Origin: Obrimoposthia wandeli
Taxonomy: Eukaryota
Reading direction: 5' to 3'
DNA length: 64,000 nt
Assembly (NCBI GenBank): GCA_977020255.1
Contig: CDROCS010003826.1
Span: 1 to 64,000, forward strand
This document shows positions 1 through 64,000 of the stretch, in pieces. The notes beneath the pieces were generated by a model. It made no database searches and was not told the DNA's origin. It worked only from the letters and a program-made list of their open reading frames with translations. A program made the translations under genes and the position numbers. How positions within the stretch are numbered: position 1 is the first letter of the stretch; every line of letters starts with the position of its first letter.

Positions 1-231
1 TGGTATCTCAGAAGAGGATCCATTCTAAAATAATAAGGAAAACTGGAATAAAAAATATAAGATACAAATATTTTAAAAAAATAAAACTGATTATTAATTG
101 CCAAATGAAAAAAAAAGAAGTAAAGATGAATAAAACCGATTACAATTTATTACATGCAAAATGAAAGAAAAAAGTTAAAACATAGGAATATGAGCACGAT
201 CAATTTTCCACGTAGGCAACTTTGTTCCCAT

Positions 232-657
232 TTAATCTTTCTTGTAACCATAAAGTCGAATTGTTACAGTCCATTGCTTCTTTTTCGAAAACGCATCAAT
301 ATCAACATATCTTCCATAGTCATCTAGAAATGCTTCATCGGGTCCTCGGATATAAAATTCGTTTTTATTGAAAGTAAAATTCGGAACTGCCTTTTCAATA
401 TTCTGTTTAAGATATTGAAAATCAGGTTTTTGAATACCTGATAGATAGTAGCTGAACTTTCTTCTTTCAATTGTCACAGGATTTACTAAAGCAATCAGTT
501 GAGCCTTCTTCAAGAATATGACTTTGTATTTGAAATATTGTTTCACTTCTTCATACATATTCGTATCCGATTCTTCAAACATTTCTAAATCTTCGTCACC
601 GCTTAATAGCCATTGGCTATCGTCCATCATTGATAATTGTCTGTGATATGAATGCAT
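232..657 (-). CDS. Maverick-encoded protein of unknown function; paralogous to ORF 59173-59451
   Basis: 141-aa ORF inside the element. Aligns by eye with 59173-59451 (LK-Q-I--NPV, P-AF-DD-G, W-V-I--GY). Confidence 0.6.
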   Translation of the reverse strand: MHSYHRQLSMMDDSQWLLSGDEDLEMFEESDTNMYEEVKQYFKYKVIFLKKAQLIALVNPVTIERRKFSYYLSGIQKPDFQYLKQNIEKAVPNFTFNKNEFYIRGPDEAFLDDYGRYVDIDAFSKKKQWTVTIRLYGYKKD

Positions 658-906
658 TTATTGTGATTTGTCCTCCAATGGCGCATTCTTTTATACTAAT
701 TTGTAACAAAGACATGAATCTCATTGGTTAATATAACTAAAGCATTGAATTTGATTGGAATAAATCCATATTAAAAATCAAAATTTATTGGAAGAAATAT
801 ATTATCCAATTATAATAGTTTTGCAAGATAATTACAAGAAATGTGCAATAAAAAAGCAGGTTCAAACTTATATAAAGAAGATTTTACAGAATACAATTTT
901 AGTCTA

Positions 907-1400
907 ATGAAACTCGTAAATATAAATTATAAAGGTAGAATAGAAGATGATGTTTCGTACTTACCATTCAATGAATGGAAGATTTATATAAATATGAGGA
1001 AAGGTTTGACACCTCACAGTTGCTATTTTTCCTACAAATTGTCTTTTTATTTTATATTTATATTGAATTCTTTTAGGAAGTTGTCGTGTTATTGGATGCA
1101 AAATACTTTTGCTTGAGATCGATTTACCATTTAAAATTCGAATCACTGCAATACAGTCAATCACAATTTCGGCTAATCTTGGGAAACAAATAAATCTTTT
1201 TAAAATTGCAAAGAAAATGAAAGAAGAATGCATGTTTGAACTAGAAATTTTTCCTGCTCTCAGTTATTTAAAGTTTAAACTGCTATGTGTAAATATATTT
1301 TCCAGTGGTAAAGTTATGGGATATTGGGATTGAAAAATTTTGATTATCCAGACATTGTTGATTTGATTTTAGAAAATATATCTTATTACATCTTGTTATC
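907..1400 (+). pseudogene. TATA-box-binding-protein (TBP)-like gene inside the Maverick, frameshifted
   Basis: Fragments MKLVNINYKG / TVAIFPT(G)SCRVIGC / IQSITISANLGKQINL / MFELEIFPAL / CVNIFSSGKVM-ILGLK reproduce the two TBP core repeats (TALIFSSGKMVCTGA; YEPELFPGL..LIFVSGKVVLTGAK). Frameshift near 1320. Intron-like spacer at 1038-1076. Confidence 0.75.
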
Positions 1401-1440
1401 TTTCTATAAACAAACCTGCTTAAACTCTATTATTGTTTCA

Positions 1441-1747
1441 ATGAATAATACTATAAATAGAGACAATAGCGGATCGTCTTGTCGACAAAATATTTCTGAA
1501 AATTAGAGGTAAAGAAATTTTATCAGAATTAAAAAGTAATGATATAACAAGAGATAACATTGAAATATTGGTTTGGTCATTATCGTTATTCGAGAATTTA
1601 GAAATCGGAACACAAATAAATAAAATTATAGCTAAATATTCATGAATTAATTTTTGTATTCTACAAATAGCTCTAAACATTTTTACATTTCAATAAGGAA
1701 ACTTCTATGATAATATAAACAATATTAAAAATGAAAGAGTATATGTA
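1441..1747 (+). pseudogene. Decayed ~100-codon Maverick ORF of unknown function
   Basis: Mostly open frame IRGKEILSELKSNDITRDNIEILVWSLSLFENLEIG between the TBP-like gene and the ATPase stub. Contains a stop and frameshifts. Confidence 0.35.
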
Positions 1748-1798
1748 ATGGAGCTAAATAATAATGCTGTATTTCAAATAGTTGGTCACAGTGGAAGT
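1748..1798 (+). pseudogene. 5' stub of Maverick packaging ATPase, truncated within Walker A
   Basis: MELNNNAVFQIVGHSGS then an abrupt switch to another gene. No other ATPase seen in the element. Confidence 0.5.
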
Positions 1799-2000
1799 TT
1801 TGTATAATATAGTTTTGGGTCGAGTAAAAGTTGGAAAACGGAAATATATATTAAAGAAATATAGAAAAACTCTTCTAGATATTACTAATGTAAAAAGTAA
1901 AAAAAGAAACGAAATATTATTCTTAAACAGAATGATGGTTTCATAGGGGCTGTTATTCCAAATGTTACTTCAATTATCAGTAGTATTATAGCTGCGACAC
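1799..2000 (+). pseudogene. 3' half of the small basic Maverick protein with QxGGF-type amphipathic tail
   Basis: RVKVGKRKYILKKYRKTLLDITNVKSKKK..ILKQNDGFIGAVIPNVTSIISS; typical position upstream of the integrase. Confidence 0.6.
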
Positions 2001-2094
2001 GTACATAAACAATTATTTCAAATATCAGCTAAATATATGGGTGCTAACCCTTCTTTACCCAAATTTAAATTTTCTATATATTCAAATTGTTGTA

Positions 2095-3128
2095 ATGGAG
2101 AAGATATGGTTCAATCCAAAAGATCCAATTGGCTACACAGGAGTTTCCAAAAATTAGCAAAAAAGAACAAAACAGAATTACAAGAAAAACACAGAATTGA
2201 CTGAGCGATCAGTTAGCCTTGCCAGTCTGAATAAGCCGATGAGAAGAAGGTTTCCACTCAGAGCTACAAAATAGCGGTCCTCATAATTTATGGCAAATGA
2301 ATTTGATGGAGATGATCCCATATTCTTCCATTAATAAGGGATATCGATATATTTTAACATGTATTGATGTATTTAGCAAAATTGCTCGTGCAATTCCAGT
2401 TAAAGCAAAGTCTTCAATAGCTATGCTTGAAACCATTAAAGAAATATTAAATGAAGACATTCCACAAAATGTGCAAACTGATTTAGGAAAAAAAAATTAT
2501 AATAAGCAAGTTCAATCATTATTTAAACAAAATAATATAAATCACTACTCAGTGTTTTTGCAGTACAAAGCAGCAGTAGTATATGATTTAATCGTACTTT
2601 AAGAGATCGAATAAAAAAGTATTTCACAAAAGAAGGAAATAAAAAATGGATACAAGTTTTTCCTAAAATAATACATGCATATAATCCCTCTGAACATAGA
2701 AGTCTCAAAGGAATGAGAATTGTTGATGTTACTGATAAAATCTCTATGGATATTTGGATAGACAGGAATAAAAAAGAAAATATTAAAAAAGCTAAATATA
2801 AAAAAAACGATTGAGTATCTGAATTTCTAAAATTAGCTCTTACTCCATTTATTAAAGTTTTGATCAGAATTGAAGGATAAAATATTTTGTGTTTATAAAA
2901 TTGTTCAAACGATTAATCAAATAATGTATACTATTAAAGATGCTGGCAATAATCTCGTTCACGGAAAATTTTACGAGCAAGAACTAAAGTAATATCAAAC
3001 AAACCTAGCCTTTTCCGTATTCAAAATATATTAAAATCTAAGGGTACCGGTAAACATAAACAATACTTTGGTAAATGACATGGTTATTCATATCCAACTT
3101 GGATATCAGCATGTAATATAATATGTAG
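2095..3128 (+). pseudogene. Maverick retroviral-like integrase with C-terminal chromodomain
   Basis: WQM(D)LMEM..YILTCIDVFSK, VQTDLGK, (E)RFNRTLR, KFYEQEL, KWHGY motifs; several frameshifts and stops. Confidence 0.93.
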
Positions 3129-3135
3129 TTTGTAT

Positions 3136-4173
3136 ATGGTTTTACCAAGTAACGGATGCCCGAAGACTCAACCAGATAATGACGCTAGTAGCTTTATTAT
3201 CGATTGGGAAAATCCTATAAATCTCCAAGGAGAAGCGGCTTTAACATAATTTTCTTTTTATTATTCTCCAATTACTAACAGAAAAAACTCGCATATTTCG
3301 TTTACAATAGAATTTAATCATGAAAAAACTACTGAAGTAGTGATAGGGTTTGATAGTAAAGGAAATTTCTATTACAATTGTATAGATAAAAAAGTGAAAG
3401 TAATATATAAAAATAACAAAGTCAGATTTAAAAATCGATTAAAATATATTCAACTTATTCAATTAACATTTGAATCTTTAATAGAACCTCTTCAATTCGG
3501 TTTTGGTAGTGAACATGTAGTCGGTATGAAGAGAGATTCATATGTTTTCCATTCAAACTGTTTTAAAATTTTCCTGGTAGTGTAGCAAGAGTGTTGTTAC
3601 TAAACGAGACCAAAGAATGTGTGGAACTGAAAAAAGTTTTCAAAAGATTATAAATAGATAGTGAAGTGAATTTCTGTAAATTAATACAGAAGGAATGTAG
3701 TGGATATTTGAATAAATGTGTAACATTAAAAAAATGGTAAAATAACGTTTACAGTAAAGAGCAATATAAAACGGGTTTCATTTGATGATAAACTCGATAA
3801 AAACCTTGGTTTAAATAGAAATACCTTTGAAACCCATGCAATAAAAACTATAAAAGTTAAAAATAAGGCAAAACGTTTAAATGCTGTTAATCATTTATAT
3901 GCTTATACTAATTTAATAGAACCAACGCTTGTAGGAGGACAGCGAGTTCCAATTTTGAGAACAAAATGGATATCTAAAAATGAAACTACAGATGGGGACG
4001 CTGTCGGTATGTGTATAGATCAACCAATGTATCTTTCCAGTTTTCTTTCTATAAACAATATTGAAGTAAATATTAGAGATGATTCCGGACAACTAATAGA
4101 TTTCACGTACGGGGCCAAGATAAGTTTAACAATACATTTAAGAAAACAAAATGGCGAATCCAGCAATAATTGA
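3136..4173 (+). pseudogene. Maverick minor capsid (penton) protein
   Basis: N-terminus MVLPSNGCPKTQPDNDASSFIIDWENPINL; C-terminus YTNLIEPTLVGGQRVPILR..NIEVNIRDDSGQLIDF..LTIHLRK; disrupted. Confidence 0.85.
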
Positions 4174-7100
4174 AGCTTATAGTCAAAGCCAGCAAGTTAT
4201 AGAATTACCATATTTTGTTGGTAAACAATATGGATCTGGCTGGCTTAGACAGGGCCGTCTTAATATTACGAAGCGCCCAGGGCTACACGCAAATTTTTAA
4301 AAAAAAAAAGGTTGCATATTTATCCGCTCCAGAAAATAATAAGAATTATACCGGAAACATATATCAAAAAAGACTCTTAAACCGAAAAAATATATATGAT
4401 TTAAAATTTTAAATAAAAAGGTTTAAAGTTTTATTTTATTTGTTAAAAACCCAAGTCAACACTTTATTATTTGGGTTTAGAATAGCTATCTATTAAAAAA
4501 TTCTTTCTTCTAAAAGTACTTTTATTTCTAGAGTAAATTTTAAACTACAGGTTTAAAAAAAATGAACTTGGGTTGTTTTTTACTGCTTTGTATCACGGAT
4601 ATCTCTTATCTGAAATGTGAAATATTTATTAAGAAATATACACAAACCTAATATAATAAACAAGAAGTTTAAATAAAAAAACATTATATTAATATTATAT
4701 TTAATTAAACAAAAAACAACATAAAACAAATAGAAATTCATTTTAAAAACAAAATATAACAGAAAAAAACCAAATACAAACTACATTTACATAACAAAAA
4801 AAATAATATTTTCATCTTAAATGTGCTTCTTTCTACATTTCTTTTCTATAGTTTTTAATTATATTTTCTGTATCCAAACTTCCAAAAAAACATGATTCAA
4901 TCGATAGAATACTTAAATTATTTAATTTCTGCTCTCCTATTACTGAACGTAGATAGTTTTTATTCCCTATTCAACGTAGAAAAAAGATCGTTCGCCCTTA
5001 CAATTTGTAACAGCTACACTGATAAAATTCGAGAGCAGTTGTAACATTTGGAAATGTTGGATTCAATACCTGCATCTATAATTGTTTTTAAACATAATTC
5101 AGATTTTGAAATTGTTTCGTCATATTTAAGGTTGATGTGTCTAAAATGTAAAATATTCTCAATAAAATTATCGTCTAAATCTCTTTGAGTATGTGTTAGA
5201 GTACAAAATTGCAGATTGCGATCTAATTGTTTGCTCGTCTACTTTAAATTAGTTAATATTCCAAATTTAGAAAAATATATCGTCATAAGCACATTTTCTT
5301 CTTCCAATTTCAACAAGGAGTTTGTCTATTACATAATACGTTTGTGTACGAATTCAGTATTTTGATCAAATTCTTCGCCATCACCTTCACCAAATTGTCT
5401 TTTCTAGCATTTAATCTCTTTATGTTTATACTCGATAAGATTCCACATAATCCGGCACTTCTTTAATTTTATAATTTTCGAACTCTTCAATGTTGCGTTT
5501 GATTTCATACAGTTCTAGTGCGTTATATAATCCAACAATAGTTTCAATATCAATATTAACTTTTGAAGTGACTTATTAGTTTTGTTGATAGTTTCCAAAA
5601 TATCATTCCAAAAAACAAGCATTAAGGTGGATTCGAGTAGTGCCAATTGGATTTAATATTCCTTTGGCTTCAAATTGCGGTAGTATACTTTTGCGTAGAA
5701 TCTTCTGGAAATATTTTTAACGCATTTTAAAGCACTCGTATCCTATATATATTGCATTAACAGCGTCAGCTCTAAGCCGACCAACGGGTGTCACTGCACT
5801 CTTTTGGAACTTTACATTTTGTTGGTAAATGACTTTTGGAGTAATTGCCATCTATATGCTGAAGCTGAGAAAAATTGTATAATTCCCTGTATCAATAGAA
5901 AAACCTTTGTGGCTTCAATACAACATTCTGCAGCAGATTCTCCTATTAAATTTAGTGAATGAGCTGCACAAGGCACGTAAATAGTTTATTGTTTTTTTTC
6001 TTTTTACACGAGCTTGAAGATTCCGTATATACACCTGACATATTGCTAGCAGTATCATAGACTGCCTCTACAATCATCTAGATTTAATATCAAAATCTTT
6101 CAAAAATATTTATAACAGAATCTTCAATTTCTGAACTTTTGTGGCCTACATTTACAAATAAACGTTAAAACCTTTCTATTTATGATTCCATTGACATTTA
6201 TCTGACTACAATCGAAAGCTGATCGGAATGTGAAATATCAGAGTTGAATCAATTATTACGATCAATACTTAGCCTCTTTTAATTCGGCAATAATAGAACT
6301 TCACGTGATTTCCTAAAAATTTCAATAAATTCGTCGCATATATTTTTTGACAAATATGAAACACTTCCCCGTCCTTTATTGGCAAAATCTAGTAAATGTT
6401 GTTGCAGTAATGGATCAAATTGCCAATAATTCAATGCAACTCTAAATAATTTCCATTATTTCTTTCTCCAATTGTCTCGTTGTCCCTAATGAAAAGCTGT
6501 GACCTCTTGAGCTTAAAAATTTTATGACTTCAACTATTCGAAGCAAAATATTTCTCCAATACCTTATTTCATTTAAAGTCGTATTTTCAAAACTTTTTTA
6601 AAATATTGATGATTGTTTAACCTTGTTAATATGTGTGTGCTAATATTTGATTTATGTGCAGATGAGTTTTCATGATCTGTTATATACTCATTATGTTTCC
6701 AGTCATTAAAACCCGTAGTAAAGAATTACAGATATTACCAAATAATGAGCAAGAAATGCAATAAACTTTTCCTGTTGATTTAGAATATATGTTTAATTTC
6801 TGTTTCTGCCTTTTTACTGTTGGCTAGAATTCGGTAGAATATGGAAATGGTTGCACATCTATTTTGGCCTTTATACGTTACTTTAGAGGCATTAAAAGTT
6901 CAATTTAATAATATCAACATCTGAGATATTAATTATTTCGTTATTTTTTCAGTTAATTCTTCCCATTTAGCTGGATCTTCATAATTCACAAAAATCTATA
7001 GTATCACTTTCACTTCACTACGTTTAGTTCGAGTCGGTAAAACGTCAGGGAGCAAATCTTGTTGCATATCCTCTTGTAGTATTTCTGGATTTTCATGTTC

Positions 7101-8086
7101 GTATTATGATTGTTGACTTCCTGTTGATTTTGAGCTGGATCAGATGAAGTGCTTCCACTTGTTTTTTGTTTGAAAAGCTTGTCAACGGTTGAATTTTTTC
7201 TAACAATGCATTTTCTTTAGCTCTTTTCGTTTAACTTGCGTCTGGCATGACCAGACAATTTTGATTTCCTCATCCATACTTAGTCGTATAAAAAACAAAT
7301 TTAGTAAATATTACTTAGTGCCGTAAAAAGATTTTAAAAATAAGACAAATCATTAACAATCAATACAATTCAAAACTAACCTTTTTATTGTTATTTATTA
7401 TTGTAAAAATTTTTAATCAACAAGTTATAAGTAGAATAATTATGTGCATTAATTTATTCAAACGCAATTTTTAAAAATTAATAAAATAAAATCAATAAGA
7501 GCTGGTGATTTTTTCTAAATACACAAACGTCATAAACAAACACGATAATTTAAAAGCAATTGTCTTCATTTTCCAGCCTTTACTCATTTTTCTTTTGAAT
7601 AAATTTGAAAAGAAAAATAAAGTGTTTTGCAACAGAATTATTTTTTTCTATGATGTCTCATATGTTTTTCAAAATATTTTAATTTTAGTTTTTAATTTTA
7701 TATAAAGGAGCTTTGCTTTTTTGCGTTTGAAATGGCGCCCCTTACATGCTGGCGCCCCAGGGCTTCAGCCCTTTTAGCCCGATGGTTAAGACGGCCCTGG
7801 GCTTAGAACATTAGGTAGATTTGCCTTTCCTCTTTTAAAGAGACTCGGGCGGTTTATATCAAAATTAGGAAAGCATTACCTTTCATCTAAGGACAATAAA
7901 CTAATACCAACTTTTAAGAAGCATGCGCTTGATGAACCTGATAATGTTTTACCTGAAGTTGCAAATTTGATTAGAAAACGAAAATCAAATAAAAGCCAAG
8001 GAGGTAGTGGATTTAAACGTAGAAAGAAACAAAAAATCTATATAAACAAACGTAAGAAAGTTGAAGGAACAATATTTGCAAAATGA
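4151..8086 (+). pseudogene. Maverick basic core-like protein (QxGxG motif), split by a hAT insertion
   Basis: 4151-4249 joined to 7808-8086 gives an open 125-aa ORF (..KQYGSGWLR/TLGRFAFPLLKRLG..QGGSGFKRRKK..). Its stop overlaps the major capsid ATG (ATGA at 8083-8086). Confidence 0.75.
4250..7799 (-). mobile_element. hAT DNA transposon (ZMYM1-like transposase), 3550 bp, decayed
   Basis: 14-bp TIR CAGGGCCGTCTTAA at both ends. 8-bp TSD GGCTTAGA at 4242-4249 and 7800-7807. Broken minus-strand transposase at ~7275-4810 with TTF zinc finger and TNCKGERSFSTL dimerisation motif. Confidence 0.95.
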
Positions 8087-9319
8087 GTTGCGCCAAAACC
8101 GAATTGTGTATTTTTGATAAACCACTTTCACAATTAGTTGTAAATAATGCTTCCTTTGAAGAAATATTTCTAGTTAACTCCAGTTTGCGGTTCAATTTTT
8201 AACTGATTTAGAATTCAATATTAATGGTTCCAATAGCGAGTATTTAGATTTGAATGATACTTTGCTTTATGTTCAATTAAAGTATTAAATGGGGATGGTA
8301 CTAATTTAGATTAAAATGCAGATGTAACACCTGTAAATTATCTCTTTAATTCTTTATTTAGTGATGCCATTGTTACTCTTAATAATGTCAAAATTGAAGG
8401 TGGAAATTCTTCATATGCTCATAAAGCTTTGATTGAAAGTCTTTTGAATTATAGTACTGATACTCAAAATACTAATTTGGCAACCATTGGTTATGTGATA
8501 AACGGTCGCAACTCGCAAAGAATGGATTGTAGGTTCTAAAGCTTTACGAAATGTGTGGGTCTTTGAGATTGAATTTCTTTGAACAAATCGAAATATTTAA
8601 TTCCCGGTGTTAATGTACATCTTCGTTTGTGAAACGTAATAAATGGAATTCTTTTTCTTTGATAAGCAGACGTTCTAAAACCTAGACTCTGATATTTTGG
8701 ATGCAAAATTGTATGTCGAAGAGTTAAAACCGAGCAATCAGTTTTAATGGCACATAATATAGGAATGGAAAAAAACAATGCTTGTTATCCTATTAGAGAA
8801 ACTAAACTTATATCCTACTCTTTAGGTACGGGTACACAAACCTTTAATAAGGATCAAAAGTTTGGTGATGTAAGATTACCAAAATTTGTTTTAATTTATT
8901 TTCAAAAAACTGCAAAGTATCTAAGAAATTATACAACAGATGCAACTCAATTTGACAATCTTAATGTAGGTTCAGTGACACTTTCAAGAAATACTGATTA
9001 TCACGAAACATATAAAACAGATTTCGAAGGTAATGCTTATGCTTTGGCTTATACGCAATATATTATTCGGAATTTTGTCTAACCAGATAAAAATATAAAC
9101 AATGGTATTTCTTTCACTGAGTTTAAAAGCAGCAGCCCCTTCTTCACATTTGTTTTGGCACCAGACTTTGATATAAACCAATGCCAACTACCAAATGATG
9201 GAAATTTACGACTAGAAATTAAGTTCAATGCAGCTTTAACACATCCAACTACGGTGCTTATTTACGGAGTATTTGATTCCGAAATACAAATCAATAAAAA
9301 CAGAACTGTCATATTATAG
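8083..9319 (+). pseudogene. Maverick major capsid protein (double jelly-roll)
   Basis: MSCAKTELCIFDKP start; NYLFNSLFSD, YLIPGVNVHLRL, LPKFVL, C-terminal GNLRLEIKFNAAL..YGVFDSEIQINKNRTV; multiple lesions. Confidence 0.92.
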
Positions 9320-9320
9320 A

Positions 9321-9689
9321 ATGAAGTAAGACATTTTTTAAATTTATATTTATTAATTTTTATTTAGTTCAGCACAAGTTCAAGAATCAGCAGAGAAAGT
9401 CTTGGGTGATAAATTCAATGGAGGTTATCTTATTGATATGATTCCATTTTTTCAATCTGGAGGTTACATTATCAATACTCATACTTCGAATTTACCAGGA
9501 GAACATTGGATAGCTATTTATGTTAGAGAGTGGACAATACATGTATTTGTTCCACTTGCAATGTATTATCCTCACAAACATGTCTCGACTATTCAAAAAG
9601 GAAGAAGAAGAGTATTTTACCTGCGACGAGATACTGTGGACAGTTATGTATTTTATGGTTATCGTTACAAAACGATTAGTGTGTTATAA
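9321..9689 (+). pseudogene. Adenovirus-type cysteine maturation protease with a 42-nt intron (9326-9367)
   Basis: Spliced ATGAA/TTCA gives MNSAQVQESAEKVLGDKF..YIINTHTSNLPGEHWIAIY. The catalytic YCGQLC segment is in a shifted frame. Confidence 0.85.
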
Positions 9690-9919
9690 AAAATAAATAT
9701 TTTTAATGTTTTATTTTGAATTATTTTTTCAAATCCATAAAAAATATAAGGGTAAAATAATAAAAGACATAAGACGAATTTTTTTAATACATTTATTAAA
9801 AACAACATCACAATGAGATCTTTCAGCAAAGATAAGGTCCATCCTAAAAAATGTATTGAAATAACAAAAAGTTAGAGTCAAGGTGCCATAGGGATATAAA
9901 ATTTTAAAAAACTAATTTT

Positions 9920-12900
9920 TTAATTTAAAAAAAAACACGCTCTCATTGAACATGTATTATTAGATGCATGTAAACTGTAGCATTTAGAGCGTAGGAAAAT
10001 ACAATCATCATACGAAACCTGTCCCTCGCTTTCATCCTTAAATTTCCCGATAATATCCTTTAAACTCATAGAATGTAGAGGATGGTTAGCGAGATATTTA
10101 TGGGTATCTAATAAGTTGTCCCTAAACATTACCGGTAATAATTGATTATCTAAACTAACATTCCTACATTTTAAAAAGAAAGAGTCAGTGTCTCCGGCTG
10201 TGATTTTGATCTCACTATTGAATTCTCGTCGATATTTCTCTAATTCTATGTATTGAAGCTCGTACATTCTGAGTTTAGAAATGTCTAAAACCATTTGACC
10301 TATATAACTCGGTCGATCAAGACAAATACTCTGTTTTCCTAATAACACTGCTACCAAGTCATATGCAATAGTAAAACCACGCTTGAAATTGTTCTTGCTA
10401 GTATATGTTATTAGTTTACGCTCATCATTGCAAAACCGTAGACAAATACGTTTCTGCAAGTCCTCTACAGTTTTTCCAAAGAGGCTATTACTTTTTAACT
10501 TGTAAAAATCCCGATCGAATTTGCTAGTGGCCAAATTACGTTTTCTAGAATTCTTCTCAATATAGTCTTTAAACACAAAGTTTTGACTGAAGCTTATAGC
10601 ACGATGAATTCGAGTAACTTTCGCTCCCAACTTTAAGTAGAATTGAAGAACCCGAAAATGCACAACATAATTCAACTTGTCTTCATGGGTTAACAATAAT
10701 TTCTTAACCTTTGAATTAGGTGGGTATTGATGAACAAGTGCTACTGGGAGATCATCTAATTTATCATGCACATTGGAAGGGATTGTTAAGTCAACCTCAA
10801 CCAAATAGCCGATGTCTGATGAAACTGTATCAACAGTAGCCAAATCTGTCATCAACTTATTCAACTCTTCCTCATCATAAACCCACTTAAAGTTGGCATG
10901 AGGTAAAGATTGAGTAAGCGCCCACCCATACAAATTATTAATGTCGATGTACAGAATCTCCGTGGATTGATTTTTGACAACATGATGTTTGTTGACAAAA
11001 GTCATTCCACCGCGTATACCATAATCATACATTTGATACATCGCAGGATCGTGCAGTAACTCGATATTAATATTAAGAGTTTTTATTGTTGTTGCCTATG
11101 AAAGACCAGGTAAACTAAAGAAATGCATGGGATCCAGCCCATCTTCTGCTAAAGATTGTACACGAAAGGACTCAAACACATCAGCTAAAAGATAAATGTA
11201 TAACTTCATATAATAAAGCATATAATCTAGAAGATTTCGACAATAATTATCCTAAAATGTATGGGCCTAATTATAGTCTTGAAGACTTACACCCTCAAAT
11301 TCAGTTATGGGTGGGATTTTTGTGGTATTTTCTAAATCTGCGAAGGTTTTCGCAAATTTATACGGAACAAATCCCCTTATCATAAACCGAAGCTGGAAAC
11401 ACTGACTGTGTAATTGGCCATGCATTAAAATATGCCGTTAAATATTTTAGAGACCCACTCAAAATCTGCAGAGAATATATAAATCTTAAACTGCAGAATT
11501 CAGTATATACAGTTAAAGATAAATATTTTTCTGAAGTTTGAGGTATACATGAAATTTCCCAAGAGCTTAATGTACCCAACGTGTATTTAAGTATATGATG
11601 CAAATCATATCATTTGAGAATATGAAACACGATGGGAATGCGTGATTTTTTAGGGAGACGACGGCCAAGGTTACAGAGGTTGCACGCCGCTCCCAAGTAT
11701 CGCCCCGTAACATGATCGTGATCTCTGACTAACTTAAACTGGGTACCACACAAATAACATAATCTACAAGAATTAAAATTAACCCAGTCTATGCCTATCA
11801 TGATCATTGCTTGATGAGCATTAAGATCATACCACGGTTTGACAATTGTATTTCTTAAATCTTCTAATTTTAACATAAAATCTTAAATACAATTTGGACC
11901 AGAACATTTATAATACTGTGTAATATTGGGGCCTAATAATAGTAGTCCTGTCGAAGCCGGTAGGTGAATACTCTCATACTGGTCGTGCAATGCTAGAATT
12001 GACTCAAAATCAGCATATACCCTGAATTCCACGGGTATGCATTTTTCCCAATCCCCGAATTTTAAATCCCTATCCTGCTATATAGCGTATTGTCATCAGG
12101 ATTCAGTGTACATAATATCATATGTTAGCTGTAAGAGAGCTCGGATCGGAATCCATGCAAACATCTGTGACACCACTTACACCTTATCTTAGCCGGTAAG
12201 GCTCCATTATCTAAATTTAGAAGACGATCTAAACTTGGAATTGCTGCATAATGAAATTTTTTATTTGGTTCGAGCAAAATTAAGTTGACCTGAGTCTCCT
12301 CAATTTTGCTCCTATAAATTACATCTACAAAAGGATTTTTAAAAATTTCTTTATCTGTTACATTAACTGGGATATCAGTATTATATTTGAATACATTAAT
12401 ACTCAAGTTATTAAGGTGTTCAAATCTTGATATCGCAGTTAATTTAACAGGGAAATCTATTCGATGATACTGCAATTCATTTAAAAAAGGGGTATATTTA
12501 CTGACACGCTCTCTATGCTCAGTAATTACATCCCTTTTGAGGATGGCCAACACACTATACAGAAAGCAAAGGTTATCACTGTTTTGTATGTTAACAATGG
12601 AACGTGAAAGTTGAAGAGATCTAGGTGAAGGAATGTATGAACTCCTCAAAAGATATATCATGTCAGTAAACTTTGTTAGAACAAAGCTAACATCGTGAAT
12701 TCTAACTAGAGTCCATCCACTACTTAACTCGCTTTAATTAGCAATTTTTCATCTAGGTTTCTTCCAATTTCAGTTACAAAATTATCATAGAAAACAGTTG
12801 CTTTATGTGAAATTACCCACGTTTTAGACTCCTCATTGACATTTTTTAACTGCACTGTTGCAAAAAATTAAACCTTAGCCAGTCCTAATTTAGTCACTTT

Positions 12901-14110
12901 TGATTTTAAAAGACTTTCCATATTTAAATTTACACCTACGTATAATAAAATTTCCTTTCCTAATGGCACCTTAACTATAACATATTTATTATTTAGGTGA
13001 TACTCTTTAGTAGTACTGTTTTTCCTACGTTTTGTGGTGGGACCTTATTAAGAAATTGGCCTCGCCTCTTTCTTTCTACAGTCGCTGACAAACCTCCCCT
13101 TATTGAATGGGAAGACAACTATTTATATTAACAGTTGATGCTGGTACTGCTGATGTTGAGGCAATTGCAACTGATGGCACAGTGGCACTTGTAGATGCTG
13201 CATTTGCGGTTGGAGTAGATGAGGTAGTAGCTAACATTGCCGACTAAGAAGCAGCTGTTGTAGAGATTGATGGTGCATCTGCTGAAATAAATATATTAAA
13301 CAATATATATATATTTTAAAGTATTACCTCTAAGTCGTGCAAACATCGATGTAGGCACTCGCGATGGGGGAGGCATAGATGTCGTAGCGGATGACGGCTG
13401 TATCAAGATATTTCATGAATAAAAAATAAAATATATAAAATTACAATTTTAAAAATAGTCAGAAAATAGTAATAAAAAAAAAACCTAATGAAGGCAATCC
13501 CACTGTAGCTGTTTGAAAGTCCTCTTCATTGACGGAATCCATTCAGCTTTCGTCCGTTAAATCGATGAAATCGGATTCCTCGATGGTCTCCAACCATCCG
13601 TTGTCGATCCATTGAGGCTGCTCCATCTCGAAATCTGACTGGGTGATATTTTCCATCCAGCCATTGTTCGAGAATTGGGTTGCTGGCGCCAACTCCTCAA
13701 AATCTTCTTGGGAGATGTCGTTCATCCACTCATTGTTAGTCATTTGAGTGGATGAGACATCTGCAGAATCAGGAGACGGGAGAGAAGGACCAATGCAGGA
13801 CCATAAACTGGTAGACTGACTGCCACTGTAATTGGAGCAGGAGCGACCTGCGAATCGCGCACCAATTGGACGATAGCCCTCTTCTTGTTGTTGGCCGTGA
13901 AACAGGACAGGTGATCTCGATGTTCACCGAAGAAGTCTCGAAACTCCTTCTCCTCCATAGTTCTGCAGAAGGGCAGACGAAGAATACTTATACTTTTTGC
14001 CATCCATTTCATCTAAAACATAAAAAAATCCATTTTAAATATCAAATTATATTTAATTGTATCGAAAATACATATTTCACAAAAAGCTTTATGTCCTTCT
14101 TTCTATTTTA
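9920..14110 (-). pseudogene. Protein-primed DNA polymerase B (pPolB) of Maverick A, with intron-containing N-terminal extension
   Basis: GIRGGMTFV, YIDINNLYG, KLKSNSLFGK, AGDTDSF, KFKDE motifs (9920-11041). RDHDHVTG..ACNLCN zinc/endonuclease-VII-like motif (11610-11876). YIPSP..NIQNSDNLCFLYSV..HY segment (12125-12661). Confidence 0.95.
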
Positions 14111-15144
14111 ATAAATACAAATAATTAGTTAGATATAAATTTGTAAATTTTTTCTTATAATCTAAACTCCTAAACGGGTTATCTACATGAAATAGGAAAT
14201 GCACAGGATGAAAAACGTCGCATATATTCATAATACATAGTTTTTTATAATATAATCTTCATTTTTGTTAATGAAAGCCTCAAAATTTATGACATATTCT
14301 TGCATAATTACCCAAATATGTAGCAAATCCCTTTGTTTATAACGAATAAAAAAACCAATTATCAAAAATTTATTAAAATAACAAAGTACTATGATTGTGC
14401 ACGTCCATGGAATCAGTGTTTGATTTATCGATTTGCTGCATTTCCTAAATAGCTCTCTTGATAAACTCGTAATTTACCTGGATGTTATTCCACTTGCGCA
14501 TTCTGTCTTCTCATCGCAACTCGTCTCCTGGTAAGGCATATTCCTGTATGATATGGCCACTTCAGAGACTGCTCTCCAGTCAATCGCAAGTCTCCCGCCT
14601 AAATGGAGTGAAGCTAATGAAGATGAACAAGCACTGGAGGTTTGGGACGAGGACTGCTGTACTTATCTTTGGAATTACATGATCCTGTACCTGAAGATCA
14701 ACGTATACATCCTTTCCTATGTTTTTCCAACATTCCAAAAGAAGGCCATCGCCGAAGATTCACTGGTAAATTTTATTAGTGAATTCAAATTTTAGTAATC
14801 ATTTTCAGTAATCGATTTTCTGTAATATTCTGTAAAACAAATTTAAATCTTTAATCTATTTTTTTCCCAGGATTATCATTCGCGAGCGCTCTCAAGTCTC
14901 TGCTTCCTTCTACTTCATCGCTGCATGAGATCATAGTGAAACTAGTTCAAGATCCAGAGATGTACTCCCTGTTTCGCGAAGGGATCAGAGGAGGAATGAA
15001 AATTTGTCAATAAGCACAAGGTTGATGCAGTGAATGGTTGTGAGCTTTTGTACATTTATGTGAAGAATTTTTATGGGTCGGCCATGTCCCAATATTTACC
15101 TTGTGGTGATTTTAAGTGAGTAACTGACCAGTTAGAGTTATAGG

Positions 15145-15964
15145 CAGTGGTGGGATTCAAACTGTTTAGCAACCGGTTCGCTCATTTACCGGTTGATGTG
15201 GAATTAAATCAATTTTTCCGTGTGTGGTTAATAATAAACAAGTTCAATTAATCATTTTATTTACCATCATATTCCAAATATTTCCAGATTGATAATTCAT
15301 TAGAATTATAAGAACTATTAGATGAATGCTTCACTCTTTTATCATCAGCTGTGTGGTGTTTTCTTAGCCACGTTTTAACAGAATCCATAGAATCCCATAA
15401 ATTAAGAGGAAGACCAATTAACTTTATTACCATAAGATTTGCGACATTTTGAACTTCAAGACGATTCCTTTTATCGCTATATATCACTTTCATAACTGAA
15501 AATCCGCGTTCCGCTTCAGCAGAACTCAAAGCAATTGTATTAATAATATTTTTTGCTTTTTGTATTGTAGAAGGAACATCTTGATTGGGACGGTTTTCTA
15601 TAACATTTTCTACATAGTCACGGAAATCGTTAACGCATATTTTATGGTGAAACTGCTTATAGAATCCGGCTCGGATCTGATTTTTTTATGTTTAAATATT
15701 AATATATTGTAGTTAAATGTTTGCTGAATTTTAATAATAGTTTCGAAATTTTGACTTTCCCATTAATATTAATATAAGAATAAATAAGAATAAATAATGC
15801 GTTCAATCAACGAATTAAAAAATTATATCTTTTTTATCCAGATGATTATGTACGTTTCAGTCGAAGAAGGTAGTCCAGAAACCGGTTCAGGCGGTTCTGC
15901 GAACTTTTATATTTTTAGGAACCGGTTCGCGCGAACCGGTGCGAACCCTTGAATCCCACCACTG
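15145..15964 (-). mobile_element. Non-autonomous hAT deletion derivative (ZNF862/KIAA1586-like transposase C-terminus), 820 bp
   Basis: TIR CAGTGGTGGGATTCAA at both ends. 8-bp TSD GTTATAGG at 15137-15144 and 15965-15972. ORF 15257-15529 has SSAEAERGFS. Confidence 0.93.
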
Positions 15965-18354
15965 GTTATAGGTTAAAATTTTTGAGCTCTCATTTAAGGA
16001 TTTAAGTTGTAGTAACTTTGGTCCTTGGATGGAGGTGGACTTATCTATTCCTAAAGAGTTGCATAATAAACTAGACGATATCCCTTAACCCCGCAAAAGG
16101 AATCCACTATTGGTAGTAAACAACCAAAACTACTTCTGACTCATTACCCTAGCATTATATTTTGCATTTCAGATTGCATCAATTGTACATAAGACTTGGT
16201 ACGAAAGTAGATTATGTACATAGAGCAATACGGTTTGCATAAACTAATGTTTTTGCAAAGTATAATGAGGATAATTAATGAGGAAATTATTAATGAGGAA
16301 TTATTATTGAGAAAAATTATTTCGAGCGGTAATATTATAAATTGAAGTTTAATTCTCTATTTGGTAAGTTAATCAAGAAAGTAGGTACTTTGATGGAGTC
16401 TAGACCACTGGAGGGGTGAGGGGGTCTCCCCTTGTGTGCGCACACCAAGTTAAAGGGTATCACACCATACGGATGTCACACCATAAGGGTGTCACACCAT
16501 AAGAGTATATGTTGCCTCACCATAGGGTGTCTTGCTACACCATAAAGGGTATGGCTCAGAAAGGTTATGAAGGTTTGAAGGTATGCTCGTGACCGTCTAT
16601 GGTCGGCCAACATACCCAAGGGGTTGTGGTCGTTCATAAATCAAAGGGTCGGGCTAAAGACAAAATCAAGTTTTAAATATCAAGGTTTTAGTACATGGTT
16701 GGAATCATCTTTAGAAGACAAATTCATACATATAGGTATGGTCGTCCATAGATGAAGGGAATAAAAATTGGAATTTCGTAGTTTCAAGTACATGGTTGTA
16801 TTTGTCAACATATTACGAGTGTAATCATGTAAAATTTTTATGGTTAAGGGTCAGATTTGGAACAAACATAATAATTTTATTAGATGGTTGTATTTATCTA
16901 TGAAAATTGAGTTCAAATATACCCTTAAGGTCCATGCATACTTTAAAAAGTCGTTGTGAAAAAAAATAAAATTCCTTGTAATTTTAAAAAATAATATATA
17001 TTTTTAAATTTAAATTTGTGACAACTTTTTATGGTTTCTATTGATTTAAATAAACAAATTTTACTTTAACGGGTTTTTTAAAATATTAAAGTAACATTAT
17101 TTAAAATAACTATTAAGGAAAATGTTAATAAACTCAAATTACTTTACTAACAGTATTATTATTATTATTATTTTTTCAAAAATATTTAAATTTACGCAAA
17201 TTTTTATCCATTTTATTAATGAAATAACAATTCCTGGTGGAAAAAATAAAAAATACTTGTAATTTTGTTTTCTTCAAAATAATAATTTAAATTTAAATTT
17301 GAGCTAATTTAATTTGTTAGATATTAATAAAGTTAAACAAATTTTAATTTAACAAGTTTTTAAATAAAATATAAAAGTACCAACACATCTATCAATCAAT
17401 TATTCTTTGTGAAAGTTAACTCTTACCAATTAATGAATGTATTACGTATTAATACACACACTATTCTATATGAAAATTTAGATCCAAGTTTTTCCCAGGC
17501 TTATGCATCTAAAGAATTATGGTAAAATTTCTTTAAATAACTTAAATTATATGTAATGCATACTTTAAGGGATCCTAGTAAAAAATAAAAATACTTTAAA
17601 ATTTAAATTTGTGCCAAATTTTTTATTGTTTTTTTGATTTAATTAAACAAATTTGATTTTAAACATAATGTTAATTATAAAATAATTAATAATTTGATAA
17701 ATATTCATCTTACTGACGATGAAAGAACTTTTACTATTTGAAAGAATACATTTAATAGTACTTTATATTTGAAATTTATATTATATGCAGTGGGCGGAAT
17801 ACAGCTACTAACTTTATAATTAAAATATTTTTATAGTTTAAAAATAAAAGCACTTGATAAAATGCCACAATAATGTGGTAAAGAAATATTATTTACATAT
17901 AAAATGAATTTTTGAAGAAATAATTGAATATTCATATTATATTAATAAAACAATGGCAAAAAAATATCAAGTAATTAAAAAATAAAATTGTTTGTTGAGT
18001 TAATTTACCAAATTTGTATATAAATATATTTTCGAATAGTTAAAAAGAGAAACGAATAATGATAATTTCAATTATATTTACGAATATAATTTTAAAATCA
18101 AGTTATTTAAAAATAAAGAATTTAAATTTCTCTAATTATTTTAAAATATTTCAATTAAGGAATGTTATCAAACGAGATAAGACATTTTAATTATTTAATT
18201 GCATGAGTGTGTATGAAAGGTTAACTTTAACATGGAGGTAAACTATGTGAAAATATGAAAGTTCACATCTTAATTATTATCACTTCATCAGGTTGTTACA
18301 TCATCTTCATTGATTGATAGTATTAATTTAATAATTAGCTAGTACTCACTTGCA

Positions 18355-19260
18355 GTTTAAGATTCACTTGCAAAGATTCTTACTTGTATTTGCATTCATA
18401 TTTGCATTCATTTACATCCATACTTGCATTCACTTGCATTCATTCTAACTCTCATATATTCAAACTAGCATTCAAATTCATTAATATATTTACTAATTTT
18501 CATTCATAATTGAGCTTCGTACTTGCAATCGTATTCTTTCTTACTTGTACTTGTAGCTGCATTCAATCATACTTGCATTCATTTACATTCAATCTAACTG
18601 TAATTTATTTAAACTATCATTCAATTACATTCAAATACATTAATATTTTACTAATTTTCATTCATACCTTCAAACTTAGTGTTGTTTTCTATTAATCTTA
18701 CTGTAACTTAGTCGTTCTAACTTTTAACATACTTCAGTATCACTGATTCTTATAGTTGCTTATTTGTTATTAATCTAACTGTAACTTAACATAACTTTAT
18801 TCATACGAAAACTCTATTTTAATTTACTTATAATTTAAATTACACTCGCATTCAATCAAACTATCGACACTCTTATTATTTTTTTTACAGTTACATTCAC
18901 TTGCTAAGACTCTTGCTTGTATTTGCATTCATACTTGCATTCATTTACAATCATTCTAAGTATCATTCAAATACATTAATATTTTACTAATTTTCACTCA
19001 TATCGTCAAACATAGTATTGTTTTCTATTAATCTTGCTGTAACTTAGTCATTTTAACTTTTAACATAACTCAGTATCACTGCATTTTATAGTTGCTTACG
19101 AAAACTCTATTTTAATTTACTTATAGTCTAAATAACACTTTCATTAAATCATACTCTCGACAATCTTATTTTTCAATTACATTCACTTGCTAAGACTCTT
19201 ACTTGTATTGACATTCATACTAGCATTCACTTGTATTCATACTTGTATTAATTCATACAA
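18355..19260. repeat. Imperfect direct repeats rich in CTTGCATTCA inside the foldback element
   Basis: ATTCACTTGC(A/T)AAGA(T/C)TCTT block recurs near 18362, 18895 and 19180 with shared downstream sequence. Confidence 0.75.
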
Positions 19261-19855
19261 TCGATAATTAATTTTATATGTTTTTTACAAGACATTTTAA
19301 TTATTTTAGAAAGTCGAATAATAAATAGAAATACTAAGTTGATAATCGAATATATACATAATTTGATTTATTTACATATAAAACAATATTATTAAAGATT
19401 TGATATTCGAATTTATAGACGAAGCTTTCAGTAGCTTTGAATAACATGTGTTTTCAAATGAATTTTCAATATTCGATACAAATTTTAAAAAATGAAGTTA
19501 TTTTTTAATGTGTTAAAGATATTTTCGAATATTTATAGTGTAAATCGAATAATGTTAATACTCAAATTATATAAATAAACATTTCTTTGACCAAGTTCTT
19601 TAAAATAAAGAATTCAAATTTATCAGTTTAAATAAAAATCAATTAAGGAATGTTATAAGATAAGGAATTTTAAATTATTTATCTGTGTGTGAATTGATCA
19701 TTATAACATGTGAAAGTTATGTGAGAGATAACACACACATGAAAATTTACATATTAATTAATATAATATGAACATATTATTAATGTTATTCATTGGTTGC
19801 TAGTATTAATTTGAAAATTACAAATTAATAATAGCAAATGATTTCTCTTTATATA

Positions 19856-19860
<5 letters not shown>

Positions 19861-19904
<44 letters not shown>
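19861..19904. repeat. (AT)n microsatellite
   Basis: Uninterrupted AT dinucleotide run. Confidence 0.95.
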
Positions 19905-19907
<3 letters not shown>

Positions 19908-22900
19908 TTTGCTTTATAATTCTTATATTTTTAATATATTCATCATTATTTTAGGCATAAATTACAATCATAAAATAATGCAATTTTAAAATTAATATAT
20001 ATTTAAGATATTTAACTTAGAGTTATAATAATAAATAGGTTTGTATATACATTTGTTTAAATACATCAAAAGTGACAATATAAAATATCGCAGGAATTTA
20101 AAAATATGCTAGAATTTATCATTTTACAGACTTTTATCAAAATTTAAGTTATTAAAATCTAAAGGGGGTGTATAAAGTGTTTAAAGCATAAATTGTAACA
20201 ACAACAAAAGTTCAAGTGAGTTAATATCTTGAATTATTCTATCATTTTAAAATTTGTATTTTAGTAGTTATTAGTTGAACTTGAAGTATTGTTTTTTAAA
20301 TAAATTATTTATATTTAAAAAATATCAAATAGTACTTCTTAATATGAATTTCTTTGCGTTTGAAACTATTTTAGTCATTATTTTAATACAATAATTATAA
20401 ACAAGAAAAACGTGCAATTTTTAAATTTTAATATAATAAATTTGTATTTATTTTCTAAAGTTACAGTCAGATTATAGAATAATGATAATAGGCTGTCGGA
20501 CATACATCAATGGATTCGATAAATAACTTGTGGTAAGATGAATATTTATCAAATTAATAATTATTTTATAATTAACATTATGTTTAAAATCAAATTTGTT
20601 TAATTAAATCAAAGAAACAATAAAATATTTGGCACAAATTTAAATTGTAAAGTATTTTTATTTTTTACTAGGATCCCTTAAAGTATGCATTACATATAAT
20701 TTAAGTTATTTAAAGAAATTTTACCATAATTCTTTAGATGCATAAGCCTGGGAAAAACTTAGATCTAAATTTTCACATAGAATAGTGTGTATTTTAATAC
20801 GTAATACATTCATTAATTGATAAGAGTTAACTTTCACATAGAATAATTGATTGATAGATGTGTTGGTACTTTTATATTTTGTTTAAGGAATTGTTTAATT
20901 ACATTAATAAAATGGATAAAAATTTGCGTAAATTTAAATATTTATGAAAAAATAATAATAATAATACTGTTAGTAAAGTAATTTGAGTTTATTAACATTT
21001 TCCTTAATATTTATTTTTAATAATGTTACTTTAATATTTTAAAAAACCCGTTAAATTAAAATTTGTTTAGTTAAATCAATAGAAACCATAAATATATTAT
21101 TTTTTAAAATTACAAGGAATTTTATTTTTTTTTCACAATGACCTCTTAAAGTATGTATTTTAAAGTAAGGGTATATTTGAACTCAATATTCATAGACAAA
21201 TACAACCATGTAATAAAATTATCATGTTTGTTCTAAATCTGACCCTTAACTTGTGGACGACCATAAAAAATTTACATGATTACACTCGTAATATGTTGAC
21301 AAATACAACCATGTACTTGAAACTATGAAATTTCAAATTTTTTTACCCTTCATCTATGGACGACCATACCTATATGTATGAATTTGTCTTCTAAAGATGA
21401 TTACAACCATGTATTCAAACCTTGACATTTAAAACTGGATTTTGTCTTTAGCCCGACCCTTTGATGTATGGACAACCATACTTTATGGGTGAATTCACCT
21501 TCTAAAGATGATTCCAACCATGTACTAAAACCTTGATATTTAAAACTTAATTTTGTTTTTAGCCCGACCCTTGATTTATGGACGTCCATGACCCTTTAGA
21601 TGTGATGGCCAACCATAGTTGACCTCAATTATACCTTCAAACATTCAAGTCAAAACTGACCACGACCCTTTCATCTATGGTCGGTCACAACCCTTTAGAT
21701 GTGTTGGTCAACTATAGATGGTCATGGTCATACCTTCAAACCTTCAAGTCCAATCTGAGTTCGACCCTTTCACCTATGGACGACCACAACCCCTTGGGTA
21801 TGTTGGCCGACCATAGATGGTCATGACCATACCTTTAAACCTTCAAGTCAAAACTGATCCCGACCCTTTGATTTATGGACGACCACAACCCCTTGGGTAT
21901 GTTGGCCGACCATAGACGGTCACGAGCATATCTTCAAACCTTCATAACCTTTCTGAGCCAGACCCTTTATGGTGTGGCAAGACACCCCTATGGTGAGGCA
22001 ACATATACCCTTATGGTGTGACATCCCTATGGTGTGACACCCTTTAACTTGGTGTGCGCTCACAAGGGGGGACCCCCCAGTTGTCTAGACTCCATCAAAG
22101 TACTTACTCAAGAATTTAATGAAGATAATTAACCTCCGTATTTGTAATACGCCACAAAAGCTTGTTACCTAGTGTAGTAAGGCCCAATTCCGTAGGACGA
22201 TGGAAATCGACACTAACGTAATAGCTATTTTACTAAATATGCAAACTTTCGTTTTAGATCGTCCTAGTTATATTGGTCAGGCAGTTCGGGATTAAGGTAA
22301 TTTAAGGATGTATGAGCTTCAATATGTTCAATTAGAGAATTATAGATGTCAGTTTAATTGTGACATTCAAATAATTGCTGGTTAAACTGATAGCTTTTTT
22401 CTAAAGTGTGATAATGTAGATGTGCAAGCTACACTGCTGTCAGCAATGATTTCGGATGAGTTATTTGACATATCGAAATTCCCTATAAACCATCCTTTAT
22501 TTACTTTAGTCAATACTGCAATAGGAAAGTTTAAGAATGAGAGAAAGCGTGTCTGTAGATATAAGCAATGGGTATTTTATAAACCAAATCATAAAGCTTA
22601 GAAACTATAGAAGGAAAGTCCCAGATGAGAGTAAAAGAAATTAGCCTTAAGCAGACTGCGCTACACCATACAAATTATGTAGCTGCATATAAGAGTTAGT
22701 TAACAAGTGCTACAACAACGCATTAATTAAATAAATCACCACCTATATACCGTTAATATGAGTAAAATCGCATTGAGTAGCAACGACGATAACAGAAAAT
22801 GGGTAGAGAAAAACCGGTCAGTTGCCTACACACAGCACTGATATCTTAAAGTTTTTTTACTTGAATGATTGTTTTTGTATGTTTAAATTTATGTCACAAA

Positions 22901-23769
22901 TTTATTGCACCTATTTTTTTCTCTTTGGTTTAAAAAATATTTGATTCCAATTTGTCTGTCTTTTTGATGAGTCTTTTCCGTAATATTTCTAAGTCAACAT
23001 TTATAAAACATTTCTTGTAGTGAAAATATTTTTAAATATCTAAAGTAAAATATTTATAAAAATGTTTCTTTGTTTAAAAATATTTCGAAAAAAAAAATCT
23101 AACAAAGAAACGTTCTTTAGGTGTCATAAAAATTAGGAGTTCGCAATTTGTATAAAAATTATGAATTGAATTCTACATATAAAAGTAATTTCATTATCTG
23201 CTAGTTTTCAGTATAAAAAAAGTTATCGAAAGAAATATTTATGTGATAAATGTATAAATGTGTTTAAATATATTAAATTATAGAAATACTAAGGTGATTA
23301 TATGAATAAATACCAAATAAAAATTATTTTAATGAAATATTAAATTGTTATTGGTTTAAAATAAAACATTACCAAATTCCTATTGGATTTTAAAATTCGC
23401 AACACTATTTCAACTAGTGCGCTTAAATTTTTGGATTTAAATTATTTCAATTAAACCAAATCATAAAATTTATTTTAGAAAAATTTAATACATATAACTT
23501 TTTTATTATAAATAAATAGCAGCTAAAACTACATTTTTAATATTGCAATGTATTATGTTCATCATATACTAAAATTTCACTGAATTCTTTTTATGACCGT
23601 GCGAAACGTTTCCTTGTAAGGTAAAAAATTTCTTTGTAAAATTTTATTTCTTATGTCTAAAAAAAAATGTAAAAATTTCTACATAAAATTTTAATATTTG
23701 AAATTCTTTAAAAATGTATATTTATTTTTTTAATTCACTCGAAAAATTGAATATTAAAACAAAATCATA

Positions 23770-25050
23770 GTTACGGCATGTGCTGCAGTTGTCACGGCAA
23801 CATACATCTCTTGTTGCTGGGTCTTTTGGCTCACTTTTCTTCGCGGATGGGAGCCAGAAGTCTCACTTACCCATTCATTCTTGTAGTTCATATGGGCGAT
23901 GTCTTCATTATCACGTTTATGTTACTTAATATGTGTTGGGACCAGAGTTGTATCACTTCTTAGGTAAGCCTCTGGTGAGTGAGTTCTTAAGAGTAACAGG
24001 ACTTGTATGACCGGCCTATCCTTAATTGTCTTAAATTTTACTGTGATAATTTCTGAAGGTTATTTCGTGTACTGGGATAACTTTGATTGTGTTAAAAAAC
24101 GAATATTAACTTATGGCGTCCGTTCTCTTATTTATGTGATCTGCATTTAATTCTAGATACTTTTCTAAAAAATGTGTTTACACAGAAGATTTGCAATCTA
24201 TTAAACATATGTGAATCCGAATCGAGTCACTTTTACAATATCATTTTGATGTTTAATACAGTTACCAAAATCAATTTATGTAAACTTTAAAACAAAACAC
24301 TTTATCACCCGTTCACAATTAAAGATAAATAAATAACGTACACGTTAATAGATAAATAAGTACAACAAAATTAAACGTATAAGTCGATTTTTATTCCTAC
24401 TCCTCCTGACGGGGATTTAAGATTAAAAAAGGCTAGAGCCGTAATAGGTTGTAGAATTTATCAAGATATCCAAAACGGGGTATCGCTAGTGGTCAGTAAT
24501 ATACAATATTGTAAACTAAGTATTTTAGGTTATCGATTTATCAATTTTTTTCAGTTTAACAAATGATCTCAAGCGCCTTGTGCTGCTGCGTCCCAGGTCC
24601 GACTAAGAGGAACATTGAGGTTGTTATTGTCCATCGGAGTTTGATTCGGATTTTTCGGCCTTGAAAAATCTTCTGAGGTCTATCTTTTCGTCTTTGCTTC
24701 TACTTTTATACCCTTCTTTCTTGTCTCTTGATGATTTTCATGATCAACCATTAATCGTGAATTTCCAACTTCTGCTGCCTCAAGTAACTATGTTTACTCC
24801 TTACATGTGTGTTTACTTATTTTGCCTCCTCCACAGAACAATTTTTTTAGACTCTTCTACCTCAGGTTACACCATTAGTATTATGGTTAGAGGCCATCTG
24901 AGGTTAATAAGCTCCTCCATTTTCGATAATTAATTCTCGATTTTGCTTATTTCACCTATTTTGATTTTAACTAAATTTTAATTTCCAGGATTACTAAAGC
25001 CAATTATTTGAATTAAATCGTCCATTCCTGGACCTTAACAAATGAATAAA
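23770..25050 (-). mobile_element. Possible highly decayed non-LTR retrotransposon remnant (ORF1 knuckle and endonuclease start)
   Basis: Eroded Cys/His-like segment near 24830-24900 and an SGGVGI motif near 24400; stops in all frames. Confidence 0.3.
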
Positions 25051-25676
25051 GTTTTATAATTTGTACGGCTTTCAAATTGCAGTTTTGATTTTTCAAACAT
25101 AGATGTCGAATTTTTATATTTTTACTGCATCGCTAATAGCATGGTTTCTCAATTTGCAAAATGTTATATTTTTATGAAAATATATATTAAAAAATTTATA
25201 ACTATTATTGTTTGTAAAACAGAAAATATTTTTTCTTTTTGACAAAATCATAAAAATTAATCTACTAATTTCTATTTGAAGAATCGTAATTTGTGCACAG
25301 TTCTTTTTCTATGCATACTTAGTGGATTTATTACTATTTCGGTTGATTTATATAAAAATTATTTGTTGAATTTATCTTTACAACTTGAATTCTATTTTAG
25401 AATAATTTAACAAAATTTTCTCAATATTTGAAGAGATATTAACATACTTTAAACAAATTTTAATACTTAACATTCTTTTACAGATTATTAAATGTTTTCA
25501 TATCAATATATATATATTTATATTAGAAACTGGATAAGTTCTATATTGATATTCCCTGTAAATTTACATAAAGTTGATACAACAAAATTTAGAAAAATGA
25601 GCTTACAGAGAAGATTGATGAAGAAATGTGTATATATTGCAGCAAGAGACAAGAGGGAGAGAAGGATACACAGCAT

Positions 25677-26159
25677 TCAGTTGTACTTGGTGGTGTATGT
25701 GGGCGGCGCAGTCTGGGGATCGTGGGAGTGGGAGATCATGAGAGAGGGAGAGAAGTGGGGCTGGACTGCAGCAGTCTGCGGTGGCGGCTGGTGGGGTCTG
25801 TGCTGCTGCTGGTTGATGATGTAGCCAGGTGGTGGCTGTGGTGTCTGCTGGTTGATGGAGATTAAGCGATGCTGTTGCTGCTGGGGCGTGGCGGCCGTCA
25901 GCATGGTCACATTGCCCGCAGAGTTGGCAGGTCCAGAGTATAAATACTGGGGCTGTTGCTGTTGTCGGTGACCTCCCAGTCTGATGACCGAGCCCTGGTC
26001 CGTCTCACCAGAGCCTCCGTGATGATAGCCACCCCCACTGCCCCCCACGAACTGTACCGACTGATAGCCAGGCCGCTGGGAAGCTGCTCCATACAGTTCC
26101 GCCTGGGGCTCTCCCGCGCTTTCAACGATGATCTTCTGACCCGGCACACCCTCATACAT
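25677..26159 (-). CDS. KMT2C: KMT2C/D exon 22 (last exon visible; in-frame TGA at 25677-25679)
   Basis: GTGCAG acceptor, phase 0. Only weak donor candidates before the stop, so terminal status is unproven. Confidence 0.75.
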   Translation of the reverse strand: MYEGVPGQKIIVESAGEPQAELYGAASQRPGYQSVQFVGGSGGGYHHGGSGETDQGSVIRLGGHRQQQQPQYLYSGPANSAGNVTMLTAATPQQQQHRLISINQQTPQPPPGYIINQQQHRPHQPPPQTAAVQPHFSPSLMISHSHDPQTAPPTYTTKYN

Positions 26160-29100
26160 CTGCACCGATAGCATCACAATTAGACGACTTTACCAAACCA
26201 TGGTGCTATAACGTGATTGAAGAATTCAACATATATGTAAATGGCGCTTTAATGAGGTGCATATTATTCTAAAACAGTTTTTAAGTAATGCGCATAAATA
26301 GTCGTCTTTTCGAGGCGGACACTTTAACAATTTTCATGACAGTCTTAAATAACTTTTAGATTAAAGGTTATACTTAAACGTTTCAATTGAAAACGGTTTC
26401 TGTGAATTTCTCGCTTTGAGACTCATTAAAGGTTTTAAGCCCATAAATACTGTTTCCAAAACCTAGGGGTTGCAAAACGTTTTCCTCCTTTATTGTGCTT
26501 ATCGGTGCACGGTGCCAACTCAGACAAAATCGTTATCCAAAATCTCACTGAATGACAAGCTAAATTCACCTCGGTCACGTTGGCGGCTTTCAGATTCAAA
26601 TATGAAGCACCAAAAACGAGTTATGAACTATTTCTTTACTTTCCTCAAAAGTAGATATTATTTCACAAGATCATTGGATATGAATGCAAAGAAGTTGAGT
26701 ATTTGGGAAAAAAACTATTTAAATTTTCAAAACTCAGATTGCCTCATATACGGTAGCAGAATGGAGGGCATTAAGGTACAACTCCCATTGATGATTCTCT
26801 TCTTGACATTATCGAAATAGTAAAAATGTCTGGCGATTAAAGATATTCCAGATAATATCGAGGAAGAAGTGACCAAAAGGCTTTCCAAATTGTCCAAACC
26901 ACGAATATTAGCCGTAAAGCACATTTAAAATTATTATAGAGAAAGAAACAGTGAACAAATATTTTTTCTTAGGTCAAACCTAGAGGGAAATGGCGTGGGG
27001 GGGACTTTGTGTATACATTTGTGCAGATAGCGCTCTATCAGTGGTGCGTTGTTAAGGACGGGTTGTCCTTGCCAAAACAAGAACCCTAAACACCAACTAT
27101 CCGCACAGCTTTCTAGATGGAGAGTCCTGGTTGCAGAAACACCGGTTGCTTCAATAAAACCCGCTTTGGACCAAGTTCAGAACATAGTAAATTACACCAA
27201 TTACCTTTCAGAACATAGTTTTAACAACCTTCTATATCCATGGAGGCTCAGTAGGAATGTTTGTTTTTATACAGTGTAGTAAAACGGTTGTCGGCGGTAA
27301 AGTGTTCAATCGGAGTTTGGAACTGAAAAATGAATGATTGGCATCTTTCTTTTATACCGAAATGAAAATATTTTTGTGAAAAATCTTAGGAATGATATTT
27401 GTTGTGATAAAATTGAATACAGTAAAGTTGACTTTCAAGGGACGAAACATTTTAGAATTTCTCTAGTTAGAGGACAAATCAAAAAAGTCAAGTAAACACT
27501 GTGTAGTGTCATGATAGTTGGTGCAGGAATGTAATGTGTAAGTCGGGTTGTCGACTCACTAACCTGGTATACGTGGTGGCCTTGCTGTATGAACTTCGGG
27601 TGGCCGCCCAAGGAAGGCTGCACGGAGATGAGCTGCTGTTGCTGCTGTTGGCTCTTGTGCGGTTGGCTAGGCGCCGCGGACGACGCGATCCAGAGGTTGG
27701 GCGTCCCGGGGGACCGCTGTGCCGGACCAAGGTGCATGACTGCCTGCGCCTGCTGCTGCTGATGACTGAGCTGTGGCGGTGGCTGCATCACGCGCTTCTC
27801 CTCCTCCTCCATGTACACCTCATCCATGCCACTGTACTGCTGTTGTCCGCGGTACGAATCATCCATCAACATGTACTGCTGAGGCTGTCTCTGTTGCTGC
27901 TGGTAGTTCTCCGGACCAGACACTGGAAACAATTTGAATATTCACCATGGACAATGTAAAATAAGATCACTATACATCAGCCAAGCACTAACCACACTTA
28001 CGATACTAGATGGAGATCGTAAAATCCAAATTATGTCCTCATTTAATATTAGATCCGCCATCAACTTCAATAAATACATCCCCAACTCCCATTGAGAAAG
28101 CATAATATAAATTTAAATGCAAATCGATAAATATCTTTTCAAATAAATAAATTTGCATTAAAAATACATTAAAACAACTAGAAAATTATTTGAGTATTAA
28201 TATCTTTAAAATTATTTTATAAAAATTGAACAAAAGGTCATTTCAAGTTGTCAACATAATTTACAATAAAATATCAAATAAATAAATTAATTTATAAAAT
28301 CAAATTTGTATAAGATAAAACTATTTCAAGTAAAATAGCAACAGCTAAGGGGAAGTAGGGAGCTTCAAAGCTTTCTGGAATTCAAATTTTAGGATATTGT
28401 TGGCCTTTTGCAAAAGATATCATTTAGTAGAAATATGAAATAATATATGCGAAATTGCTACTAAGGTTACACTGAGAAAACACTTTTGAAATATAATGGT
28501 AAATTTTACGATATGTAACTTTTTACAGGAGCTTGTCTTTGTAACTATTTTTCAAGAAATTTCCATTACCATTTCATCTCATTTTTGTTTAATTTTCCTT
28601 AAGATATAAATGATAAAATATCGTGTTATTTCTGTAAACGCCAGTAATTGCATGGTTAAAAGATACGAGGTGTCTTTGAAATGGCAACGATTAGCAACCA
28701 TAGTGAATACCTGTGGAATCGCTGATAACAATGGAAAAGTACAGTTTAATAAACCCAGTGAAATGCCACTTCATTGGATTTTCCATTTCACAGTAAACCG
28801 TGCAATGAAACAAATTAACCAATTTCTGGGATTTATTCAATAGTAAGCATGATGTTTACCTTTTTTAGATCAGCTTCACATTAGTTTCCTAAAGTAATAT
28901 TTAAACAAACTGAGCTGAGGTGTTTATGAGTAGAAGATCGTGTTATGTGTCAAATATTCGACGGGAAATAGCAAGACCTTGAGACTCCTGGAAATTCAGT
29001 GTTGTTTGGGTTGTCATCTGTGCTAAATGCCTAATTAGATCTATGTTATCCAAACCACAGAATCGTTACTCTTTACTACTGAAATTGCTACATTTTATTA

Positions 29101-32100
29101 TTTGTAAACCTTTCTCCACACAGGACGACTTCAACTTGCTTCTGTACATATCAAAGGAATCTAAACAATTAAATAACGCATTTCTTGCATTTTGAAAATT
29201 TTCTTCGAACTCTTTTACTTTACTTTTGTAAATTTTTTCCTCCAATATTTTGTTTTGGGTCTGTTTTCCTTTTTTCTTTTATATACAAAAAATATCTCAA
29301 ATCTTTAGATATTTTGTTAAAACATAAAATAAAATTCCAAATTTAACTTCTAGAGTACATATAAGAAATTGGACAGAATAATGGTAACGTAACATGGATG
29401 CAGCTTTAAATGCACCTCACCGCTCCACACTGCCTGCTTGGTTTTAACACATTTCCCTCTCTAACCTCACATCAGTGTGATTGTTTTGCAATGGCATCAT
29501 TCCGCCTGACTCATCTGATGATGAGACTTTGCAGTGTGCAGGTGCTGCCGATTTTAAGAATGCAGATGGGAAAATTGGTGGATATGAAAAGGTAAATTAT
29601 GGACTGCTATTTGTAAAGCCTTTGCATCATTTACTCCAAAGATTATATAATCATTAACTTCTCTGAATTTTTAATGATCATTCTAGGAAAAATGAGTTAA
29701 ATTGGAGAATGAAAATTTTGTATTCTATATGAAAAATAATGTTTCTTTCTTATTTCTTGGGATCCGTTTTAAACTAAAAATAACCTACGATTTCTGATTT
29801 CCAGGTATCCTTGAAAATATAAATCTCACCTCCCCACAAATATCAACCCATTAAATATTTTATTATTCAAATTCCGCTCGAGAAGCTTTGTTTATAACCA
29901 TAGTGAAATATTTAAATTGAGCACATTTAAATGTTAAGAATTTTTTTCGATTCTTTTAAACACTGATAAAAAAATTAAACTATTATTCAAAATGAACGAG
30001 CCTGCCAGGCACATACACCACAGATTGAAAAGCATATTAATTGTATTTAACATTGAGACAATTGCAACTTTGGAAAAGATTAGAAAAATTCAGATTTAAA
30101 TCCGTAAAACCCAATGGCAAAATTAACGGCATTACTAAGAAGACGCACGAGTTGATTGTACGCTACGAAATAAAAATGAAATCATAGTACAATGTTATTA
30201 TTACTGCGACTAGCCCTTCCAAACTAAATTAAATTATGTACTGAGGTCTTTTCGTCGTATATATAAAATTGCAGAATATATTTTTCTGTTTTTCAACTCT
30301 CATGAAAATATCGAGTAATTATTTTAAATATATAAGGTCAAGCATTTTCTAAAACTATTTAAAAAAACACAATTCTACAAAAGGACCTTCTGTTGTTGCC
30401 GGATAGATTATATGAACATATTTTGTTTGCTCGTACAAACGCAACGACACAATTTGGGAACACGCCGAGTGACTGTGGTGCTTTCATTGATTGGCAGATG
30501 CGTAGTGCACTGTTTGGCGCTTTGTATCGTTCCCCAAATTTATGTTACACCTCAACCGTGTTATAATCGACAAACAAGACCAGCTCACCACACATAAGTT
30601 ATTCCCTTCACATTTATTCAACTCTTTAGTGAGATTTCTTAACATGTGTTGATTGTAAATGACAAATGTTTTGGTACGCCCATGCTACTTAAATAGAGAA
30701 AAATAATGACGGATACATAAATTGTCATTCGTAATTTGCTCAACTGCACCCATTTTCCCGGAAATGAACATGAAATATAACAAGTGGGTATGCATAAAAC
30801 TGTGCGCATCCAGGTTGCATCTGAGTTATCAAATGACCCAGAAGCTATAACGCGGTAGCCGACATATGGACCACTAGAGCCACTAGAGCGTCTAAGTGCA
30901 GTGAGCGACTACAAGAAATAAAGACACGGCACAGCAGCCCAAGTTGAGCGAGTTAATATTAGTAAAGCGCTGGCGAAAAGGAAAAGAATATATATATTAC
31001 TGACAGTCAAAATCGATGCCTCTGAAACGGGGGGGTCAAAAACTGTTAAGGGAGAAAACCAACGCGAAAAAGATCGGTTTAAAATACATCGCTTACTTAA
31101 TTAGACAGCGCCATATTTATATGTATTGAGAATGAATATATAAAAGTCGTATCAAAATGTTCATGGACACATCCTAAAATCTAATCGTTCAAGTTCGGTA
31201 CATTTACGGAAAATGATTAAACATAGGGTTCTTAATCGCCAGAGAAAACAAATGCCATTGTCAAGATTCAAATATTTTGGGGTGAAATTTAACAAAAACT
31301 GCAAATAATTAATTAGCTAGAATATTTGGAGATCTGTATTTTTACTTTGATAATTTATTACAGTAGATTTCGATTAAACGAAATTCAGCTATAACGAAGT
31401 AATTTAGACGGTCCCTTGAAAATTAAAAATAAAATTGTATTAAATTATGGCTACAGCGAATAATTTTTGTTGTTGCAAATTTAATTTTGTAATAGTCAGA
31501 TTTTAAAATGGTAAATTATTTTAATGTGGCAAAAAACGATTTCAATTGGTTTAAATATAAGAAAATTATGATAATTTTAAATTAAATATTTAAACGACAT
31601 CAATTTATCAAAATGCTCGAGTGCATAATTTAAAACGAACAATTGTTACGCTCCAACAGAAGGTCTAAATATTTAAAGCTGTCGACCGTGCTAGGACCCA
31701 TTGCAAGAAATTGAAGATAGCTGAAGAGTTTGGTTTACCAACCTCAACATTATCCATGATTATTAGAAATAAAGAAAGCATCATAGCAAAGTTCAAATAT
31801 GGCAACACTTCAACATCAATCAAGCGATTTCGTGCTCCTATTGCTAAAGCCGTAGACCAGTCGCTATTGACATGATTTGGTGCAAGAGCTTCTCATTTAT
31901 GCATAACGGAGTTATGCTGCAAAGAAAGGTGAAGGAATTCGCTGGTGAGGTTGGCTTTTCACAGGGGATTTGTACCACCACTACGATCAGAAAGGTGCAG
32001 GAATTCGCTGGTGAGGTTGGCCTTTCACAGGGGATTTGTACCATCACTACGATCACAAAGGTGCAGGAATTCGCTGGTGAGGTTGGCCTTTCACAGGGGA

Positions 32101-35100
32101 TTTGTACCATCACTACGATCAGAAAAAACTCGTAATGTCATCGTTCTCTGGCAACTTCATCCTATCAATATGAATTCCAGAACACAGCATTCCCCAAACT
32201 TCCTGAGAACTTGTCCGCCAAAAGCCTTTGCAACATTTTGTTTGAGAAGGTGGAAGAGACCTAAGACGACTGGTGTGAGTAAAGTGGTTGTTTCGTCAGA
32301 CTGCATTTCGTGGCATTCTAAGCCATAAAATCGTGGTCATCGTGTCAAAGCAGCGGTCAAAAATTAGAAAACAAACTATTGACTCAATCCTTAAATAATA
32401 CAATATTAACTGATACACTTTGTTAATTTTCTGATAAGGAAATATTTTTCAATGGTTCGCTGAAAACCGTTAAAAGGGAAATCTACTTTACTTGCTATTT
32501 ATCAGCTCCCTGTTTTAAATACTTTATATTCACCGAACACTTTATATGCCTGACTATGTTCAAAGAGTACTTTCCAGATTATGTATGAAGTTAGAGTTAT
32601 TTACCTAATTTTAGGATCTAGAAGTCGAAAATGTGTAAATAAAATATGAAATAGATTTAGCTGTATGTCTACTTTGGATTTGAATAAATTTGATTATTTT
32701 ACATTGGTTTATATCAAAAATCCACCTGGAAGATTTATGAAGTACAAGGATCTTTTTATTGTTCATAGACTAAAACAACCTTGTGAAACGTATAAAACTG
32801 TGGAAGTGTGTGTGGAAATGCAATGAAATATAATGTTGTAGTATAAAATATTGGAAACATGTCGACATGAGAACTGAAGGTGGACATTGAGATGGCGTCT
32901 ACAGATGCTTGACAGGGGACTCACACAATCCGGCAGGACTGTTGTGGACTGATGAGTTTGAGGCTGCAGGTGTTGTAGCCGCTGTCATATACGGTGATGC
33001 AGGCGGGTCCACCTCAGCTTGCTGTTGAGATTGTTGCTGTTGTTGAATTTGCTGTTGTTGTTGAATTTGCTGCTGCTGTTGCTGCTGTTGCTGCTGTTGT
33101 TGTTGCTGTTGTTGCTGCTGTTGTTGTTGCTGCTGAACTTGATGATGCTGCTGAAGCTGTTGTTGAGACTGCTGGGGCTGAGGCTGATGGTGTATTTGTT
33201 GCTGCTGCTGGGTCTGGTGGTGCTGCTGGAGTTGTGGGGACTGTGATTGAAGTTGCTGGTGCTGTTGTGATTGAAGTTGCTGCTGCTGGAGCTGTTGGAG
33301 CTGTTGCTGCTGCTGTTGTTGGAGCTGATGATGAGCCGGCGGTCGGTACTGACTAGAGGTTGTGGGCAACTCCTGCTTACGATCGACATTGACGCGCGTA
33401 ATGATCACCGGTGGCTCAAACATCTCCTCCTTGGGCAGGAGTCCCCCTAATGGCGTGTTACTGCTGCCAGTACTGCCCGTAGCCACCGCAGATTGAGATG
33501 ACTGCTTCTGGAAATGACCATAGTCCATAGTCGGCTGCTGCGTCTGTATGAGAAGATAATTTGGTCAACTAGCAAATCAGACAGAATAATCAGTCAAATA
33601 CGTGCTTAGATTAAATCTTTTGCTAAAGAACTTTGTTCCGCATATCTTTCTCCGCACAAGTCCTGATATGATGAATGAAAAATTATTTGACAAAGTTATT
33701 TATTAAACGTTAAGTTTTACGAAGCTGAAGGGTCATTCTTTGATAACTCCAAATCGGACACCTGTTGTTCACTGTGGCATATCTATCGAGCAATTCGTAA
33801 CATTAAATGGTTACTTGTCTTTCTTGTAATAACACTAGACAAGCATTGTTAAAAGAGTTAGTAGAGCAACTGTGTTGAGTGGATTTATTGCTGCATGCAT
33901 GCTAATGCTTGATCATAAGAAACAAGTCATTTCTGTTTGGGCGTTTGTAAATCCCCAGTGAATCTATTTAATTCTGGTCACACAGTCGACGCTTGTCAGT
34001 GTCTTGAAACTGACTTGTGCAAGTTTCTGTGTAGACGTGTGAAAGTGCTACCAAAGCTGACGTTGGTTTCATGTATGGCGTAATAGTGTATGGATGTTGA
34101 ACAATTAGCATTGAGAGAATTGCACTGGCGCAAATATAACTCACAAAATTTAACGAGCAGTTATCAGTAGAAAATTTGATGATTTCAATTGACGGATTGT
34201 AATCACTGCGGTTAATTGTTGTCAGTGTATTACGTAATCAAATGAATTCGGCGTAATTTTGCTCGCTGAAAAAATGATCTCTACGAAGCGTTGTACATTT
34301 ATCTATCCCATTTTTACAAAATGAAGCTAGGCACAAACTCAGTATGCAAATGCAACAGTATCGGACGATCATAACGCAGTGTACTCATTTTTGTTGAATC
34401 ATCATCTGAGATTAATGGTGTCGTTGAACACAGTTGCCACTCTTCATAATCCGAACCTTCGTGACTTTGAGTACGCATTGTGTCTTGACATGGTTTATCG
34501 ATTTGATTATACGCACTACTGTATACTTAAAACTATCTAAAGCAAATGACTCGCTCAATTGCCAACTAACCGACTTGGAGAACGCTGCAAGAGATGTATA
34601 ACTGGACTCCACTATGTTGCTTTAGTATCGACAAATGTCATGTTCATTTTCCGCACAATGGTTAGCGTATTTAGTACTTTGTGCGCATCTTCCATCCTTT
34701 ATCTCTTTGATATTAAATGTGCAGAGCGTTTCATGTTGTGATAGATTATTGAATTTCGTTGTAACAGAGTAATTCATTTTGAAATAGAAACTAAGAATTT
34801 ATAAATAACATATAATGTTAAAATTTTGATGATAAAATAGCAGATTTATAAGTTGAGAGTTGCAATATTTCTTCAACAGAGCTCGAAAACTTTAAATTGC
34901 ATTTCTTTTTATACTAATAGTTTTGGGTTAGCCTAATCTGTACTGGCCACGTTTACAGCGTCCGACAATTTTCCTGTGTTGATGAGATTGATGCATTGAA
35001 AAAGTGATTAAAATTAAGAAAGACGAATATAATATTAAAAAAGCTACGTAACAATTTTTACAGGAAATTTACTAAAATGTATTAAAAACTTCAAATCTTA

Positions 35101-38100
35101 TTTATCAAGTGACTAAAGATAGATTAAGTAAGAAAATCTAGAATTAGACCATGTGACAAGTGGCGGGTGAGAGTGAGAGCAGGCTGTGTCTCACCGGAGA
35201 AGGGCTGGGGTGACGCAGAACGGGCGAGACTACCATCTGCGAGACGGGGCTGTATCTGGGCGCGATGGCCGCTTTGTTGGAGCCACCGGGTGACATGGGT
35301 GTGGTGCGGGCTGCCGCCTGCTGGCACTGTGGGCTCTGTGGCGTGGAAGGTGCCGTGCTGGTAGCACCAGGCTTACCAAGGGGACTCGGCTGGAATCGGT
35401 GCTGCTGCTGTTGGTAAACCACAGGCGACACTGGTGACACCCGGGCCGCTTCTGGTTGGCTGCCAACTGTCTCTTCTGGCTGCTGCTGCATCATGTGCGG
35501 GTGATGGTAGGCTTGCTGTGGCTGCGGGGGCAAGTAGCGTGGGTGGTAATAGGGCTGTTGGGGCTGCTGGGGCCTCGTCAGGCGGTGTTGTTGCTGCTGC
35601 TGGGAGACCGGGTCTATGATGATGTAACCGTGTGGTGTCCCACTGTACTTGTAGAGCTGGTCCGACTGCAAAGGTGCTTGGCCAGGCAAGTAGGTGGCCC
35701 AAGTTGTTGTGGATTGTGGTGGAGGCGGCGGTTGTTGCTGCTGGTAATAATGCTGCTGCTGTTGTTGTGGCTGCTGCTGACGAGGAATATCTTCTGGTTG
35801 AGTAGGCAGCGGCGGGTCACTGGTAGAAGGCTGCTCTACAGAGATTGGCTTGTTGCTACTAGCGGCCGCTCTCCGAGACAGCATGTCACGCAACTTGGTG
35901 TTGCTGTCCTGTTGCTGCAACGGTGGCCAGATGGGCGGCGGCCGCGGAGGAGGTAGGTATTCGCTTCCTGAGACTGCCCCTACTGCTGATGCCACCGACA
36001 CAACAGGTTCCTGTGGGCGCATCAGCATCATCATGCGCGGACTGTCCATCTGGGCCTGTGACTGTGGCGATTCCACGGAGCCACGGCCCAACGACATCGG
36101 TGGCGACTGAAGAGGACTGGCTACAAACGGACTGGTTACCATACCCTGCTGCTGCTGTTGACTACGAGATGCAAACTGTTGTTGTTGCTGCTGCTGCTGA
36201 GCCAGACAATCTCCCATGGGGGACTGCTGCATGAACTTGGGCCCACCACTCCCTACCACAAGGTTGCCACTCGATACTGTCTCGACAGGCTTCTTCTTGA
36301 GGGAGGATCACATCAATGGCACCTCACATACAATCACAATACAGACACAAGCAATGTCCATTCATACACAACACAAACCGTGTCATCTCTTATACAACAC
36401 AGACACAAGATGAAATATATTTTACTGATCTTTTCTAAACTACGCTAGTGATTTTAATCAATAACACTCAATATAGTAAACCTCATATACATATTCAATC
36501 TCAATTACAGTAGCGTACTCTAGAAACATGTTACATGAACCCTATAATAAAATAATTAACCTAACTGTACATCATGTATATGTTCATACACACAATTTAA
36601 GCGCAACTTTTCTATGACTAAGATTTATGTATGTCCGGCAACCTCAGAAAACATGAAATATTTACCCAATGACCAATCATCAAAATACAATTTGACGTAA
36701 GCCATTCACGCACAATACAGTGTATTTGTATATTTCTAACAAACACAGACGTCATGTTGAAAATTCTTCAACCCACAGTAGCAAATTAAAAATATAGTTG
36801 AAAGTTTGAGTACACATGTAAAACTTGAACCCAATTTCCTATCTCTAAATATAATCGTCTTTCTGGATCTCACCTTTTTTGATGATCCAGAGGTGCCAGG
36901 GTTGACAGTAGTGGATTTCTTATTGGACTTGTTCATTCGAGACTTGTTCTGAAACGGGATGTGGGAAAGTAGATAGCGCAGCATACTTATATTTATCGAC
37001 GTATAGAATAGTTAAATAAACATTTTGACAAGGCTACAAATAGCTTAAATTGGAAATTTTGGACGAGAAAAGCGGTGATGGGGTATAGGGAGGACGCACC
37101 ACCCACTGCTGCCGCTCGTCGGAGTTGAGCTTGCGCCAGAGCTTCTGAATCTCGCGAGAGCGGACCTGAATTTCAGGGAACTGTGTGGGCAGCTCGGGGT
37201 GCCTGGAGTTAGAGAAGAGAACAGGGGCGATGGTGGCTCTATCCCCGAGCTGCTCATCTTCCTGCCACTTGATGAGGTTGATGCGCTTGCTGGCCACAGC
37301 ACCAGAGGAGCCCGCTCCAACGGCAGATGGGGTCGCGGCGGTGCTGGATGCGGCTACTACTGAGGCTTGTTGCTGTAGCTGCGCTGCTGCCACAACCTGG
37401 GACTGAGGCGTGTCGGGGGTTGCTAGCGACATGCAGCTCCCTGAGTCTGGAGACAACATGCCATCGCCGGGGCGACCACGAATGGGGCTCTCGAATCGTT
37501 GTTGGGGACTCAAGTGCACCATTATCTGACCGCCCGGTGCACCAGTCCCAGCCACAGCTGCACATATACACGCTCAATTAGGGCTCGTTTCTCCAGTCTC
37601 GTCATAAACGCATCTACTACCTACCTTATAATTATTCAACTGATTGGCAATATATGGATTATATATCCGTATATCATAAACTTAACTAACATGAGAAGTT
37701 ATTGAAAATAGAAATCACAGATTTCATTAATATTAAAAAATATATTCTAAACATGGTAGACAATTCCCCTCTCCATATTAATTATTTTCATACTTATTTA
37801 TTTGTTTAAGTTACAATTTTAGCAAATGTCATCTCAATGTTTGAAATAAAAATGATTAACATCAAAATTATTTCAACCTCTAATATTTGAGAGTTTATAC
37901 ATATTTTCAAATTTACTTAACATAAAAGAAACTTCATTAAGTTGATTTATTTTCATTTTGAAATTATTTTTTATTTATTTATGAAACCCATAGCAACTTA
38001 ACATCTAAACAATATCATCGTATGGTAGACTCTTAGTTAAGTGTCGGAAAAATATTCATTTTTTTAACAAACTTATAAAATAAAATAACAAATAATAATT

Positions 38101-41100
38101 ATGTATTTATTATAAAACGTATAGACCAACAATAGTAATAATCAATTGCTAAAACTATTTTTTCTGAGCACTTCGTCACAAAAATTCATGTATATAGGCC
38201 AGAAACATTTCATCGCTTGTGCCACACTTAAGTTTCTTTTTTGCTCGCATCCAAATGTTTTCAATAAGCGAGTATGGACAGTTGCATCATTTGGGTTGAC
38301 GAAAATTTACTTGTGGATCACGATATCGTGCATATAGACCCCAAGATCCATTTCAGCAAGCAAGTCATGTGAACGCCAAGCGTCTGACATGATTCGAGAT
38401 CCTGGTAGTATCCCTCTCCTTACTATCGGTTCTAGGGTTTGTCTACTACGATAAGGTACTTCAACCATACTTCAGCCTCTTTTAAAAAAACTTGCCCAAT
38501 CCATCACAGTATTACGATTAACATTAGCTTCATGCCCAATTTCAGTTTGAGGTTGATCTCTGGCCCAAAGATAATCAATTAAGATTAATTTCGGCAAAGG
38601 TAAATGACTTCTTTCAAAAAACGACCCTGCTCGTATTGAATGAATAAAGTTGCGTATTGAACTTTCACAGCGTCACCTGACTCCATCTACTCCTTGAAAA
38701 TAAGAGTTCAAGGAAAATGCAAGGCCACAAGTTAGGCAATTGACTGTATTTTTCAAGAGACGTCTTACTAACCATTCAATTACTAATGGTGCAGCTGCAG
38801 TTTCAGGCAAAAGATCAGATAACTTATGGGTTTTCATTCAACATATTCAACTAATTTGTTAACGAGGTTGGATTAAATTTCAGCATTATCAAATATTGAT
38901 GGAGTAATGTATTATATCTAGATTATTATCAAAGATTAAAACAAAATAATTTTCATCTTATTTTATTTCCGACGCTAAACTAAGAGGTTACCCATCGTAT
39001 ATCTTTTACAATTTGATTTACCATTTTACGGACCTAATATTTTACTGACAATTATTTTGTTAATATTTTGCATATGAATTAGATTTGTATTTTCACTTCC
39101 ATAACTCCCCATGTTAATAGTCATTTAAATTGCCGCTCAAGAAAAAGGTTAATAAACCGACACAAATATATTATTTAAGATCTCAGAATATGCTTATCAT
39201 AATTAGAAAATACTGCATACACAAACATAAATTTGAGCCTAATAAAGTTATTATAATTGAAATTTTAAAGGACATTTTTAAGAATACCAGGGTCATGATA
39301 AAAATAATGGACTTGTTTCAATTCTTCCGGATTGAAATTTTATGCAGTCCCTCATTAAATCAATTGAAATCTTTAATTATAGAAATAATCGGCTGTTTAA
39401 TATACAATGATTTTTACCAATTATAGTTGTTATCTGGATCATGAATGTGGGATATTCTCCAGTTAGCTAGTTGCTTCTGAGTATAAAACACTGGTTTGTA
39501 TAATTTCCGGGTTCGAAGAATATCGAATGAAAAATTAATCTTCATCACGCACACAGGCTCCACACATTGAACATTCAAAAAGGAGTTGTGGAGCCCAGAA
39601 TTTTTCAATTTCTGGCAACAAGAAAGAGACAAAATCTACAGATGTAGCAATACTGATGCAAGACACTTTACATAATAAATTAAAGTTTCTATCCGGTATA
39701 TAAATGGTACACGAACTGGAAGAATTAAGGGAGGCTGATGTCATTACATGTGGGCTCACCTTGCTGGTAAATGGGGGCGTGGTGGAAGGCCGTGTGTTGT
39801 TGCTGCTGATGCTGCTGCTGATGCTGCTGCATTTGGTGATGCTGCTGCTGCTGACTACCCTGCGTCTTGTGTGGGCTCTGCAGCAAGCCACCACCAGTGG
39901 TCTGTGGGGAGGGTGCCTGCGAGACGGACTCTGCGGCTGACTGGCTGGTCACTACTGCTGACGCCGCCATAAAGGAATCCGGTACCGGCCAACCTGCGGT
40001 TTGTTTAGCAGGACTAGAAGAAGGATATGGCGGCGGCGGTGGCGTTAATCTTGTTCCGTGTACTTGCTCCTGTGATAGCGCGTGCTGCCGGTTCAAGCTG
40101 TCGAGGTCAGCCACCAGGGAGCCTTGCGTGTCCACCGGGGCTTTGGTCACACCGTACTGCTGCTGCTGCAACATCCCGGGCTGCTGACACATCATCACTG
40201 AATGTGGTGAAACTTGTGGTGGTGGCGGCTGTTGCTGTTGAGGATCTGGACAGCCACACCATCGATACAGTTATTCTTGGAAAAGTACGCATCCACCCAG
40301 CTAGTGTGTAGCTCAAATATAAAAAATATATGTATTCAGAGTCAGATTCCCTTTCAATATCGTTTCATAGTGCCATATTCACCTACACTCAGTCTGTGTG
40401 TGCAAAATAATGCACGAAGCTGCACCAAATCCGCTTTGTAAAAGAAATATTTATTGTGACTACATGTTGCACTCTCATACTCATGTACAAGGACAGCCGT
40501 TCTTACTTCACCTGTAAGTGCAATTCAAAATGGATATATTAATTAAGTTTACGAATGTATTTTCTTGTGTTTATTCTATTAGTACAGAAATCGCAATTAG
40601 TACTATAGTAAATGTCAATTATATCTATTTATGTTTGCATAATCAGGTAAAAATAATTTATAAAATGGAGATATTTGAAATGTACTATGTAATTTGATTT
40701 TAAATTAAGATAAGAAATATTATAATCTTTGAAACATTTTCTGTCACGTTGTTTAAATACACCAATCAATATTTATTTCTGATACTACAAATATTTTAGA
40801 TGACAACAAAAAATTGAATTTTAATAACTTTCTATTGAAGACCATTCTACATATTTATTGTATATGGGATTCAGAGTCAAATTATCCCTAAATCAAAAAT
40901 AAGATATATTTTTCTGCTATTATAGTTTTTACAATTTTGTTATCAATTGACACATTGTTGTGCATAAACTGTCGATTTGTTGATATGACGTTTCTCTGTG
41001 TTGCAACTGTAGATAATGTTTGTGCGAGAATGTTGGAGTGGGTAGGGAAATTGTGTGCAGAAAGTTGGAGTATGTACCGAATCCTCGATTGAGACCAGCG

Positions 41101-44100
41101 CCAGGAGCTGCAGAGAGTTGCTGGAGCTGCCAGGCGATCTGACTGGGACGCTGAGGCTGCTGCTGTCTGTGTTGGACGGAGGCAGCGGCAGCAGCAGCCT
41201 GAGCTGTAACAGTGCTAGTGGTGGGAGAGACACTACTCATCTGAGGAGTAGTGGTGGCAGTGACGGGAACTGGCGGGAGTGGCGCCGACAACGGCTGGAA
41301 GCGCCGCAACGCCCCAGAAGGCATAAAGGGGGATGCCATCTCCAAGAGACCAGAGTCAGCCACAGGAGCAGATGCCGCCTGAGTAGTTGGCAGGAAGGAG
41401 AGTCTTTTCTTGGTCCCAGTGGCCGCCTCGCACTGCTGCTGGTGTTGCTGGGGCCGCGATGCAGATGTTGTAGACGACGAGCTGGAGCCAGTGTCAAGGC
41501 TGGACGGACCTAGATGAGTCTCGATGTCGGTGACGGTCAGCTCAGGCAGTGTTGCCCGGCATGGCGAATGGCTGCTGCTGCTCATTGCGGCACTGCTGAC
41601 GGCTGTACAGCCTACGGTAGTGGTGGCAGCCGCACTGGTGGCCTTCGGCGGCTCGTCATATAAACTAAACTCCGAGAACAAGTCTACATCGAGCAGCATC
41701 TCGTCTGTGTTGATCTCTTCGAAAGGCAGTGCTGGGTTGCTGCCACTGACACTGCTACTCGAGAGCGATTGGTGATTCTGCATGTTAGTCTGCTGTGGCT
41801 GCTGCGACTGGTGCTGCTGAGATGACTGGGTTGTAGCCTGACCCGATGCAGTCTGCGGTGAGTAAAGTTATTAAACATGATCATTTTAGACCCAGTTTAG
41901 GTTCATTTACATGGAAGGGTTTCTTGGCCATTTTATGTTCCCCGTTAGATTATCATCAGGTAGATGTATTTTTGTTTCTAGGTTGAGTGCAATGAATTAA
42001 ATCATGTTGATTCACGTTCCTTTGATAACACAAGCATCTACTCACCTCTCTGTTGTTGGCCATGCTGGCGGCAGAAGGCGGAGGTAACAGCAGCAACATC
42101 TCTATGGTGGCACCATCTTGGTCGCTATGGTCACTGCCCAAGTCTGCCCCACCACATAGGTCCTCTGAGGAGCCCAGCGGGTCCAGCGACTCCTGGCCGT
42201 CTTGCGACTCTAATTGACAACCGACTACTGAGACTCCCAAGAACGCCTGCATCAGGTAGTCCGGATAAGTTTCCTCGATTTCACTGCGCTTTTTGGGAGG
42301 CCTGCGTCTTCCCGGTCGTCCTTGTGTGGAACCGGCCTGGCATGTCGCAGAGAAGTTGTCGGCGTTGGGGCCGCTGTAATCGGCTTGGCGACGCGCCTGA
42401 CTGACGCGTGTAGACTTGGCCCTGAATCCACCAACTCCCAGGTTGGACATGCGCCGGTTGCGAGGCATTCCTATTGCCGACTGCTTTCCACTGGCGCCCG
42501 ACTTGTGCAACAGCAGTCCGGGTGTCACTGATGCAGTAGGAGCACTCACTTGGCTACTCGTACAGACACTCTGTACCTCTGAGCCGTCGTCGGACTGTAC
42601 ACTGGGGCTCTTGCACTCCGTCGAGTGGAGGGAGTCATCGTCCATGTTCTACATGTGCGGGTATGGAAGGGATTTTCAGATTCAGGAAGATGGACATATA
42701 TTGAGGGAGATGGAGGGAGACATGCTTAAATGAATGCGGTGACTCACTTGAGTGTGTGCCGACACCGACTGAGGGGTCTGAGCACTACCCAAGCTAGTCT
42801 GCGACTGACCACCAGCAGCACAAGTGGCGCTAACAGAACCCTCTGCGGACGGCTCCAGTTTGATGTGTTTGCTGCTCTCCTGATCCGTGTCTACACATTA
42901 GAATATGAGAGCAGTGAAACACTTGCACAGATAGAGCAGAATATATACCAAGTGAGGAGGCCTTCTGTGCACGCTTTAGGGCTGCTGATGAGCTCTTGCG
43001 GGGTTGAGTCTTGAGCATAGCAGCTCGCACCGTGTTCAGCCCTGCTTCACTGAGGACCACGTTGTCCATGAAAAAGTTTCTGGTAGAAAGAAAAATGTTG
43101 ATAAGTAATTTTTTATTAATTTTAATTTATTTTCAAAAATCCAAAGATCAAATTGTTTACATAACTATTTATTGAAACTTTCAAATTCAAAGATCCAAAA
43201 GATATATCTATTTTAAAATTCAAATCTGAAAATGGTTATATTTCAACATTTGAAAAAGATGCGTTACTGTAGTATTCAAATTTTCTATAGCATAATTTCA
43301 GTAGCCGCAACCTCCAAATAAGTAACTCTCCCTCAGAGTCTGTGAGCTTCTTTGTGTATTGTATGGTTAGGTCAAAAAGAGTAGACTTACTTGGAGGGGT
43401 CTGGAGACTGCGGCTCGTCACAGACGATGGCGGGGTCTAGTGAGCTGGAGAATGTCTACATGCGTTAAAGAGGTATGTTAAGGGGGTATGTGAGTCCCAG
43501 ACTACTCACCGCGCGGTCAGCGATCAGAGCCTGGGTGACTGCCTCGCCGTGACTGGCCCGCAATTGCAACAGTTGTCGATGCCCTGCACCCACGCCCAGC
43601 GCCTTGTCCTCGCGCCGGCACAATACACAGTGATAACCACCGCTCTCAAACACGAACTCCAGCTCTGCTTCACTCCCCAACCGGTCGCAGGTTGCATGGC
43701 TTGCTCTTGAGCACACGTCACAGTACACCAGCAGGTCACCCTCCGCGTATGGACCAGCCTGGCACACGCCACACCGCAGACGGGAGGCACAAGGCCCACA
43801 TGTGGTGTAGTTGTGCTGCCAGTGGCAGTGCGGCCCGGGATCTCGCCGCCCGCAGAAGAGGCACACAACACAGTTCTGGCACTTCCAGCTGCCCTGCATG
43901 TTTGATACCACAAGATAAATATTGACTCGATGTATTCCCACGAACACCCAATTTTGACACAATAGATCACATGATCATTAAATCATTAAAATCCCTTGGA
44001 AACTAGAAAATATATTATAAATTGTTACCTTGGGGACTTCTCGAAGCGGCGGGTCAAGGCAGAACGTGTGGTAACTGATGTCACAGTCATCGCAAAGCAG

Positions 44101-47100
44101 GAGCAGCGATTCGTCTGAAGCCCTGCCGCAACCCTCACAGACAGTGCAGTCGAGACAACGCCAGCCCTTCTCCAAGACCACTCGAGACAACTTGCCCACC
44201 TACAACACGATCACTACATCATATAACGCTCTGCAACCAATTACAGCTCATATCAGCTTTGATTGGTATATATGTAACATATGTAAATAACGTAGATAAA
44301 TTTCTTTACATTTACACAAAACATTCCTTAAATACATTCCGAGTGGCGGTAGACGTAAATATGTTCTGAGATAATGTGAAAAGTTACAAACAATTTGGAA
44401 AACCAGACCTTCCTGGAAATGCCTGAAATTTCCACAACAACTTGAAGCATTTTAATGAAATGCAGTCGAATCAATGGACGATTTTTTTTCAAATTTAATT
44501 CATAATATACAAGGCGATTCAAAATTACTGTATCAACTTCAATTAACAGTAATTCATAAAATACAGTTGGTAGGCATGGAAAAATATTTATAAAAAGATG
44601 TTGCATGTATACAAGCCGTATTTTGTGATTTATCAGTAATTGAAGTTGGCAATTATTTTAATTCTCCCTGTATTAAAAAATGAATTTTATATTTGGATAG
44701 GTTCATTTTGAAACAGTTTATGATAAAGATACAAAATACGATTGGAACTGCACACAGATATCATCAAAATACCGAAGAGCAATGGTCAAGAATCGTTTAA
44801 AATAATAAATTAATGCTTTCACGCCAGATGCCTTATAAAAATGGAATAAATTTATCAAACCAGATGCAAAACGAGTATTTTTGTTTTCGTTATTCACATT
44901 TTTAGTTGTCGAGCGTTAAAACTCTATTTTAATAGTACTAAAAACCCTTCATTCCATTCATTGAAATATCATGGTTTACTGACGTTCAATTTATTTCACT
45001 AAATATATTTGTCTGACTCTGGAAAGTAAATAACATAACTCAGAAAAACAACCAAACGGTATAAAGATATTCAATTGGAAAATCAACTAACTGCCAATTG
45101 TTATTCCTTTTTTCTGCAGGGCAATATTTTCGATGTTTCTATACTCTTCTCTTTTCAGTTAACTCAATTTATATAAAAGTTATTTCTTGTCATATAGAAA
45201 TTTCATTTTGTTCCCAAAACAATTTTCGATATAATTCACACTTAATTCAATCCATAAATGAGAAAATTTTACACTGTTTAATAAGCCTTCCATACCCTAT
45301 TCATTAAACTTTTGAAAAGCAGCAACATTTAATTATAATTTCCCAAAAAATCAGTAACATGTGTACGTGTTCACTTTATCGCATTGAGCTTAATTTTACC
45401 GCCTCGGACTAGCCTGGATTACAAGCGAGACCGAATGTGATAGGAAAATTGATATTACAGGACACCAACCTCGGCGCAATATGAGTGGTAGCACTGTCCA
45501 CATTGGACACAGCAGAGCAGCGGAGAGTCCAGCCCGATGGAGCCACACGAGACACAGATGTCTTGCTCCATGACGTACGCGTTGTCAGACCGGTACACGA
45601 CCAGGGTGCTCGGATGCTCATCCTTCTCGTCACTGTTCTTGGTTTCGCACTGTACACGTGGTCACATAACAAGCGCTGATTACAAAGCGCACCAGGAAAA
45701 CAATCCATATAATTAGGAAATGCATCTAGGGATCGATTTTTGCACTTCGATTACGACAAAACTAATTTACGTACCAAAGAAATTTAATTATGATTTTATG
45801 TCTAAAAAGAAATTGACATTTTCTATATTGAAGGTACTGAAGATTCTAAAGAGATACTATGGAAAATGATTTTACAGATATAGATTATAAAATACCGATC
45901 TATACAGAGGTTGTTCTAAAACTTAAGATTGCAAAATAAGCAGGCAATACGCATATATATAGAGAGAATGGAGAAAATAACACAAGGCCTCAAATGCAAG
46001 ACGAATCAGAAAATATACAATGCTTAATGACATTTCACGAAAGTATCAGCGTAGCACTGCAGTCAGAACGCTTCGTATAGACCTATTCATTTCTTTCAGG
46101 AGATTTCGCCCTTTACTTTTAATGTCGAACAGAGTAGAAAATCCTTTCTCATACAAATACATTGATGGAAATGCGATTAATACATGTAAAATAAAAGTGT
46201 AATCCAAATTTTTCACAAAACTCCTTCCGCATCTGGCAGGCCGCGGCACACCATTTGGGAACCATTGGTCTAAAGAATAACATATTAATAAATCAGTCAT
46301 GTACATGACTTAGTAAAACATTTGAATTTTTCTAAACAGAAAGTTGAAGTACTTGGCTCACGTTTGCAACATAATCTATTAGAAACCAATACAATCGTTT
46401 AATAATTTCGTAACAGATTGTACCTAATAATTTATTGTTATAACTAAATATACAGTTTCATATGTATGTCAAATCGTTATCTTGATTAATAACATGTGTT
46501 TTTCTGACCATGTCGATATCTCAAAATCTTGGCAAGATGGAATTTATTAAAAACCTTTTTGTAATAAGCTAACACATTTAGATAAAAAATTTGAAATATG
46601 GTAGAGAAAAATAAAAGTGAATATTTTGTAAATTTCTTAGTTTTCAAGACGTTCCCGTCAAATGAAGTCAACCATAATATGGCAAGACCAATGATAAGAT
46701 GAATGTTTTGAGGAATTATCCAGAAAAGCTTGTACGTGGAAGAAAATATTATCCGAGTCTATAAGGAAACGTCAAAACCTTCTTTAACAAAGGAGAGAAT
46801 TTTGACAGCAGGTTTTGGAACATGGTCTCAGCGAAGACGTCATGAAATATATTATAGATAACTTGATGAATACAGATATACATTGAAAGAATTGAAGCTG
46901 GGCAGTATAAAAGATTTATAGAAATATTAAAAATGGTTTCAGAAAATTTCAGGAAAAATTTCAAGGAAAAGTTTTTTTGAACAATGAGCTGTAAATTTTA
47001 AAAAAATTAAAGATTTTCCATGATCAGTCAACTTGCCAGATTATTTTGTTAGAAAAAAAAGTTTTTATTGACAAAGGCACTACATGGCCGAAATATATCT

Positions 47101-50100
47101 GAAGCAAATGGGTAAATACATTTTACACTGTGATGACCGCCACATTAGACATTCTATCAAATGTTATTGAAATTCGACAAAGAAACAAGAATATGAACGC
47201 AACATGAAATATCAAACTGCAACGACATAGACTATTACTTTGACGGTCCAATACCGCCTCTCGTCGATCCAGCGAATGAACCTGAACTGCGAGGTGCTCA
47301 AAGCCAGCACGTAGTTACAAAACATGCACCAACAATCATAGAAACTGAACAAGGCAACCGCCACAATGAATGATAGCAACCTGTGGATTCATGATCTGAA
47401 TTGTCTTCTTCTAGATAGACTGGATAAATACATCGAGGAAAACTGCTACTTACTATGGACGGCTTGCGAGTCTTGACTCTCCTTGTTCGCTTGGTGTTGA
47501 TGGCTCCAGACCGCTTTACGGAAGACGCTTTGCCACCAGCGCTCTGAAATGAGGAAAAGCCAGGTGAATGAGACTGCGATCTTGGCAGATTCGTGTTGAA
47601 TAAAACTGCAGCACATCACTATCAGCACCGGATTTAGGAGGTCCCGGGTAAAATCTGCAGGGAAACTAGATAGAGATCTGATGCTGACAATGACCTACTG
47701 ACCAACTGGACAGAACGTTAACGAAAATAACGATCAAACAGTGCTAGTCTAACAATGTAGAAAAGCGAGTAGAGGTTGGTGTTCTTCAGTCTCATGTGGT
47801 ACTTGTTATTGGTCTGAAATAGAGTGCAGTGGAGAATGAATCGTGACGGCGCATTGTGAACAAAGACTAATGGTGTACATTCAGCACTGACCAACCGTAC
47901 AACTTGTCATTTAGGTTCATTTTGGAATGAGTAGGATCAAATTAGTACCACTAAAATGACTTATCTTACCAAATTTAGTGGACGACGACACGAAATACAT
48001 CAGCTGTTTTGAAATTACCCAAAGAAAAACATGTTTAATGCAATCGTAAAATTAATAAACTGTAAGAACTGTATTGTGACTAAAATTTGCACTAAAAAAT
48101 GTATAAAAACCAAAAATAAAAAGTGATTGTTGTTCAGGATGAAGATTGAACAATTTTCATGCAAAAGTGCCACACCGAGTACAAATCGAATTTAATCTTC
48201 TTAGTCCATATTGCTATGTACAGGAGTGTCCTCACCGCCATTCTTTTGGACCTATATTCACTTGCTGTAGCCAATCAGCTCCATCATGCAGCAGTGCTAT
48301 TCAAAGTAGGGTACTCGAAGAGTTTTTAGAAAGGGAAAGAGTAGTCTCATTTCACACAACGAAATGCTGTCGAAATATCTAACTCGTGTTTCTTTTTACA
48401 ATGTCACTTAAGAATTATTATATACGGAAAAAGAAAATTTAAAAAAGTGTTTTAAAGAAGGTTTCTATATTCAACTTTAAATAGCTGTTGTTAAAATTTT
48501 CAGCTAAATTGGATATGATTAATAATAAAAGTATCTGTAATATTTGTTTGAATTTAGTAAATTATAATTTTTTCATCTCAAAAAATGTAAAACTTATCTT
48601 ACTCTTGGTTTTATACATTTTTATATCCCATATGTAAAGGTGGCAAAACAAGGTCCAAAGAACATGTTTATCAAACCGAGGCCTATGATTTTGAACACAC
48701 AAATAATTCTGAAGTATTGCCAATAAAAATAATTTGTACTGGTTTTACCCAGAAATACGTATCATCATACATTCAATTCGGATTTTGTAGCCACATATGA
48801 TGGGTACTGCAATGTGTTATTTCTAGAAATGTGTGAACCGACCACTCAATGAAGCCATCAAATCTCAAGAGACATCTGAATACAAACACAAAGAAATGAG
48901 TTCAAAAACAAAAGAGTTCTTTGAAAGACAGCATTTAAATTTAAAAGATCGTCAGAAACAGATCTTTGACTGTCACGTCCTAATACCTGTGTTTAGTCAG
49001 CTTCTTATAAAGTAGCACATCGAGTGCTAAAGTTCAAAGGTCATACACAAAAGGTGAGACACTAGTGATAGGCTGTATTAAAAATGTTTGCATGAAAATG
49101 CTGGCCAAGCGAAGGCAAGAAAAGCAGCACACAGGTTCCCTTTCAAATGACAGGAAATTTCGAAGAATTTATGATCTGGCGCTTGAAATGGAAGATCACC
49201 TCATAGGAAATATTAAATTAGCAAAGTATCTGTCTTTACAGCTTGATGAATCTACAGACGCTGTTAATCAGCCAGTTTTGATGGTGAATGTGCACTTTAA
49301 TATAAATATGAAGTGAAAGAATTTTTACTCTGCTTCACAACTTACAAAAACAATTAGCTCTGAAGTGTTCAAGAATGTGAACGACTACATCGTTAACAAA
49401 TGTGGGATTGATTTCAGGTCTTGTGTAGAGATATGCACAGATGGCGCTGTCACAATGACTGGACAACGTTCAGCAGTGATTATTCAGATAAATGCCCTTC
49501 CTCAGAATGCAGCTCAACACACTGCTTCCTTAACGAGAAAATATTGTCAAAAAATAAATGTTGTAAAAGAAAATGCATTAAATCCAAGTTTATCTACTGC
49601 ATTATGTGGCAAAATGGGAACTGATCTTATCTTATCGTTGGTTATCTCAGGAAATTGTTTTTTCAACAGTATTTAGCTACAAAACAAACTGCAAAGTTTT
49701 CTTCATTACAAAATCCCAATCGGTCACCATTATTCTGAAATGTGGATTGGCTTGCCAAGCTGGCTTATTTGGCTGATATCTTTGCCATCTTTGAATATCT
49801 CAACCCATACATGCCACGAAAGATAGCAGCGTGTTTTACAATGGCAGACAACATCGACGGGCAAAAGCCATAAGCATGGAAGAATTAAGTGGTAATAGAT
49901 TGTTCTTAAATGTTTGATCAAACGATATACGAAATTTAATCAAAGAACACTTAATTAATATAGCACGTCAGTTTCAGCATTACTCTACTTTTTTCTTTCG
50001 CAACATCAAAGAGCCACCCCTTAACCTCGTGGGACTTCTGTGTAGCCAGAGCTGCAGCAACGTCCGCCCATAGTTACTGGTGGCGGTGTAACACTAGTGG

Positions 50101-53100
50101 ATGAAACTCACTTTGGACTTGCCCTTGCTGCCACCTGTATTCGTGGTGCCCGAGGACGTGTGACTGTTGGGCTTCTTCTTCTGATCGCAACAGACAGAGC
50201 CGACACTGGCTGATGATGTTGCCGCTGCCGCCACAGCTGAGGATGGCTTATCTCGACCCCCTCCGCTAGTGGGCTGTGGGAACTTGCTGGAGCTGGAGCC
50301 ACTGGAGCTTGATGTGCTGGCAGTTCCAGGGCCGGAAGCGGCAGTAGCAGCGGCACTGGGTCCACAACTGTTGGCTTGGCAATAAGTTTGTGGAGTGGTG
50401 CTTCCACTGACGGTACTGCTGTCGTCAATGCTGTTGCTCCTGTAGCCACCAGCCCCCGACAAGCCACCGGTACTCACCACACACGAGGATGACGACACAA
50501 GGCATGACGATGGCACTAGCATCCGTTCCGGAAGTGGGTCGAAATCGGAGGGAGAAGCCCCTACTGGCATGCCGACATCCAGAATGACCTCGTCATTGTC
50601 ATCCAGATCGTCGAGGTCCTCGTCACATGGCAGCTCCTCAGCACAATAACTTCCCGGCATGGGGCTTGTCCGTGTAGAGGCAGCCTACAAAAACGAACCA
50701 GTCATTCACATTCAATTTTATCAGCTGCCACACGTGCAGACAGTCCATATGTCCAGATATGTGCACTTACATCACTGGGCGTGGCGGATCCACGAGTCCT
50801 ACATGCCAGGCAGCTGTAGCCGGACCCAGTCCCCGACAATCCCTGACCATCATCAGTCGGTGTGATTTGCATGGGATTATTTGAGGCCGATGTAACTGTA
50901 GGGCCACCACCGTTTCCGCTGGAGCTTGACCCAAATGAGGAGTAGACTGGAGACGAGGTGCTGGTGCCGGCCGCAGTGAGAGATGACGGCCAGGCAGGAT
51001 CGCAGTCGCTGTGCACCATCTTGTGACACTTGCCACAGCGCCGACCTGGCCATTTGTTAGTGTTGGTTGTCTGCGTCACAAACAATTTAGATTGGTTTAA
51101 AATGTGATGAAAAAATGGAATATTATTTAAGAGATTTTGATAGTAATAAATCAACATTAAGAAAATGAAATATAAAGATGTCTCAAAATGTGAAATAAAA
51201 GGTTTAAACCAAACGAAAGTTGATAGAAAATAATAAGTTAATATTTATTACAAACAAACAGTAATGTTGAAACGAGAAAAAAAATCATTCCATTCCAAAC
51301 ACACATATGACAACGAACAGCAACCTTGAGCATGATGGAACACCGCCAGGATCTGTCACAAACACCACAAATGGAGTGGCCCCTACGACGCGTCTGTGCA
51401 CAGCGGTCGCAAAGCGTATAGTTGTTGTGCCACCGCATCGTGTTGGCTACACCACTTCCCGCGATGGCCGGCATCTGTGATTGAGGAAAGTTGAAATATA
51501 TACTACACGTATGAAATTCTACTCAGTTAAATCGAGCATTGTTCTGAGGTACGTCTGCTTTCTAAGCAACTCACATTGGTTTTGTGACGCGACGAGAGAC
51601 CGCAGTCGTTGCAGACGCGACAAGAATCGCACTTCCAGCCATTCTTGGGAATCGAGCTCATTGGTGGCTGCAAACAGTACGTGTGGAAGCCCTTGTCGCA
51701 GATGTCACACACCAACATCTTCTTCTCGTCTTTGCTCTCGCTGCAACGGTCTTTATTAACACTGCACTCCACAAGTTATACAGTACCGACTTATCAATTA
51801 TTAGTAATCAAGTAAGATAAATTTTCGAAATGTTGAACTCATACAGATTTTCTTAATAGTGTTAGGGTGATTTAAGTGTATTCAAAATATTTAAAGGCAG
51901 CCTTTATTTCATTCTACATTGTAAAATAAATAATGTTTTAAAATAATTTAAATAATATTTTATATATAATTGTTTTTGAAATAACTTATTTGTCTATATC
52001 AAACAATTTGATAAAAATAGGCGTAAAATATAAATAAAGGTAACGACGCAATTAGACATGTCACAGAGAGCTTAAAAAATAAAAATTATATATCTTTGGT
52101 ATTCGAGCCTTTTTCAATTATTTACTATTTGTGCTGTTCCACTTAAAAAGCTGCCGGCAGATAAACTTAAAGTATCTTTTAAATTTATCATAAGAGTTTA
52201 AATGGAATTTTATTACGTTATAAAATATTTTGTCTAATTAATATTATATTTAGAAAATTTGAGATGACCTTAAATTGTATTAGCACAAACATTGTATATA
52301 AATTGTACATACACCATTCTTAGTTTATATCAAAGTTCCAGAGCATACCTAGAGAACCATTCACTGAACCCTCTGACATCTTTGTGGAACCCAAAACATT
52401 GTTTGTTCGTACTAACCTGCAGACGAGACATATCTTGCACTCAGCGCACTGCCAACCGGTCCGTACTGTGGGGCTAAGCAACAGTGGCGGCTCCAGACAA
52501 CTACTGTGGTAGTGCTGGCCGCAACTGGTGCACAATATCAGATCTGTCACCTCACCGCGACTCTCGCATAACGAACACATAGACCGCTCATCTGCATGTC
52601 AGACAATGTTAAAAATGCCACTACAACACAACATTTTCACTGTCTTTCAGATCAATAGAAAATGAGTTTTAAAAAATAAAATAATATATAATGTTCAAAA
52701 TATTATTTTTTTGAATTTTGTCAAAATATTTCAACAAACGAAACTAAAATGGTTTGTGGGAATAAAATTGTACAGGTTTGCTCTAAAACCGTATTTAGAA
52801 AGTAATATAAATTGTAAAATCTCAATGTAAAACATTGACGCGAGGTTGAAAAAGCCATCTCGTGAGATTGATAGGTGTGTTTGATAATTGAAGAGCTCAC
52901 TTGTGAAGTCGGCGTCATCCAAGTGGAGCGGACACCAGACTCGATACAGGTCGTGGTCTTGGAAGCAACCAGCAGCGGAGGCACACATGAAGTGGAATCT
53001 GCGCTCGCAGTCGAGCACTTGACACACAAGCGTGGCCCCAGACTTGAGACAGAAACAACACAGCCGCTTGGTGCTGGCCGCGATCAAACCATAGAGGCAC

Positions 53101-54919
53101 GTCCTCTCTCTGGACACACCGTTTTTCAATACGAACATGGTAACAACTTGAAAAGTTACTCTAAAACTGTACCTGATCTGTTGTGATATTTTATTGATCT
53201 TTTCATGAATTAAATAATGAATTTCGTTGAAAAACTCACTTGCATTTGGTTTGTTACAAAAAATCTTCTATAAACTTTCATTTATTATAAGAACTTCCCC
53301 ATATGTTTTTTTGTATAGCAATGTTCTGTTAATAAGACTAAATCATTTTATTTTATGTATATTTTAAAAAGCTAATATATTTTACAAATTGAATGAGTTA
53401 AGGTTTAAAGAGGCATCAGAGGCATTTTGAAGCCTAGAATAATATTTAATCTAAGGTGATACCTATTATTAAAGAAATCTTTAACCCCGGCTAGCTCCCA
53501 TCATGCCCAAATATAATCACTGAGCGCCAGGCTATAAGACTAATCTTGTGTGTAAATTTTAAATATATTTAGTTAAAAAAGTATATTCATACACATATAC
53601 TAAATTTTCTTGATTAGAAACTAAATATTTATCCAACACAAAATTGAGAATCAGTCTTGAAAAACAAAGGAATTACTAAAAACAGTACCAAAACATTAAA
53701 GATATTTATTAAACATCACAATTGTTACTGCAATTAAAGACAAACGCCAAAATGTATTAAAATAAAAGTTTGCATGCATTTAAAGTGATATAAATCCCGT
53801 ATTTATTTTCCTTTAGCAAATAATCTGAGTTATTTATAAATGCCATCCCTAAATATTTCAATAACTTACTTTCGTGAGATAGCGATGCCTCCTGGGGCCT
53901 AATTTCTCAAGTGGTCAAGAAAATCCCTTGGAAGTATTATGCTACTTCCTTCTAAGGCAATGGGGCCAGAATTTGGCATAGATGTAGTATTTTGATACAC
54001 TACTAAAGAAAAATGTTTATTTTGGGCCAATTTGATGATTAATTTTGAAAATTTTCAAATTGAGATTTTGTCGATGAGTTCTTATTGTACTAAATGTTTT
54101 AACAATTGTATATCAGTTTCATGTTTTAAAAAATATTTGAATACGAATGTGAATCAGCTGTCTTTACCCATTTAGGAGAACATTCTGTTAAAAGTATTGA
54201 TTCAAAGATTGGCATATTTCTATTGATATTTCGTCAATTTTTGAAACTTTGAGTTGATCGAAAACTATATGTATTTTATATGAAATAATTAAATATCCAC
54301 AAGATCCGAACAGAAATACGACAAGCATTGTAATTTTTAAATTATGTTAAATTTTTATTTCTTATGTGATTGAATAAATATAATTTATAATATTCAAATT
54401 AACGAACCTCGTAGTATCTGTCCACGCTGCACACTGATTATGAACATAAAAGAATCCAATCGTTGTTGGATTTAAAAATGATCCAATGTACGAAAATTCT
54501 TCAACTAATCCAAAACAACGACCATCCTCATCTAAATAAGCATTCGCAATTCCGTTCAGACAGACTTTACCGTCCGTACCTAAAATTTTTCCACCATCCT
54601 TCAATTTTCTTGTAACATCAACACTAATAACTTCTCCTTTGAATATTTCAGATTCTATTTTGACATTCAAATTGTTATACGTCCCATTATCTTCCACCTT
54701 TATTAAATCCCCTTGTCCAAAATTTATTTCCTCTCCTAATCCACATAATGAGCAGATCTTCTCTTTAAATCTTGTTACCACACATTCATTTTTAATTTCT
54801 TCAACTTTACAATTAATTTGAGTTTCAATAATTTCTTCACCTGCAATTTTAATTTTTATACGTTTTGGATTACATTTTAAACTATCAGAAAAATCCAAAT
54901 CTTTATTTTCATCAAACAT
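25677..54919 (-). CDS. KMT2C: KMT2C/D (MLL3/4)-family gene, N-terminal PHD/HMG half; 22 exons, ~2,700 aa if the last exon is terminal
   Basis: ePHD ([13 protein letters not shown]), PHD1-3, PHD4-6, [14 protein letters not shown] motif and HMG box ([19 protein letters not shown]) in MLL3/4 order. All exon phases join without stops. The symbol denotes the C/D family. Confidence 0.93.
26480..27290 (+). mobile_element. Decayed hAT-Charlie (GTF2IRD2-like) transposase remnant in intron 21
   Basis: ICADSALSV.. and [23 protein letters not shown] resemble the CTDGA and LDxVVKIVNFI segments. Confidence 0.6.
27564..27922 (-). CDS. KMT2C: KMT2C/D exon 21
   Basis: TTCCAG acceptor, GTTAGT donor, phase 1/0. 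Confidence 0.83.
31361..32488 (+). mobile_element. Tigger/pogo-type (TcMar) element, internally deleted, in intron 20
   Basis: TA/CAGTAGATTTC..GAAATCTACTT/TA imperfect TIRs. HTH-psq and CENP-B-like remnants ([23 protein letters not shown]; [12 protein letters not shown]). Confidence 0.82.
31925..32124. repeat. 66-bp tandem repeat x3
   Basis: GAATTCGCTGGTGAGG recurs at 31935, 32001 and 32067. Confidence 0.95.
32925..33543 (-). CDS. KMT2C: KMT2C/D exon 20 (poly-Gln)
   Basis: ATACAG acceptor, GTGAGT donor, phase 0/1; long CAG/CAA tract. Confidence 0.85.
33019..33330 (-). repeat. CAG/CAA coding repeat (poly-Gln)
   Basis: Near-continuous Gln codons in exon 20. Confidence 0.93.
35195..36295 (-). 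CDS. KMT2C: KMT2C/D exon 19 (Gln/Pro-rich; LRDML motif)
   Basis: 367-codon open frame; GTGAGA donor at 35194. Confidence 0.85.
36874..36948 (-). CDS. KMT2C: KMT2C/D exon 18 (HMG end)
   Basis: TTTCAG acceptor, GTGAGA donor; NKSRMNK continues the HMG helix. Confidence 0.78.
37100..37557 (-). CDS. KMT2C: KMT2C/D exon 17 (HMG box)
   Basis: [39 protein letters not shown]. Confidence 0.93.
38130..38930 (-). mobile_element. Merlin (ISXO2/IS1016-like) transposase remnant in intron 16
   Basis: [56 protein letters not shown] motifs read on the minus strand with stops. Confidence 0.8.
39760..40245 (-). CDS. KMT2C: KMT2C/D exon 16
   Basis: Pro/Gln-rich, PPPPY motif; TCCAG acceptor, GTGAGC donor, phase 1/1. 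Confidence 0.83.
41078..41852 (-). CDS. KMT2C: KMT2C/D exon 15
   Basis: Long GC-rich open frame, canonical flanks, phase 0/1. Confidence 0.85.
42046..42648 (-). CDS. KMT2C: KMT2C/D exon 14
   Basis: LGVGGF and [20 protein letters not shown] conserved MLL3/4 motifs. Confidence 0.9.
42748..42842 (-). CDS. KMT2C: KMT2C/D exon 13
   Basis: CCGCAG acceptor, GTGAGT donor, phase 1/0 fits neighbours. Confidence 0.75.
42949..43079 (-). CDS. KMT2C: KMT2C/D exon 12
   Basis: [11 protein letters not shown] resembles the conserved QDGVCLTESG segment of MLL3. Confidence 0.82.
43391..43455 (-). CDS. KMT2C: KMT2C/D exon 11 (65-bp exon)
   Basis: TGTAG acceptor, GTAAGT donor; phase yields [16 protein letters not shown] across the junction. 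Confidence 0.75.
43510..43893 (-). CDS. KMT2C: KMT2C/D exon 10 (PHD6)
   Basis: [42 protein letters not shown]. Confidence 0.93.
44029..44199 (-). CDS. KMT2C: KMT2C/D exon 9 (PHD5)
   Basis: [35 protein letters not shown]. Confidence 0.95.
45470..45649 (-). CDS. KMT2C: KMT2C/D exon 8 (PHD4)
   Basis: [31 protein letters not shown]; this frame is not in the ORF track. Confidence 0.92.
45990..46267 (-). mobile_element. hAT-Charlie deletion fragment
   Basis: Terminus CAATGGTTCCCAAATGGTGTGCCGCGG directly followed by C-terminal [22 protein letters not shown]. Confidence 0.7.
48740..49960 (+). mobile_element. hAT-Charlie/Buster (ZBED5/SCAND3-like) transposase remnant in intron 7
   Basis: [41 protein letters not shown] motifs; multiple frameshifts. 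Confidence 0.9.
50112..50684 (-). CDS. KMT2C: KMT2C/D exon 7 (Ser-rich linker)
   Basis: Open GC-rich frame, TTTGTAG acceptor, GTGAGT donor, phase 0/0. Confidence 0.85.
50771..51070 (-). CDS. KMT2C: KMT2C/D exon 6 (PHD3 end)
   Basis: [20 protein letters not shown]; donor GTAAGT. Confidence 0.83.
51325..51474 (-). CDS. KMT2C: KMT2C/D exon 5 (PHD3 start)
   Basis: [17 protein letters not shown]; donor position uncertain. Confidence 0.8.
51575..51740 (-). CDS. KMT2C: KMT2C/D exon 4 (PHD2)
   Basis: [30 protein letters not shown]. Confidence 0.93.
52417..52591 (-). CDS. KMT2C: KMT2C/D exon 3 (PHD1)
   Basis: [28 protein letters not shown]; AG/GT flanks in phase. Confidence 0.93.
52901..53160 (-). 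CDS. KMT2C: KMT2C/D exon 2 (C-half of extended PHD)
   Basis: [28 protein letters not shown]; donor GTGAGC; acceptor position less certain. Confidence 0.88.
54408..54919 (-). CDS. KMT2C: KMT2C/D exon 1 (start; N-half of extended PHD)
   Basis: [14 protein letters not shown] and HNQCAAW; donor GTTCGT; AT-rich. Confidence 0.8.
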
Positions 54920-55599
54920 TGTTTATTTTGTATTTATAATTTTTTTATTTTCTAAAATTGCGCAAAAGGTTAAACATAATTATAAACTAAAACAATATAA
55001 AAATAAAAATATTACCATATCATTTTACTTTGTTAAATGAGCTCTTACTTAAATTTATTTTTAGAAAGAAGTTTGTATAAAATTAGTATAAAAACATTCT
55101 ATAAAATTTTAAAATAATGGAACGTTAACTTATGATTGAATATTATAATTTACATTTTTAACAATTATCTTAGGTGCAAATGTTAAATCTTAGCGGAGAC
55201 TTCCACGTAAAAATAATTTTCTTACTTATGCATTCTATTAAATTTATCTACATTATTTTCTTTAAGAGATCAAAAGAAGATTTGGTCTCATTATGTGTAA
55301 TTACAGTGTGATTTCCCAGACAAACATTTTTCCAACTGTTGGTTTTGGCATCAAATACTAAGTATATTTGATAATAAATTTCGACTTAATGTTCTCTGAA
55401 TATTATTTGTAATTGTAAAATAAAATATTTCAAGTGATTCAACGAAATCATTAATTAATAATAAAATATAATAATAACGACTATTGCATAAATTTAAATT
55501 ATAAAATATGAAAAACTACCGTCACTCAGCAAACTATTTATATTAAATTGGATTATGCAATATACAATTCAATGCTACTAATGACTCATTGATCTCACA

Positions 55600-57500
55600 T
55601 TACGTAACCGACTTAATCATCTACCAAAAGAATCTAATTCAATTTCGTAGTCTTGAAGTATTTTGGAGGTCTTCGTGCTCTGCTCCCACTAGTGACGATA
55701 TCATAGTCCTCTATATTCTCGTCGGTATTTTGTTGATCAGCATTAACTTATAGAACTTCACTTTCATTGATAAGATTGGTTTTTCTAGGCTTGAGATCTG
55801 CAATATGCCTTGAAAAACTAACACCATCACAATCAACCAAATATTTATTATCAGTCAATTGTTTAATTATTTCTCCTTTTAACCATCACTTCGTGCATTG
55901 CGTTTCCAATGATGGCTTGACCCAAACTAATTCATGATCTACAATTTTTTAATAATATCAATATTACTTGGTATCCCTGTAAACCTCTTGGTTTGTAATT
56001 ATAAATACTCCAGCTTGGGAGCTCTTTTGCAAGGCATATTATTATACCACCAAACTGTCTCTTCAGTTGAAATCATTGACATTGTTGCAATCCGTTTAAT
56101 TGTGCGATGGTCTCTTTCAACAATTATATTGCAGCTAGTTCGATTAACAACTCTGTAAATTAACCTTACATTCCATATTTTCATTAAATTATCGAACTTC
56201 TTCGAATAAAATGTAGTGTAATTATTTATTATCAATTCAACTGGAGATGCTCGTTCATAAAATACACTCTGGAGCACTTTAACTATCTCATTTTCACTCT
56301 CATTAGCTATATATTTCCAAATCGCAAAACGAGACGGACCATAATCTATAATACTTACGTATTTTACACAGTTAAATTTTGTTATATCAACCGCCAACCT
56401 GATCCCGTTCTCTTCTACATAAATGTTTACTTTATTCCATTTTACCAAAGCAGAATCAATTGACTGACATTCTAAAAACTTTGCTATAATAATTTTAATG
56501 GCAAATTTTTTATTCAAATATTTTGTTGATTGTACAAAAATTTCATTCTTTTAGCTTCCAGATGACGTTTGTTATGCAATTTTTATAATTTTTCAATCTC
56601 TTCTTGTATCGATACCTTTTTGTAGCCTGGTTAATTCGTCTGCTTTATTTTCTCAACTTGTCACGTATTTGATTTTAAAATCTATACGATATTCATCTCT
56701 CAGCTCCTTTATCATACATTGAACTTAACCAAGACACTTCTTAAACTCGAATATTTTTAATTTCTAACACCACCCCTAATGCTATTGAACTTGCATCATA
56801 CGATAGCAATCCTTCTTTACATCTTACAATACTCCTAATACCACGGCAAGGATTATTAATTTCATTTTCTCTAATATCCAACCAATTTTATTAACAATTA
56901 CCCGATCAACTGGATCATCCCAATTTCCATTTGTAGATATTTTCAGGTATGAACATGCTGTTCTCAGCCATTTTGCAACCGGAAATATACCCGTTAATTG
57001 AACACACAATGAAAGCAAATCAAGTTTATTCATGTCCATTATTCTGATCTTATTAGCTCTTCCCATTTAACTGTACTATTAAATTCATTACGTTTATACC
57101 AAGAACCCTTACCTTATCATGTGAATTAATTCTTTCTGGAATAATTCTAAGCTATTTTTTAGAAATTCTCATACATTCTCATTCATTATTATGGATTCAT
57201 AAACAAATATATCATAAATATATGATTCAGTAACTTTGAATATTTTTGAATCGTTAGATAACACTTTTCGTACAATTTCTGCCATTATTGTGAGTACTGT
57301 ATTAAGACCGAAACCCATTCCATTTAATTCGTATTTCTTTCCATTAATTACGCAAGATTGGTACCGTCACATTGAAGGACATATGCGTCACAACATATGC
57401 GTTTGACAAATCGAAAACAGACAATTCAAAACTTTTGCTACTCCAATCTAGCCATGTTTCATTACACACATTGGATGCTCCACTATATGCATCAATATAC
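55600..57500 (-). mobile_element. Ty3/Gypsy fragment A1 (RT, RNase H, integrase), decayed
   Basis: FDLSNAY, MGFGLN, WLRTACSYLK, DASSIALGVVLE, then integrase LAVDITKF..IIDYGPSRFAIW..VERDHRTIKR (55999-56517). Confidence 0.85.
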
Positions 57501-57549
57501 TTATTTAATACACTAAAGTACACCTTTTCATTTACTTCAAATATCTTTT

Positions 57550-58715
57550 CTCTTCTTTCATTGTGTAACTTTTTTAACTTTTTAGCTGCGATTTGTTGGT
57601 TCTTCCTTACGCCTTGAATGATATTTTCTTTATTGTTTGTTGTTGTATTTGATGATTGAATTTTTCTTTTTCTTCAATAAATGACCTCAAACGGTGAATG
57701 TTTTGAAGAACTTTTTACTATTGCATTTATAACAAATTCAATTTGTGGCAATAAATCGTGCCAACGTTTTTCTGTTTTATTATACGCTATTGCCGTTACA
57801 ATCATATATCTTACCGTGCGTATAACTCTTTCTGCTAGAGTCTGAAAATTTTAGAAAATTTTAGAAAAGGTTGAGAACTACTGTGCTAGACAGTTAGATT
57901 GGTGTTGATAAGGTGCTGTAAGCTCTTGTTCAATCCCAAATTTCCTATCCAATTCTGAATATAATTTCCAGGAAATATTTATCCTCAATCTGTTAAAATA
58001 CTCTTTGGTTTTCCAAATTTATATATCCAATTTGTCTCGAGGGCTTTAGTAATTGTTATTTCATCTTCTTTCGAGGTTGCTGATAGTGATACCAGTTTAC
58101 TAAATCGATCAATTATTATTAACATATATTTCTTTTCAGATCTTCCTTCCTTCATGTGGGCTATATCGACAACTATTTGAACTAAAAAAATTCTTTGATT
58201 ATAGGAATATATATTTCTTTTGTTCTGCTTGTTTCAATTTTTCTTTTGGCACAGTAAACGCACTTTGATATACATTCTTTTATTTCTTGAAACATTCCTT
58301 TTAAATAGAAGTTATCTTTCATATAGTTATAAACTTTTTGTATTCCTAGGTGACAAAGATATTGGTGAATTTCATTAATAATTTCATTAGCGTTCTTCGG
58401 AGGTATGACAATTAAATCTGTGAAGTTTTGTTCAAAATAAAGAATATCATCACAGAGTTTAAGTTTCTCTCTTATCTGATAAATCCGACTTCTTTTACAT
58501 TCTTCTGATAAACCCTTACTTTCCAGTTGGAGGAAAACTTTCATTTCTGTCACATGAATATCTTCTTGTTGTATTTTCCTTATCTTACTCAAAAAATTGT
58601 CTTCATTTAGTGAGTTAATATATCGTATTTTAGATCTCTTCTCTTGTGCATCTATATATTTAGTTTCACACTGAGCCATACTGTTTCATTTAATTTTGAC
58701 ATACCATCGGTATTA
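57550..58715 (-). mobile_element. Ty3/Gypsy fragment A2 (RNase H end, HHCC zinc finger, integrase core) of a different lineage
   Basis: NTDGMSK, IHQYLCHLG..CVYCAKRK, IIDRFSKLVSL, FGKPKSILTD, ERVIRTVRD, HSPFEVIY. Confidence 0.83.
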
Positions 58716-58785
58716 AGTAGGTGGATGTGTCCGGTCTAATCCACCCATACCTCTACCGCGGGGGTCTACCACTGTTCTTTAAAAC

Positions 58786-58867
58786 CGTGCATGTGTGTGG
58801 AGTGAAATTTCGTGCATGTGTGTGGAGTGAAATTTCATGCATGTGTATGTGGAGTGAAATTTCGTGC
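58786..58867. repeat. 25-bp tandem repeat x3 in the Maverick subterminal region
   Basis: CGTGCATGTGTGTGGAGTGAAATTT at 58786 and 58811, with a 27-bp variant at 58836. Confidence 0.93.
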
Positions 58868-59172
58868 CCTCCACATTTAAAAAATTTTTACCGCTAATCT
58901 CAAAGGTGATTAGATCAGACCACGGGAATTTATATTGACCCCAGTGGCTTATTGCAGACGAGATTTCAAATAATATGTTTATGTGAATATATAACTACTA
59001 TTTTTAAGAAAGATTTTAGATTACTACATGTTTTTTTAAAATATCTTGGTCAGTTTTATAGGAGAAAAAATAGGTCAGATCTATATAATTTAGAGGAGAA
59101 AAACAAAATACGAGTCAAAATTCTTTTCAAAACATTTATTAAATCAAACATCAAACACCATATTGACTTCAC

Positions 59173-59451
59173 TCAAAGTCCAAGAGACTGCATTTTCCAG
59201 TCATCAGCAAAATATCCATTGAAATGTATTGAGACATTCCATAATTCTTCATCTAAAATTGGAGCAATCAAATATCCTAGATCATCTCTAAAAGCTAGAC
59301 TCGGATCAGTTTCAAGCTGGAAATAATTTCCTTCATATACATAATCAGGAATGTAAAATCCCAAAATATCTTTCAATTGATCAATATCAGATGTTGTTAA
59401 AATTTCGATGAGATATTTATTCTCCACTTTTGATAATTTCACAGGATTCAT
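59173..59451 (-). pseudogene. Maverick unknown gene, paralogue of 232-657
   Basis: Frame extends upstream (ILKRHQIIQVMNPV); the likely start MDPLLRY near 59555 is also seen at the window start. Confidence 0.6.
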
Positions 59452-59615
59452 AACTTGTATAATTTGATGCCTCTTTAATATATTACAAAGTTTTCCATTT
59501 GAAATTCTTTCTGGAAAAATAAAAATTTCCTACATATCTCAGAAGAGGATCCATTCTAAAATAAGGAAACTGATTAAAAAACAATGTTTATAAAAAATAC
59601 ATATAAGATACAAAT

Positions 59616-59704
59616 TGAAGTGAAACTAATAACAAGTTTTATTCAACTAAATTTGAAAAGTGCTAATATCTAGAAGACTAGATATTAAAACAAAGTTCAT
59701 CACA
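59616..59704 (-). repeat. 3' LTR of Gypsy B (89 bp, TG..CA)
   Basis: TGTGATG..CACTTCA follows a purine-rich tract (AGTGACGGAGAA) and contains AATAAA. Maverick homology stops exactly at its edge. Confidence 0.72.
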
Positions 59705-62110
59705 TTCTCCGTCACTAAGATTTGACTGGTCTACGTAATCGATGAATTTGGTTGGAGCTTGTCGTTGCCTTGATGATTTATATACGTCGTTGGTTTCTCC
59801 GATTTATTCATTCGTGGATTCAGTCTCATTTGGAGAATCGTTAAGATGACTGTTGCTGGGAATCTCTATGGATTCAGTAGGTTTATCTTTTGGAAGAGGA
59901 GCAAGATCTTGAGTTGACACCGTGTCTATTTTTCTGTTTTGGTTTTTTATTTGGGAATTTTTTGTTGATAAGCCTCGATAAGATCGACCTCTTGTAACGA
60001 GGGCTCATATTTATAGTCTTTTACGTATCTTCTTAGAAGTACGTTTCCTGGTTTGTTTAGCCATATGGGCAGGCTTCTTCCAAATGCTGATTGTCTTTCG
60101 TGATTAAAAAGTCTTTTATGTGGAGTGCAATTTGTGGAGGTGCACAGTAACGATTGAATAGAATATAGCGCTTCTTGCAACACCTCTTTCCATGAAGATG
60201 GGGTTAGGTTTCTGCTGTGTAGAGTTAAAGATATAGTTTTCCAGAGTGTCCCATTTAGTCGCTCTACTTGGCCATTTTCTGATGGATGATATGGTGTGGT
60301 TCGGGTTTGGGCGACGTTGTGCTTCGTTAAGAATTTCCTGACTTCTTGACTCATAAATTTGGTACCTCGATCGGTGTGAATTGACGAAGGACACCCGAAC
60401 GTGGAGAAGAGATCGAGGAGGCACGTTTTTACTGTGTGTGCTTCCATGTTTTTGCAGGGGTAGGCAAACGGGAATCTGGAATATTCGTCTATCATCACTA
60501 GGAGGTATCGGTAAGGGCTGGATTGAGGTAGCGGTCCTTTGAAGTCTATACTCAATCTTTCAAAGGGTCGCGTCGATTTTATTAGCTGTGACATCTCGGG
60601 TCAGTAGTATTGTGGTTTGAGTAATGCGCATGTTTTGCAATTTTCAGAAACGTCTCTGACTTCCTTTATAGATAATGGGATGTTTTTGCTTCTGATGAAA
60701 TGCCAGGGCCTCGTAATTCCTGGGTGGTCCAACACTTGATGGATTTCAAGAACTGTTTGGATTTGATCGTGTTGCATCTCGACATTGCGTCTGCAGCTAG
60801 ATTGAGTTCGCCTGGGATGTGTGTTACGTTGTAGAATTATAAGGTCAACTCAATTCTCCATCGAAGAATTTTGTCATTTTTAGTTTTTCCATTTCTCTTT
60901 TGATTGAAGATAAATGAAAGCGCCTTTAGGTCAGTTTTGATTGAAAAGTAGTTCGTGATCAATATTGATCTCCATTTTTGCTCACTTTTGACGATCGCCA
61001 TGGCTTCTTTCTCGATTGAAGATAATCTTTCTTCGTTCGAGTTCAGGGTTATGGAGAAGAAGGCAATAGGTTTATCTTCTTGCAGCATGACTCCTGATAA
61101 GGCGGTTTTGAAGCGTCCGTTTGATTTTCAATCGGGATATTGAGTTTGATTGGAGATAGTGTGGATGATAAGATTTCCTTTTTCAGTTGAGAGAGTGCTG
61201 TTTTTGCTGACAGGGGCAGAGGAAATGTTGCTTTCAGAAGAGGTTGGATTTTGTCTGAAAATGATGGTATCCATTTGGCATAATAGTTCAGGAGTCCACA
61301 TAGTCTGCAATTCTTTTGTATTGGTTGGTAATGAGTAATCAGTAATTGTTATCAGATAATATCTTAGAAAATTTATGGACTTTTTTCGAAGCAAGCATTT
61401 ATCCAAGGTTCTTGATTTAGTTCAAAATCCATGAAACAGAACGTTGTAGAGGAACCCAGAGATATTGGCATATTTTGGCATGATAATTTGATGCACTTAA
61501 CTTTGATTCTGTCGATAAAACTGAGTTCGCTCCCACTGTCGATTTGTGCATCGTGATACCCGTCAAGAATCTTTATTTGTTCTATTGCTTTCGGAGTTCT
61601 GTAGGGGATTTGATGGCTGCATTTCCCAGATGTCTCACTGTGTTGATTGTATCTTTCTTTCTCGACAGACACACGCTGGAGAAGTGTCCTGTTTTCATGC
61701 ATTTGTTGCACGTTGCATTTTTTGCTGGACATCGATTTCTTACATGATATTATTTTCCTCAGAAGTAACATTTCCCTCGTTTTTGGACTACTGCTGCTGT
61801 AAGAAATTCTGACATTTCTTTTGATTGCGGGATGTTATGTGTTGTTACCGCGTCTAAATGTGTTGATCTTCTAACATAAGCGTCTAAGTTCTCCATAGCA
61901 GCTTCCAGAGATTGAGCTTGAGAGATTGCTTGAGTTAGACTCAGTTCTTCGTTTTCTAGAAGTCTTTGCCGAGTTGACTGCAGTTTAATTCCTGACACGA
62001 AGGCGTCCCGGATATACTCGTCTCGGTGTACTTCTGCCATGGTAGTTTTGAAGTTGCAATTTGTAGCGAGAAATTGTAGAGCAGTCACAAAGTCTTCAAC
62101 GATTTCTTCT
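59616..62110 (-). mobile_element. Ty3/Gypsy element B (gag, protease, RT mostly deleted, RNase H, integrase, 3' LTR)
   Basis: RDAFVSGIK..RQRLLEN gag, CCHC knuckles, IDSGSELSF protease, IEKEAMAIV RNase H, SIDFKGPLP..IDEYSRFPFA..NGQVERLNG integrase. Confidence 0.93.
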
Positions 62111-62352
62111 AGTAGGTAGATGTGGCATTCTGGAACAAAGCCCCCTAGCGAAAACGGATTTTTTTTTGAAATTTGAGCGAAATTTGAAAAATGTAGGTCA
62201 AAATATTTGAAATTTGCGCAAAATTTTAAAAATGTAGGTAAATTTTTTTGAAATTTGCGCGAAATCTTTGAATTTTACACGAAATTTTTTGAAATTTGTG
62301 CGAAATTTCAAAATATATATATATAAATTTATTATTTTTTAATGTCAGATGT

Positions 62353-62446
62353 AGGTCAAGGTCAAATTTCTCCCAAGTACACTTGATTTTTGATTTTATT
62401 TTTTTTAAAGTCATGACCTCATAAGGTCAAGGTCATGACGTCATGA
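62353..62446. promoter_or_regulatory. Candidate regulatory cluster in the Maverick terminal region (AGGTCAAGGTCA x2, TGACGTCA)
   Basis: AGGTCAAGGTCA at 62353 and 62424; 14-bp palindrome TCATGACGTCATGA at 62433-62446. Function inferred from motif identity only. Confidence 0.4.
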
Positions 62447-62905
62447 GGACAACGTATTCATTTAAACTAAATTATCTACTTATAAAGTTAAGAATTATAA
62501 AATTTGATAAATATGTTTAAACTAAATTAAATTAAACTAAATTAAACTATCTACTTATAAAATAAAGTAGTATATAATTTGATAATCATGTTTAAACGTT
62601 CGTGTATCTATCTAACAAAGACAGTCACGTACTGCATCTATATTGCAAATACTTGCATCTTTATGTAATCAATAGTAACAAGTCATGTACTACATTTATT
62701 CTTATACAGGCATGTATGTGTGTGTGTCTAAAAAAGACAATCATCAATACCTACAAAGACAGTCACGTTCTGCATCTATATTGCAAAAAACCTGCAACTT
62801 TATGTAAATACCAATAATCATAAAATAAAGACAAGTATTTCTGAGACATATATTCCTTAAAACCACAAAGGAGAGTAAAAATATATACAAACACATATAA
62901 AAAGT

Positions 62906-64000
62906 TTATACAACATCGTCCGGGTATAAAAAGTGACCATAGGCAACTGATCGGTTTTTCTCCACCCACTTGCGTTTATCATCGCTACTGCTTAAGGTAA
63001 TTTTACTTAACCTTACAGTAAAAAGTTGATGATTTAGCGAGCTTATACGTTGTTGTTGTACACGCTCACTAACGCCACTCTCATATACGGCTAAGTAATT
63101 AGAGTGCCTAATACTTGTCTGTCGGAGACTAATACCTTTTGCTCTCATCTGATATTCACCTTCTGTAGTCTCTAGGCTATATGATTTTGGACGTAGAAAA
63201 ATCCCTTGCCTATAGCTAAATAATCCCTTGCTCTCATCTTTAAATTTTTCTATCGCTGTATTAAGCGTCGTATAAAGCGGATGGGTTTTTGGAAATTTCG
63301 AGGTATCCAACAGCCCATCAGCAATCATTGCGGGTAACAGTGATTCGTGAACATTTACATTATTACATTTCAAGAAAAAGCTATCAGTGTCACCCACTAT
63401 AATTCTAATGTCACAGTTAAATTGAACTCAATATTTCTCCAACTGCTCGATATTTCTCCAACTGCTCGATATTTCTCCATTGTAGGTCATACATACGAAG
63501 TTTGCTTAAATCTAATACTGCCTGGCCCATATAACTAGGACGATCCAAAACAATATTTTCCTTATCCAGTAGAACTGCAATAAGGTCCGTATCGATTTCG
63601 ATTGTCCTACGAAAGTGGGCTTTACTGCAATAGGTAACCAGCTTCTGTGGAGTATTACAAATCCGGAGGTTAATTCTTTTCATCAGATTCTCAATGAGTT
63701 TTTCAAATAAAGAATTCACCTTCAGTTTGTAGTAATCCCGCTCGAAATCTGTTGTAGCCGCAGCTCTTTTGAGAGAATTATCCTCAATATATTTTGAAAA
63801 AACATTAGTTTGTTCAAACTGTATTGCTCTGTATACAAAATCTACCTTAGCACCAAGTCTAACGTACATTTGTAGCAATCTAGGGTTTCTTAGGGTAATG
63901 TGTTAATAACAATTTTTCAGTCTTACACCTTGGTGGACGCTGTTTAATTGGAACAAGGGAAGATCATCGAATTTATTATGAAGCTCATTGGGAATGGATA
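62906..64000 (-). pseudogene. pPolB C-terminal region of Maverick C
   Basis: YYKLKVNSLF, DRPSYMGQAVLDLSK, GDTDSFF, KFKDE, RAKG. A 19-bp duplication near 63440-63480 shifts the frame. Confidence 0.93.

Follow-up and report, generated by a model that had tools for sequence, protein, structure and literature searches.

A compact TBP-like gene in Polinton families and the TATAAAC word before their virion genes

Near the left end of the window, as we call the whole 64,000-nucleotide stretch of DNA analysed here, a short TBP-like gene lies among the genes of a Maverick/Polinton element. The locus raises the questions of whether the likeness to TBP is genuine, where such a gene came from and what it could do for the element that carries it. 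The window begins at base 1 of contig G000:C3826, in an AT-rich eukaryotic assembly of 1.35 Gb.

The TBP-like gene and its predicted intron

The homology to TBP is real and can be seen without any repair of the reading frame. The unrepaired frame at 1067-1330 matches the Pfam TBP family (PF00352) with E=7.1e-9, and a frameshift artefact as the source of the likeness was rejected. An earlier note on this DNA, which had found the homology after correcting frameshifts, was right about the relationship and wrong about the need for repair. The profile search that it had proposed as a check gave scores over the curated cut-off of 22.9 (35.8 bits for the unrepaired frame, and 41 bits), with the matched part being the C-lobe only; for the N-terminal frame of the window (907-1113) the Pfam search gave no match. 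The motifs that had been quoted for TBP sit, in a three-frame translation of 907-1410, in different frames or on the flanks of a spacer. Both exons of the window copy carry frameshifts, its 5' splice site is non-canonical, and the copy is dead. The coding length is 153 amino acids (154 codons with the stop), in agreement with the compact protein of about 150 residues that had been proposed, and the gene ends at 1409 and not at 1400 as first given.

The spacer between the two exons behaves as a phase-1 spliceosomal intron, the splicing being a prediction from the sequence. Across 30 copies, the window included, it ends in AG in all 30 and starts with GT in 25; it is 39 nt long in 23 copies, 40 nt in five, and 38 and 34 nt in one each, and 29 of the 30 have an in-frame stop inside it. 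One natural copy translates through the spacer, giving a 13-residue insert that is absent from all 22 relatives that cover the site (23 database relatives were aligned). It is because of the GT-AG ends, the in-frame stops and the absence from relatives that we read the spacer as a spliceosomal intron, and its earlier description as intron-like has held up to that extent. At the same site the gene is contiguous by pattern in 37 of 40 metagenome loci, by reading in one and by a single-piece match in another, and one locus is partial. Within the genome studied here, four Polinton families (A, B, E and F) have the intron at the same codon with differing sequences and a fifth, family D, is intronless; in the five frames of host TBP paralogues that were checked, no intron is found at this site. 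An intron common to four families at one codon and missing in the fifth marks descent within this host lineage, and an intron of spliceosomal type would indicate expression by nuclear Pol II, not in a cytoplasmic virus factory.

The Polinton element, its families and its relatives

The element is confirmed as a Polinton that has multiplied in this genome, and the earlier placing of the TBP-like gene within a Polinton gene array stands, with matches to pPolB, integrase, ATPase and protease (Table 1). In sister copies two small leftward genes are followed by the TBP-like gene, orfX, the ATPase, a small basic gene, the chromodomain integrase, the putative minor capsid gene, the core-like gene, the major capsid gene and the protease, with pPolB on the opposite strand. 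A check of synteny, which had been suggested, thus finds the TBP-like gene with orfX, ATPase and integrase. The window copy belongs to family A; its left end is cut by the contig start, and about 0.9 kb is deleted near 1792-1798, with most of the ATPase gone. Pox_A32 was matched on a sister copy (E=9e-7), Adeno_PX on a relative (E=0.005) and DNA_pol_B_2 on a family A sister copy (E=7.8e-7, over the cut-off). The minor capsid label is one that we assume from position and general features of the family, and the core-like gene is presumably pVII-like. For the major capsid protein there are 320 relatives, with no informative names among the 120 matches listed. Similarity to the sister copies continues past pPolB to about position 14390.

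Table 1. Features of the Polinton copy at the left end of the window (window coordinates).
Feature	Position	Strand	Remarks
Neighbour gene	232..657	-	Divergent; a homologue adjoins the TBP-like gene in 13/40 metagenome loci
Host-type bidirectional promoter region	658..906	.	Between neighbour gene and TBP-like gene
TATAAAAG	688-695	-	38 nt before neighbour gene ATG
ATTGG/CCAAT	723-727 and 754-758		Within promoter region 658..906
TATATAAA	869-876		38 nt before TBP-like ATG
TBP-like exon 1	907..1037	+	Reduced N-lobe strands; frameshifted in window copy
Predicted phase-1 spliceosomal intron, 39 nt	1038..1076	+	5' splice site non-canonical in window copy
TBP-like exon 2	1077..1409	+	Last N-lobe strand and complete C-lobe with TFIIB stirrup; frameshifted
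TATAAAC box	1405..1411	+	Overlaps TBP-like stop codon; 36 nt before next ATG (1441)
orfX, small ORF, broken	1441..1707	+	
TATAAAC box	1714..1720	+	Upstream of packaging ATPase
A32-like packaging ATPase start and small basic (adenovirus mu/X-like) gene, remnants	1718..1922	+	
Retroviral-type integrase with chromodomain, frameshifted	2110..3123	+	rve E=5.1e-8 in window; rve and Chromo on sister copy
Putative minor capsid protein	3127..4173	+	No Pfam match; TATAAAC at 4050 for next gene
Small basic core-protein-like gene	4142..8083	+	Split by insert 4250-7799; TATAAAC at 8041 for capsid gene
Putative major capsid protein (double jelly roll), broken	8065..9316	+	DJR-like_dom E=0.002, below cut-off
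Adenain-like cysteine protease, broken	9357..9686	+	Peptidase_C5 E=1.1e-7 on relative L065
Protein-primed DNA polymerase B, broken	9938..12867	-	Part matched by tblastn

The neighbour gene gave nothing meaningful in Pfam, PHROGs and PDB profile searches. Atlas structure rows with TM 0.38-0.52, under the naming bar, are a weak lead that it may encode a single-stranded-DNA-binding protein (SSB). By eye, the putative SSB genes of L051, L054, L055 and L069 contain GT-AG intron-like stretches directly ahead of the conserved part; the TBP-like genes of the same contigs are intronless. The insert in the core-like gene is a DNA transposon 3.55 kb long; its terminal inverted repeats measure 14 bp and the target duplication 8 bp, and we take it to be hAT-like. 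More Polinton debris lies at 14535-16383, 22104-22835, 58716-59538 and 62930-63998 of the window, where further fragments of pPolB are found, along with part of a terminal repeat bearing the first small gene of family A. On L065 (5843-6352) and in families B and D a conserved small ORF 3' of the protease has an acidic IDFE motif and its own YATAAAC box; it found no Pfam or PHROG match and is presumably DEDD-nuclease-like. The candidate gene orfR1 (L048:9394-9999) was rejected as a family A gene, being part of a neighbouring element of family F. The scan of element ORFs brought up none that resembled TFIIB.

The 30 capsid loci of the genome cluster into five families (A, B, D, E and F), about 64-73% identical in DNA where aligned. 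The TBP-like gene is present in A, in B, in D (3/3 copies fetched), in F (3/3) and in E (1/4, the other three being without that region). A DNA search with the gene gave 4,328 candidates, 40 of which were scored and, the window itself aside, are 91-97% identical. Both exons are free of indels and stops in 16 of 30 copies, the window copy being counted among the 30. Family F has terminal inverted repeats and 6-bp target duplications in all three fetched copies, which are 14.2-15.1 kb long; for family A one pair of terminal inverted repeats was found, with no matching target duplication.

Outside this genome, the TBP-like gene turned up at 40 loci in a metagenome scan, and a profile search gave 64 TBP-like clusters at E<=1e-30, while a scan of IMG/VR found no TBP-like locus. 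At least one Polinton hallmark gene is present on 16 of the 40 metagenome contigs (ATPase on 9, integrase on 6, major capsid on 6, protease on 6, minor capsid on 4 and pPolB on 1), and most of the others are 1-3 kb long. The gene order varies between groups, so that the TBP-like gene has persisted despite rearrangement. A dual-specificity phosphatase gene (L051:3975-4316) and a leucine-rich-repeat gene (L071:1897-3327) are close to TBP-like genes on metagenome contigs. The database proteins P0001-P0170 are known as proteins alone, without genomic context.

With Polintons/Mavericks and adintoviruses the element shares pPolB, an rve integrase with chromodomain, an A32-like ATPase and an adenain-like protease, as well as putative capsid proteins, terminal inverted repeats and the 6-bp target duplication (Starrett et al, 2021, PMC8502044). 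The implication that a TBP gene in such elements is absent from the literature was overstated: the label 'TBP' appears in the legend of Fig. 5 of that paper for polinton-like MELD viruses, and a preprint (10.1101/697771) likewise lists 'TBP' in a figure legend for these viruses. The supplement has no match for TBP in the text searched, and in the text available the gene is known by its label alone, with no element name, family, structure or promoter. The present case differs in that a whole clade has the gene, along with a motif to match and an intron in four of the families. A term search found neither TBP nor TATA in the searched text of Krupovic 2024 (PMC11161782), Jeong 2023 (PMC10748475) and a PLV framework (10.64898/2026.06.19.733378), and the word 'polinton' is absent from the text available of Ravarani et al, 2020 (PMC7221094). 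A literature search, with subscription journals and Repbase outside its scope, returned no reduced Polinton TBP, TATAAAC promoter or this intron in the texts available to it.

Fold, residues and descent of the protein

AlphaFold2 models reached pLDDT 93.1 (natural read-through copy) and 92.5 (an intronless relative). By way of the relative, whose model aligned to TBP over 146/146 residues with Z 13.3 and rmsd 2.6 (the best non-TBP row having Z 6.2), the protein is predicted to have the two-lobed saddle fold of TBP, and the structure prediction that had been suggested as a check came out in favour of homology. The two complete repeats of canonical TBP, with two helices each, are not found. Of the two core repeats said to be encoded, the C-terminal one is complete; the N-terminal one keeps its strands, but both helices and the first Phe are gone. 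The N half of the relative's model has no helix of four or more residues, and in an alignment of 67 compact members to canonical TBP the columns of N-lobe helix 1 and helix 2 are mostly gaps. From the second Phe to the C-lobe stirrup the median distance is 61 (measured in 62 of the 67 compact members) against 72 in full-size TBPs (6 of 11).

Among the same 67 members, four changes are near-invariant in columns that presumably lie on the DNA face in TBP-DNA structures: V to N (96%), T to M (100%), N to S (97%) and L to N (99%). Three of the four DNA-wedging Phe residues, which the earlier note had wanted checked, are kept in 99-100%, and the first is Pro in 97%. The two stirrup Glu residues that bind TFIIB are kept, at the level of sequence, in 99% and 97%. 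In cellular TBP the stirrup Glu contact TFIIB, and helix 2 of the N-lobe binds TFIIA, Mot1/BTAF1, TAF1 and Brf (Ravarani et al, 2020, PMC7221094). Without helix 2 the factor would lack these docking sites, and would in consequence escape host regulation and serve only TFIIB-Pol II. Losing one wedging Phe and two helices could also weaken or abolish DNA bending. With cellular and archaeal TBPs (PF00352; 7egb_P, 2z8u, 1mp9) the protein has in common the saddle fold, a complete C-lobe, three Phe and the TFIIB Glu; it differs from them in its size of about 145-155 residues, the deletion of N-lobe helices 1 and 2, the Phe-to-Pro change, the polar DNA face and its separate branch on the tree.

The earlier note had held that strong divergence argues against recent capture of host TBP, and the phylogeny that it proposed bears this out. 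The tree has 42 rows, all hits to the study's own profile with no named giant-virus TBP among them; it is unrooted, and its bootstrap is not fully settled. In it a 100/100 branch separates the compact and 'less reduced' proteins from all full-size TBPs, the 15 compact proteins are set off together by a 99/99 branch, and three host paralogues fall inside the eukaryote group (100/99). Between families and contigs, pS is 0.59-0.99 and pN 0.28-0.35, with locus L026 as the family A row. It is the tree separation together with the saturated synonymous sites between families that supports, on sequence comparison, the conclusion that the TBP-like gene is not a recent capture from this host. Within family A, variants found in a single copy have a neutral-looking ratio of 0.96, and those in at least four copies a ratio of 0.51 on few sites (8 synonymous, 16 non-synonymous).

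We would give next to no credence to a recently captured and decaying host TBP fragment without a role for the element, to which the broken window copy and the neutral-looking single-copy variants would be suited, since the gene occurs in five families here and in 40 metagenome loci, is set apart from intron-lacking host paralogues by the 100/100 branch and has saturated synonymous sites with pN at about 0.3; recent host capture was rejected on tree and distribution.

The host carries several ordinary TBP paralogues. At least five TBP-family loci were seen, two of them head to head on C238, along with several TFIIB-family loci, TFIIB being in exon pieces; the contigs with TBP- or TFIIB-family loci are G000:C238, C60, C1092, C968, C1245, C1124, C1202 and C3153. 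A 'less reduced' group of 34 proteins (P0078, P0022, P0119, P0128, P0143 and 29 others) still has helix 1 and a short form of helix 2; the Phe-to-Pro change is there already, in 97%, and so is the RxMG strand. The group is possibly an intermediate stage.

Giant viruses (Nucleocytoviricota) likewise encode proteins of TBP fold, the best match to one of these having E=5e-8. As described by Ravarani et al (PMC7221094), N-lobe regulator signatures are not conserved in giant-virus TBPs either; these usually occur with a viral TFIIB and conserve the stirrup Glu to about 40%, whereas here the Glu is conserved to 97-99%.

The TATAAAC word and the role of the gene

In the virion-gene blocks TATAAAC ranks first of all 16,384 7-mers, with 83 occurrences against 12.7 expected and 3 antisense. 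The ranking was made on 13 non-redundant blocks of 60,448 bases, one of them (L189) a partial contig that has no TBP gene; a count on 14 blocks, some of them sister copies, gave 85 sense and 5 antisense against 11.4 expected. In the 13 blocks TATAAAA is not enriched (26 against 38.3 expected), nor are TATAAAT and TATAAAG. All 30 capsid loci have TATAAAC 4-7 times on the capsid strand and 0-1 times on the other, while in the remainder of the window the word is unbiased, at 7 and 7. It precedes ATPase, small basic, integrase, core-like, capsid and other genes, often within the previous ORF. Of 94 sites, 64 have an ATG no more than 130 nt away (against a random mean of 18.2, with a maximum of 31 in 500), and the distances peak at 29-46 nt. 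The other 30 are far from any ATG, one TATAAAC is on the polymerase strand at window position 14341, and several virion ORFs, some of them broken, have no motif within 120 nt. Codon usage as an artefactual source of the word was rejected, since the 51 in-ORF sites exceed the codon shuffle (mean 20.3, max 33 of 1000).

The TBP-like genes are themselves preceded by a different kind of sequence. Of 31 non-redundant metagenome loci, 17 have TATAWAWR upstream (4.1 after shuffling), the upstream regions often have CCAAT and an initiator-like TCATAA, and TATAAAC occurs by eye within 90 nt upstream in 1 of 36. The proposed split between early and late genes is not clean, as the putative SSB gene of family D has both TATAWAWR and YATAAAC. 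The TATA-less TBP-like genes of L076, L078, L079, L081, L082, L084 and L086 share the word TTTGTTTTA, about 30-40 nt before an initiator-like TCATAA or TCATTA. For cellular TBP, position 7 of the TATA consensus is described as A or T, with the second Phe pair entering between positions 7 and 8 (PMC1935006), and C-G pairs within the box are reported to be fitted through Hoogsteen geometry, which avoids a clash (PMC4402545, PMC8643651).

A distant Polinton with a full-size TBP offers a contrast. L191 (positions 1-12715), a near-complete 12.7-kb element, came from an integrase scan of the genome contigs; it lies in a bacterial bin and is probably a contaminant. Its TBP has 185 residues, two lobes and all four Phe, matches Pfam with E=1.3e-36 and is placed by the tree with full-size TBPs. 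TATAAAC occurs in L191 twice in sense and twice in antisense. TATAWAWR stands before 7 of its 15 ORFs and YATAAAC before one; overall TATAWAWR is not enriched in L191 (22 against 32 shuffled). This element with full-size TBP is without the TATAAAC bias, in a contrast that is a single case drawn from sequence. The L191 TBP gene is head to head with a gene having a weak DUF7290 match, and the sole database match of L191 is itself. No TBP-less Polinton was found in viral contigs with TBP, capsid, ATPase and integrase queries, which gave one marginal match (L193), or in the genome itself, where capsid searches gave the five families or, judged by length, family-B-like frames. L189, L190 and L192 are partial contigs without a TBP match, too short to count as TBP-less; TATAAAC occurs three times on L189 and twice on L190.

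Gene, fold, family and motif are each well supported, and it is the link between protein and motif that we infer. Judged from sequence, the reduced TBP probably acts as a late-gene switch, reading TATAAAC and recruiting host TFIIB and Pol II. Nuclear Pol II would transcribe the TBP-like gene early, from a TATA/CCAAT promoter of host type, and the transcript would be spliced in four of the five families here. The intact C-lobe would grip the 5' TATA half of the box, while the rebuilt N-lobe, with Phe changed to Pro and a new Asn and Met on the DNA face, would accept C at position 7, a base that cellular TBP disfavours there. The reduced TBP would then open the TATAAAC promoters of capsid, packaging and integrase genes together with host TFIIB and Pol II. 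The N-lobe presumably meets the 3' end of the box, and the clustering of changes in this lobe fits a shift to C at position 7. Whether the scheme extends to the whole clade as a one-protein early-to-late switch, in which a minimal TBP reads TATAAAC and not TATAAAA, ignores TFIIA, Mot1 and TAF1 and plugs into host TFIIB, seems to us evenly balanced. The earlier note had suggested that host transcription might be either reprogrammed or decoyed; the evidence would favour private reading of TATAAAC promoters over a generic decoy, and the small-virus transcription module that it also suggested is the best reading of the evidence as to a probable function.

A crystal structure (PDB 1qn3) shows cellular TBP bound to the C(-25) variant of the TATA box, which we take to equal TATAAAC, and so the host factor might read the word as well. 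An unlikely alternative is that the viral protein substitutes for host TBP, free of regulation and with no specificity of its own, and boosts every TATA-like promoter of the virus when host TBP is in short supply or blocked, with TATAAAC as a weak box that stays quiet until TBP activity rises. Loss of the regulator helix with the TFIIB stirrup kept would fit this equally well, and L191 illustrates that a Polinton can carry a near-canonical TBP. Against it, polar residues have replaced others on the DNA face almost invariably, and one exact 7-mer has been kept while the capsid genes of the elements have diverged to the identities given above, both of which suggest that the word is read specifically; other weak TATA variants are not enriched.

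We hold it less likely still that the protein is a decoy or shut-off factor, sequestering TFIIB or blocking host TATA promoters, with host TBP or a forkhead protein reading TATAAACA. One of four Phe and the entire convex surface of the N-lobe are lost, as might be expected of a decoy, and the base after the motif is A at 79% of 63 sites, which matches the forkhead site ATAAACA. However, the strict strand bias and the constant spacing from the ATG accord with a core-promoter box, and strong enrichment is confined to the T-led word (TATAAAC 83 against 12.7, AATAAAC 23 against 17.1, GATAAAC 12 against 8.4 and GTAAACA 16 against 9.5); L191, moreover, is without both the reduced TBP and the motif.

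More improbable again is a role outside transcription, in replication, packaging or choice of integration site by bending AT-rich DNA, with TATAAAC as a poly(A) variant or the promoter of a helper giant virus. That the commonest neighbour may be an SSB would suit such a role, and TATAAA is a variant of the polyadenylation signal; 38 of the 51 in-ORF sites are in the last 150 nt of the ORF. These sites precede the stop codon, though, and cleavage there would shorten the message, while the TFIIB-binding Glu is kept and the spliceosomal-type intron points to nuclear Pol II.

Set beside known viral TBPs, a late-gene switch of this kind would share a proposed principle with the TBP mimics of beta- and gammaherpesviruses (KSHV ORF24, EBV BcRF1, HCMV UL87), that of a one-letter TATA variant before late genes. 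ORF24 is described as having a more polar DNA face and reading TATT before late genes (PMC12529657). It is large, acts in a six-factor complex, has four Phe and no TFIIB Glu, and binds Pol II directly, whereas the TBP-like protein is minimal and has retained the stirrup for TFIIB. Nothing was found to suggest descent from the herpesvirus mimics, BcRF1 being a weak fold match only (E=7e-3).

The TBP-like protein amounts to a natural deletion experiment, in which a regulator-binding surface and one wedging Phe have been dropped and the TFIIB contact kept. If C at position 7 is preferred, it would be a compact TBP of altered specificity, useful for the study of transcription mechanism and for orthogonal promoters. 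If the clade-wide switch is true, these Polintons would have a helper-free expression programme reached separately from herpesvirus TATT, and a natural orthogonal pair of TBP and promoter; the full-size TBP of the distant Polinton would then be the ancestral state or a second capture. A self-encoded TBP and its matching word would give a concrete model for the timing of Polinton capsid genes and for their need of a helper virus.

Follow-up and report, generated by a model that had tools for sequence, protein, structure and literature searches.

An expressed Lpt-like N-terminal half of MLL3/4 in Obrimoposthia wandeli and its split arrangement in common with flukes and tapeworms

The window, a 64-kb stretch of Obrimoposthia wandeli DNA (64,000 nt), held a gene on the minus strand whose 23 coding exons joined into a single open reading frame (ORF) of 8268 nt (2755 aa), running from an ATG at 54919 to a TGA at 25679–25677, with its sole stop at the end (Table 1). 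In the exon model, which was read on the minus strand with splice sites listed by coordinate, all 22 introns were GT-AG with matching phases, and the largest measured 5002 nt. The junctions between exons 21 and 22 and between exons 22 and 23 were covered by a spliced contig, the other 20 being predicted, and the acceptors of exons 2 and 20 had in-frame alternatives a few bases away. The GC3 of exon 1 contrasted with values of 0.52–0.78 in the other 22 exons, a sharp step within one gene, and the O. wandeli introns were AT-rich. Intron 21 contained three tandem copies of a 66-bp unit (31923–32125, 96% alike). Upstream of the gene, nested retrotransposon integrase fragments occupied 55999–62274, with rve and H2C2 matches at 59950–60600 and 58185–58685.

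Table 1. Features of the O. wandeli Lpt locus (positions in the window)
Feature	Position	Strand	Basis
Lpt gene (N-terminal half of MLL3/4)	25677..54919	−	Phase-consistent GT-AG model; domains
Lpt exons 1–6	54919-54408, 53172-52901, 52591-52417, 51740-51575, 51474-51325, 51070-50771	−	
Lpt exons 7–12	50684-50112, 47543-47454, 45649-45470, 44199-44029, 43893-43510, 43455-43391	−	
Lpt exons 13–18	43079-42949, 42890-42748, 42648-42046, 41852-41078, 40245-39760, 37557-37100	−	
Lpt exons 19–23	36948-36874, 36292-35195, 33543-32925, 27922-27564, 26159-25677	−	
Exon 1: start codon and first half of ePHD; GC 0.31, GC3 0.20	54408..54919	−	
Exons 2–6: rest of ePHD (zf-HC5HC2H) and PHD cluster a	50771..53172	−	PF13771 E 3.8e-8; PF00628 E 2.4e-11, 1.9e-11
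Exons 9–11: PHD cluster b	43510..45649	−	Pfam
Exon 16: low-complexity linker with LPELxVxDIE (aa 1407)	41078..41852	−	Profile from three trematodes
Exon 18: HMG-box-like domain	37100..37557	−	PF00505 E 0.022, below cut-off
Exon 21: polyQ tract and tail motif EExxFEPPVI (aa 2311)	32925..33543	−	Profile
Exon 22	27564..27922	−	Both ends spliced in X3 contig 19
Exon 23, terminal coding exon, stop 25679-25677	25677..26159	−	X3 contig 19, 26159 to 25643, no mismatch
Start of 3' UTR	25643..25676	−	X3 contig end
Mobile-element debris (Maverick-like, hAT, foldback-like, high-copy repeat), no SET half	1..25600	.	

A Pfam scan of 19 of the 23 exons (exons 8, 12, 14 and 19 being left out) returned zf-HC5HC2H, four PHD matches, three of them above the curated cut-off, and a weak HMG match; no FYRN, FYRC or SET was found in the exons scanned. 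The ePHD and PHD clusters a and b were homologous to those of MLL3/4, and cluster b was 57–64% identical to its neodermatan orthologues and 48–60% identical to the other animals tabulated. The HMG-box-like domain after cluster b fell below the Pfam cut-off, but its identity to orthologues was strong (46–59%, E-values 1e-14 to 1e-21; 57–59% over 63 aa for the trematodes). It was followed by a Q/P-rich tail of 877 aa, in which glutamine reached 23%, versus 8–12% in trematode and cestode proteins. The C-terminal ePHD-FYRN-FYRC-SET-postSET of full-length KMT2C/D, which would lie in the same ORF, was absent from the O. wandeli protein. These features supported the assignment of the gene as an Lpt-like N-terminal half of MLL3/4.

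The SET half was sought by tblastn with 21 queries and by a profile over 3286 six-frame peptides. Neither approach detected SET-half sequence in 1–25676 (best E 0.37), no separate trr was found in the window, and the sole SET-half match within it was to the N-terminal ePHD of the gene itself, in exon 2. A control, a SET half that had been withheld from the profile, was recovered in 13 of 18, 9 of 11 and 6 of 7 pieces of 25, 40 and 60 aa, respectively, rates that overstate the sensitivity for a divergent flatworm SET because the control protein was a close relative of one training row. In the downstream DNA, integrase, double-jelly-roll-like and hAT matches occurred in three of ten ORFs (18 ORFs were scanned in all), and no 200-nt downstream window exceeded 51% GC. 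A previous sequence-only reading of this DNA had described 22 exons joining into one ORF that ended at the TGA at 25677, a largest internal intron of about 5 kb, no ePHD-FYRN-FYRC-SET region after the PHD/HMG half, and 25.6 kb of downstream transposon debris with no GC-rich exon. The ORF, its stop and the intron size held, the exon count was corrected to 23 (the former exon 22 being exon 23 here), and Pfam, tblastn and the profile agreed on the missing region. Both observations on the debris were likewise confirmed, but GC content was rejected as an exon criterion: the argument from the lack of a GC-rich exon is weak by itself, because the GC content of exons 1 and 19 is 31% and 41%, respectively.

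The debris included broken Maverick/Polinton-like pieces at 2243–12733, with counterparts at 62906–63902. Among them were an integrase at 2243–2599 (+), a double-jelly-roll-like frame at 8693–9079 (+), and polymerase-B-like frames at 9920–11095 (−) and 63417–63902 (−), which were alike by eye, the latter having a weak Pfam match. A 5.7-kb non-coding foldback-like element (16380–22108) had inverted arms of about 1.3–1.6 kb that were 86–97% complementary and built from 99- and 111-bp subrepeats. The repeat at 22200–23800 reached a summed contig depth of 170,000–380,000, versus about 50 for single-copy sequence in run X1, and 22111–22828 was 70% like a polymerase-B remnant at 62940–63691.

Four sequencing runs, derived from one sample in one study and with the kind of data not on record, cover the locus; their contigs, which drop rare variants, were placed on 22200–31900, a stretch that does not include exon 21. 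In run X3, contig 19 (906 nt, depth 357, no mismatch) joined 30 nt of exon 21 to exons 22 and 23 in spliced form. Intron 22 (1404 nt, with proper ends) was removed in this run, its joint being present in one of the four runs and absent from the three unspliced ones, and an X3 loose end at 27922 corresponded to the last 30 nt of exon 21. Because of this joint and this exon end, X3 was taken as spliced material. Contig 19 passed unbroken through 26009, 25767, 25687 and the stop and ended at 25643, 34 nt past the stop, with no loose end there among the higher-ranked ones listed, a listing that stops above 645 loose ends and 24 joints of lower rank for the four runs. The X3 bin depths were fully accounted for by this contig alone. 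There was no X3 cover from 25642 to 23820, which, in one run of one study, is not proof of a 3' end. The contigs showed no poly(A) tail at the 3' end of the gene; the candidate polyA-like hexamers 3' of the gene were a weak AATATA from 25638 and a first canonical AATAAA at 25332. Overall, the dominant spliced contig ended the ORF before any FYRN-FYRC-SET, in a single sample in which rare isoforms are invisible.

Weak donors in the last exon had led the sequence-only reading to leave the end of the gene open, with a Maverick-filled intron of >25 kb as an alternative to a split. These donors scored −5.0 (25767) and 1.9 (25687), versus a leave-one-out median near 8 for the 22 model donors. Two of the 22 scored below the 25687 site (−2.6 and 0.9), and weak donors are therefore possible in this gene; a consensus-like donor at 26009, inside exon 23, scored 8.2. 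Since both weak donors and the stop lie within the spliced X3 contig, the question is closed for the dominant transcript, and a fused transcript formed via a giant intron is disfavoured as the main form. From exon 21, contig 19 takes in just 30 nt, a hint that the X3 transcripts fork after this exon: the contigs presumably come from a 31-mer assembly, in which a contig starting with exactly 30 nt of exon 21 would mean a fork. The simplest candidate for the second branch may be read-through into intron 21, within which weak X3 cover (depth 4–6) was present. Read-through of the exon 21 donor (32899–32924, −) would meet a stop after 8 codons and give a 2483-aa form ending about 170 aa past the tail motif, like the proteins of Dicrocoelium and Opisthorchis; alternative C-termini are also found in Heterobilharzia models.

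This fork, the blindness of contigs to rare forms, the high-scoring donor at 26009 and the end of the window before any next gene leave some room for a minor or exon-21-derived isoform that spans an intron of >25 kb to SET exons beyond position 1, with exon 23 as the main alternative end. We consider such an isoform highly improbable, as the sole X3 contig over exon 23 is continuous at all three donors, the longest intron in the model measures 5 kb, and all 12 named neodermatan orthologues described below lack SET and terminate shortly past the exon-21 motif, if not before it. At the DNA level, a 6605-nt X1 contig spans 24804–31406 and is extended to 23947 by two overlapping contigs, so that the sequence around the stop is not mis-joined. 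The DNA depth was near single-copy, and no listed variant touched the stop. Although a very high-copy repeat obscures contiguity beyond 23947, the depth, the contig bridging the stop and an open frame maintained over 23 exons with conserved domains make it extremely improbable that the gene is a truncated or decaying duplicate of a full-length MLL3/4 located elsewhere, or the product of an assembly mis-join after exon 23; moreover, the RNA ends the ORF at the stop, whatever lies downstream.

The best match to the protein was a 295-aa fragment (P0001; 66–75% identity), and a query from exon 11 against longer proteins gave one match among 390 candidates. The nearest named proteins (20 matches named) belonged to Dicrocoelium, Opisthorchis, Heterobilharzia, Cichlidogyrus, Mesocestoides, Fasciolopsis, and Schistosoma. 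In a quick IQ-TREE of PHD cluster b (111 rows, those covering <170 of the 205 query residues being left out), the O. wandeli protein grouped with P0001 (SH-aLRT 99), both grouped with ten neodermatan rows (94), and Macrostomum came next (94), values of 94 being below the star threshold of the quick tree. Orthologues were searched for with the Heterobilharzia region against proteins of 1704–5424 aa, and 120 of the 715 matches were listed. Among these, all 12 named flatworms (nine flukes and three tapeworms, 2413–3518 aa) lacked SET, FYRN, and FYRC; two of these models are flagged partial, one ends at the HMG box, and several are partial or machine-made. SET was likewise found in none of nine trematode and monogenean models that were rescanned, in agreement with the SET-half profile. 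No fused flatworm MLL3/4 was among the matches listed; the fused forms recovered came from an annelid, chelicerates, echinoderms, chordates, an acoel, and a nematomorph. The split cannot be dated from the Macrostomum models, which stop at the HMG box or shortly beyond it. The 120 SET-half matches listed, out of 834, included no flatworm Trr. Among the fluke and tapeworm records P0296–P0305 and P0159, several bear the name histone-lysine N-methyltransferase (2C, 2D, MLL3) but contain no SET, and no publication was found that calls these trematode and cestode proteins Lpt.

Motif profiles built from three trematodes were used to scan 410 proteins. The linker motif LPELxVxDIE (iE 4e-6 in O. wandeli) was present in all 12 named neodermatan long models and in the trematode-like P0304, with no named non-flatworm match among the 410 proteins. 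The tail motif EExxFEPPVI (iE 0.011) was present in 10 of the 12, three of them training sequences, with no non-flatworm match in the same set. Both motifs were colinear between the O. wandeli and trematode proteins. The distance from the tail motif to the C-terminus was 73–425 aa in nine species and 444 aa in O. wandeli, and reached 753 aa in a Clonorchis model with an additional cadherin match. Because this motif is colinear and near the C-terminus in both, the C-terminal end of the O. wandeli protein is homologous to the ends of its neodermatan orthologues. A 13-residue N-terminal peptide also starts three named trematode proteins and P0304 and no other of the 410 proteins, which supports the AT-rich exon 1 as the probable true start. 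The O. wandeli gene thus groups with the flatworm proteins and shares their private motifs.

The split is therefore an inherited arrangement, common to flukes and tapeworms and known from planarians, and not a new event in O. wandeli. Schmidtea mediterranea is reported to have Smed-LPT (KX681482) separate from Smed-trr-1 and trr-2 (PMC3549883; PMC6128892), a split in print since 2013. The suggestion in the sequence-only reading of a split particular to this lineage is not supported, given the 12 named fluke and tapeworm orthologues without the SET half, the flatworm grouping and the planarian LPT/trr split; its idea of convergence with Drosophila stands, for a split that is old and already known. 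A fission in the O. wandeli lineage apart from the neodermatan and planarian splits could be argued from the Q/P tail, which is almost unalignable to trematode tails save for one patch of 25–48 aa, from breakpoints that cannot be mapped exactly in low-complexity sequence, and from a comparison set without a named planarian sequence. However, that patch is the tail motif, which lies near the C-terminus in flukes, tapeworms and O. wandeli alike, the tails after the HMG box are similar in length (877 aa versus 874–1155 aa, the fused echinoderm protein having 3471 aa), and no fused flatworm protein was listed, so that we regard a separate fission as very unlikely indeed.

Among the known systems, Smed-LPT resembles the O. 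wandeli gene: in this flatworm, too, the N-terminal PHD half is expressed from a gene of its own that has no FYR/SET. It is described as having two PHD fingers and one PHD-like domain, whereas the O. wandeli protein has an ePHD, both clusters and an HMG box; as the comparison set included no named planarian sequence, we infer the orthology. The trematode and cestode 'KMT2C/MLL3' proteins (Dicrocoelium CAH8563642.1 and Heterobilharzia CAH8437839.1; Schistosoma, Taenia, and Rodentolepis) have the same architecture without SET at 2413–3518 aa, and have the N-terminal, linker and tail motifs in common with the O. wandeli protein. Fused MLL3/KMT2C and MLL4/KMT2D proteins (Owenia, 5342 aa; Anneissia, 4964 aa) are colinear over the ePHD, PHD clusters a and b and the HMG box, whereas the O. 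wandeli protein lacks their mid-protein conserved block, second ePHD, FYRN, FYRC, and SET. In Drosophila, the reader half Lpt/Cmi and the SET half Trr are likewise separate genes working in one complex, as described in the available text of PMC10570056, which covers the dipteran Lpt/trr split and reports that cluster b binds H3/H4 and cluster a the BAP1 complex; the available parts of PMC11161652 and PMC6318328 agree. The dipteran N-half (Teleopsis, 1525 aa) ends about 270–290 aa after the HMG match, versus about 880–1150 aa in flatworms, and has none of the flatworm motifs. Because fused forms occur in an annelid, chelicerate, nematomorph, acoel and deuterostomes, we infer from these sequences that the flatworm and dipteran splits are of independent origin.

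In the literature, the available parts of PMC7459852, PMC10658182 and PMC12153100 contained nothing on splits beyond planarians, and the words 'fission' and 'split' are absent from the main text of Mihaylova. The neodermatan-wide split, the mollusc split and the flatworm motifs were not found in the open full-text literature, a scope that largely leaves out subscription papers.

Taken together, the locus very probably represents a complete expressed flatworm Lpt gene, the non-catalytic half of MLL3/4 that serves as reader and scaffold, and goes back to a fission in an ancestral flatworm, independent of the one in dipterans. This fission would predate the parting of O. wandeli from flukes and tapeworms and is probably the same event as the planarian split. 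By analogy with Drosophila and planarian work, PHD cluster b, which reads histone tails in MLL3/4 and Cmi, would bind H3/H4 tails, cluster a would bind ASXL/BAP1, and the HMG box would contact DNA. Lpt would then join, in trans, a Trr encoded by its own gene (ePHD-FYRN-FYRC-SET) to form a COMPASS-like complex for H3K4 methylation at enhancers, and may target or stabilise this complex. That the lost covalent link was replaced by a tether consisting of one short flatworm-specific motif, most likely EExxFEPPVI, is a tentative proposal that we regard as rather unlikely.

Molluscs provided a further lead. All nine mollusc rows (two flagged partial) lacked SET among the 120 of 715 matches listed, and SET-only mollusc models of 2200–2650 aa were among the 120 of 834 SET-half matches listed. 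The split-looking mollusc models were P0306, P0309, P0310, P0316, P0322, P0328, and P0341, together with P0220, P0226, P0229, P0230, and P0241. The two Pinctada halves share a locus-tag prefix and are single-member records on differently sized contigs (64,212,256 and 65,244,353), and the two Dreissena halves list a same-sized contig. The SET-half search returns short proteins by design, vertebrate fragments included, and the mollusc, insect, rotifer and brachiopod SET-half rows alone therefore show no split. A conserved mid-protein block of 100 aa lay on the N-half in all eight mollusc models tested (four of them in the profile) and on the SET half in a Lingula model (also in the profile); with this profile, it was undetectable in 13 flatworm models, the O. 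wandeli protein and Teleopsis. The mollusc breakpoint would accordingly fall after the block, in a pattern that fits separate fissions and rests on database gene models. We see an even chance that MLL3/4 split at least three times in protostomes, at different points in dipterans, flatworms (the whole of Neodermata together with the O. wandeli lineage) and molluscs, and that the flatworm Lpt gained motifs, EExxFEPPVI among them, that may dock it onto Trr or COMPASS instead of the covalent link.

The O. wandeli gene adds one more flatworm Lpt, now with transcript support. Many fluke and tapeworm 'MLL3/KMT2C methyltransferases' lack SET and should be read as Lpt, which matters for the choice of drug targets. 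The flatworm motifs offer candidates that can be tested for keeping a detached reader half within COMPASS; how this is achieved is open in flies too. If MLL3/4 was indeed split repeatedly at different points, the reading and methylating halves of a major tumour suppressor would need no covalent link.
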